Part shown: one piece after another, positions 1-64,000 of the stretch
How the letters are laid out: each line of letters begins with the position of its first letter
Numbering within the stretch: the first letter of the stretch is position 1
Assembly (NCBI GenBank): GCA_963699545.1
Contig: CAVOUE010000004.1
Coordinates: 64,001-128,000 of the forward strand
DNA from: Nitrospirota bacterium
Lineage (GTDB): Bacteria; Nitrospirota; Thermodesulfovibrionia; Thermodesulfovibrionales; UBA9159
Direction: 5' to 3'
DNA: 64,000 bases
Made by a program: the position numbers and the translations under genes
The notes under the pieces: generated by a model
The model's input: the letters and a program-made list of their open reading frames with translations, nothing else
Told to the model about the DNA's origin: nothing
Database searches by the model: none

Positions 1-1
1 T

Positions 2-1636
2 GAAGAACATTCTGCCGATGTGGTCGCCTTTCCTGAGCTGTCGGTCACCGGATACCCCCCCGAAGACCTTCTTTTGAAACCGCAGTTCATTAAAGACAAC
101 CTCGAGGCCCTCAGGAGGATCAAGGAAGAGGTCTGGGACATCACCGCTATCGTCGGTTTCGTGGACAGGAAGAATGATATCTATAACGCCGCGGCGGTTC
201 TTTACAACAAGAATATCGTCGATATCTATCACAAGATGTACCTCCCCAACTACGGCGTCTTTGATGAATACCGCTATTTTCAGGTCGGAACGAGGTTTCC
301 CCTTTACAGCATCGGCGACGTCACCATCGGTGTGAACATCTGTGAGGATATCTGGTACCCGGAAGGACCGGCTCACGTCCAGTCACTGTTCGGGGCCGAG
401 CTGATCATCAACATCAATGCGTCTCCCTACCATGTGGGCAAAGCAGCCTTCAGGGAAACCATGCTCTCAACAAGGTCATCCGACAACGCTGTGGTGATCG
501 CCTATCTGAATACCGTGGGCGGACAGGATGAGCTGGTATTTGACGGGCACAGCATTGTGGTGAATGAGAGGGGAGAGATCATCTGCCGGGGGAAACAGTT
601 CGAGGAAGATCTCATCATTGTCGACCTGAACCTGGACGCGGTCTTCATGCAGAGGCTCCACGACCCGAGGAGAAGGCAGGAAGCTGCAACTGCGGAGAGA
701 TCGAAGGTCGAGAGGATCCTGGTATCCAGAGAAAGACCCGGCAAGGCAAGGGGGCCCCTCCCGAAGAGAGCGCACGGGGTGCTGCATCAGACAGAGGAGA
801 TCTATCGCGCCCTTGTTCTCGGGACATCTGACTATGTCGCCAAGAACGGGTTCGAGGAAACGGTGATCGGGTTGAGCGGAGGCGTGGACTCCAGCCTCGT
901 TGCGGTCATAGCGGCTGATGCACTGGGGAAAGAGAGGGTGAAAGGGCTCTTCATGCCGTCTCCCTATACATCACGGGAAAGCAGGGAAGACGCCTTTGAG
1001 CTTGCCCGTAACCTCGGCATCGAGCTTTTCGAGGAGCCGATTGCGGAAATATACGAAACCTATCTCAAGACGCTGAAAGAACGGTTCAAGGGACTTAAGG
1101 CGGATACGACCGAGGAGAATCTCCAGGCAAGGATAAGGGGCAATCTCCTCATGGCGTTCTCCAACAAGTTTAACTGGCTTGTGCTTACCACGGGCAACAA
1201 GTCGGAGATGAGTGTCGGGTATGCGACCCTGTACGGTGATATGGCGGGCGGATTTGCGGTGATCAAGGACGTGCCGAAGACCATGGTGTACGAGCTATGC
1301 AAATGGAGGAATGGGAAGGAAGGGAGGCCGCCCATCCCCGAGAGGATATTGTGGAAGGAGCCTTCAGCAGAACTCAAGCCTGGTCAGAAAGACACCGACA
1401 CGCTGCCGCCATATCAGGTCCTTGACCCTGTCCTGAAGTCCTATGTGGAAAATGACAGGAGCTTCGAGGAAATAGTTTCCCCGGAATGCGGCGCTGAATG
1501 CGTCAGCAAAGTGATCAGTATGATAGACCGGAGCGAGTACAAGAGAAGACAGTCCCCTCCGGGCATTAAGATAACGAGGAGGGCATTTGGAAGGGACAGA
1601 AGGTTTCCGATAACAAACAGATACAAGAGTACGTGA
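2..1636 (+). CDS. nadE: Glutamine-dependent NAD+ synthetase (5' end outside window)
   Basis: Nitrilase motifs FPEL, LPNYGVFDE and ICEDIW, followed by synthetase motifs GLSGGVDSS, ENLQARIRG and TTGNKSE; frame is open to the window start. Confidence 0.97.
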   Translation, partial: EEHSADVVAFPELSVTGYPPEDLLLKPQFIKDNLEALRRIKEEVWDITAIVGFVDRKNDIYNAAAVLYNKNIVDIYHKMYLPNYGVFDEYRYFQVGTRFPLYSIGDVTIGVNICEDIWYPEGPAHVQSLFGAELIININASPYHVGKAAFRETMLSTRSSDNAVVIAYLNTVGGQDELVFDGHSIVVNERGEIICRGKQFEEDLIIVDLNLDAVFMQRLHDPRRRQEAATAERSKVERILVSRERPGKARGPLPKRAHGVLHQTEEIYRALVLGTSDYVAKNGFEETVIGLSGGVDSSLVAVIAADALGKERVKGLFMPSPYTSRESREDAFELARNLGIELFEEPIAEIYETYLKTLKERFKGLKADTTEENLQARIRGNLLMAFSNKFNWLVLTTGNKSEMSVGYATLYGDMAGGFAVIKDVPKTMVYELCKWRNGKEGRPPIPERILWKEPSAELKPGQKDTDTLPPYQVLDPVLKSYVENDRSFEEIVSPECGAECVSKVISMIDRSEYKRRQSPPGIKITRRAFGRDRRFPITNRYKST

Positions 1637-1675
1637 TCGCTGTCAATTGCGAGAATCTTATCCTGGAGGAGAGAA

Positions 1676-1927
1676 ATGGTTTTTTTGGGGAGAGGAGCGA
1701 TTTTTTTCCTGACACTGTTCATTGCCGGGGGTGTGGCTTTTGCAGAAACAACCGACTTTCAGTTCAAGAAACAGCCTGAAATACAGCAGGTGAGACCGCA
1801 AAGACCGGTAAAGATAAAGCTGCACAGGAACGCAAAGGGTGAATATTCATGGGACCTCAATGGTGATAACGTTGACGAGATCGTGAATACGGACAGGAAA
1901 CTGAGGAAACTGCTCAAAATACAGTGA
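1676..1927 (+). CDS. Small exported hypothetical protein
   Basis: Signal-peptide-like N-terminus ending AFA; GGAG-type RBS upstream. Confidence 0.7.
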   Translation: MVFLGRGAIFFLTLFIAGGVAFAETTDFQFKKQPEIQQVRPQRPVKIKLHRNAKGEYSWDLNGDNVDEIVNTDRKLRKLLKIQ

Positions 1928-2011
1928 GCCCTGTTTCATCGCCGGACTGCTCATGGAGTGTATAACCGGACGGGTCTGCGGCTAATGAGGCATTCATAAA
2001 GGAGGAGCATT

Positions 2012-2482
2012 ATGGAAAGATTTTCGATCAGGGAGGCTGTTGAACAGGCGGTGCAGACCGAGAAGCTGGGATATCAGTTTTATACGACCATAGCGGAGAG
2101 GTTCGTCAAGGATGCAGGGCTGAACAACCTCTTTACAACACTGGCGAAAAAAGAGTTGAGACACGAAAAGACGTTCAAGGAGCTTCTTGAGATCATCAAG
2201 GATGAAGAACCTGTGGACTGGGAAGAGGGGGAACAGTATCTGAGGGCGATCGTCGAGTCGGAGTTTTTTCTTGGCAAGAACAAGTCCCTTCCCTCGATGG
2301 AGAATGTGAAGACAGTGGAGGACGCCGTGAATTTCGCCCTGGGATTTGAGAAGGAGACCCTCCTCTATTTCTACGGACTCAGGGGCGCGGTGAAGGAAAC
2401 GGAAGTGGTGGAAGAGATCATCAACGAGGAGCGGAGCCACATCATGTGGCTGAACAAGTTCAGGAGCAGCTTTAAGAAATAA
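2012..2482 (+). CDS. Rubrerythrin/ferritin-like protein
   Basis: Two ExxH di-iron motifs (ELRH, EERSH); AAAGGAGG RBS. Confidence 0.9.
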   Translation: MERFSIREAVEQAVQTEKLGYQFYTTIAERFVKDAGLNNLFTTLAKKELRHEKTFKELLEIIKDEEPVDWEEGEQYLRAIVESEFFLGKNKSLPSMENVKTVEDAVNFALGFEKETLLYFYGLRGAVKETEVVEEIINEERSHIMWLNKFRSSFKK

Positions 2483-2512
2483 CAAAGAAATCCGATGCAT
2501 CGTGTTGTGATA

Positions 2513-2684
2513 ATAAATAGCGCTGTTTTTCGCTCCCTGCGATATTTTTCGACTGTTCTAAACTCTTTCTGCTACAGCTTCGAAACTCGCCTTTCGGGCT
2601 CAAACAGTCGAAGCTGTTGACGCTCCAATTCGTTAAGAACTGTTGCCGAAAAATATCAATGCCGCTCAAAACAGCACTATTTAT
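2513..2684. repeat. ~170 bp nested inverted-repeat (long hairpin) element, MITE/REP-like
   Basis: Nested arm pairs ATAAATAGCGCTGTTTT/AAAACAGCACTATTTAT, GATATTTTTCG/CGAAAAATATC and ACAGCTTCGA/TCGAAGCTGT. Confidence 0.8.
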
Positions 2685-2693
2685 CGATAGATT

Positions 2694-3509
2694 ATGAAAG
2701 GCACTCTCTACATTGTCTCGACGCCCATCGGCAATCTTGAGGATATCACCCTCAGGGCCTTGCGGATTCTGAAAGAAGTCGATGTCATCGCTGCCGAGGA
2801 TACGAGGCATTCGTCAAAGCTCCTGAACCATTACGGGATCTCGAAGCCCCTCCTGAGCTACTGGGGTGAAAAGGAGAAGGTCAAGGCGGAAGAAGTCCTT
2901 GCGAAGCTCCGCGAGGGGCAGGCGGTGGCATTGATCTCTGACGCGGGCACGCCCGGCATTTCTGACCCGGGAGGCGTTCTTGTCGAGAGGGCGGTGGCGG
3001 AGGGCATTCCGGTGGTGTCTGTGCCAGGTCCCTCTGCCCTTGTGGCTGCCATCTCCCTTTCAGGGCTTCCCATCAAGGAATTCACTTTTGTCGGTTTTCT
3101 TCCTCCCAGGAAAAGCCAGAGGCGAAAAATGCTGGACGAACTTGGTATGGAGAGGCGGACCTTTGTCTTTTATGAGGCGCCCCACAGGATCATCGAGACG
3201 CTGGAGGATATGAGGGAAGTGTGGGGAGACAGGAAAGCCGCTGTCGTGCGGGAGATCACAAAGATCCATGAGGAAACACTGAGAGGGAGCGTCGCTGATA
3301 TTCTCCGGGAGATTCAGGACAGGACGATCGCTGGAGAGTATGTCATCATCGTTGAAGGAAGGAGGAGCACGGAAGTGTCCTATGACGATGCGCTGACCGA
3401 GGTCAGGGCGCTGATGAAAAAAGGGAAAGGGAGAAAGGAAGCGGTCAAGATGGTATCGGGGCAGTATGGGTTGAGCAAGAATGAGCTCTACGACAGGAGC
3501 CTTGAATGA
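2694..3509 (+). CDS. rsmI: 16S rRNA (cytidine1402-2'-O)-methyltransferase
   Basis: LYIVSTPIGNLEDIT, AEDTR, SDAGTPGISDPG, REITKIHEE. Confidence 0.97.
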   Translation: MKGTLYIVSTPIGNLEDITLRALRILKEVDVIAAEDTRHSSKLLNHYGISKPLLSYWGEKEKVKAEEVLAKLREGQAVALISDAGTPGISDPGGVLVERAVAEGIPVVSVPGPSALVAAISLSGLPIKEFTFVGFLPPRKSQRRKMLDELGMERRTFVFYEAPHRIIETLEDMREVWGDRKAAVVREITKIHEETLRGSVADILREIQDRTIAGEYVIIVEGRRSTEVSYDDALTEVRALMKKGKGRKEAVKMVSGQYGLSKNELYDRSLE

Positions 3510-3564
3510 GACCCGACGGTTCGATCTGTAATAGGGCACTGCAAGCATAGAGCGGGCGTCCCCC

Positions 3565-4146
3565 ATGAAAAAGATACTCCCAGGCATAATCCTTGTTCTT
3601 CTCCTTTCTTCCTGGTTTGTATTTCTGTCCTTATGGTTCTATGACGGCAGTGCCTTTGCTGTCGGAGATGAGAACCGTCAGTCCGTAGAAAAGAGAGTCA
3701 TCGCACTCGTGAATAGTGCAAGACTCAGGGGCGCCCGGTGTGGCAACGCATACTATGCGGCAACGAGGCCCCTGGACTGGAATGAGACCCTCTCGCAGGC
3801 AGCAAGGAAGCATTCCCTTGACATGGCGTCGGAAGAGAGCGTGGGTCATACGGGTTCTGACGGCAGCGGACCCGGAGAAAGGATCGCACGGTTGGAATAC
3901 AAGTGGATGACCTACGGGGAGAACGTGGCCTCCGGGTATCTAACCCCGGAAGAGGTAGTGAACGAATGGCTAAGGAACGAGGGGCATTGCAAGAACATCA
4001 TGAATCCGAGATTCAGGGAGGCCGGCGCCGCCTACGCAAAGGGTACAAAAAAGACATACTGGACTTTAGTACTGGCAGCTCCCGCATCTTCAGGCTACAG
4101 CAGGCCGCGACTACAGGCTGAGATTAGGATGAGTAATAATCGATGA
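3565..4146 (+). CDS. CAP/SCP domain exported protein
   Basis: HS.DMA, HTGSDGS, GENVA.G and W....GHC.NIM motifs; N-terminal hydrophobic segment. Confidence 0.9.
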   Translation: MKKILPGIILVLLLSSWFVFLSLWFYDGSAFAVGDENRQSVEKRVIALVNSARLRGARCGNAYYAATRPLDWNETLSQAARKHSLDMASEESVGHTGSDGSGPGERIARLEYKWMTYGENVASGYLTPEEVVNEWLRNEGHCKNIMNPRFREAGAAYAKGTKKTYWTLVLAAPASSGYSRPRLQAEIRMSNNR

Positions 4147-4760
4147 GTCTTCTCCTGATCGCCTTTTCATCATTTGTTATCGCTCTCTCCGGCGCGCTTG
4201 TTCCGGGACCGCTCTTCAGCATCACCGTGGCCGAATCCGCCAAAAGAGGAGCTATAGCGGGGCCGCTCATCATTATTGGTCACGGGATACTCGAGCTTTC
4301 CCTGATCATCCTTATTATTCTCGGAGTTGCGCCTTTCCTCACCGCCCCATCCGCCAAATCGGCAATAAGTATTACAGGGGGACTGATGCTCATCTATATG
4401 GGTTACCGGCTGATCAGGGACGGCAGGGGCGCAAGACTCCTGGTATCGGGAGAGGGAGCGCAAAAAGGGATGCATCCTGTTTTTTCAGGGATCATCGGTA
4501 GCATCTCAAATCCCTATTGGAGCATCTGGTGGATCACCATAGGAATGAGCTATCTTGTGAGTTCCATGAAGTTCGGCTGGCTCGGGGTAGGGGTATTTTT
4601 CATCGGTCATATCGTGGCTGACCTCGGCTGGTACAGCTTCATCTCCCTTGCCGTAGCCAAAGGGAGAAGCGTGATAGGAGACCGGGGGTACCGGTTTCTC
4701 CTCTATTGCTGCGGGACTTTTCTCGTATTCTTCGGCTTGTGGTTTCTGAAAGGGATTTAG
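4143..4760 (+). CDS. LysE family translocator
   Basis: SGALVPGP and SNPYW.IWW motifs; multiple TM segments. Confidence 0.88.
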   Translation: MSLLLIAFSSFVIALSGALVPGPLFSITVAESAKRGAIAGPLIIIGHGILELSLIILIILGVAPFLTAPSAKSAISITGGLMLIYMGYRLIRDGRGARLLVSGEGAQKGMHPVFSGIIGSISNPYWSIWWITIGMSYLVSSMKFGWLGVGVFFIGHIVADLGWYSFISLAVAKGRSVIGDRGYRFLLYCCGTFLVFFGLWFLKGI

Positions 4761-4778
4761 GGAAATAAGGAGGACACT

Positions 4779-5918
4779 ATGTCAAAGGTCTTTTTTTCTT
4801 CCGCAAGGGCGCTGAAATGGAAATATGATGACAGTATGCCGGGAAAGCTTGAAAGGCTCCTCAGGGAGATAGGACTGGCCAACTACTTCAGCCCAAAGGA
4901 ATGGGTGGCGGTGAAGACGCATTTCGGCTCGGAAGGCGCCCACAGGATAGTGAGGCCGGTATTCCTGAGGAAGGTCGTTGAGGGGTTGAAGGGCGTCGGT
5001 GCGAAACCATGCGTGGTAGATACCGTGAGGATAAAGGGGCTTGACTATCTTGATGTAGCCAATCAGAACGGTATCAACCATCTCTCGGTAGGTGCGCCTG
5101 TTATTCTCGCCGACGGTCTCTATGGCAAGGACAACATCATGGTGAAAGCCGGTGAGATACTCGGTGAAGTGGCGGTCGCTTCCCTGATATACGACATTCC
5201 CGCAATGGTGGTATGCAGCCACGTAAAGGGGCATATCAATGCAGGGTATGCCGGCGCGATCAAGAATGTGGCGATGGGAGGGGTAAGCTCGTCCCACCGG
5301 CATTGCGGCTGGAAGTGCGGAAGGGGAGCCATGCACACCATCGGCGAGGGTGATCTCGTATGGGACAGCGAAAAATGCGAACTCTGCTACCAGTGCGCAG
5401 AGGTATGTCCCCTGGACGCCATCGTGTTTGAAGAGGGAGATGAACTGGTCTGGGACGGAAATACCTGCTGGAGGTGCGGCAGATGTGTCAGGGTCTGCCA
5501 GTCCGGGGCCATTGTCATGCCGTCGGACGATGAAAGGTTCCTGCGCTCTCTTGCTGAGGCAGCCAAAGCGGTCCTGAGCACCTTTGAGACCGGTAAGGTG
5601 CTCTACATTAACTTCCTTACCGAAATACAGCCCGAATGTGACTGCATGCCCATAGCAGACGTCCCGGTCATCCAGGATAAGGGGATATTGGTATCAGATG
5701 ATATCGTTGCCATTGAGCAGGCAAGTATTGATCTGTTGAAGAAATCAGTCCCCCTCCCTGAATCCGCCATTACGGGGGAAAATGTCCCTCCGGGCGGGGA
5801 TATACTCCTGTCCCTTCACAAGAAAGACTATATAATCCAAGTAGTTGAGGCTGAAAGGTTAGGGCTCGGTGCAGCAATATACGACTTGGTAGAGGTAGAG
5901 GCCCCAAAAGAAAAGTAG
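4779..5918 (+). CDS. DUF362 domain 4Fe-4S protein
   Basis: VAVKTHFG, SHVKGH..AGY.GAIKN.AMG, two CxxCxxCxxxC ferredoxin motifs, PECDC. Confidence 0.9.
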   Translation: MSKVFFSSARALKWKYDDSMPGKLERLLREIGLANYFSPKEWVAVKTHFGSEGAHRIVRPVFLRKVVEGLKGVGAKPCVVDTVRIKGLDYLDVANQNGINHLSVGAPVILADGLYGKDNIMVKAGEILGEVAVASLIYDIPAMVVCSHVKGHINAGYAGAIKNVAMGGVSSSHRHCGWKCGRGAMHTIGEGDLVWDSEKCELCYQCAEVCPLDAIVFEEGDELVWDGNTCWRCGRCVRVCQSGAIVMPSDDERFLRSLAEAAKAVLSTFETGKVLYINFLTEIQPECDCMPIADVPVIQDKGILVSDDIVAIEQASIDLLKKSVPLPESAITGENVPPGGDILLSLHKKDYIIQVVEAERLGLGAAIYDLVEVEAPKEK

Positions 5919-5978
5919 CTGCTGTTCGTTTCCACGAACAGCAGCTTAGGGGAGGTAACGAGGCGCTTAAAATACGAT
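5906..5978 (-). ncRNA. Candidate small RNA with anti-Shine-Dalgarno (ACCUCCCC) segment
   Basis: Minus-strand TTGACA (6010-6005) and AT-rich -10 region, then CCTCGTTACCTCCCC directly before the terminator. Confidence 0.4.
5917..5946 (-). terminator. Intrinsic terminator hairpin
   Basis: Perfect 13-bp stem AGCTGCTGTTCGT/ACGAACAGCAGCT; U-rich tract follows on the minus strand. Confidence 0.75.
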
Positions 5979-6140
5979 TATATAATTACAGAAAAAAATC
6001 AGTTTGTCAAGTAAAATTTATAGGTTGGCTATAAATTATAATTTTAGGGCTATAAAATTTTTCTCACCCCTTCTTTCCCTGACAATGGCTTCCACAACAG
6101 AAGGACTTCGATGATCTCTTCCGGCTTATGGCGTATTCAG

Positions 6141-7343
6141 TTATGTCCGGTATTCCGCGTTTATCCGCACATATGCCTCGGTGAGGTCACAGGTGAGGAC
6201 CTTTGAAGAGGCTTTGCCGGTGTGGAGGTCAACGGTTATTCTTAGTTCCTTCTTCTTCAATACAGCCGTCGCTTCCTTATCCTTTCCAGTGGCGATGCCG
6301 TTCTTCACGAGTTTCACTTTGCCGAAAGAGATGTCGGTTTTATCCTCCTTGAGGGCGATCCCTGAATATCCAAGGGCCGCCATGATCCGGCCCCAGTTGG
6401 CATCGTTGCCATAAAGAGCGGTCTTCACCAGGAGCGAGTTGGCTACGGCAGACGCCGCCTTCTCCGCATCCACCTTGTTCCTGGCGTTCTTTATCTCTAT
6501 CTCCACCATTTTTGTGGCGCCTTCCCCATCCATTACTATCAGCCTGCTCAATGTGCAGGTAATATCTGAGAGTGCGGACACAAAGGGCCTGAATGCTCCG
6601 GAACCTCTGCTGATCACGTCGTTCCCTGCCATGCCGTTTGCCATGATCAGCACAGTATCATTGGTGGACATGTCCCCGTCAATAGTTATCCTGTTAAAGG
6701 AATGCTCCACAGCCTCTCTCAATGCGTCGTTAAGGGCTGTCCTTGCGACATTAAGATCGGTCATGATAAAGCACAGCATGGTGGCCATGTGAGGTCGGAT
6801 CATCCCTGCGCCCTTGCATATGCCGGTAATGGTACCGGTGCTCTTCCCCACTTTTACCTTTTTGCTCACCACCTTGGGAAAGGTGTCCGTTGTCATGATC
6901 GCGGCGGCAACATCATGGAGAGTTCCTACCCTGAGACCCGTGATCAGTTCAGGGAGCTTCCTCCGTATCCGGTCCATGGGCATAGGAGTCCCGATCACGC
7001 CAGTGGAACAGACGTATACCTGGCTCCGGCCCAGTTTCAATCCCCTCGCAACCAACGTCGTCATTTCCACGGCATCCTTCATACCCTGTCTTCCCGAACA
7101 GGCATTGGCATTTCCGCTGTTTACAATGATCGCCCGCCCTTTTCCGGCCCTGATCCTCTTCATATCGAGTTTTACCGGTGCCGCCTTGACCGCATTGGTC
7201 GTGAACATGCCGGACATTATCGCCTCTTTTTCAGAACAGATGAGAGCGAGATCCCTTCTCCCTGGTTTCTTGACGGCCGCTTCCACAGCGGCAAAGAGGA
7301 ATCCCCCCGGCGTTACTGCCTTTGTCCTGTCGTTCTTCTTCAT
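6141..7343 (-). CDS. argJ: Bifunctional glutamate N-acetyltransferase/ornithine acetyltransferase
   Basis: NSGNANAC, STGVIG, AIMTTDT, KGAGMI.PHMATML, DGDMSTND, DGEGATK, INAEYRT. Confidence 0.97.
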   Translation of the reverse strand: MKKNDRTKAVTPGGFLFAAVEAAVKKPGRRDLALICSEKEAIMSGMFTTNAVKAAPVKLDMKRIRAGKGRAIIVNSGNANACSGRQGMKDAVEMTTLVARGLKLGRSQVYVCSTGVIGTPMPMDRIRRKLPELITGLRVGTLHDVAAAIMTTDTFPKVVSKKVKVGKSTGTITGICKGAGMIRPHMATMLCFIMTDLNVARTALNDALREAVEHSFNRITIDGDMSTNDTVLIMANGMAGNDVISRGSGAFRPFVSALSDITCTLSRLIVMDGEGATKMVEIEIKNARNKVDAEKAASAVANSLLVKTALYGNDANWGRIMAALGYSGIALKEDKTDISFGKVKLVKNGIATGKDKEATAVLKKKELRITVDLHTGKASSKVLTCDLTEAYVRINAEYRT

Positions 7344-7502
7344 ACGTAATACGTTACCGTGGTTTTTCCTTTTTTTCAAGCAAAACAATCCTTTTTTTGA
7401 GCAGCATCATGTGGTGATTCTTGCTTTTCCCTGTCTCAAGGAAGGATCAGCCTTGACGGGAAGCATAATAGCGAGTATCTTTTTAGGTAAGGGGAACAGA
7501 CA

Positions 7503-7838
7503 TTGGAGATCATACACAATATTCTGCAGGTAGTTATTCTGACTATTAGCGGATTAGGGGCTGCAGTTGTAGTCTGGGGCGTTCTTGAGGCGATGGTTGC
7601 ATTTGTCGGTCTAAAGTTCTCCTCTGCGAAGGAAGATGCAGTTTCCAAGAGTGAAACTGTTCGCCAACGTCTCGGCGCCCATCTTCTTCTCGGACTGGAA
7701 ATCTTCATTGCGGCTGATATCATCAGTTCCGCTGTCAGTCCGAGTTGGGAAAAGGTGGGCATCCTGGTAACCATTGTAGGCGTACGGACAGTTCTAAGCT
7801 ACTTCCTGAGGATGGAGTTAAGGCAGGGCGTGCGTTAA
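7503..7838 (+). CDS. DUF1622 family membrane protein
   Basis: R..LG..LLLGLEI.IAADII and RTVLSYFL..E signatures. Confidence 0.85.
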   Translation: MEIIHNILQVVILTISGLGAAVVVWGVLEAMVAFVGLKFSSAKEDAVSKSETVRQRLGAHLLLGLEIFIAADIISSAVSPSWEKVGILVTIVGVRTVLSYFLRMELRQGVR

Positions 7839-7909
7839 ACACTTCCTGAGGTCAAACGCCTTAAATATGTTTTGTAGCTCAAGGAAGTTGCTAAATCTAA
7901 AGAAATAAC

Positions 7910-7938
7910 TTGACAATTGATTTTCGTTATGTTAAAAA
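7910..7938 (+). promoter_or_regulatory. Sigma70 promoter upstream of riboswitch
   Basis: TTGACA, 17 bp spacer, TAAAAA with extended TG. Confidence 0.6.
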
Positions 7939-7951
7939 TGACGTTGAAGAC

Positions 7952-8058
7952 ATCCCGACAAAGCCTAACCCTTCGTGAGAGGGGAGCGGAAAGCAACGGG
8001 TCTGCCGAAAAGACAGCCGGGCTACCGAAGGATAAGCTTTTGGTATCCCGGTTTTTTT
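7952..8058 (+). ncRNA. Cyclic di-GMP-I (GEMM-I) riboswitch with overlapping intrinsic terminator
   Basis: CGACAAAGCCTAACC-CTTC-GTGA-GAGG-GGAGCGGAAAGC...GGGTCT...AGACAGCCGGGCTACCGA matches GEMM-I architecture; terminator CCGGG.TACC...GGTA.CCCGG-T7 at 8017-8058. Confidence 0.9.
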
Positions 8059-8111
8059 ACAAGCATAGTCATAACTATCTTGATAGAATCTCAGAAAAAG
8101 GGAGGATGGTA

Positions 8112-9437
8112 ATGAAGAAGAAAGAAATGAGCGTAGTAATGATGTGCGTCGTTGCCCTGATTATCTCAGTTTCTTTGCCATGCGTCGCACATGCCGCCAT
8201 GGTAGCTACGGATAATCCGTTATATGCGCCGGGAGAGAGCATCAATATTATCGGTGTTGGTTGGCAACCGTTCGAGTTTGTCTCGTTGGTATTATACGAT
8301 AGCAGCGATCTTGTTAATCCATACTCCATATTAAGTAATGCTCAAGCAGACGATAACGGCACCTTTTTTGTCGTTCCCGCGTATGTTGCACAAGCGGGAG
8401 ATGAAGGCAGGGCGTTTACCCTGAAGGCAACAGGACAGTCTTCCGGTTTCTTGGCCCAGGCGACGTTTGATGACGCCCCGCATCTGCATTTTTTTGAGGA
8501 CGCCTCACAGAACATACCCCGTGACGCGTTTGCCTGGGGCAGAACGGTGTATGCTCGGGCCGATGACTTATTCACGAGCCCGATGAGGCCGTGCTGGCAG
8601 GTCGTGTGGAGAGACCCTTATAATAACGTAGTTGAAACACACAACCTCGATGCCTCGTTATCAAACAACCGGAACGATTCTTTTGTTATCCCTGCCTGGG
8701 GTCCGAGCGGGGTCTGGAAGGCTGAACTATACAGGCCGTCAAATGCAAATGCTTGCGGAAGCGTCCCATCGTTTAGCCTGCGGAGCACTTTAACTTTTGA
8801 CGTGGCCCGGATCGTCATCATCGGCGCACACGATTCGTACATTACCAGTCATTCTCCTGATTTTAATTCAAACTCCAGCCTTCTTTCCAGGTACCTCCTG
8901 GATGTCAATAACGATTCTAACGATACCGAGAAGACGTTTTTGCGTTTCAATCTTGCGCCCCTGGGGAACGTCTTCTCTGCAAAGGTTCGCATGCGTCTCC
9001 TTATACCGCCCGTCCTTTTTGGCTCGCCACGCACGTATAATATCAATCGTGTGACCGGTCCGTGGGATGTCAATACCATCACCTGGAACAACCAGCCGGG
9101 CGTTGCTAATCCTTTTACGGATCAGCAGTCGATACCAACTGGTCTTTCCGCTTTCAACAGTTATGTACGCTGGGATGTAACATCTGACGTGGTGGGGACT
9201 ACCCAGGAGTTCGTCCATCATGGCTGGCGGGTCGTCGACTCACAGGGGCAAGATCCCGAAGGCATTTTCTATTCAACCGAGTCGAATACGTTATTGGGCG
9301 GCAAGATCTACGGGCCGGTGCTGTTGTTGGACGCAGTATTAGACGTTCCGACTATGACAGAATGGGGCATGATTATTTTTGTGATCCTTGCGGGCCTCGG
9401 GTCTGTTCTTTACCTGAGGAGGCAGAGGAGAGTTTAG
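8112..9437 (+). CDS. Secreted surface protein with DNRLRE/CBM96-like domain and IPTL-CTERM sorting signal
   Basis: GGAGG RBS at 8101-8105; signal peptide ending AHA; DSYI...P..N, FLRFNL, W....ITWNNQP and WDVT motifs; C-terminal VPTMTEWG-TM-RRQRR. Confidence 0.85.
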   Translation: MKKKEMSVVMMCVVALIISVSLPCVAHAAMVATDNPLYAPGESINIIGVGWQPFEFVSLVLYDSSDLVNPYSILSNAQADDNGTFFVVPAYVAQAGDEGRAFTLKATGQSSGFLAQATFDDAPHLHFFEDASQNIPRDAFAWGRTVYARADDLFTSPMRPCWQVVWRDPYNNVVETHNLDASLSNNRNDSFVIPAWGPSGVWKAELYRPSNANACGSVPSFSLRSTLTFDVARIVIIGAHDSYITSHSPDFNSNSSLLSRYLLDVNNDSNDTEKTFLRFNLAPLGNVFSAKVRMRLLIPPVLFGSPRTYNINRVTGPWDVNTITWNNQPGVANPFTDQQSIPTGLSAFNSYVRWDVTSDVVGTTQEFVHHGWRVVDSQGQDPEGIFYSTESNTLLGGKIYGPVLLLDAVLDVPTMTEWGMIIFVILAGLGSVLYLRRQRRV

Positions 9438-9454
9438 GTTTCGCGGCATAGGCG

Positions 9455-9492
9455 AACAAAACGGGCAGGGTGCATCCCCTGCCCGTTTTGTT
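9455..9492 (+). terminator. Intrinsic terminator/hairpin
   Basis: 16-bp stem AACAAAACGGGCAGGG/CCCTGCCCGTTTTGTT. Confidence 0.8.
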
Positions 9493-9551
9493 TGTGAGGG
9501 AGAAGGTCGGGACGTGACAGAAACAATAACCGTGGTTTATGATAAAGGGAG

Positions 9552-10118
9552 ATGGCATCTGAGAGAGACAAAAAGATAAAGGGGGATCAAAGCAGGAAAG
9601 AGAAGAGCTCGGGGGGCATCAGCATCCGTCGTTTTGTCATCACGTACTTCGTACTGATGAGTGTCTTTTTCCTTCTCACCTGGTTTAAACCTCTCTATGC
9701 GATCATAGATCTAAACGGGTTGTACACCCAATCCGTCGTTATAGTGACCTCAAAGGTAGTGGGTCTCCTGGGGATACCCTGCGCGTACCATGGCTCTGTC
9801 ATATTGCTTCCGGATCTGTCTCTCGACGTGAAGTTTGGGTGCAACGGGCTCGAGGCAGTAATGATGTATGCCACTGCAGTACTGGCGTATCCCGCACAGT
9901 GGAAGAAGAAGATCATCGGGATAACAGCCGGGTTTATAGTCCTCCAAACAACAAACATCATGAGAATTGTACTGCTCGTCTATGCGGGTATCCATATGAG
10001 GGGTCTTTTTGAGTATATGCATATTTATGTCGCACAGGGCATAATGATCGTACTGGCTCTCGGCGTCTTCTTCATCTATCTAAACTATGCGAAAGCTATT
10101 AAAGAAATTCATTCCTGA
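9552..10118 (+). CDS. xrtH: Exosortase H-like (IPTL-CTERM-specific)
   Basis: Cys-Arg-His triad motifs GCNGLEA, NIMRIV and MHIYVAQ; adjacent to an IPTL-CTERM protein. Confidence 0.8.
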   Translation: MASERDKKIKGDQSRKEKSSGGISIRRFVITYFVLMSVFFLLTWFKPLYAIIDLNGLYTQSVVIVTSKVVGLLGIPCAYHGSVILLPDLSLDVKFGCNGLEAVMMYATAVLAYPAQWKKKIIGITAGFIVLQTTNIMRIVLLVYAGIHMRGLFEYMHIYVAQGIMIVLALGVFFIYLNYAKAIKEIHS

Positions 10119-10665
10119 GTCTCTAGTCCTCAGAGCGATCCTCATCTTTTTTTTGGCCTATGTGCCGCTCGTCATCCTCTGGATACAGGTGAAAGGCCCC
10201 TATGAGTACCTTATCACCTTTGTAGCATCGAAAGGTGTTGCAGGGGTAAAAGACGCGAAATTAGAAAATATCATGTCGGAAGGGAACGGTGTCAGGACGT
10301 GGTTCAAATACCGCGGGGAGGGAAAGAGAGGGAGGGCCATCGTTGCGCAAAGCAAGGTATCGATCAACACTTCCAACGTCCCTTTGACCCTGTCCCTTCT
10401 TGCCTCGCTTTCTCTTTTTCTGACGAGAAGGGCGAGGGCCTGTGCAGAGGCCCTTCTCATGCTCCTCTTCCTTCATCTCCTCTATGTCTTTTCCTTTGAG
10501 ATGCTGCAATTGACCACTGTGTTCATGACCGCGGGAATCGAAGAGGTAGGTCAGATCCGAATATCCCTCTATCAGTTCTTGTCGGGCTTAACAGACTACG
10601 CTTCCATGAGTTTCGCTCCTTTCCTGATTCTGATCTATGTGTTTATGAGATTCAGGAGACCGTGA
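10087..10665 (+). CDS. Exosortase-associated membrane protein
   Basis: Multi-TM protein overlapping the exosortase gene. Confidence 0.65.
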   Translation: MRKLLKKFIPESLVLRAILIFFLAYVPLVILWIQVKGPYEYLITFVASKGVAGVKDAKLENIMSEGNGVRTWFKYRGEGKRGRAIVAQSKVSINTSNVPLTLSLLASLSLFLTRRARACAEALLMLLFLHLLYVFSFEMLQLTTVFMTAGIEEVGQIRISLYQFLSGLTDYASMSFAPFLILIYVFMRFRRP

Positions 10666-10756
10666 ATTGATTATTTTCAGACATCGAAAGCCCCATCCCG
10701 TAAGGAATAATGAGGAGAACAAAGTCACCCGCCGGGTCAGAAGAGGGTTTCAGGGT

Positions 10757-11449
10757 TTATGAAAATACCTTGAAGAGGATAAAGGTGAGGAGAGCACCCA
10801 TCATGCCCCCCATGATGACCTCCCACGGGGTATGGATCCTCGATGTGACCCTGCTTGCCGCGATGAATGCCGCCAGGATAAAACAGAGGGCCGATGCGAA
10901 AAGACTGCCGGTGGTGTAAACAACGACGACCCAGATGGAGAAGGCGAGGGCTGAGTGGCCGCTGGGTATCCCTCCCCGCAGCGGGGTTCCTTTTCCGAAG
11001 TAGGCCTTGGCCACTACAACAAGGATCAGCACGAGGGTGACCGCTATAACGGAGATCTCTTCCGGCGAGTGCCTTGCGATATGGAATCCCCTTTGGATCC
11101 CATCGCGGATATAGGGGAAAAGGATGATGTATCCTATGACGGCTGCGCCGAAGGCTGTGGTAAGAACCGCACCCGCAGCGACATCCTTTATTATCTTCGC
11201 CTTCTCGCTGTGCCCGGGAGAAACCATATCCACCATGGCTTCTATGGCCGTGTTCATGAGCTCGGCAAGCAAGACCACAATAACGGTAAGGGCTATGATG
11301 AGAAAGTCATTTCGGGACACGCCGAGCGCGTAACTCAGGATCAGGACAAACGCTGCTGAGTAGAGGTGATACCTTATGTGCCGCTGGGTCTTGGTCCCGT
11401 GGAGAATTCCTTCGATGGCAAAATTGGTGCTCTTAATCCATCGTCTCAA
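10757..11449 (-). CDS. dgkA: Diacylglycerol kinase (DgkA)-PAP2 phosphatase fusion
   Basis: FAIEGI, ELMNTAIE, KDVAAGAV, then GGIPSGHSA and SRV...IHT. Confidence 0.9.
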   Translation of the reverse strand: MRRWIKSTNFAIEGILHGTKTQRHIRYHLYSAAFVLILSYALGVSRNDFLIIALTVIVVLLAELMNTAIEAMVDMVSPGHSEKAKIIKDVAAGAVLTTAFGAAVIGYIILFPYIRDGIQRGFHIARHSPEEISVIAVTLVLILVVVAKAYFGKGTPLRGGIPSGHSALAFSIWVVVVYTTGSLFASALCFILAAFIAASRVTSRIHTPWEVIMGGMMGALLTFILFKVFS

Positions 11450-11885
11450 GGGTATCCCTCAGCGTTTTTTCCATCTGTCTCATCCTCTTTGCCTGGTAAC
11501 GGGTTCTCTCGTGGTCGTAGCCAAGGAGATGGAGGAACCCGTGGATGAGGAGCCTTCTCATCTCTTCACTGAGGCTGACGCCGTATCCGACCGCCTGTCT
11601 CTGTGCAGCATGAGGATTGATCACGAGATCCCCCAGTAGGAACTCAGAGTCGGCAGGCATCTCCTTCTTGCTGTGATACAGAGGAAAAGAGAGAACATCA
11701 GTGGTCCTGTCTGCGTTCCGGTGGATGCGGTTAAGGTCTTTCATCCGCCTGTCGTTGACGACGAGAATCCCGAGTTCTGCCTTGTCAAGGTTGAACGATG
11801 CGAGGAGTTTGAGGGAGTCCTTTTTTATTTTCCTGGGATTTATCCTTATGAGGCTTTGATGGTTCTTTATGATGACCTTCATCAA
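11433..11885 (-). CDS. ybeY: rRNA maturation endoribonuclease
   Basis: TTDVLSFP, LGDLVI, IHGFLHLLGYDH. Confidence 0.95.
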   Translation of the reverse strand: MMKVIIKNHQSLIRINPRKIKKDSLKLLASFNLDKAELGILVVNDRRMKDLNRIHRNADRTTDVLSFPLYHSKKEMPADSEFLLGDLVINPHAAQRQAVGYGVSLSEEMRRLLIHGFLHLLGYDHERTRYQAKRMRQMEKTLRDTLETMD

Positions 11886-13376
11886 CGTTCAGGGCATGCT
11901 GCAGTTCCGCCGCAATCCCCCTTTCACCGTCCTTTGATCCTTTCTTTGTTCCCTCGCCGAAATCAAAACCCGGATAATCTACCCTCTTGTGAAGATGCCG
12001 GTGAGTATATACGAAAAATGGGTTTTTATCTCGGATATGTCCTTGAGGGTCAGTTCGCACTCGTCGAGCTGGCCTTCAAGGAATATGTGGTTGATTATCT
12101 TGTCCACAAGGGCAGCGATCCGCGCCGGAGTAGGGTCGTTGAGGACCCTTGAGGAGGCCTCTACAGCATCCGCCATCATAACAAGCGCTGCCACCCGGGT
12201 CTGCGGTTTCGGACCGGGATATTTGTATTCATCCATCTGACGGATGATTTCCCGCGTCCAGGTCCTTTGCCTTCTGGTAGAAATAGGTGATCAGCGCATC
12301 GTCCGTGGTGCTGCTGATGATGTCGATGATCGACTGCGGCAGCTTGTATGTGCTGACCAGTTCAACCCCTTCCTTTACATGGGTTATGATGATCATGCTG
12401 CTCATGTGCGGTGTCAGTTTGTCGTGCTTGCTCGGCCATTGCCCGGGTTCTCCACGAAATATTCCGGCATCTTTATCTTGCCGATGTCATGGTAGTAGGA
12501 GCTGACCCTTGCAAGCAGGGGGTTTACACCGACCGCCTCTGCAGCCGACTCCACCAGATTGCCGACAATGACGCTGTGATGGTAGGTGCCGGGCGCTGTT
12601 ATCATCAGGGTCTTCATGAGCGGCTGGTTGAGGTCCAGAAGTTCAAGAAGGCTTATGTCTGTGGTGATCTTGAAGGCATATTCAAGGAGCGGCAGCAGCA
12701 TCGAGACGATCGCAGAGACGCTGATGCTCCGGAGATCGCAAAGACGAGTGTGGACGCAGCCTTTCCGGTGAAGAGATCTCCCTGAAAAAGCAGGAGAATC
12801 AGCACGAGGTATTATGTTGGCTCCGATGACATAGAGTCCGCCCTCAGAGCAGGGCAGACCGCTTCTTGCACCGGATAACGCTGAATGCCGCGGTGAGGCT
12901 GCCTGCGAAGGTATAGACCGGATAGAGCGGATCGTTCAGCCATAGACCGGAAAGGAAACTTATGGTAAAGGAGAAGATGATGGCTGTATGGAAGTCAAAC
13001 AGCAGGGTCACGAACATCGCTCCTGCCGCTATGGGAATTCCGTAAACTGCATCTTCAACACAGGAGAACGAACCCTTTCGAGAGGTTGAGAAGCACATAA
13101 TCGGAGATCCTGCCGTTATGATTGTCCTGATGATCATGAGGCCGAGGAGTACGAGCATGTTGTAGTTGTTCATATACAGGGGCTTGTAGCGCATGATGTC
13201 CCTGTAGAGGATGACAAGGAGCAAAGGAGATCAGGACCCCGCCCACGAGGGATTCACCGTTTACCCTGTTCTGTATTGCGCAGAGGTCAGCAGCGAGAGG
13301 ACGATGAGGAGACCGTACTTTCTTGCCGCTGTAATCTCACTCTGCGGTTTTTGGATTATCTGTACTCGTTTTTCAT
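11882..13376 (-). CDS. 7TM-HD (HDIG) phosphohydrolase, PgpH-like; split by several frameshifts (probably sequence errors); ends approximate
   Basis: Fragments [31 protein letters not shown]; canonical phoH-HD-ybeY-dgkA order. Confidence 0.85.
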
Positions 13377-14316
13377 ATTTTTCATATGCCTTGACAATCT
13401 CCTGTACCAGTTTGTGCCTTACCACATCCTTCTCGGAGAAAAAGATAAACTTGATCCCCTCAATTCCCTCGAGGATCCCTTTATTTCCACAAGACCCGAT
13501 GTCCTTCCCGGGGGCAGGTCGATCTGGGTCGTATCGCCGGTTATCACGGTCTTTGAGTTGAATCCCAGCCTTGTGAGGTACATCTTCATCTGCTCCAAGG
13601 TGGTGTTCTGGGCCTCATCGAGAATGATGAAGGAATCGTTGAGGGTCCTTCCCCTCATGAAGGCAAGGGGCGCTATTTCTATGACCCCGCGTTCTATGAG
13701 CTTTGCTCACCTTTTCAGGCTCCATCATGTCAAAAAGCGCGTCATAGAGGGGCCTGAGATAAGGGTTTATTTTTTCGTAGATATCTCCGGGCAGAAAGCC
13801 CAGTTTTTCTCCCGCCTCCATGGCAGGACGCGCAAGGACGATCCTGCTGATTTCTTTTTTCAGAAAGGCGTTGATCGCCATGGCCATGGCAAGATAGGTC
13901 TTTCCTGTTCCTGCAGGGCCAATACCGATCACGATATCGTGGATCTTTATGCCTCGATATACTGTTTCTGGATCTCTGTTTTCGGAATAATGAACCGTTT
14001 TTTTGAGGATACGGGTATGTGGTTCGTGAGAAGGTCTCTCAGGGACCCTTCGCCCCCCTTGGAGATGGCCCTTACCGCAAAACGGATGTCTTCCGGATTG
14101 AGCAGGTAGCCCTCTTCACTCAATGAGCGCAACTCGTTAATGAGATTCTCCGCCTTATGGGCTGCGGGTTCATCGCCCTGGATGAAGATCCTGCTGCCCC
14201 TGGCGCTTATCGTAACACCGAGGGACTCTTCGATAAGTTTGAGATTCCTGGTGAGACTGCCGTGAAGGAGGGGAAGTTCCTTCTCGGCGTCAAGATCTAT
14301 CTGTGTGGTAACCGTA
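13356..14316 (-). CDS. phoH: PhoH family protein, split by frameshifts; start approximate
   Basis: [43 protein letters not shown] and DVVRHKLV in successive frames. Confidence 0.9.
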
Positions 14317-14327
14317 GTCGCTCCTTC

Positions 14328-15107
14328 TTATTTCTTGACCAAGGAAAAGGCATTCAGGCCATCTGTGTTCTTCAGTTCGAGCGCGAACGCCGCTGCCTCT
14401 TTCTTATTTTCGAATTCACCGGTTCTCACTTTAAAAAAAACCACACCTCCGGCATTCGCCTCTTTCGTTACTGATGTCTTATACTTCTTTGCTTCAAGTT
14501 TCCGTTTCAGTGTCTCCGCATCTTCCCGATTCTTGAAGGCCCCGGCCTGCACCGTATACACGACGTTATCGGCGGATGAACCTCCAGACCCCGACATAGC
14601 CGTGGAGCCCTCGGCTGGGGACGATCTCGCCGCTGCCTGGTCTTCCGGTCCGGCAGTCCGGGAAACAGCTGTCCGGGCCGGGAGTCTCTTCTCACCGGCA
14701 GATGCTTTCACGTCAGACACTGATGGTGTCTGTCTCGCGGATATTCCCGCTCTCCTCTTGTCAGGCGTTTCCGCCCTGGAGGGAGATTTCTGAAGGGGTG
14801 AGGGTGTGATGTCAGGCTGCTTATTTTCCGGCAACGGGCTCTGTACGACGGAAAGGGGTGCTGATAATCCCTCACCCGCGGGATTTGCTCCCGGAACGGG
14901 CGCTGGAGGAGTACCTTCTCCCTCATTCAGCTGCTGTTTCACTGAAGAGGTCGTGGAAGGGGACGATACGCTCTTGCCTACAAAATATCCCAGGGTGAAG
15001 CCCCCGGTTGTAGCGGTTACCACCAGAATACTGAGGAACACCTTTCCGGAGAGAGCGTGACTCAACCGCGATGCCCTTTCATCATAAAATAAGCATAGCA
15101 TCTCCAT
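14328..15107 (-). CDS. SPOR domain cell-division protein
   Basis: N-terminal TM, low-complexity linker, YTVQAGAF...FKVRTGEF. Confidence 0.88.
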   Translation of the reverse strand: MEMLCLFYDERASRLSHALSGKVFLSILVVTATTGGFTLGYFVGKSVSSPSTTSSVKQQLNEGEGTPPAPVPGANPAGEGLSAPLSVVQSPLPENKQPDITPSPLQKSPSRAETPDKRRAGISARQTPSVSDVKASAGEKRLPARTAVSRTAGPEDQAAARSSPAEGSTAMSGSGGSSADNVVYTVQAGAFKNREDAETLKRKLEAKKYKTSVTKEANAGGVVFFKVRTGEFENKKEAAAFALELKNTDGLNAFSLVKK

Positions 15108-16194
15108 AGGAGAAAAATCTATATTCCATGCTCACGGCTGACCGGTAGGCATTGAGGAGATTTCCCGCTCCTGAAAAGGCTGAAGTGAGCATGAGGGGGG
15201 TCGATCCGGGGAGATGGAAATTCGTTATGAGGGAATCGATCACCTTGAAGGGAAAACCGGGATAGATAAAGACGTCCGTCTTCCCCCTGAAGGAACCATT
15301 CTGAGAGTTCGGGGTTCGGAGTTCAGTGGCCTCGGGCGACTCGCCGGGGCGAGAGTTCGGAGTCGGGTGCATTTGTTTGCTCTCTGAAGTTGATTTATCA
15401 CAGCCTTCATATCTTCCGCTGACAAATCCTTCGATGGCCCTGGTCGTTGTCGTCCCGACCGAGACCACCCTTCTGCCCGATGCCTTAACTTCCCTGATCG
15501 TTTCCGGAAGGTCATGGTCAATTTCGAAGGATTCCGCGTCCATGTGGTGTTCGTTGGGATTTTCGACGCGAATGGGCCTGAATGTGCCGGTCCCTATGTG
15601 GAGGGTGAGAGACCTGACGAGTACCCCTTTTTCCTCAAGCGTCGACAACAGTTCACGTGAAAAGTGAAGACCGGCAGTGGGGGCGGCAATGGAGCCTTCC
15701 CTGGAAGCGTAAACCGTTTGATACCATTCCCTGTCCCTTTCCTCCGGGTCTCTCCTGATGTAGGGGGGAAGAGGCATTGATCCCAGGTTCCACAGGACTT
15801 CTCTGAAATTGCTTGCGTGCCCTGCAGGGGAGTGAAGTCTCAGGGACTTCCCCTCGAACATCTCTCCGGAAAACCCCCCGGCCACCTGTATTTCTCCCGT
15901 GTATCTCTCCCTGGTGAGCACTTCCCAGACGTCGGGTCCGGCCTCCCTGACAAGGAGCAGCTCCATTTTTCCCCCCGTCTTTTTTTCCCCCGTCAATCGT
16001 GCGGGGAACACCTTTGTGTCATTCAGGAGCAAAAGGTCCCCTTTGTGAAGGTAGTAAGGGAGGTGGAAGAATCTTCTGTGCTCTATGGAGCCATCCCGCT
16101 GGAGCACAAGAAGTCTGCAGCTGTCCCGGGGCGTTGCCGGTCTTTTTGCTATGAGCGACTCGGGGAGATGGAAGTCGAAATCAGTTGCCTTCAT
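15082..16194 (-). CDS. queA: S-adenosylmethionine:tRNA ribosyltransferase-isomerase
   Basis: DFDFHLP, PLPPYI, AAPTAGLHF, VGTTTTR, TNFHLP.ST, YRFFSYGDAM. Confidence 0.97.
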   Translation of the reverse strand: MKATDFDFHLPESLIAKRPATPRDSCRLLVLQRDGSIEHRRFFHLPYYLHKGDLLLLNDTKVFPARLTGEKKTGGKMELLLVREAGPDVWEVLTRERYTGEIQVAGGFSGEMFEGKSLRLHSPAGHASNFREVLWNLGSMPLPPYIRRDPEERDREWYQTVYASREGSIAAPTAGLHFSRELLSTLEEKGVLVRSLTLHIGTGTFRPIRVENPNEHHMDAESFEIDHDLPETIREVKASGRRVVSVGTTTTRAIEGFVSGRYEGCDKSTSESKQMHPTPNSRPGESPEATELRTPNSQNGSFRGKTDVFIYPGFPFKVIDSLITNFHLPGSTPLMLTSAFSGAGNLLNAYRSAVSMEYRFFSYGDAMLIL

Positions 16195-17170
16195 AGAGCT
16201 GAATCTCTGTCCCGGGATAGAAAAAAGAGAGGATCTCCCTGTAGTTCTTTCCCTCTCTTGCCATCTGAAGGGCGCTCCACTGGCAGAGTCCGACCCCGTG
16301 TCCGTATCCTTTGCCTTCGAAGGTGACCGAGGTTCCGTTCACCTTCACGCTGAAGTTGGTGCTTGGCAACCTTGACCAGCCGAGAAGCTTTCTGAACTCA
16401 GTAGCCTTAAGCACAGTCTGCTCGGACTCCATCTCAACGAGGATCTCCTTTGCCCTCCCCGTGGACGTGTAAGAATGGATGGTCACGCCTTTTATGCCTT
16501 TTATGTTGAGGGCTTTTTCGATCTCCTCTTTCGGAATCTTTCGTTCCCACACCCAGTAAGGGGACAGTTCGCAGTTAGACTCCACGGACGTAAGATACGG
16601 GTAGCTCTTTCCGAACACCTCTTCAGCGTTTTCTGTCCTGCCGCCGCTCGTCGAATGGTACAGGGCCTCTATCGGCTTCCCTTCATACATGAGGATCTCT
16701 CCGGCCGTCTCTCTCGCCGCATACGAGATCTGTATCGGTGGGCTGCTGCCTTTATATACCTGGTGCAGGACAGAGGACGTGAGGTCGTACCGGGGATTTC
16801 CGCTGGTGAGTTTCTTGTAGACCGCGTAGGTGCGCGAAATGACCGCCTGGGCCTTGAGGGCTTCAATATCCCAGTTTGCACCGATCTCCGAGGCGACCAC
16901 ATTCTCCACGTATTCCTCCAGAGAGAGTTCATTGATGAGGTAAAGCCCTTTCTCTCCCCTCCAGACCTCGATGGTGCCGCTGTAATGTGTGCCGTTCACG
17001 AGGAGGTCACCCGCCGAACGTCCCATCATCACCAGTTTTTCTTCCTTGTCGGGGACGGTGTAGTTATCTTCGAGAATGAGGACTTTTATTTTCGAGCCAG
17101 GCGCCGAATAGGCCGCTGAAGGTATAACGATCATAAGAAGAGCGAGGTAAGCAAAACGCTTCCACATCAT
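16181..17170 (-). CDS. SpoIID/LytB domain lytic transglycosylase
   Basis: LEEYV..VV.SE, EALKAQAV.SRTY, GYGHGVGLCQW. Confidence 0.92.
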   Translation of the reverse strand: MMWKRFAYLALLMIVIPSAAYSAPGSKIKVLILEDNYTVPDKEEKLVMMGRSAGDLLVNGTHYSGTIEVWRGEKGLYLINELSLEEYVENVVASEIGANWDIEALKAQAVISRTYAVYKKLTSGNPRYDLTSSVLHQVYKGSSPPIQISYAARETAGEILMYEGKPIEALYHSTSGGRTENAEEVFGKSYPYLTSVESNCELSPYWVWERKIPKEEIEKALNIKGIKGVTIHSYTSTGRAKEILVEMESEQTVLKATEFRKLLGWSRLPSTNFSVKVNGTSVTFEGKGYGHGVGLCQWSALQMAREGKNYREILSFFYPGTEIQLYEGN

Positions 17171-17173
17171 TCT

Positions 17174-17404
17174 TTATTTCCTCCCTAAGAGCCAAAGGAC
17201 GAAGGTAATGACAAGGCTGAGGAGTATGCTCGTAGCCAGAGGAAAATAGAAGGTGAAGTTTTTCCTCTGAATCACAATGTCCCCGGGAAGTCTTCCGATC
17301 CACGGGACCCTCCCCGAAAGAAGCACAAGCCCGCCCACCACGGCGATGATGATCCCTGTGATGATAAGGAATCTCCCGATCTGCTGGAGAGCGTCACCCA
17401 TCAT
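17174..17404 (-). CDS. DUF2905 family membrane protein
   Basis: GRLPGDI and FYFPLATSILLS signatures. Confidence 0.9.
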   Translation of the reverse strand: MMGDALQQIGRFLIITGIIIAVVGGLVLLSGRVPWIGRLPGDIVIQRKNFTFYFPLATSILLSLVITFVLWLLGRK

Positions 17405-17956
17405 TTACGTCCGCGGTGCAGAAGGACAGGAGTTCTCTGTTCCTTCGCCTTCTGAAAATATGCACCCGCAGTATCTCTGTCTGTAAAGGCCGAGTTCTCT
17501 CGATACCCCGATATTTCCTCTGTAGCCCACCCTGAAGTCTTCCTCGTAAAAGGGAATGGAGTGCCGTTTTCCCATTTCCCTCCCGACAGCGAGGATACCT
17601 TCGAAGTTCTGGTAGGGGCTGACGAGAAGGGATGTCGTGAACCCGTCGAGGTTCATCTTTCGTGCGGTCCTGGCCGTTTCCTCCAGGCGCAGGGCATAGC
17701 ACCGCAGGCAGCGGCCCTCATCCGGATTTCCCACCTTCCTCATGAAATCATCTATTCCGTAGTGATCCGTGTACTCCACATCCAGGTTCCAGATCTCCTG
17801 GAGCTTCCGGAGGGAGTCGAGACGGAGCTGATATTCAGGATAGGGGTGTATGTTCGGGTTAAACCAGAGACCCTTTGCTTCTATCCCTTTTGTGAGAAAG
17901 TTCTTCAGCGGATAGAGACTGCAGTTGGAACAGCAGATGTGCATCAGGAGTTTCAC
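17405..17956 (-). CDS. queH: Epoxyqueuosine reductase QueH
   Basis: LLMHICC..C, NPNIHP, RC..CY..RL, LYRQ.YCGC.FS. Confidence 0.92.
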   Translation of the reverse strand: MKLLMHICCSNCSLYPLKNFLTKGIEAKGLWFNPNIHPYPEYQLRLDSLRKLQEIWNLDVEYTDHYGIDDFMRKVGNPDEGRCLRCYALRLEETARTARKMNLDGFTTSLLVSPYQNFEGILAVGREMGKRHSIPFYEEDFRVGYRGNIGVSRELGLYRQRYCGCIFSEGEGTENSCPSAPRT

Positions 17957-17963
17957 GGTCTGC

Positions 17964-18731
17964 CTACGGAATCTTCAGGGTGTCAAGAATCCCGGAGAGG
18001 CTGTTCAGGGCCGGGGAATCCTGAGGGAGGGTGTATACCGGTCTGCCGTTAAGGTCATACTCGAATATAATGTCGTCCTGGGGAACGAGACCTCCCACGG
18101 TAAGGCCGTAGTCCTCGGCCAGTTTCTTCAGTTTTACGCCGTCCGACCCGGAAACCCTGTTGATGATGAGAATCCTTTTCTCTATCTCCAGTTGCAGCTC
18201 ATCCACAAGCTCGTTGATCCTCCTGGCGGTCTGCAGGCCCTTCACCGTGGGGTCGCTCACCATGAGCAGAATATCGACCTTGTGAGTGGTCCGTCTTGAC
18301 AGGTGTTCCATGCCTGCTTCATTGTCGATGATGATATAGGGATATGTTTCCGCAAGCTTGTCGGTATATTTCCTGATTATGTTGTTGGCAGCACAGTAGC
18401 ACCCCGGGCCTTCGGGCCTGCCCATCACCAGGAGGTCCACTCCTCTTGTCTCTATGACGGACTGCTGGACCTGATAATCAAAGAGCTGTTCCATGCTCAT
18501 GCCGCCCGGACGTTCTCCTCCGCTCCTCACTGCCTGGAGAGATTCCTCTCTCAGCCGGCCGATGGTAGTGTGGACCGCAATGCCCAGGGCTTCATTGAGG
18601 CACGAGTTGCTGTCAGCGTCCACCGCAAGCACGGGTCCCTTCCGCTTTTCGATGAGGTACCTCACGGTGAGGGCGGCGATGCTTGTCTTCCCGGTTCCGC
18701 CTTTTCCTGCAAGGGCAATTAAATAGGCCAT
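17964..18731 (-). CDS. cooC: CooC/AcsF-like nickel-insertion ATPase
   Basis: GKGGTGKT, AVDAD, GPGCYC, IDNEAGMEHLSR. Confidence 0.88.
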   Translation of the reverse strand: MAYLIALAGKGGTGKTSIAALTVRYLIEKRKGPVLAVDADSNSCLNEALGIAVHTTIGRLREESLQAVRSGGERPGGMSMEQLFDYQVQQSVIETRGVDLLVMGRPEGPGCYCAANNIIRKYTDKLAETYPYIIIDNEAGMEHLSRRTTHKVDILLMVSDPTVKGLQTARRINELVDELQLEIEKRILIINRVSGSDGVKLKKLAEDYGLTVGGLVPQDDIIFEYDLNGRPVYTLPQDSPALNSLSGILDTLKIP

Positions 18732-18842
18732 TTTTAAATTATACAACAAAAGGGCATGACGTTTGTGAACAATACGAGGTGAGAAAGCGATGAAAATCTC
18801 TCTCTTGAGCCGATTAGGGAGACTTCATCCGGCGATTGTGTA

Positions 18843-19109
18843 TCACTCGAACAACCGCGTCAGCGCCACGGTCTTTTCCTCGATGCTCCTTGCGACGTCT
18901 TCCTGTTCGTTCTTCAGCTTGTGCAGCTCGTCTGCGATGTTAACGGCTGCCAGGATCGTGGCCTTCAGGGGAGTGATCGTCGGCGCGGCGTCGGAGACCT
19001 CTTTGATCTTGCCGGTCACGTAGTCTGCCAGTTGCCGGATGTATTCTTCCGACGCGTCACCTTTGATGGTATATTTCTGCCCAAGGATATACACTTCTAT
19101 CGAGCCCAT
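18843..19109 (-). CDS. zapA: Cell division protein ZapA
   Basis: V.ILGQ.Y.I, LA.YV and ILAAVNIADEL motifs. Confidence 0.92.
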   Translation of the reverse strand: MGSIEVYILGQKYTIKGDASEEYIRQLADYVTGKIKEVSDAAPTITPLKATILAAVNIADELHKLKNEQEDVARSIEEKTVALTRLFE

Positions 19110-19112
19110 CTC

Positions 19113-19394
19113 TTATCCCACGTCCAGCGTTTCAAGTTCATTGAGGAGTTCTTCGAGCTGACCCTTCATTGCTGTCTTTTCAGACGAAAGTCTTTCCACT
19201 TCCTGATCTCTCTCGCCAAGGCGGGCCTCCAGCTCCTTGATCCTCCGCTCCAGCTGCACCTTTTCGTCCTTCAGTGCCTTTACCTTGTTTACTGCGCCCG
19301 CGATCTTTTCATCCAGGTTCTTCAGTCTGTTCAATGGCTTGTCCTCCTTCGTGATATTTGCAAAGGTTTCGTCATCAAAAAGCGTTTTCTTCAT
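19113..19394 (-). CDS. ZapB-like coiled-coil protein
   Basis: Continuous coiled coil directly upstream of zapA. Confidence 0.7.
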   Translation of the reverse strand: MKKTLFDDETFANITKEDKPLNRLKNLDEKIAGAVNKVKALKDEKVQLERRIKELEARLGERDQEVERLSSEKTAMKGQLEELLNELETLDVG

Positions 19395-19400
19395 AACGGT

Positions 19401-21578
19401 TCAGTTCCCTCTCTCCTGCCTGTCCCCGAGGCTCAGATAGGTGAAATACGTCAGCAATACGCGCTTCACATACGTCTTCGTCTCATCATAGGGTATATCC
19501 TCAATGAATTCATCGTGTGACCTGTACTTTCCTTCCTTTACCCATTCTCTCACCCTGTCGTGTCCGGCGTTGTAAGCGGCAAGGGCTAGGGGCAACGAGC
19601 CGAATTCCTTCAGGAGGGAGTTGAGGTAATACGCACCCACGGTGATATTTGTTCTGACATTGTAGATATCTGAAGCATCGTCGATATCCATTTTAAGATG
19701 TTTGTTGAGACTGTCAGCGGTGTGCGGCATTATCTGCATGAGGCCAAGGGCCCCGGCGATCGAACGGGCGTTGGGGTCGAAGCGGCTTTCTTCCCTCATC
19801 ACGGCAAGAAGGATAAAGGGATCAAGGGTATAGAGGTCGGATATTTCGCTCACTGTCTGCCAGTATGCGAGAGGGTAGAGGATGTCCGCGGTGTCTGTGC
19901 CGTTACTCCATTTCAATCCTCTTTCGTCAGAGAACCGTGATACCATGGTCATGGACCGTTTGTACGCTCCTGCTGCCTGCATCATACGGCACAGGAATAT
20001 GAGGACGTCAGGCTTTGTGACCCTGTTCGACATGCGAACCAGCTCGCCAACGGCATCATCTTTCATCCCCAGCTCCATCAGGATGGTGAAGCGCTCATAG
20101 AGGGGAAGGACGTCCGGGGAAAGCTGCTGCGGCTCTAAGCCCCGCCGGCCGTCATCAGGAGATAGACGGGCGGAACGTGTCCATGATGCCCTGCTCGCAG
20201 GGCGACCGCTGAAATTGTCCATATCCCTGACATATGCCAGCATCCGGTAAAAATCCTTACTGAGACCCTTGCCGTCCGGAAGCGTGGCGGCCTTGTCACC
20301 CTGGGGGCGCGGGCGTGTATCTTCCCCGCGATCTTCCGGACTGCCAGAAAGGCTTTCCTGATCACCGGACCGCTGCTTCCAGTAGGAATACCGGGAATTG
20401 GGATATTGGTCGACCAGCGTTGCCAGTATCCCGGCCGCTTTCCTGTAGTCACCGGTCCGATACGAGGACCAGGCAATGCCCCAGAGAACATCTTCAGTGA
20501 GCGAGGGGTATCTCTTTTTCACATCCTGGTAAATATCCAAGGCTTCTTCTGTCTTGCCGTCCCTCCGCTTCTTTGCCGCGTAGGCGATGAGAAGGGATCC
20601 GGCGCGCTTATCTTCCATCGACACAAGCCGTGAGACCGTTTCTCTGAATGCGCCGAGATCTCCTGCCCTGTAAAGAGAGCGAGATCCGTTGTAGAGGTCC
20701 CCGGCCTTTAAGAAAGCCTCAGCGGCCTCCTTGTATTTCTTCTGCCTGAAAAGGGCCTGAGCCAGATTCTTCAGTACCTCTTCCCTGAAAGGCTCCCCGG
20801 CTGCCGGGAGGATCTTTCTCAAAACCGCTTCCGCCCTCTTATGTTCGAAGGCCTTCATCAGATTTGATGCCTTAGCAAGCATGTCCCCCGGCGTTACGTC
20901 AGAGGGCTCCAACTCCTGATAGGCCAACTCTGAAAATGCTGAGTTGCCGGTATATATCTTAACGAACAATTTCCTTGCCCTGTCCGTCTGTCCCAGTTTC
21001 TTCAGCAACCGTGCATAGGAGAAGGTCATCTCGGCGTCATCGGCATAATCCCCGACATATGCCTCCAGGTACTTAAGCGTCTCCTCACTTTTCTGAGGCG
21101 GGAGAGGGGTCAGGGATCCGTTTCCAGGGGACTTCTGATTCTGCCGGGCTGCGTCCCTGGTGAGAAGGATAGTATCGATCTGTAATGCCCTCGCTCTTCT
21201 CTTAAGCGGTGAATCCGGATACGTTTTCAAAAGCTCTGCGATGCAACGGGAGGATTCGTCAAAGCGCTCCATTCTGTTGTATGCCTGTGCCATAAAGAAG
21301 AGGGTATAGTCACCGATGACCGGGAGTCGGGCATAGGCGGTCCGGAGGCTCTCAACCGCCTCATCATACGTTCCTTTTTCCAGTAATTCCTTTCCCTTCC
21401 TGAGGGCCGAGACGGAATCAGTCGAACTTGTGCTCCGAACGCCCGCCGGGGCGGGGGAGGGGGAAAAAAGGACGCAGATAAAAAGCGCGAAGAAAAAACA
21501 CAAAAAGGGAAGCAGGAAAGATGCCTTTTTGAACGGGTATTCTCTTGTGCGACGGTGGTATCTATATCTTTTCATGTG
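19401..21578 (-). CDS. TPR-containing soluble lytic transglycosylase (Slt-like); start approximate
   Basis: AVMREESRF, GALGLMQIMP, ALAAYNAG and IPYDETK.YVK motifs; helical repeats in the N-terminal part. Confidence 0.92.
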   Translation of the reverse strand, partial: HMKRYRYHRRTREYPFKKASFLLPFLCFFFALFICVLFSPSPAPAGVRSTSSTDSVSALRKGKELLEKGTYDEAVESLRTAYARLPVIGDYTLFFMAQAYNRMERFDESSRCIAELLKTYPDSPLKRRARALQIDTILLTRDAARQNQKSPGNGSLTPLPPQKSEETLKYLEAYVGDYADDAEMTFSYARLLKKLGQTDRARKLFVKIYTGNSAFSELAYQELEPSDVTPGDMLAKASNLMKAFEHKRAEAVLRKILPAAGEPFREEVLKNLAQALFRQKKYKEAAEAFLKAGDLYNGSRSLYRAGDLGAFRETVSRLVSMEDKRAGSLLIAYAAKKRRDGKTEEALDIYQDVKKRYPSLTEDVLWGIAWSSYRTGDYRKAAGILATLVDQYPNSRYSYWKQRSGDQESLSGSPEDRGEDTRPRPQGDKAATLPDGKGLSKDFYRMLAYVRDMDNFSGRPASRASWTRSARLSPDDGRRGLEPQQLSPDVLPLYERFTILMELGMKDDAVGELVRMSNRVTKPDVLIFLCRMMQAAGAYKRSMTMVSRFSDERGLKWSNGTDTADILYPLAYWQTVSEISDLYTLDPFILLAVMREESRFDPNARSIAGALGLMQIMPHTADSLNKHLKMDIDDASDIYNVRTNITVGAYYLNSLLKEFGSLPLALAAYNAGHDRVREWVKEGKYRSHDEFIEDIPYDETKTYVKRVLLTYFTYLSLGDRQERGN

Positions 21579-21721
21579 CATCCGCTGAAAAAAAATCATT
21601 CAGAAGTCGTTTCCATTATATCAGTTACCCGTGCCGGATTCAACAGAAATAGGCACTTTGCTTATCAAGATCGTCAAGGAGGAGATTTGACGGTTCCCCT
21701 CCATACAATTTATAATCCACC

Positions 21722-22480
21722 ATGGACCGCGCCGTAAGGAGAAGGATCCGCAAGCATATTGACGCTTCTTTCGAGGACATGGAGGATCTTGTCGCCATCG
21801 AGAAAAAAGTGAGGATATCCGTGAATGGCAGAGAGATCGTCGGTCTTTTTTGCACGCCGCACATGGTAAAGGAACTCGTGGTTGGTCTTTTAATGACCGA
21901 GGGGATCATCAGGGGAAACTGGTGTGCCGACAGGATGAGCATTCTGTTCGGCGAGGAGGTCCTCGTGGACGTCCCTGCGGAAGGAGAGGTTATTACCGAA
22001 GGGAAGACCATTACCTCGGGGTGTGCGGGCGGCGTCACCTTCGAGAAGAAGATCGATGCGGGAACGATAACGGACCCTTTCACCATCGACAGGAACAGTT
22101 TGAGGTACATTTTTAGCGATTTCCAGGCGCGGTCGGAACTCTATAAGCTGACGGGTTGCGTCCACAGTGCGGCGCTTTCTGACGGGAAGGTTATCCTCTG
22201 TTTCGCCGAGGACATTGGAAGGCACAATGCAGTGGATAAGGTCATCGGTTACGCGCTCCTCGAAAATATTCCTTTTTCGGGAAAGATCCTGCTGGCCAGC
22301 GGGAGGATATCCTCAGAGATATCCTCCAAGTGTTCCCGGTGGGGCATCCCCATCCTCGCGACGCGCACGGCACCCACCAATCTCGCCGTGGAGATCGCGG
22401 AGAAGAGAGGCGTCACCGTCGTCGGGTTCGTGAGGGGCAACCGGTTCAATGTATATACACACCCGGAAAGGATAACGTAG
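21722..22480 (+). CDS. fdhD: Formate dehydrogenase accessory sulfurtransferase
   Basis: TSGC, TGCVHSAAL, EDIGRHNAVDKVIG, SGRISSE, GFVRG..FNVYT. Confidence 0.96.
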   Translation: MDRAVRRRIRKHIDASFEDMEDLVAIEKKVRISVNGREIVGLFCTPHMVKELVVGLLMTEGIIRGNWCADRMSILFGEEVLVDVPAEGEVITEGKTITSGCAGGVTFEKKIDAGTITDPFTIDRNSLRYIFSDFQARSELYKLTGCVHSAALSDGKVILCFAEDIGRHNAVDKVIGYALLENIPFSGKILLASGRISSEISSKCSRWGIPILATRTAPTNLAVEIAEKRGVTVVGFVRGNRFNVYTHPERIT

Positions 22481-22582
22481 AGAAGATCACCAGTCTGTCC
22501 TCCTATTTCGACAACTCGATCCCTTCTTATCTTAGCTTATTCCGTTCTTCAAAGAACCTCTGCAAATTTCGGGCAGATGAGT

Positions 22583-22606
22583 TATAATGATCATAGCGAC
22601 CATTAT
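22583..22606 (+). promoter_or_regulatory. -10 box with overlapping operator palindrome of the Phd-PIN module
   Basis: TATAAT overlapped by ATAATGATC-N5-GACCATTAT. Confidence 0.6.
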
Positions 22607-22641
22607 GATTGATATGGTAGAGACTTTAAGGAGGTTTCAGT

Positions 22642-22929
22642 ATGTTGAAAAAGATATCCGCGATAAAAGTCAGACAGAACCTCGGGCAGGTGATGAACGA
22701 GGTTGCTCTCAAGGAGGACGAGTATATTGTTGAAAGGGCCGGCAAACCCTTAGTGGCGATAATACCGATTGACCAGTATCAGCGCCTGAGGGGCGAGAGG
22801 GAAGATTTTTTTAGAATGGTGGGTGAAATACAGCAGGAGGCTGTTCGGTCAGACAGAAAGATTGTTGACTCGGAGATCGAAGAGGCGGTTAAGGCCTATC
22901 GGAAGTCCAAGAGCAAGACGAGGAAATGA
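22642..22929 (+). CDS. Phd/YefM family antitoxin
   Basis: ISA..VRQNLG..MNEV and IVER.GKP.VAII. Confidence 0.9.
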   Translation: MLKKISAIKVRQNLGQVMNEVALKEDEYIVERAGKPLVAIIPIDQYQRLRGEREDFFRMVGEIQQEAVRSDRKIVDSEIEEAVKAYRKSKSKTRK

Positions 22930-23354
22930 CAAGAGTCGTCATCGACGCCAACCAGTTCGTAAGCGCCCTGCTCAAACCTGAATCCAACCCCGCCGATGTT
23001 CTTGCACTTGCGCGCCAGGGTAAGATTCAGCTGGTCATATCGCCTGAAATTGTTGATGAGATGAGGGCGGTGCTCCTCTACCCCAAAATCATGAAGCGCC
23101 ATCGCAGGACTTCAGCGCAGATCGAACTCTTTCTGAAGAGATTGCTGAAGACCGCGGCTGTCACTCATAGCGGGCCGAGGCTCGATGTTGTCAAGGACGA
23201 CCCTTCAGACAACAAATATCTGGAATGTGCTGTGGTGGGCAGGGCGGATTTCATTGTCTCAGGGGACAGTCACCTCACTGACCTGGGGACCTTCCGTGGC
23301 ATAAAGATAGTGACCCCGGCGCGTTTCCTGAGAACCATTAAAGAAATAAAGTAG
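22926..23354 (+). CDS. PIN-domain toxin
   Basis: RVVIDAN..VSAL, DDPSDNKYLECA, DFIVSGD.HL; ATGA overlap with the antitoxin. Confidence 0.92.
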   Translation: MTRVVIDANQFVSALLKPESNPADVLALARQGKIQLVISPEIVDEMRAVLLYPKIMKRHRRTSAQIELFLKRLLKTAAVTHSGPRLDVVKDDPSDNKYLECAVVGRADFIVSGDSHLTDLGTFRGIKIVTPARFLRTIKEIK

Positions 23355-23374
23355 CCTGTCCCCTTTTCAGTTCT

Positions 23375-23556
23375 TCCTGGCCACGTGCACGGCGCCCACC
23401 AATCTCGCCGTGGAGATCGCGGAGAAGAGAGGCGTCACCGTCGTCGGGTTCGTGAGGGGCAATCGGTTCAATGTGTATACACGTCCGGAGAGGATCGTTT
23501 AGGAGTCAAGGGCAGGACTTTTTAAGCCGCAGAGGAATCTACCTGATAACTCGCAC
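23375..23556 (+). repeat. fdhD 3'-end copy R1 (128 bp coding plus ~54 bp tail)
   Basis: Aligns to 22353-22480 with mostly synonymous changes, followed by tail GAGTCAAGGGCAGGACT...ACCTGATAACTCGCAC. Confidence 0.97.
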
Positions 23557-23670
23557 GGCAGCTATCTCTCTAAATGTTTCTATGTCCGATAGTAATGCTG
23601 AGAGTCCGCAAAGGTATTCAGTCGAATCAAGGGCATTGCTTCTTTCCACCACACAAAGCATAATAAGAGC

Positions 23671-24033
23671 ATGAAAGTGGTGGAAAAAGATAAGGTCATA
23701 AGTGGGATGCTTCGCGATGAACTCAAGCGTTGTCAGGAGATGTTTGACAGACTTGAGAAGTCCGTATCTAAACTTCCGAAAGGTGTGATAAGCGAGAGGA
23801 AAAAGCGCTACAAGGATAAGGTGTATTCTTACTATTACCTGAAGTATCGTGAAGGGGAGAAAGTTATCGGCAAGCATATACCTAATAAGGAGATGCAGGA
23901 GATTTTAGAAAAGCTTGCCATGAGGAAAAAATATGAGAAGGAAATGCAGTCCTACGAAAAGAAAATTGCCTATCTGAATAAGATACTGCAAGCAGGCAGA
24001 AGAAGGGGACATGGAAGTATCGCTCACGAATAA
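23671..24033 (+). CDS. Basic coiled-coil hypothetical protein, partner of the downstream nucleotidyltransferase
   Basis: LPKG.I...YYYLKYREG.KV..KHI pattern; overlaps the next gene; own promoter. Confidence 0.75.
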   Translation: MKVVEKDKVISGMLRDELKRCQEMFDRLEKSVSKLPKGVISERKKRYKDKVYSYYYLKYREGEKVIGKHIPNKEMQEILEKLAMRKKYEKEMQSYEKKIAYLNKILQAGRRRGHGSIAHE

Positions 24034-24694
24034 GAACATTTTCCCGTCAGAAGTCCGAGAACTTTTGAGCGCATTTTCTTTGGTAGGATTCTTCAATGAA
24101 TCCCTTCTGATTGGAAGCTGGGTGATGCCCCTGTATCAGGAAGCTTTTGGCATCCCTTATGTCTTACGCACGCTGGACATAGATTTTGCGGTCAAATTTG
24201 CCCCCTTAGGCGGAGCAAAGAAAGTTGACCTCGAAAAGGTCATCACTGATCTCGGCTATATTCCTGTTGTCATGCAGTCAGGCATCCGTCGGTTTACTCA
24301 CGAAAATTTCACTGTTGAGTTCGTTGCACATCGTAAAGGTGGGCGGGATGAGCAGGTTGTACCAGTAAGAAAATGGAACATCACGGCATCACCCCTTCCT
24401 TTTGTTGATCTTCTCCTCAGCTTCCCGTTCACAGCAGATTTTGGAAACTTCAAGGTAAGGGCGCCACTACCTGAAGCCTTCTTCGTCCATAAATTGATTA
24501 CGGCCCAGAGAAGGCTGGGCGAGAGCAAGAAAGATAAGGACCTTGAGCAATGTGCCGCCATTGCCCGGCAGCTCGATACCGATCGGTTGGATTCGGTTAT
24601 AAGGTCACTGACGCTCAGTACGAAGACACGGAAAGCGCTGAGATCTTCATGCGAGGTAATCGATTTTCCTCCACAAAGGTTGGGGTTTAAGTAA
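24011..24694 (+). CDS. Nucleotidyltransferase-fold protein (GSU2403-like; putative TA component)
   Basis: LIGSW, RTLDIDF, P.PEAF.VHKLI.AQRR...KK.KD..Q. Confidence 0.8.
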   Translation: MEVSLTNKNIFPSEVRELLSAFSLVGFFNESLLIGSWVMPLYQEAFGIPYVLRTLDIDFAVKFAPLGGAKKVDLEKVITDLGYIPVVMQSGIRRFTHENFTVEFVAHRKGGRDEQVVPVRKWNITASPLPFVDLLLSFPFTADFGNFKVRAPLPEAFFVHKLITAQRRLGESKKDKDLEQCAAIARQLDTDRLDSVIRSLTLSTKTRKALRSSCEVIDFPPQRLGFK

Positions 24695-24809
24695 ATATGT
24701 GGTGGAAATGATGACAGCAAAATTGTTCTCTGCGCGCGAAAAGAAGGATATAACAAAGAGCTGTCAATCCTTGGGATGTGTTTAATAACGGGATGTGTCC
24801 TAATATTTT
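24589..24809 (+). repeat. Copy A of ~220 bp direct repeat (nucleotidyltransferase 3' end plus downstream)
   Basis: About 8 differences from 26892-27113 by manual alignment. Confidence 0.97.
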
Positions 24810-24813
24810 CACG

Positions 24814-24908
24814 ACCGGTTCAATGTGTATACACACCCGGAGAGGATCGTTTAGGAGTCAAGGGCAGGACTCTTCAAGCCGCAGAGGACCCCACCTGATA
24901 ACTGAGAC
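24814..24908 (+). repeat. fdhD 3'-end copy R2 (41 bp coding plus tail)
   Basis: ACCGGTTCAATGTGTATACACACCCGGAGAGGATCGTTTAG followed by the shared tail. Confidence 0.97.
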
Positions 24909-25065
24909 CCCGGTTATTTCAGCCAGACCGTTGATTTCTGAGAATAACTGTTATGGGAGAGGAGTCGCTTTGCTTCCCAATACCTTTCTGAAAATCGTAC
25001 GGGAGGCGACCATGCCAGCCTCGAACGATCTTGCCCTGCATCGTCCGTTGTTCTTTTTTGCTGCC

Positions 25066-25095
25066 TTGACTAATGGTAACACTTATGTTACTATT
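25066..25095 (+). promoter_or_regulatory. Sigma70 promoter with operator palindrome; leaderless start
   Basis: TTGACT-17-TACTAT; inverted repeat AATGGTAACA/TGTTACTATT; ATG at 25101. Confidence 0.75.
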
Positions 25096-25100
25096 CTGAA

Positions 25101-25427
25101 ATGGAGAAAATAAAAGTAGTCGAGTATTTAGAAGATGGAGTGTCTGTTTTTGGAAAGTGGTTCTCCGGTCTTGATGCGCAGTCGGCCGCTAAGGCGGCCA
25201 CAGCTTTGTACCGACTTGAGCAAGGCAATCTCTCTAACGTGAAATCGGTAGGGCAGGGAGTTTCGGAATACAAGATTGATTTTGGGCCGGGATTCAGGAT
25301 TTATTTTGGTCGTGAGGGCAATACATTGGTTGTCCTGCTTGGAGGAGGCTCTAAGAAGACACAGAGCAGGGACATAAGAAACGCCCAAACAATGTGGGCG
25401 CGATACAAGAAGGAAAAGAGAAAGTAA
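25101..25427 (+). CDS. RelE/ParE-superfamily addiction module killer protein
   Basis: RLEQGNLSNVKSVG.GV.E.KIDFGPG.RIYFG and LLGGG.KKTQ..DI. Confidence 0.92.
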   Translation: MEKIKVVEYLEDGVSVFGKWFSGLDAQSAAKAATALYRLEQGNLSNVKSVGQGVSEYKIDFGPGFRIYFGREGNTLVVLLGGGSKKTQSRDIRNAQTMWARYKKEKRK

Positions 25428-25436
25428 GGAGGTACT

Positions 25437-25760
25437 ATGCCGATTACGAAACAGTTTCGCAAAACAGTTTTGAAGCGTGCCGAAAATGATGCGGAATTCC
25501 GCAGACATTTGCTGACAGAGGCGGTTAGTGAACTGATCACGGGAGATCTTAATGCTGGCAAATCAATTCTCCGTGATTATATTAATGCGACGATCACATT
25601 TGAGGGGTTAGCCAAGAAACTCAACAAATCGAGCAAGAGCGTTCATCGTATGCTTGGATCTGCGGGTAACCCGAGAGCTGAGAATATTCTGGATATCATC
25701 AAGATGCTTCAAGCGCATGAGCATGTCACACTTCAGGTAAGGGCAAAACGGGCCGCCTGA
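25437..25760 (+). CDS. Addiction module antidote, HTH protein
   Basis: LRDYINATI.F..LA and HRML...GNP...N; downstream of the killer gene. Confidence 0.88.
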   Translation: MPITKQFRKTVLKRAENDAEFRRHLLTEAVSELITGDLNAGKSILRDYINATITFEGLAKKLNKSSKSVHRMLGSAGNPRAENILDIIKMLQAHEHVTLQVRAKRAA

Positions 25761-25823
25761 GAGATGACTATTGAATTAATGGTAATGTTGATACTTGGTA
25801 AGAGTCCTTCCTCCTCGTCAAGT

Positions 25824-25925
25824 AGGGGCAACCGTTTCAATGTGTATACACACCCGGAGAGGATCGTTTAGGAGTCAAGGGCACGACTTTTCAAGCCGCA
25901 GAGGACTCTACCTGAAAGTCCGCAC
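25824..25925 (+). repeat. fdhD 3'-end copy R3 (48 bp coding plus tail)
   Basis: AGGGGCAACCGTTTCAATGTG...GATCGTTTAG followed by the shared tail ending ACCTGAAAGTCCGCAC. Confidence 0.97.
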
Positions 25926-26050
25926 GTTTTATTGATCTCGGCGATGAGGAATGCCGGGTGAAACCTGGTGGTCCAAAGAAAGAATGAAGGTCTGCGCCCA
26001 AATGACATCAGATGACATCTTCCGTACTGAGAACTGCCTTAAACATGTCC

Positions 26051-26082
26051 TTGACAGCATGTGTATATTGTGATAATATACA
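26051..26082 (+). promoter_or_regulatory. Sigma70 promoter with operator palindrome; leaderless start
   Basis: TTGACA-17-TAATAT; inverted repeat TGTATATT-N5-AATATACA; ATG at 26086. Confidence 0.78.
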
Positions 26083-26085
26083 GCA

Positions 26086-26352
26086 ATGATAGATCGGCAG
26101 CGCATCGAAGGCTTTGAATGGGATCAGGGCAATGCACGAAAGAATGAGAAGCACGGTGTTACGCAGGCAGAAGCGGAGCAGATATTTGTCAATCAACCGT
26201 TGCTGTTATTGCCCGACGAGGAACATAGCCATAGGGAGCTGCGATTTCATGCCTTGGGCAAGACAAATGAGGGACGCCTTATACACATCTCTTTCACTTT
26301 AAGGGACAATGGGACACGAATAAGAATAATTTCAGCGCGAGCTATGCATTGA
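26086..26352 (+). CDS. brnT: BrnT family toxin, probably truncated by a premature TGA
   Basis: FEWD..N..KN.KHGV...EAE..F and RIRIISAR; KERSIY continues in frame after the TGA. Confidence 0.88.
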   Translation: MIDRQRIEGFEWDQGNARKNEKHGVTQAEAEQIFVNQPLLLLPDEEHSHRELRFHALGKTNEGRLIHISFTLRDNGTRIRIISARAMH

Positions 26353-26368
26353 AAAGAAAGGAGTATTT

Positions 26369-26641
26369 ATGGGCAGGAGACATCTTAAATCAATACCGAA
26401 ATTCAAGTCTGAAGCTGAAGAGCGGAAGTTTTGGGAAACTCATGACTCAACAGATTACCTGGACTGGTCGAAGGCAGAGCATGTGGGATTTCCGAATCTG
26501 AAGTTGTCCACTCAAGCAATATCTATCAGATTGCCAATTTCGCTGCTGGAACAGATAAAAATAGAGGCCAATAAACGCGATGTTCCCTATCAGTCTCTTA
26601 TCAAGGTCTGGTTGACGGAGAAGGCGCATCACAAAGCATAG
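26369..26641 (+). CDS. brnA: BrnA/CopG-like antitoxin
   Basis: PKFKSEAEERKFWETHDSTDY, ISIRLP, A.KRDVPYQSLIK. Confidence 0.88.
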   Translation: MGRRHLKSIPKFKSEAEERKFWETHDSTDYLDWSKAEHVGFPNLKLSTQAISIRLPISLLEQIKIEANKRDVPYQSLIKVWLTEKAHHKA

Positions 26642-26891
26642 GATTCCTGTTTGCGGCTTGCTTGAGACAAAGAAGAGGACAGGCGGCTGTCCCTTTTGTC
26701 CCTTTTCTCTGCCGGGGATCGGAGAAGTCGTTTCACTTGAGAACAAATACTATAGACGCATTGAAATTATTGGGGAATACTGGTAGAACTATAGTTGTCG
26801 AAGACGGGAATTAGGTATCAGATCGTCAGGAAAGGTTGGAGCGGAAAGAGGCTCAGATGGAAAAACGGGATGTGTCCCCAATATTTTATCA

Positions 26892-27113
26892 GGATTCGGT
26901 TATAAAGTCACTGACGCTCAGTACGAAGACACGGAAAGCGCTGAGATCTTCATGCGAGGTAATCGATTTTCCTCCACAAAGATTAGGGTTGAAGTAACTA
27001 TGTGGTGGAAATGATGAAAGCAAAATTGTTCTCTGCGCGCGAAAAGAAGGATCTAACAAAGAGCTGTCAATCCTTGGGATGTGTTTAATAACGGGATGTG
27101 TCCCTAATATTTT
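26892..27113 (+). repeat. Copy B: orphan 3' end of the nucleotidyltransferase gene plus downstream
   Basis: Direct repeat of 24589-24809. Confidence 0.97.
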
Positions 27114-27199
27114 ATGTGTACACACACCCGGAGAGGATCGTTTAGGAGTCAAGGGCAGGACTTTTCAAGCCGCAGAGGACTCCACCTGATACTCGACAC
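27114..27199 (+). repeat. fdhD 3'-end copy R4 (32 bp coding plus tail)
   Basis: ATGTGTACACACACCCGGAGAGGATCGTTTAG followed by the shared tail. Confidence 0.97.
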
Positions 27200-27430
27200 C
27201 ACAGACAATCTCGCCAAGAGTGTTGAGTTCCAAAAAAAACTGTTACATTCAAGGTCCTCTATTCCCCCCACGCTAAGATTAAAGACCTGACCCTCTCTCC
27301 TCTCTCTCAATAGACGGGCGTCCTACCTGTCGGTAGAGTAGAGAAGTGGAAATGTTGACAGAATGAGGGCCGTTGCCGTTCCCTTTCCGAACAACACTTG
27401 GCTTGTCATTGCAGAAATTAAAGGACTCTT

Positions 27431-28342
27431 TCAGGGGTTGACCTCCAGCAATAGTTTCAGTTGCTCAAGTATTCCCGCTGCGATAAGACTGCCTGCGGTA
27501 CCCTCTAGAATGCTCCTGATGGTATGTAGGCTCTCCATGATAATCTTCGTCTTAGGTTTCGGAGAGTTCGCCTGCGTTTCAGCCGTGGCAATCTCAGCAG
27601 AGAGTTCGTTTCTTATCTCAGGGGCCAGGTTCAGGCCGGCGACCGTCCTTTTTATCTCCTTCAAAACCGACAAGACCTTCGCCACGTCGAGCTCGTTGAC
27701 GGTCATCGTCTGCGAGGAATTCCGAGTGCCTTGCTGAAGCTGAGAATGCATCATGCTCCCTATGTAGGTCTGTATATGGTAAACATTTGACGCCGCAACA
27801 CGTTGTTCTTCCTTCGTGAAGGTCAAGTCTTCTCCAAGGATGCCATCTTGTTCCAACTTCAATGCCCATTTCAGAACCGCATTTCGTACGGCATCAATTA
27901 TCTTGGCAAGATCTGTAACGCTGATTTGAAGCACTGGCTGTACAGAAGCCCCACCCATTGCAGACCTCAGCGACTCCTCCATCTTCTTCTCAAATTCAGT
28001 CCAGATGACGGTCTCTGCATTTGCTTCTTTTTGTAGGCTGGCTATCTCCGAGATCGGCTGGTTAAAATTCATCGTGGATATTTTCTCAGCTTTTCCCGGG
28101 TCAGGAATCCTCACGGGTACGAGACCCTGAACTCGGTCCAGACACTTCAGAGAGCCTATGACCTTGCGATAGTGAGGTATTTTGTTGTCTTTTTTGTATC
28201 CGTTCAACTCAAGTTCGATCCATTCTTGAAACTCCTGTACCCCGATCTTCGTCGCAACGGCGAGCGCCTTTCGGAGAAGATCTGTAACCGGCACCGTCGA
28301 ATCTATCGCTTCTTTCTGTAGCTCCAGAACCAATGAAGACAT
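27431..28342 (-). CDS. AbiTii-domain protein, copy 1
   Basis: SLVLELQ.E..D......DLLRKAL.VA.K.G..EF..W...EL.GY and P.YR. Confidence 0.85.
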   Translation of the reverse strand: MSSLVLELQKEAIDSTVPVTDLLRKALAVATKIGVQEFQEWIELELNGYKKDNKIPHYRKVIGSLKCLDRVQGLVPVRIPDPGKAEKISTMNFNQPISEIASLQKEANAETVIWTEFEKKMEESLRSAMGGASVQPVLQISVTDLAKIIDAVRNAVLKWALKLEQDGILGEDLTFTKEEQRVAASNVYHIQTYIGSMMHSQLQQGTRNSSQTMTVNELDVAKVLSVLKEIKRTVAGLNLAPEIRNELSAEIATAETQANSPKPKTKIIMESLHTIRSILEGTAGSLIAAGILEQLKLLLEVNP

Positions 28343-28838
28343 TCCTATGCCTGCCCCTTCATTTTCTCGATGATCTTCATGGTCTCCACTCTGACGGTGC
28401 AGACCCGTCGGGGGTGACGGATTTTCCGTTTGTCCCAAGCAGGGAGATTTCGGTCACGAGTTCGAGTCTTTCTTATGGGCGTATTTGTTCAAGAGATTGT
28501 AGGATGCATTTCTGACCGTGGTCTCGTTCCTTGATCCTCCGAATTGGTGGATTCGGTCGAGCTTGGCATAATACTGATTGATGAGCTGAATAGACAACGA
28601 CTATCTTTTCTCCCTTTTCATATGCAACAACGTAGTCACTCAAAATTGTACTACAAAGGGAATAGGACATTCCATATTTTTCAGGACATTCAAGCATGGG
28701 GACCTTGGGTGTGGTTCTCGATATTAAAGGTGAGCTTTTTAGGGCTGATTAAGTTCTTCTTGAGTGAAGTCTGAAGACCTGACCATCAGGCGTCTCCTTA
28801 AGGGGATCGGCGGAAGACGACGGCTGCCCGTTCTATCG

Positions 28839-29732
28839 TCACAAGAGACAGTTCAATTTCGCCAGCAGCCCTGAGGCTATCAGACTGCCCGCGGTGCCTT
28901 CCAGAATGTTCCTGACTGTGTGGAGGCTTTCCCTGATGATCCTATACTTGGGCTTCGGGGACTTCGCCTGCGTTTCCGCCGTGGCGATCTCGGCGTCAAG
29001 CTCGTCCTTCGTCTCGCGGGGCAGGTTAATATCCGCCACGGCTTTCTTGATCTCGTCCAGGACCGACAGGACTTTCGAAACGTCCAGTTCATTGACGGTC
29101 ATCGACTGGCTGCTGTCGCGGGTGTCCTGCTGGAGCTGAGACTGCGTCATGCTGCCGATATAGGTTCCGATGTGATAGGTTCCGGATGATGCTGCGTGCT
29201 TCTCTTTCAGCGTAAAGGTCATGTTCTCCCCGGTGATGCCATCCTCTTCGAGCTTTAGCGTCCAGTTGAGGATGACGTTTCTGACTGAGTCAATTATTCC
29301 TCGCAAAACCGAAGGATCGATAATGAGGGCGGGCTTGAGGGCGGCAGCACCCTGGAGTTCGATCAGCATTTGCTCCTGGTCAGGCGGATAACTCATGACA
29401 ATGATGCTCGACTTGTCGTTTGTCAGAAGCGATTCCAGTTCTCCCACTGCTTGGCCCTGAGGATAGCATGAGACCACTTCGGCAAGCTTTGCTGGGAGAC
29501 GAAATTCAATCCAGCCGTTAAAAGGGTTCCAGCACCTTACCTGTCCCCTGACATTTCGATACTCGGGGATGGCAAGTCCCTTGCTGTATCCGCCAAGTTC
29601 CGACTCCGCCCAGAGCTGAAACTCCTTTATCCCCAACTTTCTGGCAACGACGAGCGCCTTGCGGAGAAGATCGGTGATCTGCACTTTCGAGTCGAGCGAT
29701 TCTCTTTGAAGTTCCAGTACCAGTGATCCCAT
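28839..29732 (-). CDS. AbiTii-domain protein, copy 2
   Basis: Same N-terminal signature plus WNPFNGWI; C-terminal third highly similar to copy 1. Confidence 0.85.
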   Translation of the reverse strand: MGSLVLELQRESLDSKVQITDLLRKALVVARKLGIKEFQLWAESELGGYSKGLAIPEYRNVRGQVRCWNPFNGWIEFRLPAKLAEVVSCYPQGQAVGELESLLTNDKSSIIVMSYPPDQEQMLIELQGAAALKPALIIDPSVLRGIIDSVRNVILNWTLKLEEDGITGENMTFTLKEKHAASSGTYHIGTYIGSMTQSQLQQDTRDSSQSMTVNELDVSKVLSVLDEIKKAVADINLPRETKDELDAEIATAETQAKSPKPKYRIIRESLHTVRNILEGTAGSLIASGLLAKLNCLL

Positions 29733-30230
29733 GTTCAATCTTACTACAAACGGGTCTTTTTCCTCTATCTCCCATTGAGTGCGCTGCAATCTTTCCGGTA
29801 TAGATGTCACCTGAAAGTCCTCACCTTAGACCAATCGCCAAGGACGTTGATTACCAGAAATAATTGTCACACTGGAGGATCCATTATGCAGCTTCTTAAT
29901 GCCTTCATAGAATCCTACTGGAATCACTCTGGAATCCCCATTGACCTTATTGTCAAGAAGGTGTAGATTTGAAATAACCATCACATCATAGGGTCATCCC
30001 ACTTATCTAAATTCTTGGAAGAACACTTTTGCTGTGCGCTGGAAGACAGATGGATTGACCAAGGAACGGAAGCGGTAGTAGAATTTGATAGATCAAAGGG
30101 GCTCTCTCACGCTCTGATCAGCATTGATGTGTAAACTTAGGGATCTGGAATAGTGTCATGAATGGGTCTTAAGGTACACGGAATCGTGGGAAGTACTAGC
30201 GACTTGATACCCTCATGGTAGGAGGACTAT

Positions 30231-33200
30231 TTGGCTGTTGACCCAATTTCTTGGGCAGTTAATTTTGGTCTAACGACACTAGCAAGAGGCACCTTTGAGG
30301 TGGCCTTTAAGAGCCTCTCTGCTAAACTTGAGGGTGCCGTAAGAGACTGGAGCAACGAACTACCTGCCGATGTCCAGTTTAATACCGAAGCGTTATTCGA
30401 TGGTCTAAGACGGGACTACGAGAAGTCAGACTTCCCTGCGCGTACAGCCCCCGGTAAGGAATTTGAAGCGTCTCGCATTCCGACGATGGACATGTGGCTT
30501 CAGGCGCTTCTTGAAAGATGGCAATTTGTGCGCAGAGGTAACAACGTACAAGAGTTCTTCAAGCAGCCAATAGATGTGGCCGAAGCTCAGCTGCGGACTC
30601 TATCTAAACGTCTTGAAACAGTTTGCGCACAGAACGAAGAGCTATTTCGGGTTACCACTTACGAACTGATATCAGCTTTGGCTGCTAAATTTGTTCAGCC
30701 AGAGCATCCGCATTTCCCAACGGCCCTTGTCGATCAGAAAATTGAGGATGAGATCAATGTATGCCGGAAGTGTCGCTTCTTCGAAGAGTTTGACACGGCT
30801 GGGTCTTCTCTGAGACTCGCAAGAAGTCTTCTGGACGGAGAACTGTCCGGCGGTACAAATGCGGCAAGGAGCCGAGCACTATCTTGGTGCGTTCGATTTT
30901 TGGCACGAATCGAAGACGTAGAAGAAGCAGAAGAGTATCTCAGAGTTGCGAAAGCATTAGGACTTTGCCCTGAAATCGAAATCGCCAATGCCTTCATCCT
31001 TTCGCAGAAGGGTAATAAGCACTCTGCTCTAAGTGCCCTGGCTGAGATCGATTTGCCAATATCTCGATCCGCGGCTTTGATGATTGTTGCGCATCACGAT
31101 GGCCCAAAGGCGGCAATTGACTGGCTTAATGCCGCAGGGATCGAAGCTGCGGACCTTGATCCTGACGGTAAATTTTTTCTCTTAGTGCGTTATCTTCAGC
31201 TTTCTCGTTGGGAGGCAGCTCTGAAATGCCTGGAGATAGTGACAGAAGATGATTTGATAGAGACACCGGTCCTCCATCGCATGATGGCAATCACACGCCT
31301 ACTACCTGCGGTCCCCGCCGAGTTTCGCGCTGTTGTGCTTAATCAGCTTCCGTTTGAAGCGGCAGACTTCCCACTTGCCTCAGACTCGGCTGCTATTGCA
31401 ACTCGCAAAGTAGCGCAACAGCACTTTGTGAATGCTGCGGAGTCAGCACGCCAGTTAAACTGTCCTGTTGCGGCAAGAATAGATGAGGAGTACGGACTTT
31501 GGCTTCAACTAAGAGATCCCGAAGAATTTGGAGAGGGAAAGAAGCATCTCGAGGCTAAGCTTCGTGATCCCGAGTCAGCTCTTCGCCTCGTTCATCTTGG
31601 CCTCCAATTTGGGATCAAGCTGGACTTGGAAGCAGTTGAAAGGGAGATTGAGCGGCAAGTTGCTCTCAATGGAGGAATGACTCGTGACGCGGCAATTGCC
31701 CGCTTTGCTTTGGCTTTTACCCAAAAGACTCCAGAGGACATTGCGAGCTATATCGCCCGGCATCGTGACGAGCTTGCCGACTACTTTGATAAGAAATCTA
31801 TGCAATTTCTTCAGATCGAGATGCTTGCTCGCGCTGAGCTGCCAGAGAGAGCGACTCAGTGTCTGGAGAGTCTTTTGCGAGATGGGCTTTCCGAAGAGGA
31901 GGAAAGTCGTCTTCGGCGAATAATTGCTGAAGCAGAAGGGACTGATCCGGTTGAGGCACGAAAAGAACAGTTTATTAATACAGACTCCTTGGGTGATCTG
32001 ACAAGCCTAGTTAACGAACTCGAAAACAGGGGGGGATGGGATGGCCTATGCGAATACGGTGAAATGCTGTTTGACCGAACGCACTCTTTGCACGATGCTG
32101 AGCGTCTGGCTAGAGCGTTTGCCAACGCACAGAAGAATGAAGAACTCGTAGCATTTCTAAGAAATAACGAAACTTTCTTACTGCAGTCTATGAAGCTGCA
32201 AATGCTTTATTGCTGGTCTTTGTACCATGAGGGCGCGTTTCTGGAGGCTCGCGCAGAATTGGTAAAGCTAAGTGAGGATAGAGATGATCCTAACTATCGA
32301 GCACTACAAGTAAATCTAGGAATCGCCTTGGGCGATTGGAATTCTATTTTAGCCATTATAGCTAATGAGTGTCGGGAAAAAGATAAGAGGGGAGCTGAGG
32401 AGCTGATACGTACAGCTCACTTGGCATTTCATTTGGGTTCGACAAACGCCAAAGAGTTGGTTTTTGCAGCGGCATCTAAAGGCAGTGAGGACGCTGGCAT
32501 ATTGACTGCTGCCTATTTCTTGGCTTCAAACGCTGGGTGGGAAGACGATCCAACGGTTTTTCAGTGGCTTCAAAAGGCCGCAGCGCTTTCTGGCGACGAA
32601 GGTCCAATCCGAAAGATGACTTTGAAAGATATTATAGACCGGAAACCAGAGTGGGAGCGTCGAGAGTCTGTTGCATGGCAACAGTTGAGCCGTGGCGACG
32701 TGCCTATGTTCGTTGCGGCTCAAGCGCTAAATAGATCTCTTGTTGGTTTTATGCTTTTCCCCGCTCTGGCAAATTTGTCGGAGAAGGATCCAAGGCGGAG
32801 AGCGAATATTGCTGCTTTTAGCGGCAGACGACATGAAAGACCTTTTAATATTGGAGGATTAATTGGAATAGATGCCACAGCCTTGCTCACCCTGAGTTTC
32901 CTTGACTTGCTTGATGAGGCATTAGACGCTTTCGACAAAGTCCATGTGCCTCATTCGACCCTTACATGGCTTTTTGAGGAGAAACAAAAAGCTGCATTTC
33001 ATCAGCCAAGCAGAATAAAGGAGGCACACCTATTGCGTAATTTGCTCGCTACAGATGCACTAGAAAAGCTCTTGCCTAATACTGTGCCGGATAGTGATTT
33101 GTCTGCTCAGATTGGCGAGGAACTATCACTGCTAATAGCAGAGGCCGAGAAGGCTAGAAACCAGGACGATCCGCAGCGCATCGTTGTTCGGCCATCTCCC

Positions 33201-34418
33201 GTTCATCGGGTCGGATCTCTGATGGAGGAGGAGGCTGATTTGACAGCACACGCTGCTGTGTTGAGCAGTTGTCAAGCCATCGTAGACAAATTGAGGGGCC
33301 AGATTACAGCCGAAGACGAAAAGAAGGCGCGCCTTTATTTGCAAATTCACGAGAAGCCGTGGCCGCATCAGCCGGAGATAATGGATGGGGCAATACTATA
33401 TCTGGGTGATTTGTCTGTAACTTATTTTCTTCATCTTGGAATTCTGCAAAAACTACGAGCCGCGGGTTACAGGCCAGTTGTTTCACCGAGAACGGTGTCC
33501 GAAGCAAACGAACTGATTTCTTATGAGAGCATTTCTTCCAAGGTAAATGACGCAATAGAACGCATAAGGGCTGCCGTAAACTCACGAATAGAATCAGGGA
33601 AAATAATAGTAGGAAAACGAATCAATACCGATGAGCCAATAGAACGCTCAATATCAGAACATCCAACCGTTGCTGTCATAGGCCTGGCAAAACAGTGTGA
33701 TGCGATCATTGCCGACGATAGATTCCTCAATCAGCATGCCAATATCGCTGATCCTAGCGGTCTGAAGCCCGTATTTTGCACGTTAGACCTTCTGCACGCA
33801 CTTGCCGCCGCTAGGTCTGTAAGTCCTGAAGAGCTATTGGAACATAGAACACTCCTTCGACGGGCTGGGTACTTCTTTATGCCCGTAATCGAGGAGGAAC
33901 TGCGACATCACATAGAAGCTTCTACAGTCAAAGATGGCAAGGTCATTGAAACAGCTGAACTGAAAGCGATTCGCGAAAACATCCTTTGCGTCCGAATGAG
34001 GACTTGGCTTCAGCTTCCAAAAGAGGCACTCTGGTTGCAAATGTTGCTAACGACGTTCCTCCGAGTTCTGAAGGGCCTATGGAGAACCGGCGCTGAGTTT
34101 ACCAAGACTCGAACACGGGCAGACTGGATCATCGAGCAGATTGACATGCTTGGCTGGGCTCACAGCCTCGCTGGCGAAAGCAGAGATAACATGGTCAAAA
34201 CTGGGCGAGGTGCCCACATTCTGTTGCTTCTGGCACCCCCTGCAGAAACAGTGCCAGAGGTCGTGAAGGAGTACTGGCTTTGGCTGGAAGACAGGGTCTT
34301 AACTCCAATCAAAGAACAAGATCCTGATCTGTATTCCTGGATCATTGAATGGGAGCTGCAGCATATCGCCGATATAGCAGGGACGGAGTTGCCCTTGGGG
34401 GGGCAAAATGGCCAATAA
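30231..34418 (+). CDS. 1395-aa helical-repeat protein with C-terminal PIN-like region(s); candidate defence protein
   Basis: AGGAGGA RBS and TTG start; long helical region; GIDATALLTL..L..L and AIIADDRFLN acidic PIN-like motifs. Confidence 0.7.
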   Translation: MAVDPISWAVNFGLTTLARGTFEVAFKSLSAKLEGAVRDWSNELPADVQFNTEALFDGLRRDYEKSDFPARTAPGKEFEASRIPTMDMWLQALLERWQFVRRGNNVQEFFKQPIDVAEAQLRTLSKRLETVCAQNEELFRVTTYELISALAAKFVQPEHPHFPTALVDQKIEDEINVCRKCRFFEEFDTAGSSLRLARSLLDGELSGGTNAARSRALSWCVRFLARIEDVEEAEEYLRVAKALGLCPEIEIANAFILSQKGNKHSALSALAEIDLPISRSAALMIVAHHDGPKAAIDWLNAAGIEAADLDPDGKFFLLVRYLQLSRWEAALKCLEIVTEDDLIETPVLHRMMAITRLLPAVPAEFRAVVLNQLPFEAADFPLASDSAAIATRKVAQQHFVNAAESARQLNCPVAARIDEEYGLWLQLRDPEEFGEGKKHLEAKLRDPESALRLVHLGLQFGIKLDLEAVEREIERQVALNGGMTRDAAIARFALAFTQKTPEDIASYIARHRDELADYFDKKSMQFLQIEMLARAELPERATQCLESLLRDGLSEEEESRLRRIIAEAEGTDPVEARKEQFINTDSLGDLTSLVNELENRGGWDGLCEYGEMLFDRTHSLHDAERLARAFANAQKNEELVAFLRNNETFLLQSMKLQMLYCWSLYHEGAFLEARAELVKLSEDRDDPNYRALQVNLGIALGDWNSILAIIANECREKDKRGAEELIRTAHLAFHLGSTNAKELVFAAASKGSEDAGILTAAYFLASNAGWEDDPTVFQWLQKAAALSGDEGPIRKMTLKDIIDRKPEWERRESVAWQQLSRGDVPMFVAAQALNRSLVGFMLFPALANLSEKDPRRRANIAAFSGRRHERPFNIGGLIGIDATALLTLSFLDLLDEALDAFDKVHVPHSTLTWLFEEKQKAAFHQPSRIKEAHLLRNLLATDALEKLLPNTVPDSDLSAQIGEELSLLIAEAEKARNQDDPQRIVVRPSPVHRVGSLMEEEADLTAHAAVLSSCQAIVDKLRGQITAEDEKKARLYLQIHEKPWPHQPEIMDGAILYLGDLSVTYFLHLGILQKLRAAGYRPVVSPRTVSEANELISYESISSKVNDAIERIRAAVNSRIESGKIIVGKRINTDEPIERSISEHPTVAVIGLAKQCDAIIADDRFLNQHANIADPSGLKPVFCTLDLLHALAAARSVSPEELLEHRTLLRRAGYFFMPVIEEELRHHIEASTVKDGKVIETAELKAIRENILCVRMRTWLQLPKEALWLQMLLTTFLRVLKGLWRTGAEFTKTRTRADWIIEQIDMLGWAHSLAGESRDNMVKTGRGAHILLLLAPPAETVPEVVKEYWLWLEDRVLTPIKEQDPDLYSWIIEWELQHIADIAGTELPLGGQNGQ

Positions 34419-36345
34419 TTCATACATCAGGGCAGTTTTGGTTCAAGCAGCTTTGGAGTTGGCTCCCCCGCTAATACGTGAGACACTGTTGGATGATGCG
34501 ACCTTTCGGAAAACGTATGGTATTAAAGCGGACGGTCTGCTTTCCTTCGCTGAATTTGGCGTATTTGTCCGGAGGTCGGTTTTATTTTCTGCTGTTCGGT
34601 CTGTTTTTATTGGCAAGCCGGAAGTGAAAGTACGGGACACCCAAGGTCGAAAATGGAAAGTGAAAAGAATCAACGGCGAAAGCAGCCTCCCAAAGCTTTC
34701 CCTTACACGCGGTCAGCAACAGCTCATTCTGCCTGACTTGTGTGCCCTATCTCCCGATCAGGCGACACGCCTCCGCTCCCTTGATAAGGCCGCTTCTGAC
34801 GTCAATCTGCCCAACAGTTCACAAGAGCAGTGGCGCAAGATTCTTGCAGAAAGCCCTCTCGTAGATGATGAGATTGCCTCGTATCACGGTGAGTTTCGAG
34901 AGACGCCAGTAGATAAGGCTCGCTCAATACACAGAGAGATTCTTAAAGGGCAGAGCAGCATAGCATCTCTGGTTCCCAAGTCATTGAGATACTTTGAAAG
35001 ACTCGTAGGCACATATGACGGCAGCGCCACTATTAGAGATTATGCAGGCGGTTGTTGCAAACGATTTTTTCATGAATTGTCTGCCTGGCAACCTTACAAA
35101 GGGTTCTTGTTTTCCCTTTTTCTGTCGTCTCATTCTTCCTTGCCGGCTGAAATCACTGTCGATCGGCTTGGCCCTGAAGAACTCGTGCGGGCTTTCGATC
35201 TTCTGGAGAAGCGGGGAGACAGAATCTCGCAATTGGGTGCGATTGAAATCGGCTTACGAGTCCTTTCGTCAAGACCAGAGATTGAGCCAAGTCTTATTCG
35301 TCTTATTGAGTTGGTTCGTGACGATGATGCTACTGGACTGACGAGCGGCTTCAAGCTCCTCTCAGCCTTGTTCATACTTGTGGATGGAGAGTTGTCAAGA
35401 AACCGACTATTGTCAGGCAGACCACCTTTCTACAGAAGATTGGCATCCTTGGCCCAAGCTGCGCTTATTCAGCGTCAGCTCATGAATTCGGACGCTAATA
35501 TCAATCTATTTTGTGAATGGGCGATGAGCCATCGTGTAGGGGAATTCTTTTTGCAGTCCCTCACGGATATGCGGACAGAGCCGCGCTGGAATCCCCATCT
35601 TTCGGCTGCTACACAAGTGAGGGAGGATTCTTTGGGCCGCATCATGATTGCGGCCAAGAACTACGAGCAGAATATAAAAGGGGGAAAGCTATTTGATCTT
35701 GTCCTCGGATCTGCGCCGGAAAGCGTCCGATCCCACACTGATTTCTTATGCCCTTACTTCCCCGGGCCGTTAGAGGGAGCCGAGGAAACGCTGAACATTT
35801 TACCCGCTGAAATGGTAGAGACGATAAAGAATCAGGTCAGGGCAAGCGAGGTAAGCCCATCCTCCTTCATAGCTCTCGTTAATTCCGCCTTAATCTTCAG
35901 CCTTGGAACAGACGAGGCCGCATTGGCGGCCGAGGCTCTGAGGCTTGGCAGTTATCGACTTGCAAACGTAGAAGACAAACAACAGCTTCTGTCTGTATTG
36001 AATGGATTGGCGACAGTTGCCGCTGTCACTAGGAGTACAGCACTCGCGGACGACTTGCGTATTCTTGGACGCAGATACAGACGCGATGCTCAGTATGTGC
36101 TGTCTATCCCAGAATCCGTAGGGATTTGTCTCGTTGCTGCTGCAAGCCGTGCCGGTCTGAATGATTGGAGAGAGTTTGTCGGTGATTGGCTGACCGAACT
36201 GGCGTTTGGCGACTTGGAGGGGGATGAGAGTGAAGTGCTCTATTGGCACCTGCAACACCTCTGTCATGCGGTGCCTGAATTATGGGTTTCTTGTGGAAGG
36301 GCGGATGCGGCCCTGATGGCGTATAATGCCACTCTTCATCTATGA
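34408..36345 (+). CDS. 645-aa hypothetical protein coupled to the upstream gene
   Basis: Long ORF overlapping the upstream stop by 11 nt. Confidence 0.8.
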   Translation: MANNSYIRAVLVQAALELAPPLIRETLLDDATFRKTYGIKADGLLSFAEFGVFVRRSVLFSAVRSVFIGKPEVKVRDTQGRKWKVKRINGESSLPKLSLTRGQQQLILPDLCALSPDQATRLRSLDKAASDVNLPNSSQEQWRKILAESPLVDDEIASYHGEFRETPVDKARSIHREILKGQSSIASLVPKSLRYFERLVGTYDGSATIRDYAGGCCKRFFHELSAWQPYKGFLFSLFLSSHSSLPAEITVDRLGPEELVRAFDLLEKRGDRISQLGAIEIGLRVLSSRPEIEPSLIRLIELVRDDDATGLTSGFKLLSALFILVDGELSRNRLLSGRPPFYRRLASLAQAALIQRQLMNSDANINLFCEWAMSHRVGEFFLQSLTDMRTEPRWNPHLSAATQVREDSLGRIMIAAKNYEQNIKGGKLFDLVLGSAPESVRSHTDFLCPYFPGPLEGAEETLNILPAEMVETIKNQVRASEVSPSSFIALVNSALIFSLGTDEAALAAEALRLGSYRLANVEDKQQLLSVLNGLATVAAVTRSTALADDLRILGRRYRRDAQYVLSIPESVGICLVAAASRAGLNDWREFVGDWLTELAFGDLEGDESEVLYWHLQHLCHAVPELWVSCGRADAALMAYNATLHL

Positions 36346-36424
36346 TTGGCTTTTTATTTTCTGGCATCCATAGATTTCTGCTTATAACCTCCATTTAGTT
36401 TCGGCTTCTTGACCCTCTCGACTA

Positions 36425-36752
36425 CTGTGAGAAAGGTGCATTAGACTCTTGAGCGCGGTCTTTTTTGTGAAGCAGGAAGGGGAGGGCTACTTTATCCCGT
36501 ACTTCTGCAGCCTATGCCTGAAGGAACGGAAGGAAAGGTTCAGCAGTTTTGCGGCGTCGGTCTTCACCCCGTCGGTAAGGGTAAGGGCTTCGAGAAGGTA
36601 TCGCTTCTCGAGTTGAGTTATTAATGTTTCCAGGTCGATGCCCTCTTTTGTCAGATCGGGAACAGCCTTTGCTTCAGGCGAGGAACTTACTATCTCTGAT
36701 GGCAGGTCCTCGACCGATATCTCCTCGTGCTCTGTAGACATGAGAAGGATTC
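36425..36752 (-). pseudogene. Displaced copy of the pilR 3' end (~265 bp coding plus 62 bp downstream)
   Basis: Direct repeat of 37895-38220 encoding the same Fis-type HTH C-terminus, with diverged codons. Confidence 0.97.
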
Positions 36753-36766
36753 CTCAATAGCACGTT

Positions 36767-37024
36767 TCATTTCCACATGGTTTCATCTATTGTTTCAAAA
36801 TCCTTTATCACCTTCTGGAACTCTTTATAATCCTTATCGCTCCAGGTTCCTGCGAGATGGTTTAAATCATTATACACAACCGTCCTTTTTTTCTTTTTTA
36901 GCCCCAGTTCTTCCTGAAGAAGTTTTACCAACGCTGCATTAACGCTTGTGCCTTCCTGTTTTGCTTTTTCTTTTAGAGCCGTTACCGTCAGCTCATCGAG
37001 TCCTCTAATTGTCATCGTTGACAT
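36767..37024 (-). CDS. FitA-like ribbon-helix-helix antitoxin
   Basis: MTIRG.D......LK..A...G.SVN and DL..LAGTWS; AGGAGG RBS. Confidence 0.85.
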   Translation of the reverse strand: MSTMTIRGLDELTVTALKEKAKQEGTSVNAALVKLLQEELGLKKKKRTVVYNDLNHLAGTWSDKDYKEFQKVIKDFETIDETMWK

Positions 37025-37037
37025 GCTTGCCTCCTGT

Positions 37038-37436
37038 TTACAAATTTCTCTTCTGTAAAATAAGACCATCGATGTTGTCAAAATGCTCATCATATGTGAA
37101 GAGCGCAAGCCCATGCCTCATAGCGGAAGCTGCCACCCATAAATCGTTAGTCGGGACGGGCTTGCCCTTTCTCTTCAGGTCCCAGTATACCCGTGCATAA
37201 AACTCTGCAGTTTCTTCATCCATTTGAATAAGATCGACACGCGGGGAATCAAGGAACTGCTCAAGCTCTTTCCTGTTGTTTGCTTCTTTGTTCCCGCCCC
37301 TAAAGCCACTCAATAATTCGCCCAAGACAACAATATTTATGCCTATATATTCTACTGTTCTAAAGGTGCTTACGGCAGCAGCTTCGTTTTTTTTGAAAGC
37401 AGCATATGCATTTGTATCAATCAGAATTCTTTTCAT
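37038..37436 (-). CDS. vapC: VapC PIN-domain toxin
   Basis: ILIDTNAY, VLGEL..GF, G.PVPTNDLW.AA.A, TYDEHF. Confidence 0.93.
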   Translation of the reverse strand: MKRILIDTNAYAAFKKNEAAAVSTFRTVEYIGINIVVLGELLSGFRGGNKEANNRKELEQFLDSPRVDLIQMDEETAEFYARVYWDLKRKGKPVPTNDLWVAASAMRHGLALFTYDEHFDNIDGLILQKRNL

Positions 37437-37460
37437 TTGTTTTTGTCCTTTTTAGTAAAA

Positions 37461-37505
37461 TGCTTTCACATAATGATAGCATATTGCTTTCATTGTGTGC
37501 CATCA
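37461..37505. promoter_or_regulatory. Four TGCTATCA-like RHH operator half-sites
   Basis: TGCTTTCA (37461), TGATAGCA (37474), TGCTTTCA (37485), TGCCATCA (37498); resemble the FitAB operator half-site. Confidence 0.65.
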
Positions 37506-37524
37506 CAAAAAGTATTTATAAACT

Positions 37525-37740
37525 TCAAACCTCCAGCACCACCCATGCAAAACGGGTATTAATCTGACCGATAACTTTTAAAACATCTGAAGTCGGATAA
37601 GTAAGGTTAAAAAATGCCTCCGGATTAGCTTCAATTCTTCTGGGAGATCCGGACGTCAGATTTGCAAGATCAATGATCCCCTCGATCCCATCCTCAGAAA
37701 TGGTCTCTGGTCTTGGCTTTAGGTATGCTGAGTAACCCAT
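37525..37740 (-). pseudogene. N-terminal fragment of a DUF499-like ATPase
   Basis: PR.E......GIIDLAN and P..FF.LTYPT resemble DUF499 N-termini; only 71 aa. Confidence 0.55.
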
Positions 37741-37954
37741 TTATTTGTCTATCCATTCAAAATAATAAGAATTATACCCATAATAAGTATTAAAAGAATA
37801 GAGCGAGTTAATTTCCTGGGCTTGGCCGATGCTTGTTGCAAGGATTTCCACAAGTAACCCTCAGAATTCTGAAGACCATCTGAAGTGCTTGTTCCTGTGA
37901 GAAAGATGCATTAAACTCTTGAGTGCGGTTTTTTGTGAAGCAGGAAGGGGAGGG

Positions 37955-39323
37955 CTACTTGATCCCGTACTTCTGGAGCCTATGCCTGAAGGAACGGAAG
38001 GAAAGGTTCAGCAGTTTTGCGGCATCGGTCTTCACCCCGTCGGCGAGGGCAAGGGCCTCAAGGAGATATCGCTTCTCGAGTTGCGCTATCAATGTTTCCA
38101 GATCGATGCCCTCTTTTGTCAGATCGGGAACCGCCTTTGCTTCAGGCGAGGAACTTGCTATCTCTGACGGCAAGTCCTCGACGGATAGCTCTTCTTTATC
38201 TGCGGACATGAGAAGAATTCTCTCCAGAACATTCTCCAGTTCCCTCACGTTTCCCTTCCACGCGTAGTTGATGAGAAGGTTCATGGCGTTCTGTGATATC
38301 TTCTTCTCCGTCGACACGAATTTCTTGATGAAATGCTCAATGAGCAAAGGGATATCCTCTTTTCTCTCCCTGAGAGGAGGGATATGCAGATGGATAACAT
38401 TCAGGCGGTAGTAGAGGTCTTCACGAAAGCGGTGTGATGCGACCTCTTCCGTCAGGTTCTTGTTCGTTGCCGCGACGATCCTGACGTCGACCTTGATGTC
38501 ACTTGTGCCCCCAACCCGTCTGAAGATGCCGTTCTCGAGCACCCTGAGGAGTTTTGCCTGGAGGTTCACGGGCATCTCTCCTATCTCGTCCAGGAAAAGA
38601 GTGCCTTTATCAGCTATTTCAAAGAGTCCCTGTTTGTTTTCGACTGCGCCTGTGAACGCACCTTTCATATGTCCAAACAGCTCGCTTTCAAGGAGACCCT
38701 CCGGAAAAGCCGCACAGTTAGAGGAGAACAAAGTTGTTCTTCTGCCGACGGCTCAGATCGTGAAGTAATTTTGCAATGAAGTCTTTGCCTGTTCCGCTCT
38801 CCCCGGTGATAAGGGCACTGGCGTTGCTCTGCGCGACCTTATGCAGCACGTTGAGGAGTTCATGCATTTTCGCACTTCGGTAAACAAGATTTTCCAGTTT
38901 ATACTTTGTCTGCAGCTCTTCCCGCAGGATCGAGACTTCTCCCCTCAATTTCCGCTTTTCAAGGGCATTTCTCACCACCAGCCGTATCTCATCGATCTTG
39001 AAGGGCTTGTGAATGTAGTCATATGCGCCGATCTTCATAGCCTCGATCGCCGACTCTGTGGTGCCGAAGGCGGTCATCATGACCACCAGTGTTTCCGGCG
39101 AGATCTGCTGCGCCTTTTTCAGTATCTGGAAGCCACTGACCCCGGGCATCTTTATATCAGTGATGATGAGGTCAAAGATGTCACGGTTCAACCATCCCAG
39201 TCCCTCTGTCCCGTCCCTGGCTGTGGATACTTCGTATCCTTCCCCTTCGAGCAGGATCTTCAGGATCTCACGCATGTTCTTCTCATCTTCGATGACCAGT
39301 ATCTTGCTCTTCCGTTCTTCCAT
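37955..39323 (-). CDS. pilR: Sigma54-dependent response regulator, PilR-like; frameshift near 38725
   Basis: Receiver domain, [31 protein letters not shown]-terminal HTH; follows pilS. Confidence 0.9.
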
Positions 39324-39348
39324 GGATATCTCTCCGTAGGTGGGCAGG

Positions 39349-40992
39349 TCAGGAAATGCCCGTCTTGATGAGACCCCCTTTCGCTGTCCGGTCCTGTGCA
39401 TGGGAATGTTCCGGGGAAAGAGGCAAGACCACCGAAAAGGTGGTTCCCTGTCCCGGGACGCTCTTCACCGTGATCTTCCCCTTGTGTTCTTCGACGATCC
39501 GGTACGCAATGGAAAGGCCGAGTCCGGTGCCCCTATCCTTGGTGGTGAAGAAGGGAAAGAATATGTCCTTCAGGTTCTCCTTCGGAATTCCCGTGCCGGA
39601 GTCCTTTACCGAGATAAGGACGGTGTCCTTGAGGTTCCTGGTGCTTATAGCCACCTCTCCCCCTGCGGTCATGGATTCAACGGCGTTCATGCCGAGATTC
39701 AGAAAGACCTGTCGAAGTTTTTGGGGATCTGCAACGATCACGTTCTCTCCCGAGAAATCCTTCTTTATCGTTATCGTGTCGGTATTCATGGTGGCGCTTT
39801 TTATAAGTTCAATGATCTCGTCAAGCATGGAGTGCAGGTCAAACCTGAAGAATTCGAGATCTTTCGGCCTTGAATAGGTGAGAAAATCGGTGATGATTGT
39901 GTTTAACCTGTCCATTTCACTCAGGGCGATATTCATGAGCTTCGCCCCGTGGTCTTTGGTGAGGGTCCCTTCCTTGAGCATTTCTATGGAGCCTTTCAGC
40001 GACGCAAGGGGGTTCCGTATCTCGTGGGCCATATTGGCGGAAATTTCACCGATAGCGGCAAGGGTCTCTTTATGCTTCAGTTCTGCCTCAAGTTTCTTTA
40101 GCTCCGTGATATCCTGAAAGATGCAGATGTACCCTGTTCTGTGCTCACTGCTGTCCGTGGATGCCGAAATACTAAGCCCCACGGTCCGAGAATCTCCGTC
40201 CAGCGCGATGAGCCCTTCGCTCCTCTGTGTCTCCAAGGGCGGCTTGATAAAGGGGAATATCTCCACGATATTCTTTCCTACCGCATATGAGCGCTGAACC
40301 CCCACGATGTTCTCCGCCGCCCGGTTAAAGATCAGGATCTTTCCCGAAAGGTCGGTGGTGAGGAGGCCGCTCGGGAGCCCCTCAATGAGCTCGCGGTTAA
40401 AATAGGTAAGGTCTCTCAGGTCGGAATCCGTCTCCGCGAGCGTCAGCGATGTCTTTTCCAGCCGTGACGACATGTACCCTGTGAGGTACGCGGTGAGGTA
40501 AAGCGAGGTGATGTGTGAGAAGATGTTATACAGGAAATCCTTCTCCCTCACCGAAAAATCGTAGGCGACCGGGATAACCCGGTAAAACTGAAGATCGATC
40601 ATCAGACCGTAAAGAATACTGCATATGGTGGCAGTGATGAATCCTGCCTTTTTGTTAACGGTTATCGCCGAGGCGATAACCGTTAACAACATGACAAAAG
40701 AGAACCAGCTCTCGATACCTCCTGTCACGAGGATAAGTGCAATGGCCGCAAGCGCATCCACCGACAGCTGGACGTATGCATAGGCGACGAGATTTTTTAC
40801 GCGGGAGAGGATAATGGCATAGAGAACGGACAGGAGGTACAGGGGTATGATGATATAGAGGATTGCGTGGGGGTAGGGGAAACGGTAAAAACCTATTTCG
40901 AATACGAGGAACGTTCCGAGGAGCAGGGTCACAAAAAAGGCCCTGAGTATGATCAGGGCCTTCAGGCGCTTGAAAAGGGTGGTATCCTCCAT
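39349..40992 (-). CDS. pilS: PAS sensor histidine kinase, PilS-like
   Basis: N-terminal TMs, AHEIRNPL, D.G.GI, FFTTK..GTGLGL; downstream of pilC. Confidence 0.88.
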   Translation of the reverse strand: MEDTTLFKRLKALIILRAFFVTLLLGTFLVFEIGFYRFPYPHAILYIIIPLYLLSVLYAIILSRVKNLVAYAYVQLSVDALAAIALILVTGGIESWFSFVMLLTVIASAITVNKKAGFITATICSILYGLMIDLQFYRVIPVAYDFSVREKDFLYNIFSHITSLYLTAYLTGYMSSRLEKTSLTLAETDSDLRDLTYFNRELIEGLPSGLLTTDLSGKILIFNRAAENIVGVQRSYAVGKNIVEIFPFIKPPLETQRSEGLIALDGDSRTVGLSISASTDSSEHRTGYICIFQDITELKKLEAELKHKETLAAIGEISANMAHEIRNPLASLKGSIEMLKEGTLTKDHGAKLMNIALSEMDRLNTIITDFLTYSRPKDLEFFRFDLHSMLDEIIELIKSATMNTDTITIKKDFSGENVIVADPQKLRQVFLNLGMNAVESMTAGGEVAISTRNLKDTVLISVKDSGTGIPKENLKDIFFPFFTTKDRGTGLGLSIAYRIVEEHKGKITVKSVPGQGTTFSVVLPLSPEHSHAQDRTAKGGLIKTGIS

Positions 40993-40995
40993 TGA

Positions 40996-42210
40996 CTACT
41001 TTATGAGAGTGATCAGTTTGAAGATGGGAAGATACATGGCGATAACGATGAAACCAACGGCTGTGCCGAGGAACACCATGAGCAGAGGTTCCATCATGGC
41101 GGTGAGGTTGGCGACTGCATTATCCACTTCATCGTCGTAAAAGTCCGCGATCTTGCTGAGCATGGCGTCCAGGGCGCCTGTGGATTCTCCCACTGCTATC
41201 ATGTGGGTAACCATGGGGGGGAAGACCTTTGCCTTGGTAAGGGGTTCCTCGAGAGTCTTTCCCTCCGCAACGGCCTTTCTGACGTCCATGACCGCATATT
41301 CGACCACCTTGTTGCCGGCGGTCTTAGCCGTGATCTCGAGGCCGTCGAGAATCGGCACACCGCTGCTCACCAGGGTGCCCAGCGTGCGGGTGAATTTTGC
41401 GACAGCGACCTTGGTGAGGATGGCGCCGAAGATGGGGAGTTTCAGCAGAAGGGTGTCAATGATCTTCTTCCCCTTTTCGGTCTTTCTTACCTGCACGATA
41501 AAAACGATAACTCCGACTATCACTGCCGCGACGAGGACACCGCCGATGCCGGCGAGAAAGTTGCTCATAGTAATGACCAGACGTGTCGGGCCGGGAAGGG
41601 TACCACCCATGGTGGCGAACATCTTCGAAAAAGTGGGGACCACAAAGATCATGATGACAGTGATAACCCCGACAGCAATGGAACTGACGACGGCGGGATA
41701 GATCATGGCGCCCTTGACCTTTTTCTTGAGCTTCATCGCCTTTTCGATATATGCGGCGAGTCTGTTCAGAATGGTGTCGAGAATACCACCTGCTTCACCG
41801 GCGGCCACCATGTTGACATAGAGCTCCGAGAATATCTTAGGGTGTTTCTTGAGGGCATCAGCATAGGTGGAACCGGACTCCACATCTGCCTTTATTACAA
41901 TGAGGGCTTTGGCCAGTGCCTTGCTTTCGACCTGTTCCGAGAGGATCTCAAGCCCCTGCACAAGGGGTAAGCCTGCGTCTATCATGGTGGAGAACTGCCG
42001 TGTAAAAACCACGATATCCTTGTCCTTGACGCCCGAACCAAGAAAGCCCAGGAGTGGGGTCTTCCCGGCCGCCTTTTCAGTAACGATCGTGGCGGTAATA
42101 TTCTTTCGTCTGAGCTGTGTTATAACATCTTCCCGTGACGCCGCAACCATCTCTCCTGACTCGACGTTGCCTCTCATCGTTTTCCCCGACCACTGGAATG
42201 TTGTGGGCAT
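40996..42210 (-). CDS. pilC: Type IV pilus platform protein
   Basis: FTRQF.TM..AG.PL, AGE.GG.LD, GE.TG.LD.ML, AMYLPIF. Confidence 0.95.
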   Translation of the reverse strand: MPTTFQWSGKTMRGNVESGEMVAASREDVITQLRRKNITATIVTEKAAGKTPLLGFLGSGVKDKDIVVFTRQFSTMIDAGLPLVQGLEILSEQVESKALAKALIVIKADVESGSTYADALKKHPKIFSELYVNMVAAGEAGGILDTILNRLAAYIEKAMKLKKKVKGAMIYPAVVSSIAVGVITVIMIFVVPTFSKMFATMGGTLPGPTRLVITMSNFLAGIGGVLVAAVIVGVIVFIVQVRKTEKGKKIIDTLLLKLPIFGAILTKVAVAKFTRTLGTLVSSGVPILDGLEITAKTAGNKVVEYAVMDVRKAVAEGKTLEEPLTKAKVFPPMVTHMIAVGESTGALDAMLSKIADFYDDEVDNAVANLTAMMEPLLMVFLGTAVGFIVIAMYLPIFKLITLIK

Positions 42211-42212
42211 TT

Positions 42213-43301
42213 CTATCCCCTCCCTTTCGAAGTGCTCGATACCCGTTGGATCATCGTGAGCAGCTCTTCGGGTACCATCGATCGACCAATAGCCTCTTCA
42301 TAAGAGATCAACCCCTTTGTATAGAGTTCAAAGAGCGACTGGTTCATGGTCTGCATTCCCGACTTTGACTGTCCGGTCTGCATCTGGGAATAAATCTGGT
42401 GCACTTTGTCTTCCCTGATAAGGTTGCGTATGGCAGGATTCGGTACGAGTATCTCCACCGCCATCACCCTGCCGTGCCCGCTTCTCTTGGGGAGAAGCTG
42501 CTGGGAGAGTATTCCCTCAAGAACGAAGGACAGCTGAACCCTTATCTGTTCCTGCTGGTGGGACGGGAAGACATCGACGATTCGGTTGATGGTCTGGACG
42601 GCTGAGTTCGTATGCAGGGTTGCCAGCGTCAGGTGTCCTGTTTCGGAGACCGTCAATGCTGCTTCAATGGTCTCCAGATCACGCATCTCACCGATCAGGA
42701 CCACGTCAGGGTCCTGCCGGAGGACGTACTTCAGGGCTGCCTTGAACGAGATGGTGTCGGCGTTCACCTCTCTCTGGTTTATGAGGCATTTCTTGTGGCC
42801 ATGGAGGTATTCGATGGGATCCTCCACCGTGATGATGTGATCGTACCGTTCATCATTGATACGGTCTATCATGGCCGCAAGGGTGGTCGATTTTCCACTT
42901 CCGGTCGGTCCTGTGACGAGAATGAGGCCCCGTGGCTTCCTCACCAGTTCATTGACTATGTCCGGTAACATAAGGTCATTGAATGTCCTTATGGTGAAGG
43001 GAATGGTTCGGAAGGCGCCTGCCACTGCGCCCCGTTGCATGAAGATGTTGGCCCTGAACCTGCTGAGTCCTTTTATCCCGAAGGAAAGATCAAGCTCGCT
43101 GTTCTCTTCAAAGCGGTGCTTCTGCGCATCCGTCAGGATGCTGTAACAAAGGGCCTTTGTGTCGGTTGGGCTGAGAACAGGATGATCCATGCTCGACAGC
43201 TTTCCGTCAACCCTCAGCCTGGGCGAGGAGCCGGTCGTGATATGGAGGTCGGATGCGCCACTTTCGATCATGTTCTTCAGCAGGTCATATAACGTTGCCA
43301 T
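42213..43301 (-). CDS. pilT: Type IV pilus retraction ATPase
   Basis: ASDLH, GPTGSGKSTT, EDPIE, LRQDPD, AIRNLIRE, GMQT. Confidence 0.97.
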   Translation of the reverse strand: MATLYDLLKNMIESGASDLHITTGSSPRLRVDGKLSSMDHPVLSPTDTKALCYSILTDAQKHRFEENSELDLSFGIKGLSRFRANIFMQRGAVAGAFRTIPFTIRTFNDLMLPDIVNELVRKPRGLILVTGPTGSGKSTTLAAMIDRINDERYDHIITVEDPIEYLHGHKKCLINQREVNADTISFKAALKYVLRQDPDVVLIGEMRDLETIEAALTVSETGHLTLATLHTNSAVQTINRIVDVFPSHQQEQIRVQLSFVLEGILSQQLLPKRSGHGRVMAVEILVPNPAIRNLIREDKVHQIYSQMQTGQSKSGMQTMNQSLFELYTKGLISYEEAIGRSMVPEELLTMIQRVSSTSKGRG

Positions 43302-45130
43302 TTAGTATCCCCTAGTTCTCCAAAAGTTACTCTCAATACCTCTTCTATGGAGGTAACGCCATCTTTAATTTTTGTCAGGCCGCTCATCCTCAGGGTCTTT
43401 GTCCCCAGCCGAACGGCGGCCTTCTTGATCTCGTTTGCAGAGGCGCCTTCAAGGATCAGTTCCCTGATTTCATCGCTGATCGGCATCACCTCGTACAGGG
43501 CTATTCTCCCCTTGTATCCCGAATTGTTGCATATGGCACAGCCTTTACCCCTGAAGCATTTGAGGGTCTTTGCCTCCTCTTCAGAGAAACCGATCTTGAC
43601 AAGAGCCTGAGCAGGCGCCTTTTCCTCTTCCTTGCACTGCTGACATACCTTCCGTGCAAGCCTCTGGGCCAGGATAAGGATGACCGATGACGAGACGAGA
43701 AACGGCTCGATACCCATGTTCAGAAGCCTGCTAATGGTACTCGGGGCATCGTTGGTATGGAGCGTGCTCAGGACGAGATGGCCGGTGAGGGCCGCCTTGA
43801 CCGCGATCTCCGCCGTCTCAAAATCCCTGATCTCTCCTACCATGATGATATCAGGGTCCTGCCTGAGGAACGACCTCAAGGACGATGCAAAGGTAAGGCC
43901 TATCTCTTCCCTCACCTGAACCTGGTTGATCCCCATAAAGTTATACTCCACCGGGTCCTCAGCGGTCATGATATTGATTCCCGGCTTGTTCAAGTGGTTC
44001 AGCGCAGAGTAAAGAGTTGTGGTCTTTCCGCTTCCGGTGGGGCCGGTCACGAGGACCATGCCATAGGGTTTCTCGATAGCTTCCATGAAGTCCTCAAGCT
44101 GTTTTTTCTCAAACCCCAATTTCGTGAGGTCGACCTGGAGGTTTGCTTTGTCGAGGAGCCTGAGAACGGTCTTTTCACCAAACAGCGTCGGCAGTGTCGA
44201 AACGCGAAAGTCAATCTCTCTCTTCTTTCCTAGTTTCAGCTTGATCCGTCCGTCCTGAGGGAGCCTCCGCTCCGCGATATCGAGCCTTGACATGATCTTC
44301 ACCCTGGAGGTGAGGGACGCTCTTATCTTCGGGGGCAGGCTCATCACTGTGTACATGACGCCGTCAACCCTGTATCTCACCCTCATGGAACTTTCATAGG
44401 GCTCCAGATGAATATCGCTCGCTCCGGCCTTTATCGCATTTACGAATATTCCGTTCACCAGCTTGACGATGGGCGCCTCCACATCTTTGACAACCTCTGC
44501 GTCTTCCCTAACTTCCACGACATCGATGGTATCGAGAGCGCTTCCCACGATCTTGTCGAATTCATCCACATCCACGCTCGGCCCATCCTCCGAACCCATC
44601 GGCGGACCCTCATTCCCTTCCATCTCCTCGTCAGTAAGTGTGTAGTCTCTCGCCTGCACCGCCTGCGATGAGCTCGTCTTTTTTGAAGCTACCAGGCCGT
44701 CCCCCCCTTTTGAATAATTGTTGGCGATGGCACTGATGATTGCGGATTCCGCAGCAACGACCACTTCAACATTGTATCCCGTCATGAACTTCACATCGTC
44801 AATGGCAAATACATTTGAGGGATCAGCCATTGCGATCGTAAGGGTAGCTCCCACTCTTGCAATGGGCATGATAAGATATTTTCTCGCCATTTCGAGGGGG
44901 ATGAGTTTTACGACAGTGAGGTCAATGGTGTATTCTGAAAGGTTTATGGCCGGCACACCGAACTGCTTGGAGAGAAATGAGACCAGCTTGTCCTCGGTGA
45001 TGTACCCCAGTTTGGCGAGGTTGGTGCCGAGCCTGCCCCCCTCCTTTTTCTGGAGGCTCAAGGCTTGTTTGAGCTGTTCCTCGGAGATGATATTCGAGGT
45101 GATCAGTATTTGACCGAGCTTAGCCACCAT
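43277..45130 (-). CDS. pilB: Type IV pilus assembly ATPase (true stop probably near 43313)
   Basis: MshEN-like N-terminus, ASDIH.EP, RLPQDGR, GPTGSGKTTT, tetracysteine motif. Confidence 0.96.
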   Translation of the reverse strand: MVAKLGQILITSNIISEEQLKQALSLQKKEGGRLGTNLAKLGYITEDKLVSFLSKQFGVPAINLSEYTIDLTVVKLIPLEMARKYLIMPIARVGATLTIAMADPSNVFAIDDVKFMTGYNVEVVVAAESAIISAIANNYSKGGDGLVASKKTSSSQAVQARDYTLTDEEMEGNEGPPMGSEDGPSVDVDEFDKIVGSALDTIDVVEVREDAEVVKDVEAPIVKLVNGIFVNAIKAGASDIHLEPYESSMRVRYRVDGVMYTVMSLPPKIRASLTSRVKIMSRLDIAERRLPQDGRIKLKLGKKREIDFRVSTLPTLFGEKTVLRLLDKANLQVDLTKLGFEKKQLEDFMEAIEKPYGMVLVTGPTGSGKTTTLYSALNHLNKPGINIMTAEDPVEYNFMGINQVQVREEIGLTFASSLRSFLRQDPDIIMVGEIRDFETAEIAVKAALTGHLVLSTLHTNDAPSTISRLLNMGIEPFLVSSSVILILAQRLARKVCQQCKEEEKAPAQALVKIGFSEEEAKTLKCFRGKGCAICNNSGYKGRIALYEVMPISDEIRELILEGASANEIKKAAVRLGTKTLRMSGLTKIKDGVTSIEEVLRVTFGELGDTKWQRYMTC

Positions 45131-45287
45131 ACCCACTACGATATATGAAAACGCCGTTGATGTCAACTCTGAATGTCAACTATCTAACCCCCCGATGTCC
45201 TGCGATTTTTCTTCTCTTTCGAAACTGGGCCACAGGAAGTCGGTTGCGGTGCTATTTTTGCGGCAACCTGCGGAGAAGGATGGAGGT

Positions 45288-46871
45288 TCAGGAAGACCCT
45301 CTCGCCAGTTTCCTGTTGGTGAAGAATTGCTGGATAATGCTCAGAACGTTATTCACAAGCCAGTAGAGCACCAGACCGGAGGCAAAATTGAGGAACATAA
45401 AGGTGAATACCACCGGCATCATCATCATCATCCTGTTCTGCTTGGGGTCGAGGGAAGTGGGGGTCATCTTCTGCTGTATGACCATGGTAATTCCCATGGC
45501 CAGGGGCAAGGGCCCTACTGCGAACCCTCCGAGTAAAGGAAACCATGCAGGTATGTGACCGAAAAGCGTGTCAGGCCCCGAAAGGTCGGTTATCCAGAGG
45601 ATGAATGGGGCGCCCCTCAACTCAATGGCGACCATAAGTACCTTGTAGAGGGCAAAGAAAACAGGGATCTGGAGGAGCATCGGCAGGCAGCCGCCCACGG
45701 GATTCACCTTGTATTTCTTGTACATCTCCATGGTCTCTTTCTGTAGTTTCTGCGGGTCCTTCTTGTGTTTCTCCCTCAGTTCAGCGATCTTGGGCTGAAG
45801 TTCCTGCATCTTCCTCATGGATTTCTGGCTCTTGTTGAGGAGGGGGATGAACGGCACCCTCACCACAATCGTGAGGAGGACGATGGCCCACCCGTAATTG
45901 CCGAGGAATTTGTAGAAGAACTTCAATATCCAGAATAGGGGCCTTGACAGGATGGAGAAGAACCCGAAGTCGATGATATGCTCGAGGCCGACGTTCAGCT
46001 CCTGCAGGCGGTCGTAGTCCTTTGGCCCTGCGCAGACAAGGAAGTTGTTCTCCCCGGATTTCACCTTCAGCGCCAGGACAGGGGAATCCTGAACCTTCCA
46101 GGCCTTTGCTTCAACGACCTGACCGGACGGAACAATGGACGCAAAGAAATATTTGTCTTCCTGCGCGATCCACCTCAGACCTTCCCGGTATACTTTCTGT
46201 TCATTAAGCTTCTTGGCATCCAATTCTATGCGGTCCGTGTCTTTGAGAATAACGGGGCCGATATGGGGAGCGGAAGAATCTTTGGTATCGAATATGCCGA
46301 AATCCGAGCCAAGGGTAATCCAGTACTCGGAAAGGCCGCTCACTTCATCTTTAAGGTCGAATTTATACCGGTCACCATAAAAAGTGTACGTTCTCCTGAC
46401 GGACAATTGAGGTGTGGCATATTCAAAGATGATGGTGCCTGTCTGGGAGGTCTTGAGGGCCATGTCGCCCCCCCTCACGGTGAAAATGACCCTGGCGAGT
46501 CCGAAATCATCCTTTTCTCCCAGACCGAGGGCGGGAAACATTTCCTGGGGCTTCAGAAGGGAGACAGGGACCCCGTTTTCTTTATACGTCTTCAGGTCGA
46601 ATTTCTTGATCGTGCCGCCCCTTGAGCTAAGGGTAGCGATATAAAGCCCTGTATCGACCGTCACATCCCTTCCTGCCCGGGACGCCTCTTCTACGACCGG
46701 AGGAACAGTAGCCGGTGGAGGTTCCTTCTTGGCAGACCCGGTCACCGTCTCTGTCTTCGGCGGAGGTGGAGCCTGTTGCTGGGACGGTGTTTGAGCGAAG
46801 AAATACTGGGACCCTATCAGCACCACGAGTGCCAGCACAACAGCGAGAAGCGTTCGTTTATCGATATCCAT
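45288..46871 (-). CDS. yidC: Membrane protein insertase
   Basis: GNYGWAI, NP.GGCLP.L.QIPVF, WITDLS.PD, SGLVLYW. Confidence 0.97.
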   Translation of the reverse strand: MDIDKRTLLAVVLALVVLIGSQYFFAQTPSQQQAPPPPKTETVTGSAKKEPPPATVPPVVEEASRAGRDVTVDTGLYIATLSSRGGTIKKFDLKTYKENGVPVSLLKPQEMFPALGLGEKDDFGLARVIFTVRGGDMALKTSQTGTIIFEYATPQLSVRRTYTFYGDRYKFDLKDEVSGLSEYWITLGSDFGIFDTKDSSAPHIGPVILKDTDRIELDAKKLNEQKVYREGLRWIAQEDKYFFASIVPSGQVVEAKAWKVQDSPVLALKVKSGENNFLVCAGPKDYDRLQELNVGLEHIIDFGFFSILSRPLFWILKFFYKFLGNYGWAIVLLTIVVRVPFIPLLNKSQKSMRKMQELQPKIAELREKHKKDPQKLQKETMEMYKKYKVNPVGGCLPMLLQIPVFFALYKVLMVAIELRGAPFILWITDLSGPDTLFGHIPAWFPLLGGFAVGPLPLAMGITMVIQQKMTPTSLDPKQNRMMMMMPVVFTFMFLNFASGLVLYWLVNNVLSIIQQFFTNRKLARGSS

Positions 46872-46872
46872 A

Positions 46873-47082
46873 TTATTTTACCGGATCGTAGCCACCAGGA
46901 TGAAAAGGGTGGCACTTCAGTATCCTCCGGAGGGAGAGATACAGGCCTTTCAGGGTTCCGTATTTTCTTAGTGCCTCTATGGAATAGACGGAGCAGGTGG
47001 GCAGAAACCTGCAGCTTTGCGGAAGAAAAGGCGAAAGGAGATACTTATAAGCTCTCAGTATCAGAACAAATATTTTCGCCAT
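46873..47082 (-). CDS. yidD: Membrane protein insertion efficiency factor
   Basis: CRF.PTCS.Y and [16 protein letters not shown]. Confidence 0.96.
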
Positions 47083-47186
47083 AGTTTCTTCCCCGGCCTC
47101 ACCAGAGGGGTACAGGTGCACAATGTACAGGTTGACTTTGAATGCGCTCAGGGAATTCAAGGTCGGTGACCTGCGGGGAAGGGAGG

Positions 47187-47327
47187 TTAAACGACTAAGC
47201 GCTTGCGTCCCTTAGCCCGTCTTCTCTGCAGGGTTCTCCTGCCTCCCTTTGTGCTCATCCTCTCCAGGAAGCCGTGCGTCCTTTTCCTTTTTATCTTATG
47301 TGGGCGGAATGTTGTGTACGTTCCCAT
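47187..47327 (-). CDS. rpmH: 50S ribosomal protein L34 (not in the ORF track)
   Basis: Manual translation [46 protein letters not shown]. Confidence 0.97.
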
Positions 47328-47513
47328 AATTTTCCTCGACCGCCAGTATAAACGGTAAGAACGTATAAAGTCAAGTTAGTAAAGAAGCGCAAGAAGCGGT
47401 CTGCGAATAATATGACAGCGATTCGGATCGACAACGCGTGATACGCAGGCGGCTCAATTTTGGCCCCGCGATTTTAAGTTGAACTTGTGCCACTCCATCG
47501 GTTAATATTTTGT

Positions 47514-50500
47514 ATGCACCAACATTCCGATTACGTCCCGCTCCACCTCCACACGGAATACAGCCTCCTTGATGGATCCATCAAGATCGATGAACTGGTG
47601 GAACTCGCGTCCCGGTACAGGATGCCCGCCGTAGCAATGACCGATCACGGTAATCTCTTTGGAGCCATAGAGTTTTACAAGAAGGTCGCGAAGGCGGGGA
47701 TAAGGCCTATCATCGGCTGCGAGGTCTATGTGGCGCCGGGGAGCCGCTTCGAAAAGAAAAGCGAGGGCGCGTCGGAGAACATCATTTCATCTTATCCTTC
47801 TCGCTAGGGACAATCACGGATACCGGAATCTTGTGAGCCTCGTTTCGAAGGCCTATACAGAGGGGTTCTATTACAAACCCAGGATCGACAAGGACCTTCT
47901 TGGTCAATACAGCGGAGGACTCATTGCCCTTTCAGCCTGTCTGAAGGGGGAGGTCCCCTATTATTTGAGCAGGGATATGACGGAGAAGGCGCGGAAGAGC
48001 GCTTTGGAGTATAAGAATATACTCGGCCCGGAGAATTTCTATATTGAGGTCCAGGACAACGGCATGGAGGCACAGGAGAAGGCGAACCGGAAGCTTGTGG
48101 AACTCGCCAATGAGCTCCATATCGGCATGGTCGCGACCAACGACTGCCACTACCTGAGGAAGGAGGACGCCCGGGCCCATGATATTCTCCTCTGCATCCA
48201 GACAGGGAAAACAGTGAGCGATGTAAACAGGATGAGGTTCGAGACCAGTGAGTTCTATGTCAAGTCCGCGGAGGAGATGAAGCGGGCCTTTACCGAGATT
48301 CCTTCCGTGGTGCTGGCAACGCGACAGATCGCGGAGCGGTGCAATGTTGAATTCAACCTCGGGGCGAGCTTGTTGCCCATGTACAGGGTGGAGAACGGGA
48401 CGCCTGAGGCATATCTGAAAAGGTTAGCTACGGAAGGGCTGAAGGAGAGGTTCGGCGATAACCCTCCTGAAATGTACAGGGACAGGCTGAGGACCGAACT
48501 GGATATCATCAACAGAATGAACTATGCTTCCTATTTTCTCATAGTCTGGGATTTCATCGAGTATGCAAAGAAGAACAGCATTCCCGTGGGTCCGGGCAGG
48601 GGCTCTGCAGCCGGGAGCCTTGTCGCATACTGCCTCGGGATAACCGAGATCGACCCCCTGAAGTACAACCTGCTTTTCGAAAGGTTTCTGAACCCCGATA
48701 GGATAAGCATGCCTGATATTGATGTGGATTTCTGCAAGGACAGAAGGGGCGAAGTGATATCGTATGTCTCGAAGGAGTACGGTGACGATCGTGTCGCTCA
48801 GATAATTACCTTTGGAACCATGGCTGCGAAGGCGGCAATAAGGGATGTCGGGAGGTCTCTGGACATCCCCTACGCCGAGGTAGACAGGATAGCAAAACTG
48901 GTTCCGAACACCTTGAACATAAGCATTGACGAGGCCCTAAAAGTTGAACCACAACTTAAGGAAATATATGATAACAGCCCTAAAGTTAAGGAGATACTCG
49001 ATATAGCAAAGAAGCTTGAGGGGCTTTGCAGGCATGCTTCGACCCATGCCGCTGGAGTAGTGGTTTCTCCGGAACCCCTCACCGAGTATGCCCCGCTTTA
49101 CAAGAACCCTGCGGACGGCACCATCACTACGCAGTTCGATATGGGGTCGGTCGAGGCTATCGGACTCCTGAAATTCGACTTCCTCGGGCTTAAAACGCTT
49201 ACTGTTATCGAAAAGACTATCGGTTATATCAGGTCCGGTGGCGCTGAATTCTCTCTTCAGGCTATTGCCCTGGATGATGCTGAAACGTACCGTTTGCTGA
49301 GTTCGGGTCAGACAACGGGAGTGTTCCAGCTCGAAAGCGCGGGGATGAGGGATATCCTCGTGAGGATGCAGCCGAACCGTTTCGAAGACCTCATCGCCCT
49401 TGTTGCCCTTTATCGTCCCGGTCCTATGGCGTGGATCGATGAATTCATCAAGGCAAAGAAAGGCGAGGTAAAGATCTCCTACGAACTGCCTCAGCTCAAA
49501 GAGATTCTGGACGAGACCTATGGAATCATCCTGTACCAGGAACAAGTCATGATGATCGCCAACAAGATAGCGCATTTCTCCATGGGACAGGCCGATATTC
49601 TGCGACGGGCCATGGGAAAGAAGAAGGCCGAGGAGATGGAGGAGCAGAAGGATGATTTCGTAAAGGGGGCAGTGAGCCACGGGATACCTGAGAAGAAGGC
49701 CAGAAGGCTCTTCGAAAAAATGGAGCCGTTTGCCAGGTATGGTTTTAACAAGTCCCATTCCGCGGCCTACGCTTATATCGCTTACCAGACCGCCTATCTC
49801 AAGACCCACTTCCCCGTGGAGTTCATGGCGGCTACCCTGAGTTCCGATACTGACAACACGGACAAGATCGTAAAGTCCATTGCAGAATGCAGAAACATGT
49901 CCATCGGTATTTTGCCCCCGGATATCAACCAGAGCGGCAAAGAATTCAAGGTGAGCGGGAAAGCGATTCGTTTTGGTCTCGAGGCGGTCAAAGGAGTTGG
50001 CGGTGCTGCCATCGAGTCCATACTCGAGGTAAGGGAGCAGGACGGGCTTTTCACCTCCATGGAAGATTTTCTCCGGAGGGTGGACGGAAGGAAGGTGAAC
50101 AAGAAGGTTGTGGAGAGTCTCATCAAAGCGGGGGCCTTCGATTCCTTCGGCATGCTCAGGGCCACGGCACTGGCCCTGTTCAATAGGGCAGCAAGCGGCG
50201 ATTCCTGCATGGGTAGCCTCTTTGATCAGCAGGATATCTTTGGCGAAGGCGATGGTGAGGAAGAGACGGAGTGGGATGAGATGACGCTCCTCAGATTTGA
50301 GAAGGATGCCCTGGGCTTTTATATTACGGGTCATCCGTTGTCAGGGTACCGGGAAGCCCTTTCTGCACTGAAGATCAAGGGAATGTCCGAACTGGAGGAC
50401 AGCCCGGACAAGGGAGAGGTTCAGGTGGCAGGGGTGGTAAGTGCCATTAAGAAGATCAAGACCAAGGGCAAGGCGGAGAGCATGGCATACCTCACCCTTG

Positions 50501-50908
50501 AGGATGAAGAGGGAAGCGCAGAAGTCATTGTGTTCCCCGAACTCTATAGAACTATGGCGGATGTCCTGGTGAAGGAAAGCCTGGTGGCGGTGAAAGGGAT
50601 CGTTGATAAGACTGAGAAAGGGCTTAAGATCGTTTCCAGGGAAGTTATGAGACTTGAAGAACTGATTGCGCGGAACGGCGCACAAAAAATGGAAATAACG
50701 CTGCAGAAGAATTCGTTGCCTCCGGCACAGCTCAGGGCTCTCAAAGATCTGTTGTCGTCCTCCGCAGGGAGATGTTCTCCTTTACCTCAGGATAGAGGTG
50801 AACGGGTCCTGTGCGCTCATCGCCACGGGCCTCAGGGTGGAACCTTCCGGGACGCTGGTCGAAAAGATCGAGGGGCTCCTCGGAAAGGGTATGGTGAGGC
50901 TGGGGTGA
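47514..50908 (+). CDS. dnaE: DNA polymerase III alpha subunit; frameshifts near 47780 and 50780
   Basis: [42 protein letters not shown]; alternative frame ends [10 protein letters not shown]-stop at 50908. Confidence 0.95.
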
Positions 50909-51891
50909 GCTATTACCTGGAGTTCGAAAAACCCCTGGAGGAGCTGGAAACGAAGATCGATGAACTGAAGCGTCTGTCCGACGGGAAAGATATCGATATC
51001 ACCTCAGAGATAAAGAAGCTCGAAAAGAAGGCGAAAGAGCGCAGGGCGGAGATCTTTTCGAACCTCTCTCCATGGCAGAAGACAATGATCGCGCGACACC
51101 CCGACAGGCCGTACACCCTTGATTACATATCACTCATTGCCAGGGATTTCATCGAGCTACATGGCGACAGGAAATTTGCGGATGACCCATCGGTCGTCGG
51201 CGGATTCGGAAGGATAGAGGATGTCACCTTCATGATCATCGGGCACCAGAAGGGGAGGGGAACAAAAGAGAGGATCTACAGGAATTTCGGTCAGCCCCAT
51301 CCCGAAGGCTACCGAAAGACGCTCCGACTTATGAAACTCGCTGAGCGGTTCAGAAGGCCTGTCCTGACCTTCATTGACACGCCGGGCGCCTTCCCCGGCA
51401 TCGGTGCAGAAGAGAGGGGGCAGGCAGAGGCCATTGCCACGAACCTCATGGAGATGTCCAGGCTGAAGACCCCGATAATTTCGGTGGTCATCGGCGAGGG
51501 GGGAAGCGGTGGCGCGATAGCCCTGGGGGTCGCTGACCGGCTCTTCATGCTTGAACATTCCGTTTATTCGGTCATATCACCTGAGGGTTGTGCTGCCATC
51601 TTATGGAAGAAGAGCGGAGAGATCGGTCCCGATGAATTTGCGAAGGCTGCGGAAGCCCTCAGGCTCACGGCCCCGGAGCTTCTCAAGTTCAAGGTCATTG
51701 ATGAGGTGATTCCGGAGCCCCTTGGCGGCGCCCACAGGGATCCCGCCTTCACTGCGGAGAAGATCGCGGCAGCGGTCATGAAAGCCCTGGATGAAGTGAA
51801 GACAAAGACACCTTCAAAACTTGTGGATGAGAGATTCAAGAGATTGCGCAAAATCGGAATATACGAGGAAGGAGTATCTGGTCTCCAATGA
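50905..51891 (+). CDS. accA: Acetyl-CoA carboxylase carboxyltransferase alpha
   Basis: GTG start overlapping the dna[48 protein letters not shown]. Confidence 0.96.
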
Positions 51892-52133
51892 AGAACACGC
51901 TGTTATTCATCGTCTTTGTCCTTGTGGTCCTCGGGCTTCTCTACGCCATATCAGGGAAGCGGGTACCCCCCCGCCTTATCCCGGGAGACAGTCGTCATGC
52001 CGGGATACACGACACGGCGGTCTGTACGGGCTGTCACGGGCCGGGAAAGGAAGCCCCGCTGAAGGCGAAGCATCCGCCCAAACAAGAATGCTTCAAATGT
52101 CACAAGATAGCTAAAGAGGGCAGGCCCGGGTAA
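51888..52133 (+). CDS. Small membrane-anchored diheme c-type cytochrome
   Basis: N-terminal TM; CTGCH and CFKCH, each preceded by a His. Confidence 0.8.
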
Positions 52134-52153
52134 TTTTCCGGGGAAAGGGGATT

Positions 52154-52618
52154 ATGCAGGCGGCAACCACGGCTTCCGTGGTCAAGTGTCTTCTCTGTGA
52201 GAAATCCTTAGAGACCCGGAGGTCCTTTGCGTGCGGCAGGTGCAAAAAATCACCGTTCTGTCTTGAACATCTGGATAGTGAGTACAGGGTATGTTCGGGG
52301 TGTGCCGCTGAGAAGAGGATCGAGCTTTACCACGCCATCATGATGCAGGGAAAAAGCGTAAAGGGATTCTTACGGTTCACCCAGTTCATGTTCATGCTTG
52401 CGGCAGTCTTCTTTGTCTTTGACAGGCTTGTCAATGAACACATCCCTGAATTTCTGAAGGGAAGTATTTTCTTTGATTACGTCTTTTACTGGGGAGGAGC
52501 AGCCGTGGCTGGTATGGCACTCTGTTATGTGATCATCCTTTCTCAAAGGCAGAAGATGAAAGAGGTTGAGGACAAGATCCACAGTCATAAGGTCCACTCC
52601 CGGTATTTGTTTCGCTGA
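52154..52618 (+). CDS. Cys-rich (zinc-finger-like) membrane protein
   Basis: CxxC, CxxC, CxxH, CxxC followed by two TM helices. Confidence 0.7.
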   Translation: MQAATTASVVKCLLCEKSLETRRSFACGRCKKSPFCLEHLDSEYRVCSGCAAEKRIELYHAIMMQGKSVKGFLRFTQFMFMLAAVFFVFDRLVNEHIPEFLKGSIFFDYVFYWGGAAVAGMALCYVIILSQRQKMKEVEDKIHSHKVHSRYLFR

Positions 52619-52663
52619 CGTTGCCTGCTTCTTCTCCCTGAAGAAAGAAACGGAGGAAGGCGA

Positions 52664-52921
52664 TTGAACATCGTTATTTACACGTCTCCCACATGAGCTG
52701 ATTGCCAGGCGCTGAAGGAGTTTCTTTCAGAAAGGGGAGTGGCTTTTGAAGTCAAGGATATCGCCGCTGATGAGGCGGCGAGAAAGGAACTGGTGGAGAA
52801 ATACTGGAGACTTGCGACTCCCGCTATCGTTATTGACGGGAAGGTATTTGTTGGCTTCAGGGACAACAGGGCAGCGATAGAGAAGCTGTTGTCAGAGAGG
52901 GCCGGGGAGTCGAAACAATGA
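52664..52921 (+). CDS. Glutaredoxin/NrdH-like selenoprotein (UxxC)
   Basis: GGAGGA RBS and TTG start; MNIVIYTSPT-TGA-ADCQALKEFL...TP....DG....GF; hairpin at 52712-52730. Confidence 0.85.
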
Positions 52922-53030
52922 CAGATGCAGTTTCATGTCTGGCGACTGAGGACCCGGCAAAAAAGAGGGGCATGAACCGTCGCAGCCCAAGCCCTTCTCT
53001 TCAATGCTTCTTCGGCGTATCCGGCTCGTG

Positions 53031-53201
53031 TCAGCTGTGGATCTTCTTTCTCCACGAATCAAGGTAGTCTTTTGTGACTCTTTTTACGCCGTGATCTTTC
53101 CGCGCATGTTCAGCGGCTTTTTTCAGCACTTCGTCGCTGGTTCTGCCGCGGACCTCGAAGTCACAGTTTACGCCTATATCTTTACATGATAACACTTTCA
53201 T
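53031..53201 (-). CDS. DUF1059 family small metal-binding protein (not in the ORF track)
   Basis: Manual translation MKVLSCKDIGVNCDFEVRGRTSDEVLKKAAEHARKDHG...; GGAGG RBS. Confidence 0.85.
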   Translation of the reverse strand: MKVLSCKDIGVNCDFEVRGRTSDEVLKKAAEHARKDHGVKRVTKDYLDSWRKKIHS

Positions 53202-53425
53202 TTCTTGCCTCCTTTTTCATTCCCCCTCACTTTCTTTCGGCACCGTGGCAAAGAACATCCACCCCCGGGGAAGAGAGATACCATAATATCCGGCCTGTCC
53301 GGTGAACCAATGGAGGGGGATACGTCGGGTGCACCGGACAGGAGTGCCGGAACCATAGAGACTGCCGGAAAAAGAAGGAAAACGGCTGCATCGATCAGGG
53401 AAAGAACCTTTTCCATCATCGTCAT
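53198..53425 (-). CDS. Small hypothetical protein
   Basis: AAGGAGG RBS; stop overlaps the DUF1059 gene start. Confidence 0.4.
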   Translation of the reverse strand: MTMMEKVLSLIDAAVFLLFPAVSMVPALLSGAPDVSPSIGSPDRPDIMVSLFPGGGCSLPRCRKKVRGNEKGGKK

Positions 53426-53928
53426 CCGCCCTCCTTTCTCCGTTTCTTCTCGCTCTATCTAAGACTTATTTTATCCTATTTAAACGGTTTCGCATATCAG
53501 CAACAGACTGATTTTATTGTAGGCGTTTGTCCTACGGGATGTTTATAAATTGAGATACAAGCCATTTCGGCGGACAACCGATCGGACAGTTGTCCGTCAT
53601 TCCAACGCGCCAGGAATCTTTCTTTGAGGCGGTGAAGCGCACCGTGCGAAAGCACAGCGAATTCCCGTTCCCCTCTCAGCCGGAGGTTGGCAGGATACAG
53701 GCATAGAGAAGGGCCACAGCAGCGTGCCCGTTCCCTATGCCGCGATACGAACTCAACGAAAGTTCAACAGGACCCTTTACACTTGCAGGTGGTCGCCATT
53801 TTTTTAGTGACCTTTCGTATCTTCATATATAATCATCACCCCCTTTTCATGCCTGAAGCAATCTGTCTCTCTGTTTTCAATATACCACAATCACAATCCA
53901 TGTCAAAAGGGAGAAGCCTGCTGTCTTG

Positions 53929-55353
53929 TCATCGGGGATTTAAGGCCATCAACCTCATTTCCGTCATCTCCTCGATGGCATATTTTATCCCTTCCCTGCC
54001 AAAGCCCGACATCTTCACGCCGCCATATGGCATGTGGTCCACACGGTAGGCAGGCACATCATTGATGATCACGCCGCCCACTTCGAGGTTCCCGAAGGCC
54101 GCGAAGGCATGTCTCAGGTTATTGGTGAACACTCCCGCCTGCAGGCCGTAGACGGAATCGTTGACAGATTTGAGACCGTCTTCAAAGGCGTTGATCTTTG
54201 TGATGGTCACCACCGGAGCGAACACTTCCATGCAACTCACCTTCATCCCGGGCGTTGTGTCGAGTACGACCGTCGGCTCATAAAAATTGCCGTTTCTTTT
54301 CCCGCCCGTGAGGACTTTTGCACCGGCGGCCATCGCCTCCCTCACCCATATCTCGACCCTCGCGAGATTGTCTTCGTCGATCATCGGACCCAAATGGTTC
54401 GAGGAGTCGAGGGGGTCGCCCATCTTCAACGCCTGAACCTTGGGAGCGAACATCCCGAGGAAATCATCATACACATCCTCATGGACGTAGATCCTCTGAA
54501 CCGATATGCAGACCTGGCCCGCGTAGGAGAAGGCGCCGCTCACACACCGTTGCACCGCGAATTCCAGGTCACAATCATTGTCTATGACTACCCCTGCGTT
54601 CCCTCCCAGTTCGAGGAGAACCTTCTTGTCATTTGCCAGTTTCTTGAGCTGCCACCCCACAGTGGCGCTCCCGGTGAAGCTCAGCACCTTGATCCTGTGG
54701 TCGGAGACCATGCCTTCGGCAATTTTCCCGGAGCACGGCAGTATGCTGACACCGCCCTCGGGAATGCCCGACTCCACCAGTATCTCGCCAAGCATCAAGG
54801 CACTGAGGGGAGTTTTTGACGCGGGCTTAAGAATGATGGGATTGCCTGCAGCAACGGCAGGGGCGATCTTGTGTACAACGAGGTTCAGGGGAAAATTGAA
54901 GGGCGTAATCCCCATGACCGGTCCGCAAGGAAAACGCCGTGTAATGCCCCATCTTCCTTCTGAAACAGGATTCCTGTCGAGGCTGATGAACTCCCCATTG
55001 ATGCGAGTTGCCTCTTCCGCCGCGATCCTGAAAGTGAGGGATGCCCTGTCCGTCTCACTTCTTGACTCGTTTATGGGCTTGCCGTTCTCGAGGGTAATAT
55101 TCCGCGCGATCTCTTCCCTTCGGGCCGAGATCTTTTCAGAGACCTTCTGGAGGATCTCCGCCTTCTGGTAAGAGGGAAGGCGCGCCATGGTCTCCCTTGC
55201 TCCCTCAGCCGCGTGCAAGGCCAGTTCCGCATGTTCGGAAGTCGCCCTGCAGACTTTCGCAACGGTCTGATTGTTGAACGGATTGATCACGTCCATAATA
55301 TCATCGCTCTCCCGCCACTGGCCGCCGATGAGCAAAGGGTACAAAGATTTCAT
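53929..55353 (-). CDS. Aldehyde dehydrogenase family protein
   Basis: ITPFNFP, FTGS, LELGGN, GQVCIS, EVFAP, PYGG.K.SG.GREG. Confidence 0.95.
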   Translation of the reverse strand: MKSLYPLLIGGQWRESDDIMDVINPFNNQTVAKVCRATSEHAELALHAAEGARETMARLPSYQKAEILQKVSEKISARREEIARNITLENGKPINESRSETDRASLTFRIAAEEATRINGEFISLDRNPVSEGRWGITRRFPCGPVMGITPFNFPLNLVVHKIAPAVAAGNPIILKPASKTPLSALMLGEILVESGIPEGGVSILPCSGKIAEGMVSDHRIKVLSFTGSATVGWQLKKLANDKKVLLELGGNAGVVIDNDCDLEFAVQRCVSGAFSYAGQVCISVQRIYVHEDVYDDFLGMFAPKVQALKMGDPLDSSNHLGPMIDEDNLARVEIWVREAMAAGAKVLTGGKRNGNFYEPTVVLDTTPGMKVSCMEVFAPVVTITKINAFEDGLKSVNDSVYGLQAGVFTNNLRHAFAAFGNLEVGGVIINDVPAYRVDHMPYGGVKMSGFGREGIKYAIEEMTEMRLMALNPR

Positions 55354-55467
55354 TACGCACCTCCTTCTTTCCTTTTAACAGAAAATGAAGGTGACTTCAA
55401 GCGGTGTATTTCAGGCCGGAGAGAAGTCGGGTTTTTTGATATAATCAAAAGAGGACGAAAGAAGAAA

Positions 55468-55562
55468 GTTCGAGGGAGCAGGGATTCAAGTGACTGAACC
55501 GATGATTCGCTGAGAGGTATGCCACTTGAACAATAGAACCCCCTGACCCTCGAATCCCTTGA
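55468..55562. repeat. Degenerate inverted octamer-repeat element
   Basis: TTCGAGGGAGCAGGGATTCAAGTG versus CACTTGAA...CCCTGACCCTCGAATCCCTTGA. Confidence 0.5.
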
Positions 55563-55577
55563 GAAGGAAAGGTATAC

Positions 55578-57985
55578 ATGATGAGGAAGATAGAATTGCC
55601 TGTAACCGGCATGACCTGTGCTGCCTGTGCTGCCGCAGTCGAGAATGATCTCCGCAAGATGGAGGGGATAAGCGGTGCAACGGTGAACTTTGCGTCCGAG
55701 AAGGCCACGGTGGAGATGGAAAAGTCTGTGGACCTGAACGCCATGATCGGGGCGGTAAAGGCCGGGGGATATGGCGTCCTGTCCAGCAGGGTGGACTTTG
55801 CGGTGCGGGGCATGACCTGTGCCGCATGCGTGGCTGCTGTGGAAAGCGCTCTCAGGGATCTCTACGGGGTCCTTAGGGTGACGGTAAACCTCGCCGCGGA
55901 GAGGGCGTCTGTGGAGTATATCTCCACCATCGTTGACTTCAATGATATCAAAAGAACCGTGAAGGATGCGGGATACGTCGCAGAACAGATAACCGGGGAG
56001 TATGTCGACAGAGAGAAGGAACAGCGTGAGAAGGAATTTTATGACATCAGGAACAAGCTCATCATCAGCGCATCGTTGTCCGTTCTTATTTTCATCGGAA
56101 GCATGATCTCCATCCCCGTCCTTTCCCTGTGGTCGGTCCTGTTCGTGCTTGCGACGCCCGTCCAGCTCTGGGCCGGCATGAGGTTTCACAAGGCGGCATG
56201 GGCAGCCATAAAGCATAAGACAACGAACATGAATACCCTCATCAGTGTAGGGACCTTTGCCGCATACCTCTACAGCGCCCTTGCTACCTTTGTCCCCGTG
56301 CTCTTTCTAAAAGGCGGCATCGCACCTGATGTCTATTACGACACATCAGCGACCATCATCACTCTCATTCTTCTGGGCAGGCTTCTGGAGGCAAAGGCAA
56401 AGGGAAGGACGTCCGAGGCGATCAAGAGGCTCATGAAGCTCCAGCCCAGGACGGCAAGGGTCCTCAGGGGCAGTGAAGAAAAAGAGATCCTCATAGAAGA
56501 GGTGACGGTGGGAGACATCGTGGTGCTGAGGCCGGGAGAACGGATACCGGTGGACGGCGAAATACTCGAGGGGTATTCCACGGTGGATGAATCCATGCTC
56601 ACCGGGGAGAGTCTCCCCATGGAGAAATCTGCGGGGGACAGGATCTTCGGGGGGACCATTAATAAGGTGGGGAGCTTCAAACTCCGTGCCTTGAGGATCG
56701 GGAAAGAGACTGCCCTTGGGCAGATCATAAGGCTTGTTGAAGAAGCCCAGGGAAGCAAGGCCCCGATCCAGCGGCTCGCGGACAAGGTGGCATCCATATT
56801 TGTGCCCGTGGTGATATCCCTGGCGGGAATCACCTTCATCACCTGGTATCTTCTGGGTCCAAAACCTTCCTTTACCATCAGTCTTATGAATTTCATCGCA
56901 GTTCTTATTATCGCCTGTCCCTGTTCCCTTGGCCTTGCGACACCTACTGCGATCATGGTGGGTACAGGGAAAGGGGCTGAGAAGGGGATACTGATACGGG
57001 ATGCAGGGGCCCTTGAACTCTCCCACAGGATACAGGCCATCGTCCTGGACAAGACCGGTACTATCACCAGGGGGGAGCCCGAGGTGGTGGAGATCATCGC
57101 GGGTAACGGTTTTTCTGCGAATGAGGTTTTACGGTATGCCGCATCCGCGGAAAGGACATCCGAGCATCCCCTCGGGCAGGCCATCGTCAGAAAGGCCGCT
57201 GAACAGGGGGTAGCGTGTGAAGAGCCGGGGGAGTTCACGGCGATACCCGGTGGCGGCGTCAGGGCCCTGGTGAACGGCTCACGAGTATTCATCGGGAATC
57301 TCGCGCTTATGGAAAGGGAGGGGATTGATGTCTCTTCCATGAAGAGTTTTGAGGAACTATATCCTCAGAGGGCAGGACACCAGTGTTTGTGGCCGTCGAC
57401 AACACAGTGGGTGCGATCTTTGCCATCGCGGACACCATAAAGGAGGGTTCTGCGGATGCGGTGAGGGAGTTAAAAGAAATGGGCATCGAGGTCTCGATGC
57501 TGACCGGCGACCATAAGAACACCGCTGAAGCCATTGCGAAGATCGTGGGAGTTGACAGAGTCTTTGCCGAGGTCTTCCCAGAGCAGAAGGTGGAGGTGGT
57601 GAAGGCGCTGAAGAAAGAGGGAAAGATAACGGCCATGGTTGGGGACGGAATAAATGATGCCCCCGCCCTCGCAGAGGCGGATGTGGGCATAGCCATAGGG
57701 ACCGGGACCGACATCGCAATTGAAGCATCGGACATAACCCTGATCAAAGGAGACCTCAGGAGCGTTGTTGAAGCGATAAGGCTGAGCAGGCTGACATTGC
57801 GGACCATCAAGCAGAACCTCTTCTGGGCGTTCTTCTACAATGTGGTCGGGATCCCGGTCGCAGCGGGTGTGCTCTATCCCTTTGGAGGGCCGCTCCTGAA
57901 CCCTATGATAGCCTCGGCAGCCATGGCCTTCAGTTCGGTGTCGGTGGTGAGCAATTCGCTGAGGTTGAGGAGGAAGAAGCTGTGA
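55578..57985 (+). CDS. copA: Copper-translocating P1B-type ATPase; frameshift near 57360
   Basis: Two GMTCAAC motifs, [31 protein letters not shown]. Confidence 0.95.
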
Positions 57986-58176
57986 AAATCGACGGAAGAG
58001 ATAGGAAAGACTGTCTCAAAATCTTTATAATCGACTGATATTGAAATGGCAAATGTTATTGCCTTAATGTTTGCAGGATCATCGTTTTGTCCTAAGAGTT
58101 TTTTTTATAAGGTGTCGTATAAAGATTTCTCGTCAGCCTTTCCTATCAATAAAGCATCATTGGAGGTGATTTTCTG

Positions 58177-59812
58177 ATGAAAGTTGTCAACGCGCAGGAA
58201 ATGCAGGAGATAGACAGAAAGACTATTCGGCAATTCGGTGTCCCCGGGCGCGTTCTGATGGAGCGGGCCGGTGTGGTGGTTGCAAAAAGAGTGATGGAGC
58301 TCTTCGATAGGAAAAAGACCATTGTTCTTGCCGGAGGCGGAAACAACGGCGGTGACGGTCTTGTTGTGGCGAGAGAGTTATTCAATGCTCAGTGGAAGGT
58401 GAAGGTCCTGTTCCTCGCGAAGGAAGATAAACTGAGCCCCGACTGCCGTTTGCAGTTCAGGATCGCAGAACAGATGGGAGTGCCTGTTGAATTCAGGACA
58501 CAGATAACAGGAGCTGATCTTCACGGAGCGGTGGTGGTGGATGCACTGCTGGGTACGGGGTTGAACAAGGATATCGGAGGAGCAATGGCCAGGAGCATCA
58601 TGTTCCTCAATGACTCCGGTTCACCGGTGCTGAGTGTGGACATTCCCTCAGGGGTATCATCGGACTCCGGACAGGTGATGGGCGTTGCGGTGAAGGCTGC
58701 CTGCACGGTCACCTTTGGACTGCCAAAGAGGGGACATCTTCTCCATCCGGGGGCTGATCATACCGGAAGGCTCTTCATCGAGGATATAGGGTTTCCCGAA
58801 GACGTCCTCACGTCAGATGAACTCAAGGTGGAACTCCTGGAGAAGGACGCCCTCTCACATCTCGTTCCCGAAAGGCCGAGGTACTCGCACAAGGGAGATT
58901 ACGGTCATGTCCTCGTTGTAGCCGGATCGAGGGGCAAGACAGGGGCGGCGTTCATGGCGGCAAAGGCATGTTTGAGATCGGGCGCGGGACTCGTCACCCT
59001 TGGCGTCCCTGAGTCCCTCATGGATGTTTTTCAGGGCCGTGTGACCGAGGAGATGACCCTTCCTCTCCCTGACAGGGGAGACGGCACCCTTTCGTCACGT
59101 GCAGAGGATACGATCCTGAGGTTCCTGGCGGAAAAAGCGGATGTGTTATGCATCGGTCCCGGGATCGGGGTCTCGGATGAAACAGGGAAGCTCATGGCAG
59201 ATATCATTCTCTCCTCAAGGGCCCCTCTGGTGGTTGACGCTGACGGCATTAATTCATTGAGTGAGGCAACAGGGAAAGGGCAGGGGGCGCGGGAGATACT
59301 GAAAAAGGCCCATTCCCCTGTAATTCTGACTCCCCATCCCGGAGAAATGGCGCGGCTGCTCCAGGGGGCAAGGGGCAAACAGCAGGGAGGAAAGAGAAGG
59401 GCAACTGCAGGCTTCCCGCTTCGGCGGGTCGCCCGAGGTGGCAACCTGCGCGATGCAATAGAAAAGGACCGGATCAGCGCGGCAGTGAACTTCTCGAAGG
59501 AAGCCGCTCTCTATCTCATCCTCAAGGGTGTCCCCACGATCGTTACCGAACCGGAAGGCAGGGCATATATCAATCCCACGGGTAACCCCGGCATGGCTAC
59601 GGCCGGTGCAGGAGGACGTGCTTGCCGGCATGGTCTCGTCCTTTCTTGCACAAGGATTAGATCCCCTGAACTCGGCAATGCTCGGCGTGTTCATGCATGG
59701 CCTCGCGGGGGATCTCGCTGCTCAGGAGAAGGGCATGCATCCCCTCATCTCATCCGACATCATCGATGCACTGCCCGCCGCCTTTAGATCCATGGGGAAT
59801 GATGGAGCATAA
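58177..59812 (+). CDS. nnr: Bifunctional NAD(P)H-hydrate epimerase/dehydratase; frameshift near 59610
   Basis: LMERAG, GNNGGDG, VDIPSG, HKGDYG, DADG, LTPHPGEMARL, GNPGMATAG. Confidence 0.94.
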
Positions 59813-59878
59813 CAAATTCTTTAGGACAGGTGAGCTCACATAGAAACCCTCATCTTTCCCGAGGTCTTCGGCAGCAGG

Positions 59879-60517
59879 GTGAAGGCGTTCTTTACCGGGA
59901 AAATACCTGGTGCGGATCCGCAGCGCATATCAGAAATCGCCTCAGTCAGTAGACAGAATGTCTACTTTCCGATCCAGAAACATACCGACAAAATACTTCT
60001 GCTCGATTCCTTTGAACCAAGGATAGGAGATGCAGTGATCACAGACAGAAAAGGCGTGGTGATCGGAGTTCAGGGCGCGGACTGCGTCCCCATCCTTCTC
60101 TACGACAAAAGGACACATGCAACAGGGGCCGTCCACGCAGGGTGGCGCGGGACCGCGGCGGCGATACTTAAGAAGACGGTAAGGGCGATGGGAGAGAGAT
60201 TTTCTTCGTCGCCTTCCGATATCGTCATTGCCCTTGGTCCGGCGATCCGGTGGTGCTGTTACGGCGTTGGCTATGAGGTGGTTGAAGCAGTGGAGAAGGC
60301 TACCGGCACAGGTGACTATTTCACGATGAAGGGGGAAAAATACTGTCTCGACCTTCCATCGGCTAACCGGTATCAGGCCTTCTCAGCAGGTGTCCTGCCG
60401 GAAAATATCTGGATGTCGGATGACTGCACCTCTTGTCAGAATGAAAAATATTATTCACACCGCGTTGCGAAAGGGGCACCGGGGAGACAGGGAGGGTTCA
60501 TAGGCGTTGTCCGGTAA
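59879..60517 (+). CDS. pgeF: PgeF/YfiH laccase-domain protein; start uncertain
   Basis: Q.H, ADCVPILL, HAGWRGT, GPAI..CCY, CT.C....YSHR. Confidence 0.92.
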   Translation: MKAFFTGKIPGADPQRISEIASVSRQNVYFPIQKHTDKILLLDSFEPRIGDAVITDRKGVVIGVQGADCVPILLYDKRTHATGAVHAGWRGTAAAILKKTVRAMGERFSSSPSDIVIALGPAIRWCCYGVGYEVVEAVEKATGTGDYFTMKGEKYCLDLPSANRYQAFSAGVLPENIWMSDDCTSCQNEKYYSHRVAKGAPGRQGGFIGVVR

Positions 60518-60528
60518 AGGGTCGGCTT

Positions 60529-60726
60529 TTATTCTCTTTTGCTCAACACCTGTATCGCTAAAGGGACTGTGCTGATCGCTCCAATAATCAAAAGTGTCCA
60601 CCCTAGAGTTCTTCTCTGATCATCATTCAGTCTATTTGCCAATAACAGACCGGCCCCTGCTCCCAGCATGCCGCGTGTACCCGCTATAAGGGCGATTTCC
60701 GGTAATGTTAATGCCGCTTTCTTCAT
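60529..60726 (-). CDS. Small membrane protein
   Basis: GAAGGAGG RBS; TRGMLG.G.GLL and R..LGW.L..IGA.ST.P. Confidence 0.75.
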   Translation of the reverse strand: MKKAALTLPEIALIAGTRGMLGAGAGLLLANRLNDDQRRTLGWTLLIIGAISTVPLAIQVLSKRE

Positions 60727-60943
60727 AGTTCCTCCTTCGATAATGTAATAGTACCAGTTCCTTGACGTGATGGCTACGGTACGATAGCGTGCACTTGAAA
60801 AAATGTTACTGGTCGATATTCCGATGAGAAATGCCCACGAGGGGTGGGTTTCCATGCCCGCGGTTCTCAGGTGATAGTGGACATTACAGCGGGAAGAGAA
60901 GTCCAGACTGTGGAAAGTGCCTGCACGTTGCTCTGAAGAAGCT

Positions 60944-61453
60944 TTATCCGGCCCATGGCATCCTGGAATAGATTTCAGTCAATTTGTCACGATACTCCCG
61001 AAAGAAACGTTCGTGCCTTTTTTCCCAATCAGAGAGCATGGTAAGCGCCTCTCTGGCCTTCCCTTCTGTCTGACGTGCCATCTTTTCATAGAAGTCGCTC
61101 AGATCCTTCTCAATCAGCCAGGCCACGCTGAAAATGGTGATATCGGTAACCATCGATTCATACAGGCGCTGCTGAAGAAATTCCGATCTGGCCCGCTCAT
61201 CAAAGAAATTCGTCCTGCCGAGGTCAACGTCCTTCGCTATCTTCACGTCATCCAGGGTTCCACGCTTCAGCGCGGCGAGGATCTCCTTGATAAAGAGGAT
61301 ATGCCGCTCTTCCTCCTTGATCAACAGCTCAAAGGCACTTATCGCATCTCCCCATGCCATTCGTTGAAGAGAAGTCTGGAAAAAGCTCTTGCCGGTCTCC
61401 TCCTGGTTTAGTGCATATTCGAAAATCCTCATCAGTTGCTGATTGGCTGGCAC
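60944..61453 (-). CDS. Rubrerythrin/ferritin-like protein
   Basis: EEERH and WEKRH di-iron motifs; AAGGAGG RBS. Confidence 0.9.
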   Translation of the reverse strand: MPANQQLMRIFEYALNQEETGKSFFQTSLQRMAWGDAISAFELLIKEEERHILFIKEILAALKRGTLDDVKIAKDVDLGRTNFFDERARSEFLQQRLYESMVTDITIFSVAWLIEKDLSDFYEKMARQTEGKAREALTMLSDWEKRHERFFREYRDKLTEIYSRMPWAG

Positions 61454-61711
61454 GGCGTCCTCCTTTTAAGACGGTTCTTGTTTAGCTTAGTTCTTATGCA
61501 GGGAAAAATCAAATTCTGTATCCCTCAGACGTCTCCCATGATTCAAACGTATGTCCACCCTCATTATATCAGAACATCAGATCGGCCTTGATGACCCATG
61601 CAACCCGAAATTATTGTCCGGCATCTGTTCTCGGGTGGCTGATTTGTTGTATGATGTAGAAAGGATTTCTCTCACGGCTATGATAGTTCACCTCAATACG
61701 ATAAAGGAGTA

Positions 61712-62173
61712 ATGATGCTCAAGGCAAAGGACATAATGACGAAGGATGTGATCACGGTTTTGCCGGACGCCACGGTGGAGGAGCTGGGAAGGCTCTTCAT
61801 CGAGAAACAGATTAGCGGCGCACCGGTGGTGGATACGGCGGGAAAGCTTCTCGGCGTCGTGACCGAAAATGACCTCATCAGCAAGAACAGCAGGCTCCAT
61901 ATCCCCACGGTCCTACGACTCTTTGACGCGTTCATTCCCCTGGGCGCCGGCAAGCTGGAAAGGGAGATGAGGAAGATGACCGCGTCCACCGTGAGCGAGG
62001 TCTGCGTGAAAAGGGTTGTGACCATCGATGAAGAGACCCCGATCGACGAAATCGCCACCATCATGAACGAAAAGAAGATCCATCTCCTTCCCGTGGTGAA
62101 AGCGGGGAGAATAGTGGGAATCATTGGCAAGAAAGACCTTATCAGGGGCATTGCCGGTGAAAATCCTGAGTAA
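61712..62173 (+). CDS. CBS domain protein
   Basis: Two CBS repeats (AKDIMT, ISGAPVVD, LLPVV, GII). Confidence 0.92.
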   Translation: MMLKAKDIMTKDVITVLPDATVEELGRLFIEKQISGAPVVDTAGKLLGVVTENDLISKNSRLHIPTVLRLFDAFIPLGAGKLEREMRKMTASTVSEVCVKRVVTIDEETPIDEIATIMNEKKIHLLPVVKAGRIVGIIGKKDLIRGIAGENPE

Positions 62174-62606
62174 CGGGCCCGAGGAAACGTTCAGGTGCGG
62201 CTTTACTTTGGGAAAGCGCCTCAGGAAGGGAGATACGGTCTGTCTTTTCGGGGAACTGGGAGCAGGCAAGACTACGTTCGTGAAGGGCATTGCCTCGGCG
62301 TTGGGCATTCCTGAGAGGGAGGTCACCAGCGCCAGTTTCACCATTATTGCGGAATATACGGGAACCGTGAATGAAGCTTGTCTGCCTTTCTACCATATCG
62401 ACCTTTACCGGCTTCACGGAGCTGGTGAACTTGATTCCACCGGCATAGAGGAGTATATTGGTAAGGACGGAATTTCGGTCGTCGAGTGGGCCGAGAGACT
62501 GGGCGGGGTGGAAGGCTCTGTATCTGTGAAGTTTGCCATAGTGGCCGAGGACAAAAGGGAGATCACCATCGAGGGAATGGATGAAGCGGATCGGAATAAT
62601 CTGTAA
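62157..62606 (+). CDS. tsaE: tRNA t6A biosynthesis ATPase
   Basis: GELGAGKTTF, HIDLYRL, VEWAE. Confidence 0.95.
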   Translation: MKILSNGPEETFRCGFTLGKRLRKGDTVCLFGELGAGKTTFVKGIASALGIPEREVTSASFTIIAEYTGTVNEACLPFYHIDLYRLHGAGELDSTGIEEYIGKDGISVVEWAERLGGVEGSVSVKFAIVAEDKREITIEGMDEADRNNL

Positions 62607-63432
62607 GACCGGGCGACCTGAAGCTGTTGAGATCCTTCGGGAGCTTCTGCCGTGGCTCAGAGAGAAGGGCGCAGAGGTCTTTATTGATATCGAGACCGCC
62701 CGATCCCTTGACGTAAAGGGGTATCCGCGTCCCGAAATACCGCCCCTCTCTGAAGCGGTGGTGGTGTTCGGCGGCGACGGGACCATGCTCTCCGTTGCCC
62801 GGATCGCCTGCGAAAAGGATATCCCCATTCTGGGCGTAAACCTGGGAGGCCTTGGGTTCATAACCGAAGTCCAGAGGACCGAGGTGTTTGACGCCATGGA
62901 AGGGATACTCTCCGGGCAAAGCGTGATTGAAGAACGTCTCATGCTCACCGCCTCTGTCCACAGGCACGGTGAAAAGATCGCTGAATATACGGCGCTCAAC
63001 GATGTGGTGATCAATAAGGGGGCCCTCGCAAGGATCATAGAGATGGAGACCCTCGTTGACAGGATGTATGTCACCTCCTTCAGGGCCGACGGATTGATCG
63101 TGGCCACTCCCACGGGCTCCACAGCATACAATCTTTCAGCGGGCGGTCCTATTCTCTACCCCGCCATGGATTGTGTCGTCCTTACGCCCATCTGTCCCCA
63201 CACGCTTACCAACAGACCCATTGTTCTTCCGGACAGTGTGCGGGTGGAGGTTACTCTGAAGTCTCCTGCAGAGGACGTCTTCCTCACCCTTGACGGTCAG
63301 GTGGGATTCTCGATGCGGCAGAACGATACCATTGTGATAGAGAAATCGCCGTTCAAGACGAAGCTCCTTATCCCGCGTGAGAGGAACTTCTTCCAAGTAT
63401 TGAGAAGGAAATTGAAATGGGGAGAACGGTGA
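62581..63432 (+). CDS. nadK: NAD kinase
   Basis: GGDGT, G.LGF, LND, DGLIVATPTGSTAY.LSAGGP. Confidence 0.97.
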   Translation: MKRIGIICKTGRPEAVEILRELLPWLREKGAEVFIDIETARSLDVKGYPRPEIPPLSEAVVVFGGDGTMLSVARIACEKDIPILGVNLGGLGFITEVQRTEVFDAMEGILSGQSVIEERLMLTASVHRHGEKIAEYTALNDVVINKGALARIIEMETLVDRMYVTSFRADGLIVATPTGSTAYNLSAGGPILYPAMDCVVLTPICPHTLTNRPIVLPDSVRVEVTLKSPAEDVFLTLDGQVGFSMRQNDTIVIEKSPFKTKLLIPRERNFFQVLRRKLKWGER

Positions 63433-64000
63433 ACATTGCAGAGGACATAAAGACGCTCCTGCAGTTCTGCCAGTCCCTGGGGTTTGAGAGGCTGCCGATA
63501 CACATTGAAAAGAAGGGGTCAAGGGGGACAGTCTCCGAGCGCCGTATGCCCTACCATGTGCGAACCTCAGAACACGTTTCTGAAGATAACAAAGGTGCGC
63601 TCGCAGCGTTACGTGAAGAGATCGGGGACTGTCAGAGGTGCAAGCTCTCAAAGGGAAGGACCAATATCGTATTCGGCGAAGGCAACTGTGAGGCCGCGCT
63701 GATGTTCATAGGGGAAGGGCCGGGAGAAGATGAGGACATACAGGCCAGACCGTTTGTGGGCAAGGCCGGGCAAACGCTGAGGAGCCTCATCAGGAAGATG
63801 GGGATGAAGGAATCCGATGTCTATATCGCAAACGTCGTCAAATGCAGGCCTCCGGCAAACAGGACGCCGCTGCCTGAGGAGATCGCGACCTGCATCCCTT
63901 TTTTGCAAAAACAGATCGAGATCATATCCCCCAGAATCATCATGCTGCTCGGGAATGTTGCCCTGCAGGGGGTCATGAGCAATCCACACCTGCGGATTAC
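63429..64000 (+). CDS. udg: Family 4 uracil-DNA glycosylase (runs off the window end)
   Basis: Manual translation C.RC.L, VFGEG, GEGPG.DED, PFVGKAG, NVVKCRPP.NR.P. Confidence 0.93.
   Translation, partial: MNIAEDIKTLLQFCQSLGFERLPIHIEKKGSRGTVSERRMPYHVRTSEHVSEDNKGALAALREEIGDCQRCKLSKGRTNIVFGEGNCEAALMFIGEGPGEDEDIQARPFVGKAGQTLRSLIRKMGMKESDVYIANVVKCRPPANRTPLPEEIATCIPFLQKQIEIISPRIIMLLGNVALQGVMSNPHLRI

Follow-up and report, generated by a model that had tools for sequence, protein, structure and literature searches.

Introduction

The classical signature of an integrating element is a replacement 3' end with synonymous differences, together with the displaced old end. The 3' end of icd in E. coli is replaced in this way by e14 or phage 21, and tandem accretion of ICESt1/CIME takes place at fda in Streptococcus thermophilus. 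Behind rhs and cdiA genes, orphan C-terminal toxin/immunity modules form polarised rows of displaced ends, which homologous recombination in a conserved region builds and reshuffles. For restriction-modification genes, insertion with long target duplication was reportedly described by Nobusato et al. in 2000 (Gene 259:99), a paper cited in PMC2853133.

In the parts of Furuta, Abe and Kobayashi (2010, PMC2853133) used here, insertion with long and variable target duplication is described without mobility genes and mostly from competent species, with direct repeats of 46-423 bp for restriction-modification genes. The duplicated repeats often span the stop codon, and the target gene therefore stays whole, according to the same parts of that paper. 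Here we analyze an array of small cassettes behind the fdhD gene of a Nitrospirota bacterium of Thermodesulfovibrionales type. The window is the whole stretch of 64,000 nt that was analyzed, located on contig C4 of the genome.

Results

Organization of the array behind fdhD

A 15.5-kb island of toxin-antitoxin and defence genes lies between fdhD and pilR, two convergent core genes whose interval we regard as a recombination hot spot (Table 1). Four copies of the fdhD 3' end with a common tail, R1-R4, set apart the Phd-PIN, coiled-coil/nucleotidyltransferase (NTase), HigB-like/HTH and BrnT-BrnA modules. They were mapped by repeat search, MAFFT alignment and BLAST against the whole 13-contig genome, where all matches (E-values 1e-24 to 1e-43) fall on C4 at the fdhD locus. 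The repeats of the array are about 60-190 nt long. The portion copied in R1 is the last 128 nt of live fdhD (22353-22480), with 121 nt at 93% identity to 22353-22473, and R2-R4, which have the tail in common, are 94-96% alike. PERIV terminates all four displaced copies and PERIT the live gene. The order, stops, left ends and PERIV/PERIT difference given in a preliminary description of the array were confirmed. Its assignment of the copies to different alleles is not borne out, and R1-R4 are all of a single PERIV-plus-tail type.

A nested duplication of about 367 nt, overlooked by the preliminary description, spans the NTase 3' end, a REP hairpin, R2 or R4, the tail and about 60 nt past it. R2 and R4 lie inside this duplication and therefore are not independent integrations, so that the four separate incoming units proposed before are too simple a picture.

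Table 1. Features of the fdhD-pilR island, with positions in the window.
Feature	Position	Strand	Description
Live fdhD	21722-22480	+	252 aa, ends PERIT, TAG stop 22478; Pfam FdhD-NarQ PF02634, E 5e-68
Phd-PIN cassette	22550-23374	+	PhdYeFM 22642-22929, PIN_3 22926-23354 (Pfam)
R1	23375-23540	+	128 nt fdhD 3' end (PERIV, TAG stop 23500) and 38-nt tail
Hairpin element E, copy	23541-23615	+	about 75 nt, starts ACCTGATA; nhmmer E 1.7e-19
Coiled-coil protein and NTP_transf_8 nucleotidyltransferase	23671-24694	+	23671-24033 and 24011-24694 (Pfam)
Nested duplication, copy 1	24589-24953	+	about 367 nt, 88% (BLAST)
REP-type hairpin ('D5' motif)	24784-24812	+	right end of NTase cassette
R2	about 24814-24894	+	41 nt fdhD end (TAG stop 24852) and tail
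Gp49/HigB-like toxin and HTH partner	25101-25760	+	25101-25427 and 25437-25760 (Pfam, HTH weak)
R3	25824-25926	+	48 nt fdhD end (TAG stop 25869), tail (R block to 25909) and first 17 nt of E-like start
BrnT and BrnA/CopG antitoxin	26086-26641	+	BrnT 26086-26352, BrnA/CopG 26369-26641 (Pfam)
REP-type hairpin	26861-26889	+	adjoins truncated NTase 3' remnant
Nested duplication, copy 2	26892-27245	+	NTase 3' remnant, REP 27087-27115, R4, about 60 nt beyond (BLAST and alignment)
R4	27114-27185	+	32 nt fdhD end (TAG stop 27143) and tail; within copy 2 of nested duplication
Two AbiTii paralogues	27431-28438 and 28839-29810	-	Pfam, PADLOC
TPR-GreAB-C-PIN type pair	30231-34418 and 34408-36345	+	Pfam, PADLOC
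Displaced pilR-like regulator 3' end	36425-36752	-	266 nt coding and about 62 nt tail; 90% identical to 37895-38220
VapC (PIN) and FitA/VapB-like antitoxin	36767-37436	-	VapC 37038-37436, antitoxin 36767-37114; between the two pilR ends (Pfam)
Live 3' end and tail of pilR-like sigma-54 regulator	37895-38220	-	stop 37955

Other loci with the same layout

The layout recurs at three further loci, namely pilR with VapBC in the window and, on contig C6, a glyoxalase gene with Fic/HicAB and a P-type ATPase gene with RAYT. Over the four loci the repeats are about 90-573 nt long, and the target genes and cargo (toxin-antitoxin, Fic, RAYT) differ. Three of the loci, fdhD, pilR and glyoxalase, were compared, and their repeat blocks have no common word of at least 9 nt on the same strand; no core motif or att core common to the four loci was found. 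The cause of the array is not specific to fdhD, and the end of this gene is no special attachment site as had been suggested, the same layout being present at the other genes without a common core.

Divergence of live and displaced ends

The divergence between the ends is of the coding type. Synonymous and non-synonymous codon differences from live fdhD number 7 vs 3 in R1, 3 vs 2 in R2, 4 vs 1 in R3 and 4 vs 2 in R4, with boundary codons entered as non-synonymous, and the differences between fdhD and R1 at codon positions 1/2/3 are 2/2/9. For the live and displaced pilR ends the latter figures are 7/1/19, and 17 codon differences are synonymous against 8 that are not; counted by phase, the differences are 1/8/21 for pilR (p about 1e-4) and 4/22/8 for the P-type ATPase ends (p about 5e-4). 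Most differences between a live end and its displaced copy fall on third codon positions, so that the two would have diverged as working alleles, and the mostly synonymous differences noted previously for fdhD hold good. The glyoxalase array shows few differences (phases 4/5/0) and no third-position bias, which counts against the accretion by recombination that we favor below.

The live end of fdhD is mosaic, foreign relative to its own gene body, when compared with the closest relative, the metagenome locus L021. Mismatches are 55/631 in the body and 25/128 in the last 128 nt (Fisher p 0.00075), and the break at about 22352 coincides with the left boundary of R1. Compared with L022 and L023 the mismatches are evenly spread. 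Of the 120 best FdhD homologues, 19 end in PERIV, and of the 18 closest 17 end in PERIT and one is truncated; PERIV is thus a natural FdhD terminus that occurs in more distant relatives. At pilR, 27 of 266 nt in the live end and 36 in the displaced end mismatch L021; here it is the displaced copy that looks foreign, and the live end looks native. Both ends of fdhD are far from L021, and therefore no single simple geometry fits both sides, a further point against accretion by recombination.

The site is empty in relatives. A convergent regulator follows fdhD within about 70-150 nt in two genomes (G001 and G015) and at seven of the ten closest metagenome loci (L021, L022, L024-L028), and none of these ten loci has a second fdhD end. 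In L023 the fdhD/pilR gap is occupied by a type I restriction system, a RAYT and a Fic gene, and gap inserts vary by lineage. Genus relatives, with about 70-85% identity, are too diverged for exact empty sites at the two C6 loci.

Cassettes, element E and REP hairpins

The NTase cassette stretch 23541-24810 has a second genomic copy, 97.7% identical, at C5:354850-353578. Phd-PIN, NTase and BrnTA were also found on separate contigs in three to four other samples (X1-X4), at about 90-98% identity and with unlike flanks. Contig matches to Phd-PIN begin at 22550 in X1 and X4 and cover up to 23362 in X2, and the BrnTA region is covered by X1-X4 contigs from 25906/25910 to 26769/26868. Among the contigs shown, none of another sample bridges an R block by a 31-letter rule. 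Contigs from X4, another study, touch the PIN|R1 joint (23191-23385 and 23356-23505), where they extend over one side by less than 31 letters. Scans placed a promoter-like site ahead of the HigB-like module (25066-25094), and promoter-like and terminator-like sites at 26051-26079 and 26677-26692 for BrnT-BrnA. The Pfam search assigned no family to the coiled-coil partner of NTP_transf_8.

The tail of the fdhD-end copies leads into the hairpin element E, which is repeated elsewhere in the genome, and E at 23541 is the left limit of the stretch common to the C4 array and contig C5. Three array junctions lie directly behind a REP-type hairpin with the core GGGATGTGTCCC, for which 47 matches with at most one mismatch were counted against 10-15 in three shuffles. 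An inverted REP pair flanks a Y1_Tnp gene (C3:267809-268141), and four 'solo' units of about 110 nt (E + REP) are present at other loci. The word ACCTGA is the cassette left end on C5 and in X1 and X2, and three right ends stop at the REP hairpin. This regularity exceeds the prediction of plain homologous recombination and leaves room for a site-specific component. E and the tail fold no better than shuffled sequence (z -1.8 to +0.4), and Rfam gave no match within 20000-30000. A search of 185,579 species genomes for the E and REP patterns gave no exact match, so that comparative support for them is absent.

Recombinase genes

None of the six tyrosine recombinase matches in the genome lies on C4, in agreement with the earlier view that the island has no integrase, and it contains no dedicated recombinase gene. 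Apart from Xer-like genes, the genome shows only one integrase, of phage type (C5:404532). No integron integrase in the genome exceeded the cut-off (best 70.8 bits vs 265), no resolvase or serine recombinase was found, and the rve transposases on C4 are all outside the window. The genome possesses ComEC and DprA genes, which are weak evidence for the accretion favored below because most control genomes carry both.

Discussion

Origin of the array

We explain the array as homologous-recombination accretion at the fdhD/pilR hot spot, with a probability of roughly 55%. Most likely, the displaced ends were left behind when DNA of related strains recombined here repeatedly, and are not the work of an integron-like enzyme. 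Cassettes would arrive as related-strain DNA carrying gene end, tail and cargo, which general homologous recombination within the gene end would join. The second joint might be illegitimate, or it might come from a second homologous exchange, with a repeat that flanked the cargo in the donor beforehand (Campbell-like or 'ends-in'). The target gene would remain intact, its end now new or hybrid, and the old end would be shifted downstream as a dead fragment with a left limit fixed by that one event. Repeated and nested events could stack four modules behind fdhD and one behind pilR, and it is plausible that the newest cassette is the one beside fdhD. The nested duplication takes in an older cassette, as expected if whatever sits at the joint is copied. 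The array is probably kept by its toxin-antitoxin cargo, because recombination between the repeats that removed it would carry a penalty. We infer the recombination pathway, the route of DNA uptake, the order of events and this stabilising role of the toxins. Neither a donor nor a circle nor a structural variant was seen, which counts against accretion. What stands of the preliminary description is the displacement of former gene ends by 'gene end plus cargo' units through recombination in fdhD; the restriction to fdhD, the four alleles and the integron-like archive do not, the last analogy failing every defining test made, with no IntI and no common att core.

It is possible but unlikely that the cassettes are non-autonomous units moved in trans by RAYT (REP-associated HUH transposase) or an unrecognised recombinase acting on E (left, ACCTGA) and REP (right) hairpins, with the gene-end copies as part or by-product of the attachment reaction. 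If true, they would represent a new type of integron-like capture system. The two NTase copies are alike over a stretch whose exact limits are ACCTGA and the REP hairpin, the BrnTA contig matches begin at ACCTGA (25910 in X1, 25906 in X2), and in X4 a REP-like word stands directly ahead of the truncated PIN 3' part (loose end 23191); the solo units, the three junctions behind REP, the excess of its core and the inverted pair around Y1_Tnp point the same way. However, the gene-end duplications of pilR, glyoxalase and ATPase have no E or REP at their joints, a REP end is lacking in the Phd-PIN and HigB-like cassettes, and a transposition by-product leaves the third-position bias unexplained. The folding, Rfam and species-genome results also argue against such units. 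Slightly less probable still is a remnant of successive integrase-bearing islands at the fdhD 3' end, each with a replacement end and all lost but the toxin-antitoxin genes. Such islands would agree with the classical signature seen at fdhD, with lineage-specific gap inserts as in L023 and with the resistance of toxin-antitoxin genes to deletion, but C4 has no integrase or integrase fragment, and four independent decays to about 1 kb each in the same orientation are unlikely. Moreover, blocks of 90-573 nt at four unrelated genes need several integrases, whereas this 87%-complete genome has one of phage type, and the nested duplication holds cassette DNA, not an att site.

We consider it quite improbable that the fdhD end was multiplied in situ by tandem duplication or unequal crossing-over, followed by neutral decay and replacement of the DNA in between. 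The likeness of R2-R4 with their common tail, the segmental duplication within the array and the unbiased glyoxalase copies would fit, but free decay should hit all codon positions, and only 1 of 27 pilR differences falls on position 2. Nor does such duplication account for a live fdhD end foreign to its own gene body or for four unrelated modules that have their own promoter-like site or are found on other contigs. An assembly artefact, in which the assembler linked strain variants of the hot spot into one sequence, is hardly credible, although the source is a metagenome bin (completeness 86.9%, contamination 5.1%) and some conserved genes (pilR, xerC, comEC) are split between frames. The bin has only 13 contigs for 3.04 Mb, the layout is common to four loci on two contigs, and X4 contigs touch the PIN|R1 joint, if by fewer than 31 letters on one side. 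Repeats of 90-190 nt with 4-12% divergence are easy to assemble through, and each left joint is cassette-specific, so that a gene-end fragment really follows each cassette.

Comparison with known systems

As in chromosomal integron arrays and CALINs, small toxin-antitoxin-rich cassettes point in one direction with repeats of about 60-190 nt between them. Unlike in those arrays, there is no IntI, the repeats are homologous to the neighbouring gene end instead of being attC hairpins and show no R''/R' core words on reading, and cassettes have their own promoter-like sites by scan. The polarised row of displaced ends and cargo behind an intact gene resembles the rhs/cdiA orphans, in which the displaced end is a variable toxin tip, whereas here a conserved housekeeping terminus is displaced and separate, self-promoted operons make up the cargo. 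With icd/e14/phage 21 and ICESt1/CIME the array shares a mostly synonymous incoming gene end, an old end stranded downstream and possible tandem pile-up. The icd and fda elements have a tyrosine integrase and a short att core, whereas this contig has no integrase, the long blocks are not the same at the four loci and each unit measures only about 1 kb.

The array matches a process known for restriction-modification genes, insertion with long target duplication. Judged by the parts of PMC2853133 used here, both have small addiction-type modules, long variable direct repeats (46-423 bp there, about 90-573 nt here) that duplicate the target, often across a stop codon, and so leave the target gene whole, no transposase or integrase, and an empty site in related genomes. 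By the same parts of that paper, the present cargo is different, consisting of type II toxin-antitoxin pairs and RAYT in place of restriction-modification genes; four insertions are stacked and nested at one gene end here where single insertions are described there, and the two copies here differ as alleles do.

Displaced fdhD ends and their cargo

Four displaced copies of the fdhD 3' end, R1 to R4, follow the live gene in a genome bin of 3.04 Mb (13 contigs, 86.9% complete), whose closest FdhD homologues are labelled Nitrospirae or Thermodesulfovibrionales in their sources. The copies, proposed in a preliminary description, were recovered by repeat search, BLAST and MAFFT alignment. The stop positions given there (22478, 23500, 24852, 25869 and 27143), the left ends (128, 41, 48 and 32 nt), the common tail and the ending PERIV in the copies versus PERIT in the live gene were all confirmed. 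BLAST matches of R1-R4 have E values of 1e-24 to 1e-43, and every match in the genome is confined to the fdhD locus. Identity is 88-96% among the repeats and 93% between them and the fdhD end. The window corresponds to C4:64001-128000.

The cargo names agree with Pfam as well. The modules comprise PhdYeFM and PIN_3 in the first, a coiled-coil protein and NTP_transf_8 in the second (the only Pfam match of that pair), Gp49/HigB-like and HTH in the third, and BrnT with a CopG-type antitoxin in the fourth. The first, third and fourth, as adjacent small genes matching toxin and antitoxin families, are putative type II toxin-antitoxin systems. Further matches of this kind outside the array are PIN with a FitA-like RHH protein, and HicB (HicA is weak, below cut-off). 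A homing-endonuclease cassette was considered and rejected, with none of the eight cargo proteins of the array matching a DNA endonuclease family (HNH, LAGLIDADG, GIY-YIG).

A direct duplication of 367 nt, overlooked in the preliminary description, begins ~200 nt before the end of the NTase gene and continues through a REP-type hairpin, R2 or R4 and the tail to ~60 nt beyond. A shortened NTase remnant stands before R4. Since R2 and R4 both lie inside this larger nested event, they are copies of each other.

Coordinates of displaced gene ends, repeats and neighboring features (positions without contig prefix refer to the window; C3-C12 are contigs of the same genome)
Feature	Coordinates	Description
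Live fdhD	21722-22480	Pfam FdhD-NarQ, E 5e-68
R1	23375-23540	fdhD 3'-end copy
R2	~24814-24894	fdhD 3'-end copy
R3	25824-25909	fdhD 3'-end copy
R4	27114-27185	fdhD 3'-end copy
Direct duplication	24589-24953 / 26892-27245	88% identity
Element E, window copy	23541-23615	inverted ends CCTGnnnACTC
AbiTii/AbiTi-type genes	27431-29810	two adjacent paralogs, minus strand; 3' parts 73-79% identical
TPR-GreAB-C-PIN type conflict system	30231-36345	1395-aa protein (HTH_upst_double_PIN, PIN-TPR-GreABC) and 645-aa protein (Permuted_GreAB-C); no PADLOC match
pilR live end	37895-38220	minus strand
pilR displaced end	36425-36752	minus strand; 328 nt (266 coding plus tail), 90% identity; cargo VapC-VapB
pilR frame split	38700-38735	two frames within AAA+ domain
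Glyoxalase-family gene	C6:17562-17984	minus strand; last ~95-110 nt plus 15 nt, three copies in total, 91-94%; cargo Fic module, HicAB
P-type ATPase gene	C6:291106-292995	last 573 nt repeated, 94%; cargo 197-aa ORF and RAYT-like Y1 transposase
ATPase displaced end	C6:294949-295521	open frame of 166 aa
E copies	C3:796701-796844, C5:233238-233381, C5:352236-352384, C12:92986-93134	solo units fused to REP, mostly just behind gene ends
Second coiled-coil/NTase cassette	C5:352236-354854	between two E copies (L001 8240-10854)
REP pair around Y1_Tnp gene	C3:267478, C3:268223	inverted; gene at C3:267809-268141
Other REP examples	C3:280378/280555, C3:313603/313729, C3:495470/495621	
Long direct repeats	C3:78305-78753 / 83060-83509	flank 1459-aa glycosyltransferase-like gene; phase-biased differences 32/13/14
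Long direct repeats	C4:186644-188359 / 190655-192370	within duplicated 572-aa gene; phase-biased differences 66/24/29

The gap between fdhD and pilR

A convergent pilR-like sigma-54 regulator lies within ~70-150 nt behind fdhD in one genus relative (G001) and one family relative (G015), and likewise in seven of the ten metagenome loci closest to the window. No second fdhD end, tail or E element was found in these two genomes or the seven loci. In the window, the two genes are 15.5 kb apart, and the gap holds the four modules, two AbiTii genes, the TPR-GreAB-C-PIN type pair and a VapBC pair. In another lineage (metagenome locus L023), the gap is occupied by a type I restriction system. The gap, with contents that differ among lineages, is therefore a hot spot, and one that tends to break short-read assemblies. 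Adapter sequence was seen just behind fdhD at the contig end of a relative (L008, G002:C204) and at Logan contig ends, where contigs of X4 have loose ends at 26284 and 27200. The pilR-like regulator is split into two frames, as are xerC (C5:305141-305922) and comEC (C3:98762-99608); these splits may be real frameshifts or assembly indel errors.

The same layout at three other loci

Searching the whole genome for local direct repeats revealed three further cases besides fdhD, at the genes for PilR, a glyoxalase-family protein and a P-type ATPase. VapC-VapB between the pilR ends (36425-38220) mirrors the fdhD array at the other side of the island. At the glyoxalase locus (C6:15857-17984, L101), an HNH and NERD pair with a REP hairpin stands behind the last copy of the gene end, not beside the gene. 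The transposase at the ATPase locus (C6:291106-295521, L103) has 282 aa with an HTH tail. Six other repeat pairs (C10:129062, C12:3538, C12:108609, C3:64572, C3:359745 and C5:310040) were not counted, as none could be linked to a gene end and phase bias is lacking in their differences.

The repeat blocks of fdhD, pilR and the glyoxalase gene have no common word of at least 9 nt on the same strand, and only chance-level common 8-mers, one of them being ACCTGATA, found both in the glyoxalase gene and in the fdhD tail/E. For the two C6 loci, homology to genus relatives either stops where the gene does or is insufficient for exact empty sites.

Divergence of live and displaced ends

Between the live pilR end and its displaced copy there are 27 differences, with 7/1/19 at the three codon positions and 17 synonymous against 8 non-synonymous codons. 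Counted by phase, the differences are 1/8/21 in the pilR pair (p ~1e-4) and 4/22/8 in the ATPase pair (p ~5e-4). Differences between fdhD and R1 are 2/2/9, and the glyoxalase copies (4/5/0) show no third-position bias. The pilR, ATPase and fdhD copies thus diverged as alleles of different lineages, judging from these substitution patterns.

Three further observations agree with this. The live fdhD itself shows a step in divergence from L021, its closest relative among the metagenome loci, with 55 mismatches in the first 631 nt and 25 in the final 128 nt (Fisher p 0.00075). This step, at ~22352, coincides with the point where R1 begins to match on the left. Against L022 and L023, mismatches are distributed evenly. 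At pilR, the live end and the remainder of the gene are equally distant from L021 (27/266 mismatches for the end), and the displaced copy has 36/266. PERIV is a natural FdhD terminus, present in 19 proteins among the 120 best homologues, of which the first has 86% identity; 17 of the 18 closest homologues end in PERIT and one is truncated.

Hairpin elements at the cassette ends

The tail continues into an imperfect hairpin element of ~75 nt, E, starting ACCTGATA. Four solo units of ~110 nt, in which E is fused to REP, and four partial copies are found elsewhere in the genome. The NTase cassette, from ACCTGA through REP, has a 97.7% copy on C5. That region also carries a DsrC-like gene, two genes without assigned function and a 44-nt stretch resembling an empty unit with the ACCTG word and REP.

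The second motif is a repeat of the REP type, with a T-rich run behind its core GGGATGTGTCCC. Its core has 47 matches with at most one mismatch, compared with 10-15 in three shuffles, and the family includes several inverted doublets. One inverted pair brackets a Y1_Tnp gene, as in REP families with an associated Y1 transposase (RAYT). A REP closes both the NTase and the BrnTA cassette and also precedes the NTase remnant. Genome-wide, we noted ~35 good copies of this REP/REPIN-type family, A-rich before GGGATGTGTCCC and T-rich after it, many as inverted doublets.

E was not found in relatives; exact E and REP patterns had no match in contigs of species-representative genomes, nor the exact R-tail pattern in metagenome contigs. 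A DNA search of R1 plus E against 40 relatives' genomes matched only the first 41-42 coding bases, in 3 genomes. Rfam gave no match at E <=1 for positions 20000-30000. Folding of tails and E units (z -1.8 to +0.4 versus shuffles) does not support a structured site. Around the solo E units, homology to genus relatives ends at gene ends or is too weak for exact empty sites.

Recombinases and the integron comparison

Six tyrosine-recombinase matches were found in the genome and none on C4: two Xer-like, the two halves of the split xerC beside hslVU, one phage-type (C5:404532) and one fragment. No resolvase was found in the genome, the window contains none of the rve transposases of C4, and PF00589, PF01797, PF00239 and PF00665 have no match within it. 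The best match to the integron integrase model TIGR02249 reached 70.8 bits against a cut-off of 265, with none on C4. An attC site is an imperfect hairpin with RYYYAAC ... GTTRRRY cores, non-homologous to the flanking genes. The repeats here are homologous to the fdhD end and fold no better than shuffles, and no attC core word was seen on reading the repeat sequences and alignment. The integron-like nature suggested earlier was thus abandoned, with no IntI match reaching the cut-off in this 86.9%-complete genome and the repeats being fdhD-homologous rather than attC-like. ComEC and DprA are both present, as in most control genomes.

Cassettes in other samples

Single-cassette contigs of ~90-98% identity, with flanks unlike the window, were found in four sequencing runs (X1-X4) from four studies; the best share of sampled words of the source in any public run was 0.11. 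Phd-PIN is covered from 22550 (X1, X4) and over 22611-23362 (X2). The NTase cassette is covered over 23586-24725 on an 8,475-nt X2 contig, preceded by an E-like word, and BrnTA from 25906/25910 to 26769/26868 (X1, X2), with parts in X3 and X4. The modules are therefore discrete units that occur in other contexts. The PIN-R1 joint is touched by X4 contigs at 23191-23385 (2 differences) and 23356-23505 (13 differences), each with fewer than 31 letters on one side and hence not bridging. Coverage of the HigB-like/HTH part and all R2/R3 joints is little or none in X1-X4, and uninformative. None of 10 candidate stretches in viral contigs was confirmed as a match to the NTase protein.

Discussion

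The best-supported reading is that the array grew at a hot spot through general homologous recombination. Incoming DNA of a related strain, composed of gene end, tail and cargo, would recombine within the resident gene end, leaving the gene with a working end and stranding the previous one. The second joint could form by further homologous exchange with a repeat already flanking the cargo in the donor, which would need no illegitimate step and would explain the near-identical left joint of R2 and R4. It could also be an illegitimate joint that sets a new left limit and may lie within an older cassette, the NTase remnant being an example. The single crossover in fdhD put forward in the preliminary description is essentially retained, while its integron analogy and its view of fdhD as a special site are dropped. 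We infer the pathway, the DNA-uptake route and the event order, with the newest cassette next to fdhD; toxin addiction presumably guards the array against being deleted one repeat after another.

A trans-acting site-specific or HUH-mediated component in cassette movement would fit the ACCTGA word that opens cassette left ends on C5 and in two other samples, the three right ends that stop at REP of a RAYT family, and the RAYT carried as cargo at one of the four loci. We consider it unlikely and do not prefer it, because E and REP are absent from the joints of the three other loci. The fuller form, an undescribed integrase-independent capture system of Thermodesulfovibrionales-type bacteria in which a REP-associated HUH enzyme inserts self-promoted, E/REP-bounded toxin-antitoxin cassettes behind gene ends and duplicates these into integron-like ordered archives, is improbable. 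Decayed integrase-bearing islands would leave repeated gene 3' ends; we found no tyrosine recombinase on C4, no serine recombinase and no att core common to the three loci compared, and regard this explanation as unlikely. In-situ duplication would suit the glyoxalase copies with their unbiased differences. Free decay after duplication in place should alter all three codon positions, and the biased pilR, ATPase and fdhD pairs therefore appear to have diverged inside working genes, which makes this origin very unlikely. An assembly artefact might be suspected in a metagenome bin with several split genes; with the same layout at four loci, we consider it highly improbable.

Many defence and toxin-antitoxin hot spots lie between core genes without mobility genes, and the route by which their cargo enters is still under debate. 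A displaced gene end records that entry directly, as a scar. Under accretion by homologous recombination, the scars described here point to exchange inside the flanking core gene, with DNA of another lineage, as the entry route, and they show that arrays can arise when events of this kind are stacked and nested. Four loci in one 3-Mb genome suggest that genes are widely gained in this under-described way. Acquisitions could be ordered in time with the help of the scars, and annotation pipelines and binning tools may misread the pseudo-end fragments.

Insertion with long target duplication has been described for restriction-modification genes in PMC2853133 (which cites Nobusato et al. 2000), with repeats of 46-423 bp, often across stop codons, no mobility genes, and mostly in competent species. 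The definition used there comprises direct repeats >30 bp, an insert <20 kb, a single-copy empty site in a relative and no other mobility gene. The repeats found here measure ~90-190 nt (fdhD), 328 nt (pilR), ~95-110 nt (glyoxalase) and 573 nt (ATPase), with inserts of 0.7-2.5 kb. A single fdhD end stands beside a single pilR end in G001, G015 and 7 of the 10 metagenome loci. Mobility genes are lacking within the window, the exception being the ATPase locus, whose cargo is itself a RAYT. In these features, the fdhD array matches insertion with long target duplication. In the literature searched, no paper was found that ties long target duplications to toxin-antitoxin arrays; PMC2654758 has the term only inside a cited title, and PMC4615327 gives no mechanism. 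Relative to these sources, the general phenomenon is already known; what is new is that the cargo consists of toxin-antitoxin genes, that insertions are stacked and nested behind a single gene end, that one genome has four such loci, and that the allele-type divergence points to recombination between lineages.

Follow-up and report, generated by a model that had tools for sequence, protein, structure and literature searches.

The TG(T/A)CCC motif that precedes several duplication junctions in the window (the whole stretch of 64,000 nt analysed here) is the 3' half of REP-like repeats, and we found it to be the core end of repeats belonging to two RAYT-type (Y1, HUH) transposases encoded elsewhere. 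One of these repeats, REP1, forms together with its tail the right terminus of discrete small non-autonomous cassettes beginning with ACCTGA. The spacing of 8-13 nt between motif and junction is the length of this tail, i.e. the repeat unit naturally ends exactly where the junctions are. As the best explanation, and on balance a probable one, we propose that cassettes with a REP tip were stacked between fdhD and a sigma54-dependent regulator, with a RAYT joining the tip to upstream DNA; judged from sequence, the Y1 enzyme would be the maker of these joins.

Junctions and REP-like repeats

A preliminary description of this DNA had noted the motif 8-13 nt before the junctions, and all motif coordinates that it quoted are correct. 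TGTCCCC is found at 23357, the exact 11-mer GGGATGTGTCC at 24790-24800, 26867-26877 and 27093-27103, TGACCC at 36410, and AAGACCTGACC at 27282 and 28774, beyond the 3' end of each of two AbiTii genes (all + strand). The spacing applies to 4 of the 7 repeat boundaries tested, as TGWCCC ends 12 nt before R1, 13 nt before a copy of a nucleotidyltransferase (NTase) gene end, 9 nt before R4 and 9 nt before position 36425 (R1 to R4 are copies of the fdhD 3' end). It does not apply to R2, where the 11-mer is followed by T and reads TGTCCT, nor to the boundaries of R3 (25824) and 37895, upstream of which we looked for TGWCCC and found none; R3 and the 36752/36753 junction had already been listed as exceptions, and indeed lack the motif. 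R2 and R4 cannot be counted separately, because both sit in one duplicated block (24589-24953, with NTase end, REP and R2, against 26892-27245, with the copied NTase end, REP and R4; 88% over 367 columns). On the + strand of the 64 kb there are 46 matches to TGWCCC, which gives a chance of ~0.6% per junction of one falling into the right 8-nt span. The three window matches of GGGATGTGTCC compare with 0.03 expected, and 0 of 100 shuffles reach this number. The fixed end postulated earlier is real: the repeat unit naturally terminates there on its right side. Upstream, the ends vary, as had been claimed, and microhomology of 0-2 nt is insufficient to explain them; comparing the upstream breakpoints gave no common cleavage motif.

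REP1 consists of GGGATGTGTCCC and a 9-13-nt AT-rich tail. Its 12-mer has 32 exact copies in the 3.04 Mb of the assembly, which is MAG-grade (87% complete, 5% contamination), against ~0.36 expected by arithmetic (~90-fold excess), and the reversed sequence has 0 copies in the genome. Within the order, REP1 is present in 27 of 41 genomes (reversed control: 4 matches in total). Homology between copies stops 9-13 nt past the core in most pairs, and exact tandem duplications of 9-14 nt begin at core base 12 in 3 of 42 copies here and in 12 of 85 in relatives, compared with 0-5 at any other offset and with 0/42 and 2/85 in controls. Inverted doublets occur at C3:280389/280555, 313614/313729 and 495481/495621. 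The REP1 hairpin is poor (4-bp stem, -2.5 kcal/mol, no better than shuffles; folding z-scores of -1.05 to +0.63 for three REP1-only fragments). REP2, AAGACCTGACCCC, has only 3 long copies in the genome and 2 shorter ones in the window, and no hairpin was found on folding this repeat, in contrast to classical REPs; a third, weaker family is AGCCTGTCCCCTTTT.

RAYT genes between inverted repeats

The preliminary description had suggested a search for Y1/RAYT-like genes flanked by the same motif, and this search was successful: both Y1_Tnp genes of the assembly, which has none beyond those on C3 and C6, lie between inverted repeats containing TGWCCC. RAYT1 (C3:267509-268189) is flanked by inverted GGGATGTGTCCC at C3:267478-89(-) and 268223-34(+), a pair besides which 30 other exact REP1 copies exist, and RAYT2 (C6:294031-294879) by inverted GCAAGAAACAAGACCTGACCCC. 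The proteins match PF01797 with 66.4 and 52.8 bits (cut-off 23). The best NCBIfam match of both is the REP-associated tyrosine transposase (NF047646, cut-off 80; RAYT2 passes it with 93 bits, RAYT1 falls short with 73.6 bits), and the NCBIfam IS200 transposase stays far under its cut-off of 55 (24.9 and 17.1 bits). The H-x-H motif and the Tyr of RY..NP (H61, H63, Y121) are invariant among 8 sequences. A predicted model of RAYT1 has its best structural match in 4er8 (4er8_A, E 1.5e-6), a RAYT with bound REP hairpin, and also matches the IS608 and ISDra2 TnpA structures. Of 13 inverted REP1 pairs with a spacing of 500-1100 nt in relatives, 11 have a RAYT1 homologue between them. At 14 of 30 RAYT2-homologue loci the gene is bordered by inverted repeats that contain GTCAGGTCT, and some relatives have several RAYT2-type genes, with up to 10 matches in one genome.

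Cassettes as discrete elements

The ACCTGA elements carry a toxin-antitoxin pair or nothing. E1, the nucleotidyltransferase cassette, has a second copy at C5:354850-353578(-) (97.7% identity over 1273 nt), and the DNA to either side of the two copies is unrelated. In G002, the DNA orthologous to the flank of the C5 copy likewise stops where the cassette begins on the left. A cargo-less form, left end plus REP1 (~125 nt), is present at 4 further genomic sites and in 1 degenerate copy, and two contigs of an unrelated metagenome (L114 and L115) contain it with the same two ends. In the six copies compared with their flanks, and in L114/L115, left and right ends are defined and neither a target duplication nor terminal inverted repeats are visible; the flanks of the element copies have no common target motif and no evident conserved target tetranucleotide. 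The ORFs in E1 to E3 are toxin-antitoxin genes only, with no transposase inside.

Organization of the island

Because relatives have fdhD directly convergent with, and adjoining, the sigma54 regulator, the 15.4-kb island between these genes is an insertion. On the left, fdhD (21722..22480, +; FdhD-NarQ family, Pfam PF02634, 5e-68) ends in R0 (22353-22480, +), the last 128 nt and the source of the downstream copies recognized by repeat comparison (22353-22473 equals 23375-23495 at 93%). Cassette c0 (22481..23374, +) follows with a Phd/YefM antitoxin (22642-22929, +), a PIN_3 toxin (22926-23354, +) and AGCCTGTCCCCTTTT at 23353-23367 (+), the tail of which reaches ~23374; cassette genes were assigned with Pfam throughout. 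Homologous contigs from other metagenomes begin at 22550 (X1, X3) or diverge at 23362 (X2) and 23367 (X4), and a second genomic copy at C4:151547(-) has the tail ...TTTTCWGTTCTTC in common. R1 (23375..23540, +) extends from -128 of fdhD through the stop codon plus 38 nt and stops just before ACCTGA. Here E1 begins (23541..24810, +; left end 23541-23610, +), with a 120-aa gene (23671-24033, +), the NTP_transf_8 nucleotidyltransferase (24011-24694, +) and a REP1 core at 24790-24800 (+; tail to ~24810). It is followed by R2 (24811..24892, +; start ~-50) and by E2 (24893..25823, +; left end ACCTGATAACT...), which encodes a Gp49/HigB-like toxin (25101-25427, +) and an HTH antitoxin-like gene (25437-25760, +); at its right end, before 25824, we looked for the motif and found no REP. 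Behind R3 (25824..25909, +; start ~-55) lies E3 (25910..26891, +; left end ACCTGAAAGTCCGCACGT...) with BrnT (26086-26352, +), BrnA (26369-26641, +) and a REP1 core at 26867-26878 (+; tail to 26891). This tail is directly abutted by a copy of the last 222 nt of E1 (26892..27113, +; NTase 3' end and REP1 unit, core 27093-27104, 97% to 24589-24800), and then come R4 (27114..27183, +; start ~-40, 13-nt gap at the join) and the cargo-less element E4 (27184..27300, +), with a diverged left end, ACCTGATACTCG..., and a REP2 copy, AAGATTAAAGACCTGACCC, at 27275-27293 (+), read against the REP2 variants beside RAYT2 homologues (e.g. CAAGATTCAAGACCTGACCC at L035 and L039). A stuttered motif at 26688 (+) was rejected as a junction: it is the T-tail of a terminator-like hairpin (26677-26692, +) and carries an 8-9-nt tandem duplication, without which the site is found in four metagenome runs.

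The right part of the island holds the two AbiTii genes (27431-28438 and 28839-29810, -; PF18864) and a PIN-TPR-GreABC type system (block 30231..36424, +; genes 30231-34418 and 34408-36345; PF24407, PF20698, PF24388). TTGACCCTCTC follows these genes; its TGACCC (36410), 9 nt before 36425, is a weak relative of the repeat only, and 36425 is the border of the island, not a cassette-to-copy junction. Beyond it lie a displaced copy of the regulator's 3' end (HTH_8) with 62 nt of downstream DNA (36425..36752, -; 90% to 37895-38220), a cassette (36753..37894, -) with a 71-aa ORF, a PIN toxin (37038-37436, -) and an RHH antitoxin (36767-37114, -), and the sigma54-dependent regulator itself (37895..39401, -; Sigma54_activat, AAA_lid_14, HTH_8), which reads as two overlapping ORFs. 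The neighbours of the array are SLT/TPR and FdhD genes. Inverted repeats of at least 25 nt are absent from 20000-40000. The duplicated copies differ from their originals by 3-12%, so the events are old or foreign DNA was involved, and since R3 (25824) and the 36752/36753 junction are without repeat, gene-end copies can also form without it.

Occurrence of the junction pattern

In the window, a tip abuts a truncated upstream copy three times, two of them independent. At the RAYT2 locus, an ATPase 3' end is duplicated over 573 nt, the copy starting 16 nt past TGACCCC; in the relative G031, a 56-nt gene-end copy begins 11 nt after REP1 and 1.9 kb downstream of the original; and in a contig of run X3 a REP1-like core with 8-9 further nt is fused to position 23191 of the window (the metagenome runs cover contigs of other samples). 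The genome-wide enrichment at breakpoints, a test of which had been suggested, is weak: 3 of 39 REP1 copies abut an upstream duplicate, all at one locus, the one in the window. In relatives the pattern is found for 2 of 76 tested REP1 copies (L077, and a partial REPIN duplication in L081). A long flanking duplication, searched within 1.5-kb flanks, is found at 1 of 30 RAYT2-homologue loci (G000).

Possible mechanism and alternatives

ACCTGA elements have accumulated in the narrow space that separates the convergent fdhD and regulator genes. In the proposed sequence of events, a RAYT bound at the repeat may cut one strand at the tip, and the freed end may then join upstream DNA at no fixed site, within fdhD or the neighbouring cassette. 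The product might be retained through a circle that integrates again by homology, or through a tandem duplication that recombination between fdhD-end copies shortens afterwards. In both cases a cassette would end up with a 5'-truncated stretch of duplicated upstream DNA behind it, and every added fdhD-end copy would provide the next ACCTGA element with a new landing site. Cuts are predicted at core base 11|12 and again 9-14 nt downstream. For E. coli TnpAREP, it is described that REP is required for binding, that single-stranded DNA is cut at many C|T sites across more than 400 nt to either side, and that strand transfer is performed (PMC3333891); a guide motif selecting cleavage 3' of REP is also described (PMC8266576).

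The strongest alternative, which we consider rather unlikely, is a generic accretion at a hot spot: circles or larger elements bearing the 3' end of fdhD or of the regulator would have been inserted by an integrase in trans or by homologous recombination, like cis-mobilisable elements stacked at gene 3' ends, and the REP-like repeats would be no more than terminator-like sequences closing compact cassettes, uninvolved in the joining. REP1 with its A-tract and T-tail indeed scores terminator-like on both strands, and insertion by an integrase classically leaves partial copies of a gene 3' end next to the inserted DNA. The regulator-side and R3 junctions lack the repeat, the similarity of 88-97% between the copies would be expected from the arrival of one of them in foreign DNA, and elsewhere the genome contains an integrative element of the classical type, with an integrase and 55-nt repeats. 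However, Pfam detects no recombinase gene in or beside the island (and no Phage_integrase match on contig C4), and the fdhD copies are variable on the left, while on the right they stop where a transposon-like family, found elsewhere with unrelated flanks, has its left end. Moreover, there is no spare base between tip and copy in independent cases (among them another gene of this genome, another family's genome and another sample), and the G031 copy of just 56 nt is short for homologous recombination.

It is improbable that the junctions arose first, by a different process, and that mobile REP units were later inserted with a preference for such places or for positions just after stop codons. 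REP units are mobile and clustered (tandem in G022 and G028, two adjacent ones after the C5 copy of E1), and metagenome contigs contain NTase genes without the 90-nt REP unit (divergence at 24721-24725). Yet the unit is present in both genomic E1 copies and thus preceded the copying of E1, exact hits on pre-existing junctions in at least four independent places are unlikely, and the flanks share no target motif. Mere coincidence of a short motif with a few breakpoints is most improbable of all, for although the motif as first written is short, degenerate and frequent on the + strand, R2 and R4 are one event and the 36410 case is weak, it belongs to the strongly over-represented 12-mer, rarely meets a junction by chance, and the predicted flanked Y1 gene was found twice.

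A broader view may tentatively be put forward, namely that RAYT-type Y1 enzymes here use single-strand HUH chemistry to operate gene cassettes in the manner of an integron, and would thereby build defence islands between core genes free of integrases. The usual view of RAYT-type enzymes is that they are domesticated and maintain REPINs without cargo; RAYT/REP systems are mostly known in the form of repeats that carry no genes, and their biological role is debated. The REP-like tip would then be the recombination site of toxin-antitoxin and defence gene cassettes, and one-ended joins from it would pick up adjacent DNA and at the same time add further copies of the landing site. If REP tips did delimit and rearrange gene cassettes, RAYTs would have a concrete role in building toxin-antitoxin and defence islands, and integrase-free cassette arrays as well as partial gene-end duplications at hot spots would be explained.

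Comparison with known systems

Like integron arrays and cis-mobilisable elements stacked at the 3' end of a gene, the island consists of co-oriented one-operon cassettes with a ~100-nt repeat as separator and mostly toxin-antitoxin cargo, and toxin-antitoxin pairs are also the main cargo of chromosomal integrons. Unlike attC hairpins, the separator is a copy of a host gene 3' end, and no integrase lies beside the array (no IntI/attI/attC arrangement). IS91 and ISCR1 capture DNA by one-ended rolling-circle transposition, with partial 3'-CS duplications in complex class 1 integrons. The earlier comparison with them stands as an analogy, given one fixed end, variable upstream ends and a second, 5'-truncated upstream copy after the captured DNA, but not as a family assignment: their enzymes are Y2-type Rep-like HUH proteins encoded in cis, whereas the enzyme here is of the Y1 RAYT type and encoded in trans, and no ORF of the island has a Pfam match to an IS91-type transposase. 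With IS200/IS605 elements and their non-autonomous derivatives the cassettes share asymmetric ends and the lack of terminal inverted repeats and target duplications; the right boundary ~10 nt past the repeat likewise resembles the IS200/IS605 right end, described as lying ~10 nt 3' of a small hairpin (PMC3333891). They differ in that the transposase is encoded outside the elements, the two ends do not resemble each other and no conserved target tetranucleotide is evident.

A further likeness is to the REPtrons of E. coli, Pseudomonas and Stenotrophomonas, in which RAYT/TnpAREP genes are accompanied by REP, BIME or REPIN repeats. As in these, a Y1/HUH gene (here a RAYT-clade homologue with intact motifs) lies between inverted copies of a dispersed intergenic repeat, each enzyme has its own repeat family, and repeats occur as singlets, inverted doublets and tandem units; the published enzymes are described to cut near and far from REP and to transfer strands (PMC3333891, PMC8266576). 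In contrast to REPtrons, the repeat here has no GT[AG]G head (no GTAG in REP1), almost no palindrome and a low copy number (32), it ends units that have a distinct left end and are able to carry genes, and RAYT2-type genes are multi-copy in some relatives. Atypical repeats with weak structure are described for RAYT subclasses 2.6 and 3 (PMC6006769), and with these exceptions, as described there, the missing palindrome and head make the present system a REPtron variant rather than exclude it.

The island and its insertion site

In the assembly (3.04 Mb, 13 contigs, with the window at C4:64001-128000), 15.4 kb of accessory genes lie between fdhD (21722-22480, + strand, PF02634) and a sigma54-dependent regulator gene (from 37955, - strand). 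They include the toxin-antitoxin pairs Phd/PIN_3, 120-aa gene/NTP_transf_8 nucleotidyltransferase, Gp49/HTH and BrnT/BrnA, all on the + strand, as well as two AbiTii genes, a PIN-TPR-GreABC system and a PIN/RHH pair. In the same-genus genome G001 (contig C130) the convergent regulator gene follows fdhD after about 10-130 nt, and the same adjacency (about 10-130 nt) is found in 6 of 9 loci fetched via fdhD matches (L004, L005, L006, L008, L009 and L010). Since fdhD and the convergent regulator adjoin in relatives, the island represents an insertion into a short convergent intergenic gap; it occupies a site that is empty in these relatives. Contig C204 of the same-genus genome G002 (L003) stops 177 nt past fdhD, its last 30 nt resembling a sequencing adapter, and contig C51 of G001 breaks within the 3' end of fdhD; both same-genus assemblies therefore break at the fdhD hot spot. 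The regulator itself (37955-39401, - strand) is split between two overlapping ORFs (37955-38731 and 38718-39401), pointing to a frameshift or an error in the sequence. At the gathering threshold, no Rfam match was found inside the island; the sole match of the window is a c-di-GMP-I-GGC riboswitch aptamer at 7954-8030 (+ strand; 64.9 bits, gathering score 59).

The final 128 nt of fdhD recur at 23375 (R1), and shorter versions of this gene end start at about 24811 (R2), 25824 (R3) and 27114 (R4). R1-R4 all run 38 nt beyond the stop codon and then into ACCTGA; after each fdhD-end copy in the window, ACCTGA is followed by 5-22 more bases like the left end of E1, a toxin-antitoxin cassette of the island. 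The final 222 nt of the nucleotidyltransferase cassette recur in the same manner at 26892. All coordinates quoted in the preliminary description were correct on re-check, and its claim that TG(T/A)CCC lies 8-13 nt before the junctions holds: TGWCCC ends 9-13 nt upstream of four of the seven boundaries tested. R2 is not among these four, being preceded by GGGATGTGTCC and then T, and at R3 and 37895 there is no motif. The chance of a well-placed TGWCCC is about 0.6% per junction. The nucleotidyltransferase end with repeat and R2, and its second copy with repeat and R4, constitute one duplicated block (26892-27245 = 24589-24953); the R4 junction is therefore inherited and not independent of R2. 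The stuttered motif at 26688 coincides with the T-tail of a terminator-like hairpin (26677-26692); it represents a tandem duplication of 8-9 nt that contigs of four other samples lack. TGACCC at 36410 resembles the repeats only weakly. A 25-nt exact stretch of the fdhD-end repeat had no match in metagenome contigs or in genome contigs, the left-end pattern of the elements had none in genome contigs, and searches of the two same-genus genomes did not recover the post-stop part of the fdhD-end repeat. The metagenome runs X1-X4, which consist of assembled contigs and so would not reveal circles or rare joints, contain only 10-11% of the words sampled from 22300-27400; uncovered parts of this stretch carry no weight.

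The motif belongs to RAYT-associated repeats

The TGWCCC motif is the end of a 12-mer, GGGATGTGTCCC (consensus gAAAAyGGGATGTGTCCCyAWTTATTTyC), referred to here as REP1. We found 32 exact copies of the 12-mer in the genome versus about 0.36 expected and none for the reversed control; across the order, 27 of 41 sampled genomes contain it (reversed control: 4 matches in all). The AAGACCTGACC of the preliminary description is the core of a second repeat, REP2 (GCAAGAAACAAGACCTGACCCC), and window 27275-27293 (AAGATTAAAGACCTGACCC) closely matches REP2 variants of relatives. A third, weaker family (AGCCTGTCCCCTTTT), usually located 3-8 nt past a stop codon, is the source of TGTCCCC at 23357; its 10-mer AGCCTGTCCC occurs 29 times versus 5.8 expected and 15 in the reversed control. 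Members of this family have the form AGCCTGTCCC(C)TTTT with an A-rich head, the preceding stop often belongs to a toxin-like gene, and they cluster with REP1 and REP2. Copies are found in the window (23353-23367) and elsewhere in the genome at C3:203487, C3:796969, C4:151547, C5:351240, C6:14486, C6:15870, C6:16549, C6:21426 and C1:47831. At C6:15857-17656 (L016 12857-14656), a direct repeat of about 100 nt occurs three times, each time opening with the reverse complement of the third family, and cassettes of 0.6-0.9 kb, one with a Fic/DOC gene, separate the copies; the surrounding 16 kb also hold Gp49, HNH and NERD genes and several REP1 copies. The repeat unit after the nucleotidyltransferase gene (27076-27104 and 24773-24800) carries, besides its full core, a partial one (GGGATGTGT) located 17 nt further upstream, like a degenerate tandem unit. 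Unlike classical REPs, REP1 has no GTAG head and REP2 has no hairpin at all; the REP1 hairpin, with its stem of 4 bp (-2.5 kcal/mol), does not outperform shuffled sequence in folding. GTAG-less repeats of weak structure are on record for some TnpAY1 subclasses (PMC6006769).

A Y1_Tnp search of the assembly yielded two genes: RAYT1 (C3:267509-268189), located between inverted copies of the REP1 12-mer (267478-89 and 268223-34), and RAYT2 (C6:294031-294879), located between inverted copies of GCAAGAAACAAGACCTGACCCC. The proposal that Y1/RAYT-like genes would be flanked by the motif is thus borne out by both Y1 genes; no third one was found in this 87%-complete assembly. The best NCBIfam model for both proteins is 'REP-associated tyrosine transposase', with 93 bits for RAYT2 and 73.6 bits, just below the cut-off of 80, for RAYT1. 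The two proteins are 32% identical and have both retained the H-x-H and RY..NP residues, invariant across 8 aligned sequences. As phmmer found no match for RAYT1 among PDB sequences at E <= 0.01, a fold search was needed: with the predicted RAYT1 model (pLDDT 77.8), 4er8, the E. coli RAYT on a REP hairpin, ranks above the IS608 and ISDra2 transposases. Among the inverted REP1 pairs of relatives that have a spacing of 500-1100 nt, 11 of 13 enclose a RAYT1 homologue. RAYT2 homologues are present in 78 of 151 genomes of the order, with GTCAGGTCT-containing inverted repeats around them in 14 of the 30 loci examined. Within the ranges matched by tblastn, three RAYT1 homologues located between inverted REP1 copies (L085, L109 and L068) contain 3, 1 and 8 stops, respectively, which may reflect gene decay or a change of frame inside the match.

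Repeat and tail form the tip of mobile cassettes

E1 (23541-24810) consists of a left end, two genes and REP1 with about 10 nt behind it. Over 1273 nt it shares 97.7% identity with C5:354850-353578, and the flanks on both sides are unrelated; in G002, the match to the C5 flank ends at this left boundary as well. In a shorter, cargo-less element (about 125 nt), the first 70 nt of E1 are joined straight to the REP1 unit. It is found at C5:352353, C5:233264, C3:796728 and C12:93103, and in degenerate form at C5:308310; an unrelated metagenome also contains it, with both ends identical in type, in two overlapping contigs (L114, L115). Every element copy starts with ACCTGA and ends 9-12 nt past the core; terminal inverted repeats and target duplications were absent among the copies compared. 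Contigs of other samples lose homology with the Phd/PIN_3 cassette at 23362 and 23367, directly past TGTCCC. The repeat and its tail are the tip of discrete mobile cassettes, and it is at this tip that the window junctions sit. Because the metagenome contig L115 carries TGTATACACA 8 nt past the tail of the cargo-less element (118-145), a palindrome also present in the fdhD-end copies, the fdhD palindrome TGTGTATACACA was considered as a REP1 target and rejected: GT[AG]TA[CT]AC lies within 60 nt downstream in 2 of 118 copies, both the window's own. A classical integrative element of 10.4 kb is present elsewhere: it is enclosed by perfect 55-nt direct repeats (C5:404341-404395 and 414843-414897) and opens with a gene for a tyrosine integrase (C5:404532-405008).

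The 8-13-nt spacing emerges as the same length from three independent measures. In pairwise comparisons of REP1 copies, homology mostly stops 9-13 nt past the core. Exact tandem duplications of 9-14 nt that begin at base 12 of the core, and are thus phase-locked to the final C of GGGATGTGTCCC, are present in 3 of the 42 copies of this genome and in 12 of the 85 from relatives (15 of 127 REP1 copies; e.g. C3:200830, C3:646572 and C5:313577 in this genome, and L060, L074, L075, L104 and L107), versus 0-5 starting at any other offset. Near-exact tail repeats were counted in 3/42 copies here and 14/85 in relatives, compared to 0/42 and 2/85 in controls 100 nt away and means of 0.06 and 0.42 in shuffled tails. 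This phase-locked duplication is a sharp footprint of a site-specific process. A target-site duplication does not account for the tail repeats, as their copies are in tandem on one side with none left of the elements. From the spacing measures it follows that DNA breaks and rejoins at two points, namely the core end and a position 9-14 nt further downstream; the cassette tip is a site of breakage and rejoining. The window junctions lie at the second of these points, where the copied upstream DNA follows the natural tip without a single spare base.

Recurrence of the tip with a truncated upstream copy

The genome-wide enrichment that the preliminary description proposed to test is weak: an upstream duplicate follows only 3 of 39 REP1 copies, all of them in the window. 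The RAYT2 locus has the same layout. A second copy (94% identity) of the final 573 nt of a P-type ATPase gene (C6:292463-293035) lies at 294949-295521 and starts 16 nt past TGACCCC of the right-hand REP2; a 197-aa ORF and RAYT2 lie between the two gene ends. The 1.5-kb flanks of 29 other RAYT2-homologue loci contained no comparable long direct repeats; L050 has two paralogue-like pairs and L028 one 38-nt pair. Among the REP1 copies of relatives, 76 of 89 had flanks long enough for testing, and one of these, L077 (G031, another family), shows the full layout: 56 nt around a gene stop are repeated 1.9 kb downstream (93%), starting 11 nt past REP1, with a 560-aa ORF in between. L081 contains an inverted REP doublet that is partially tandem-duplicated, with the joint at the same tip, and in a 331-nt X3 contig, about 99% identical to window 23191-23385, a REP1-like core plus 8-9 nt is joined straight to 23191 in the PIN_3 gene.

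Mechanism

We infer that RAYT makes these joins, which would fit the published TnpAREP biochemistry. The E. coli enzyme needs REP for binding, cuts ssDNA at many sites across more than 400 nt to both sides of REP (PMC3333891, PMC8266576), forms a 5'-phosphotyrosine link and performs strand transfer; the authors' models for tandem REP amplification are circle excision and primer extension. Here, the tip would be joined to a variable upstream site, and this join could be fixed either by a circle re-inserting through its gene-end copy or by a tandem duplication that is later trimmed by recombination between fdhD-end copies. Both routes would yield the order gene end, cassette, tip, truncated gene-end copy, and the data fit either alike.

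The main rival, which we consider improbable but far from negligible, is that the cassettes accreted in the ordinary way, through an absent integrase or by homologous recombination, and that the repeats are no more than terminator-like cassette ends. Against a necessary role of the repeat stand the R3 and regulator-side (36752/36753) junctions, which lack it, the rarity of the pattern among REP copies, and the upstream breakpoints, which share no motif and at which no common cleavage dinucleotide (C followed by T, as in E. coli) is readable. Microhomology amounts to 0-2 nt at the window, RAYT2-locus, L077, L081 and X3 joints. Searches of open-access text gave no paper on gene cassettes bounded by REPs or on duplications of gene ends at REP tips; closest is a preprint on TnpAREP genes co-localized with prochlorosin genes. 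We rate the present case as a RAYT/REP system with atypical repeats serving as cassette termini.
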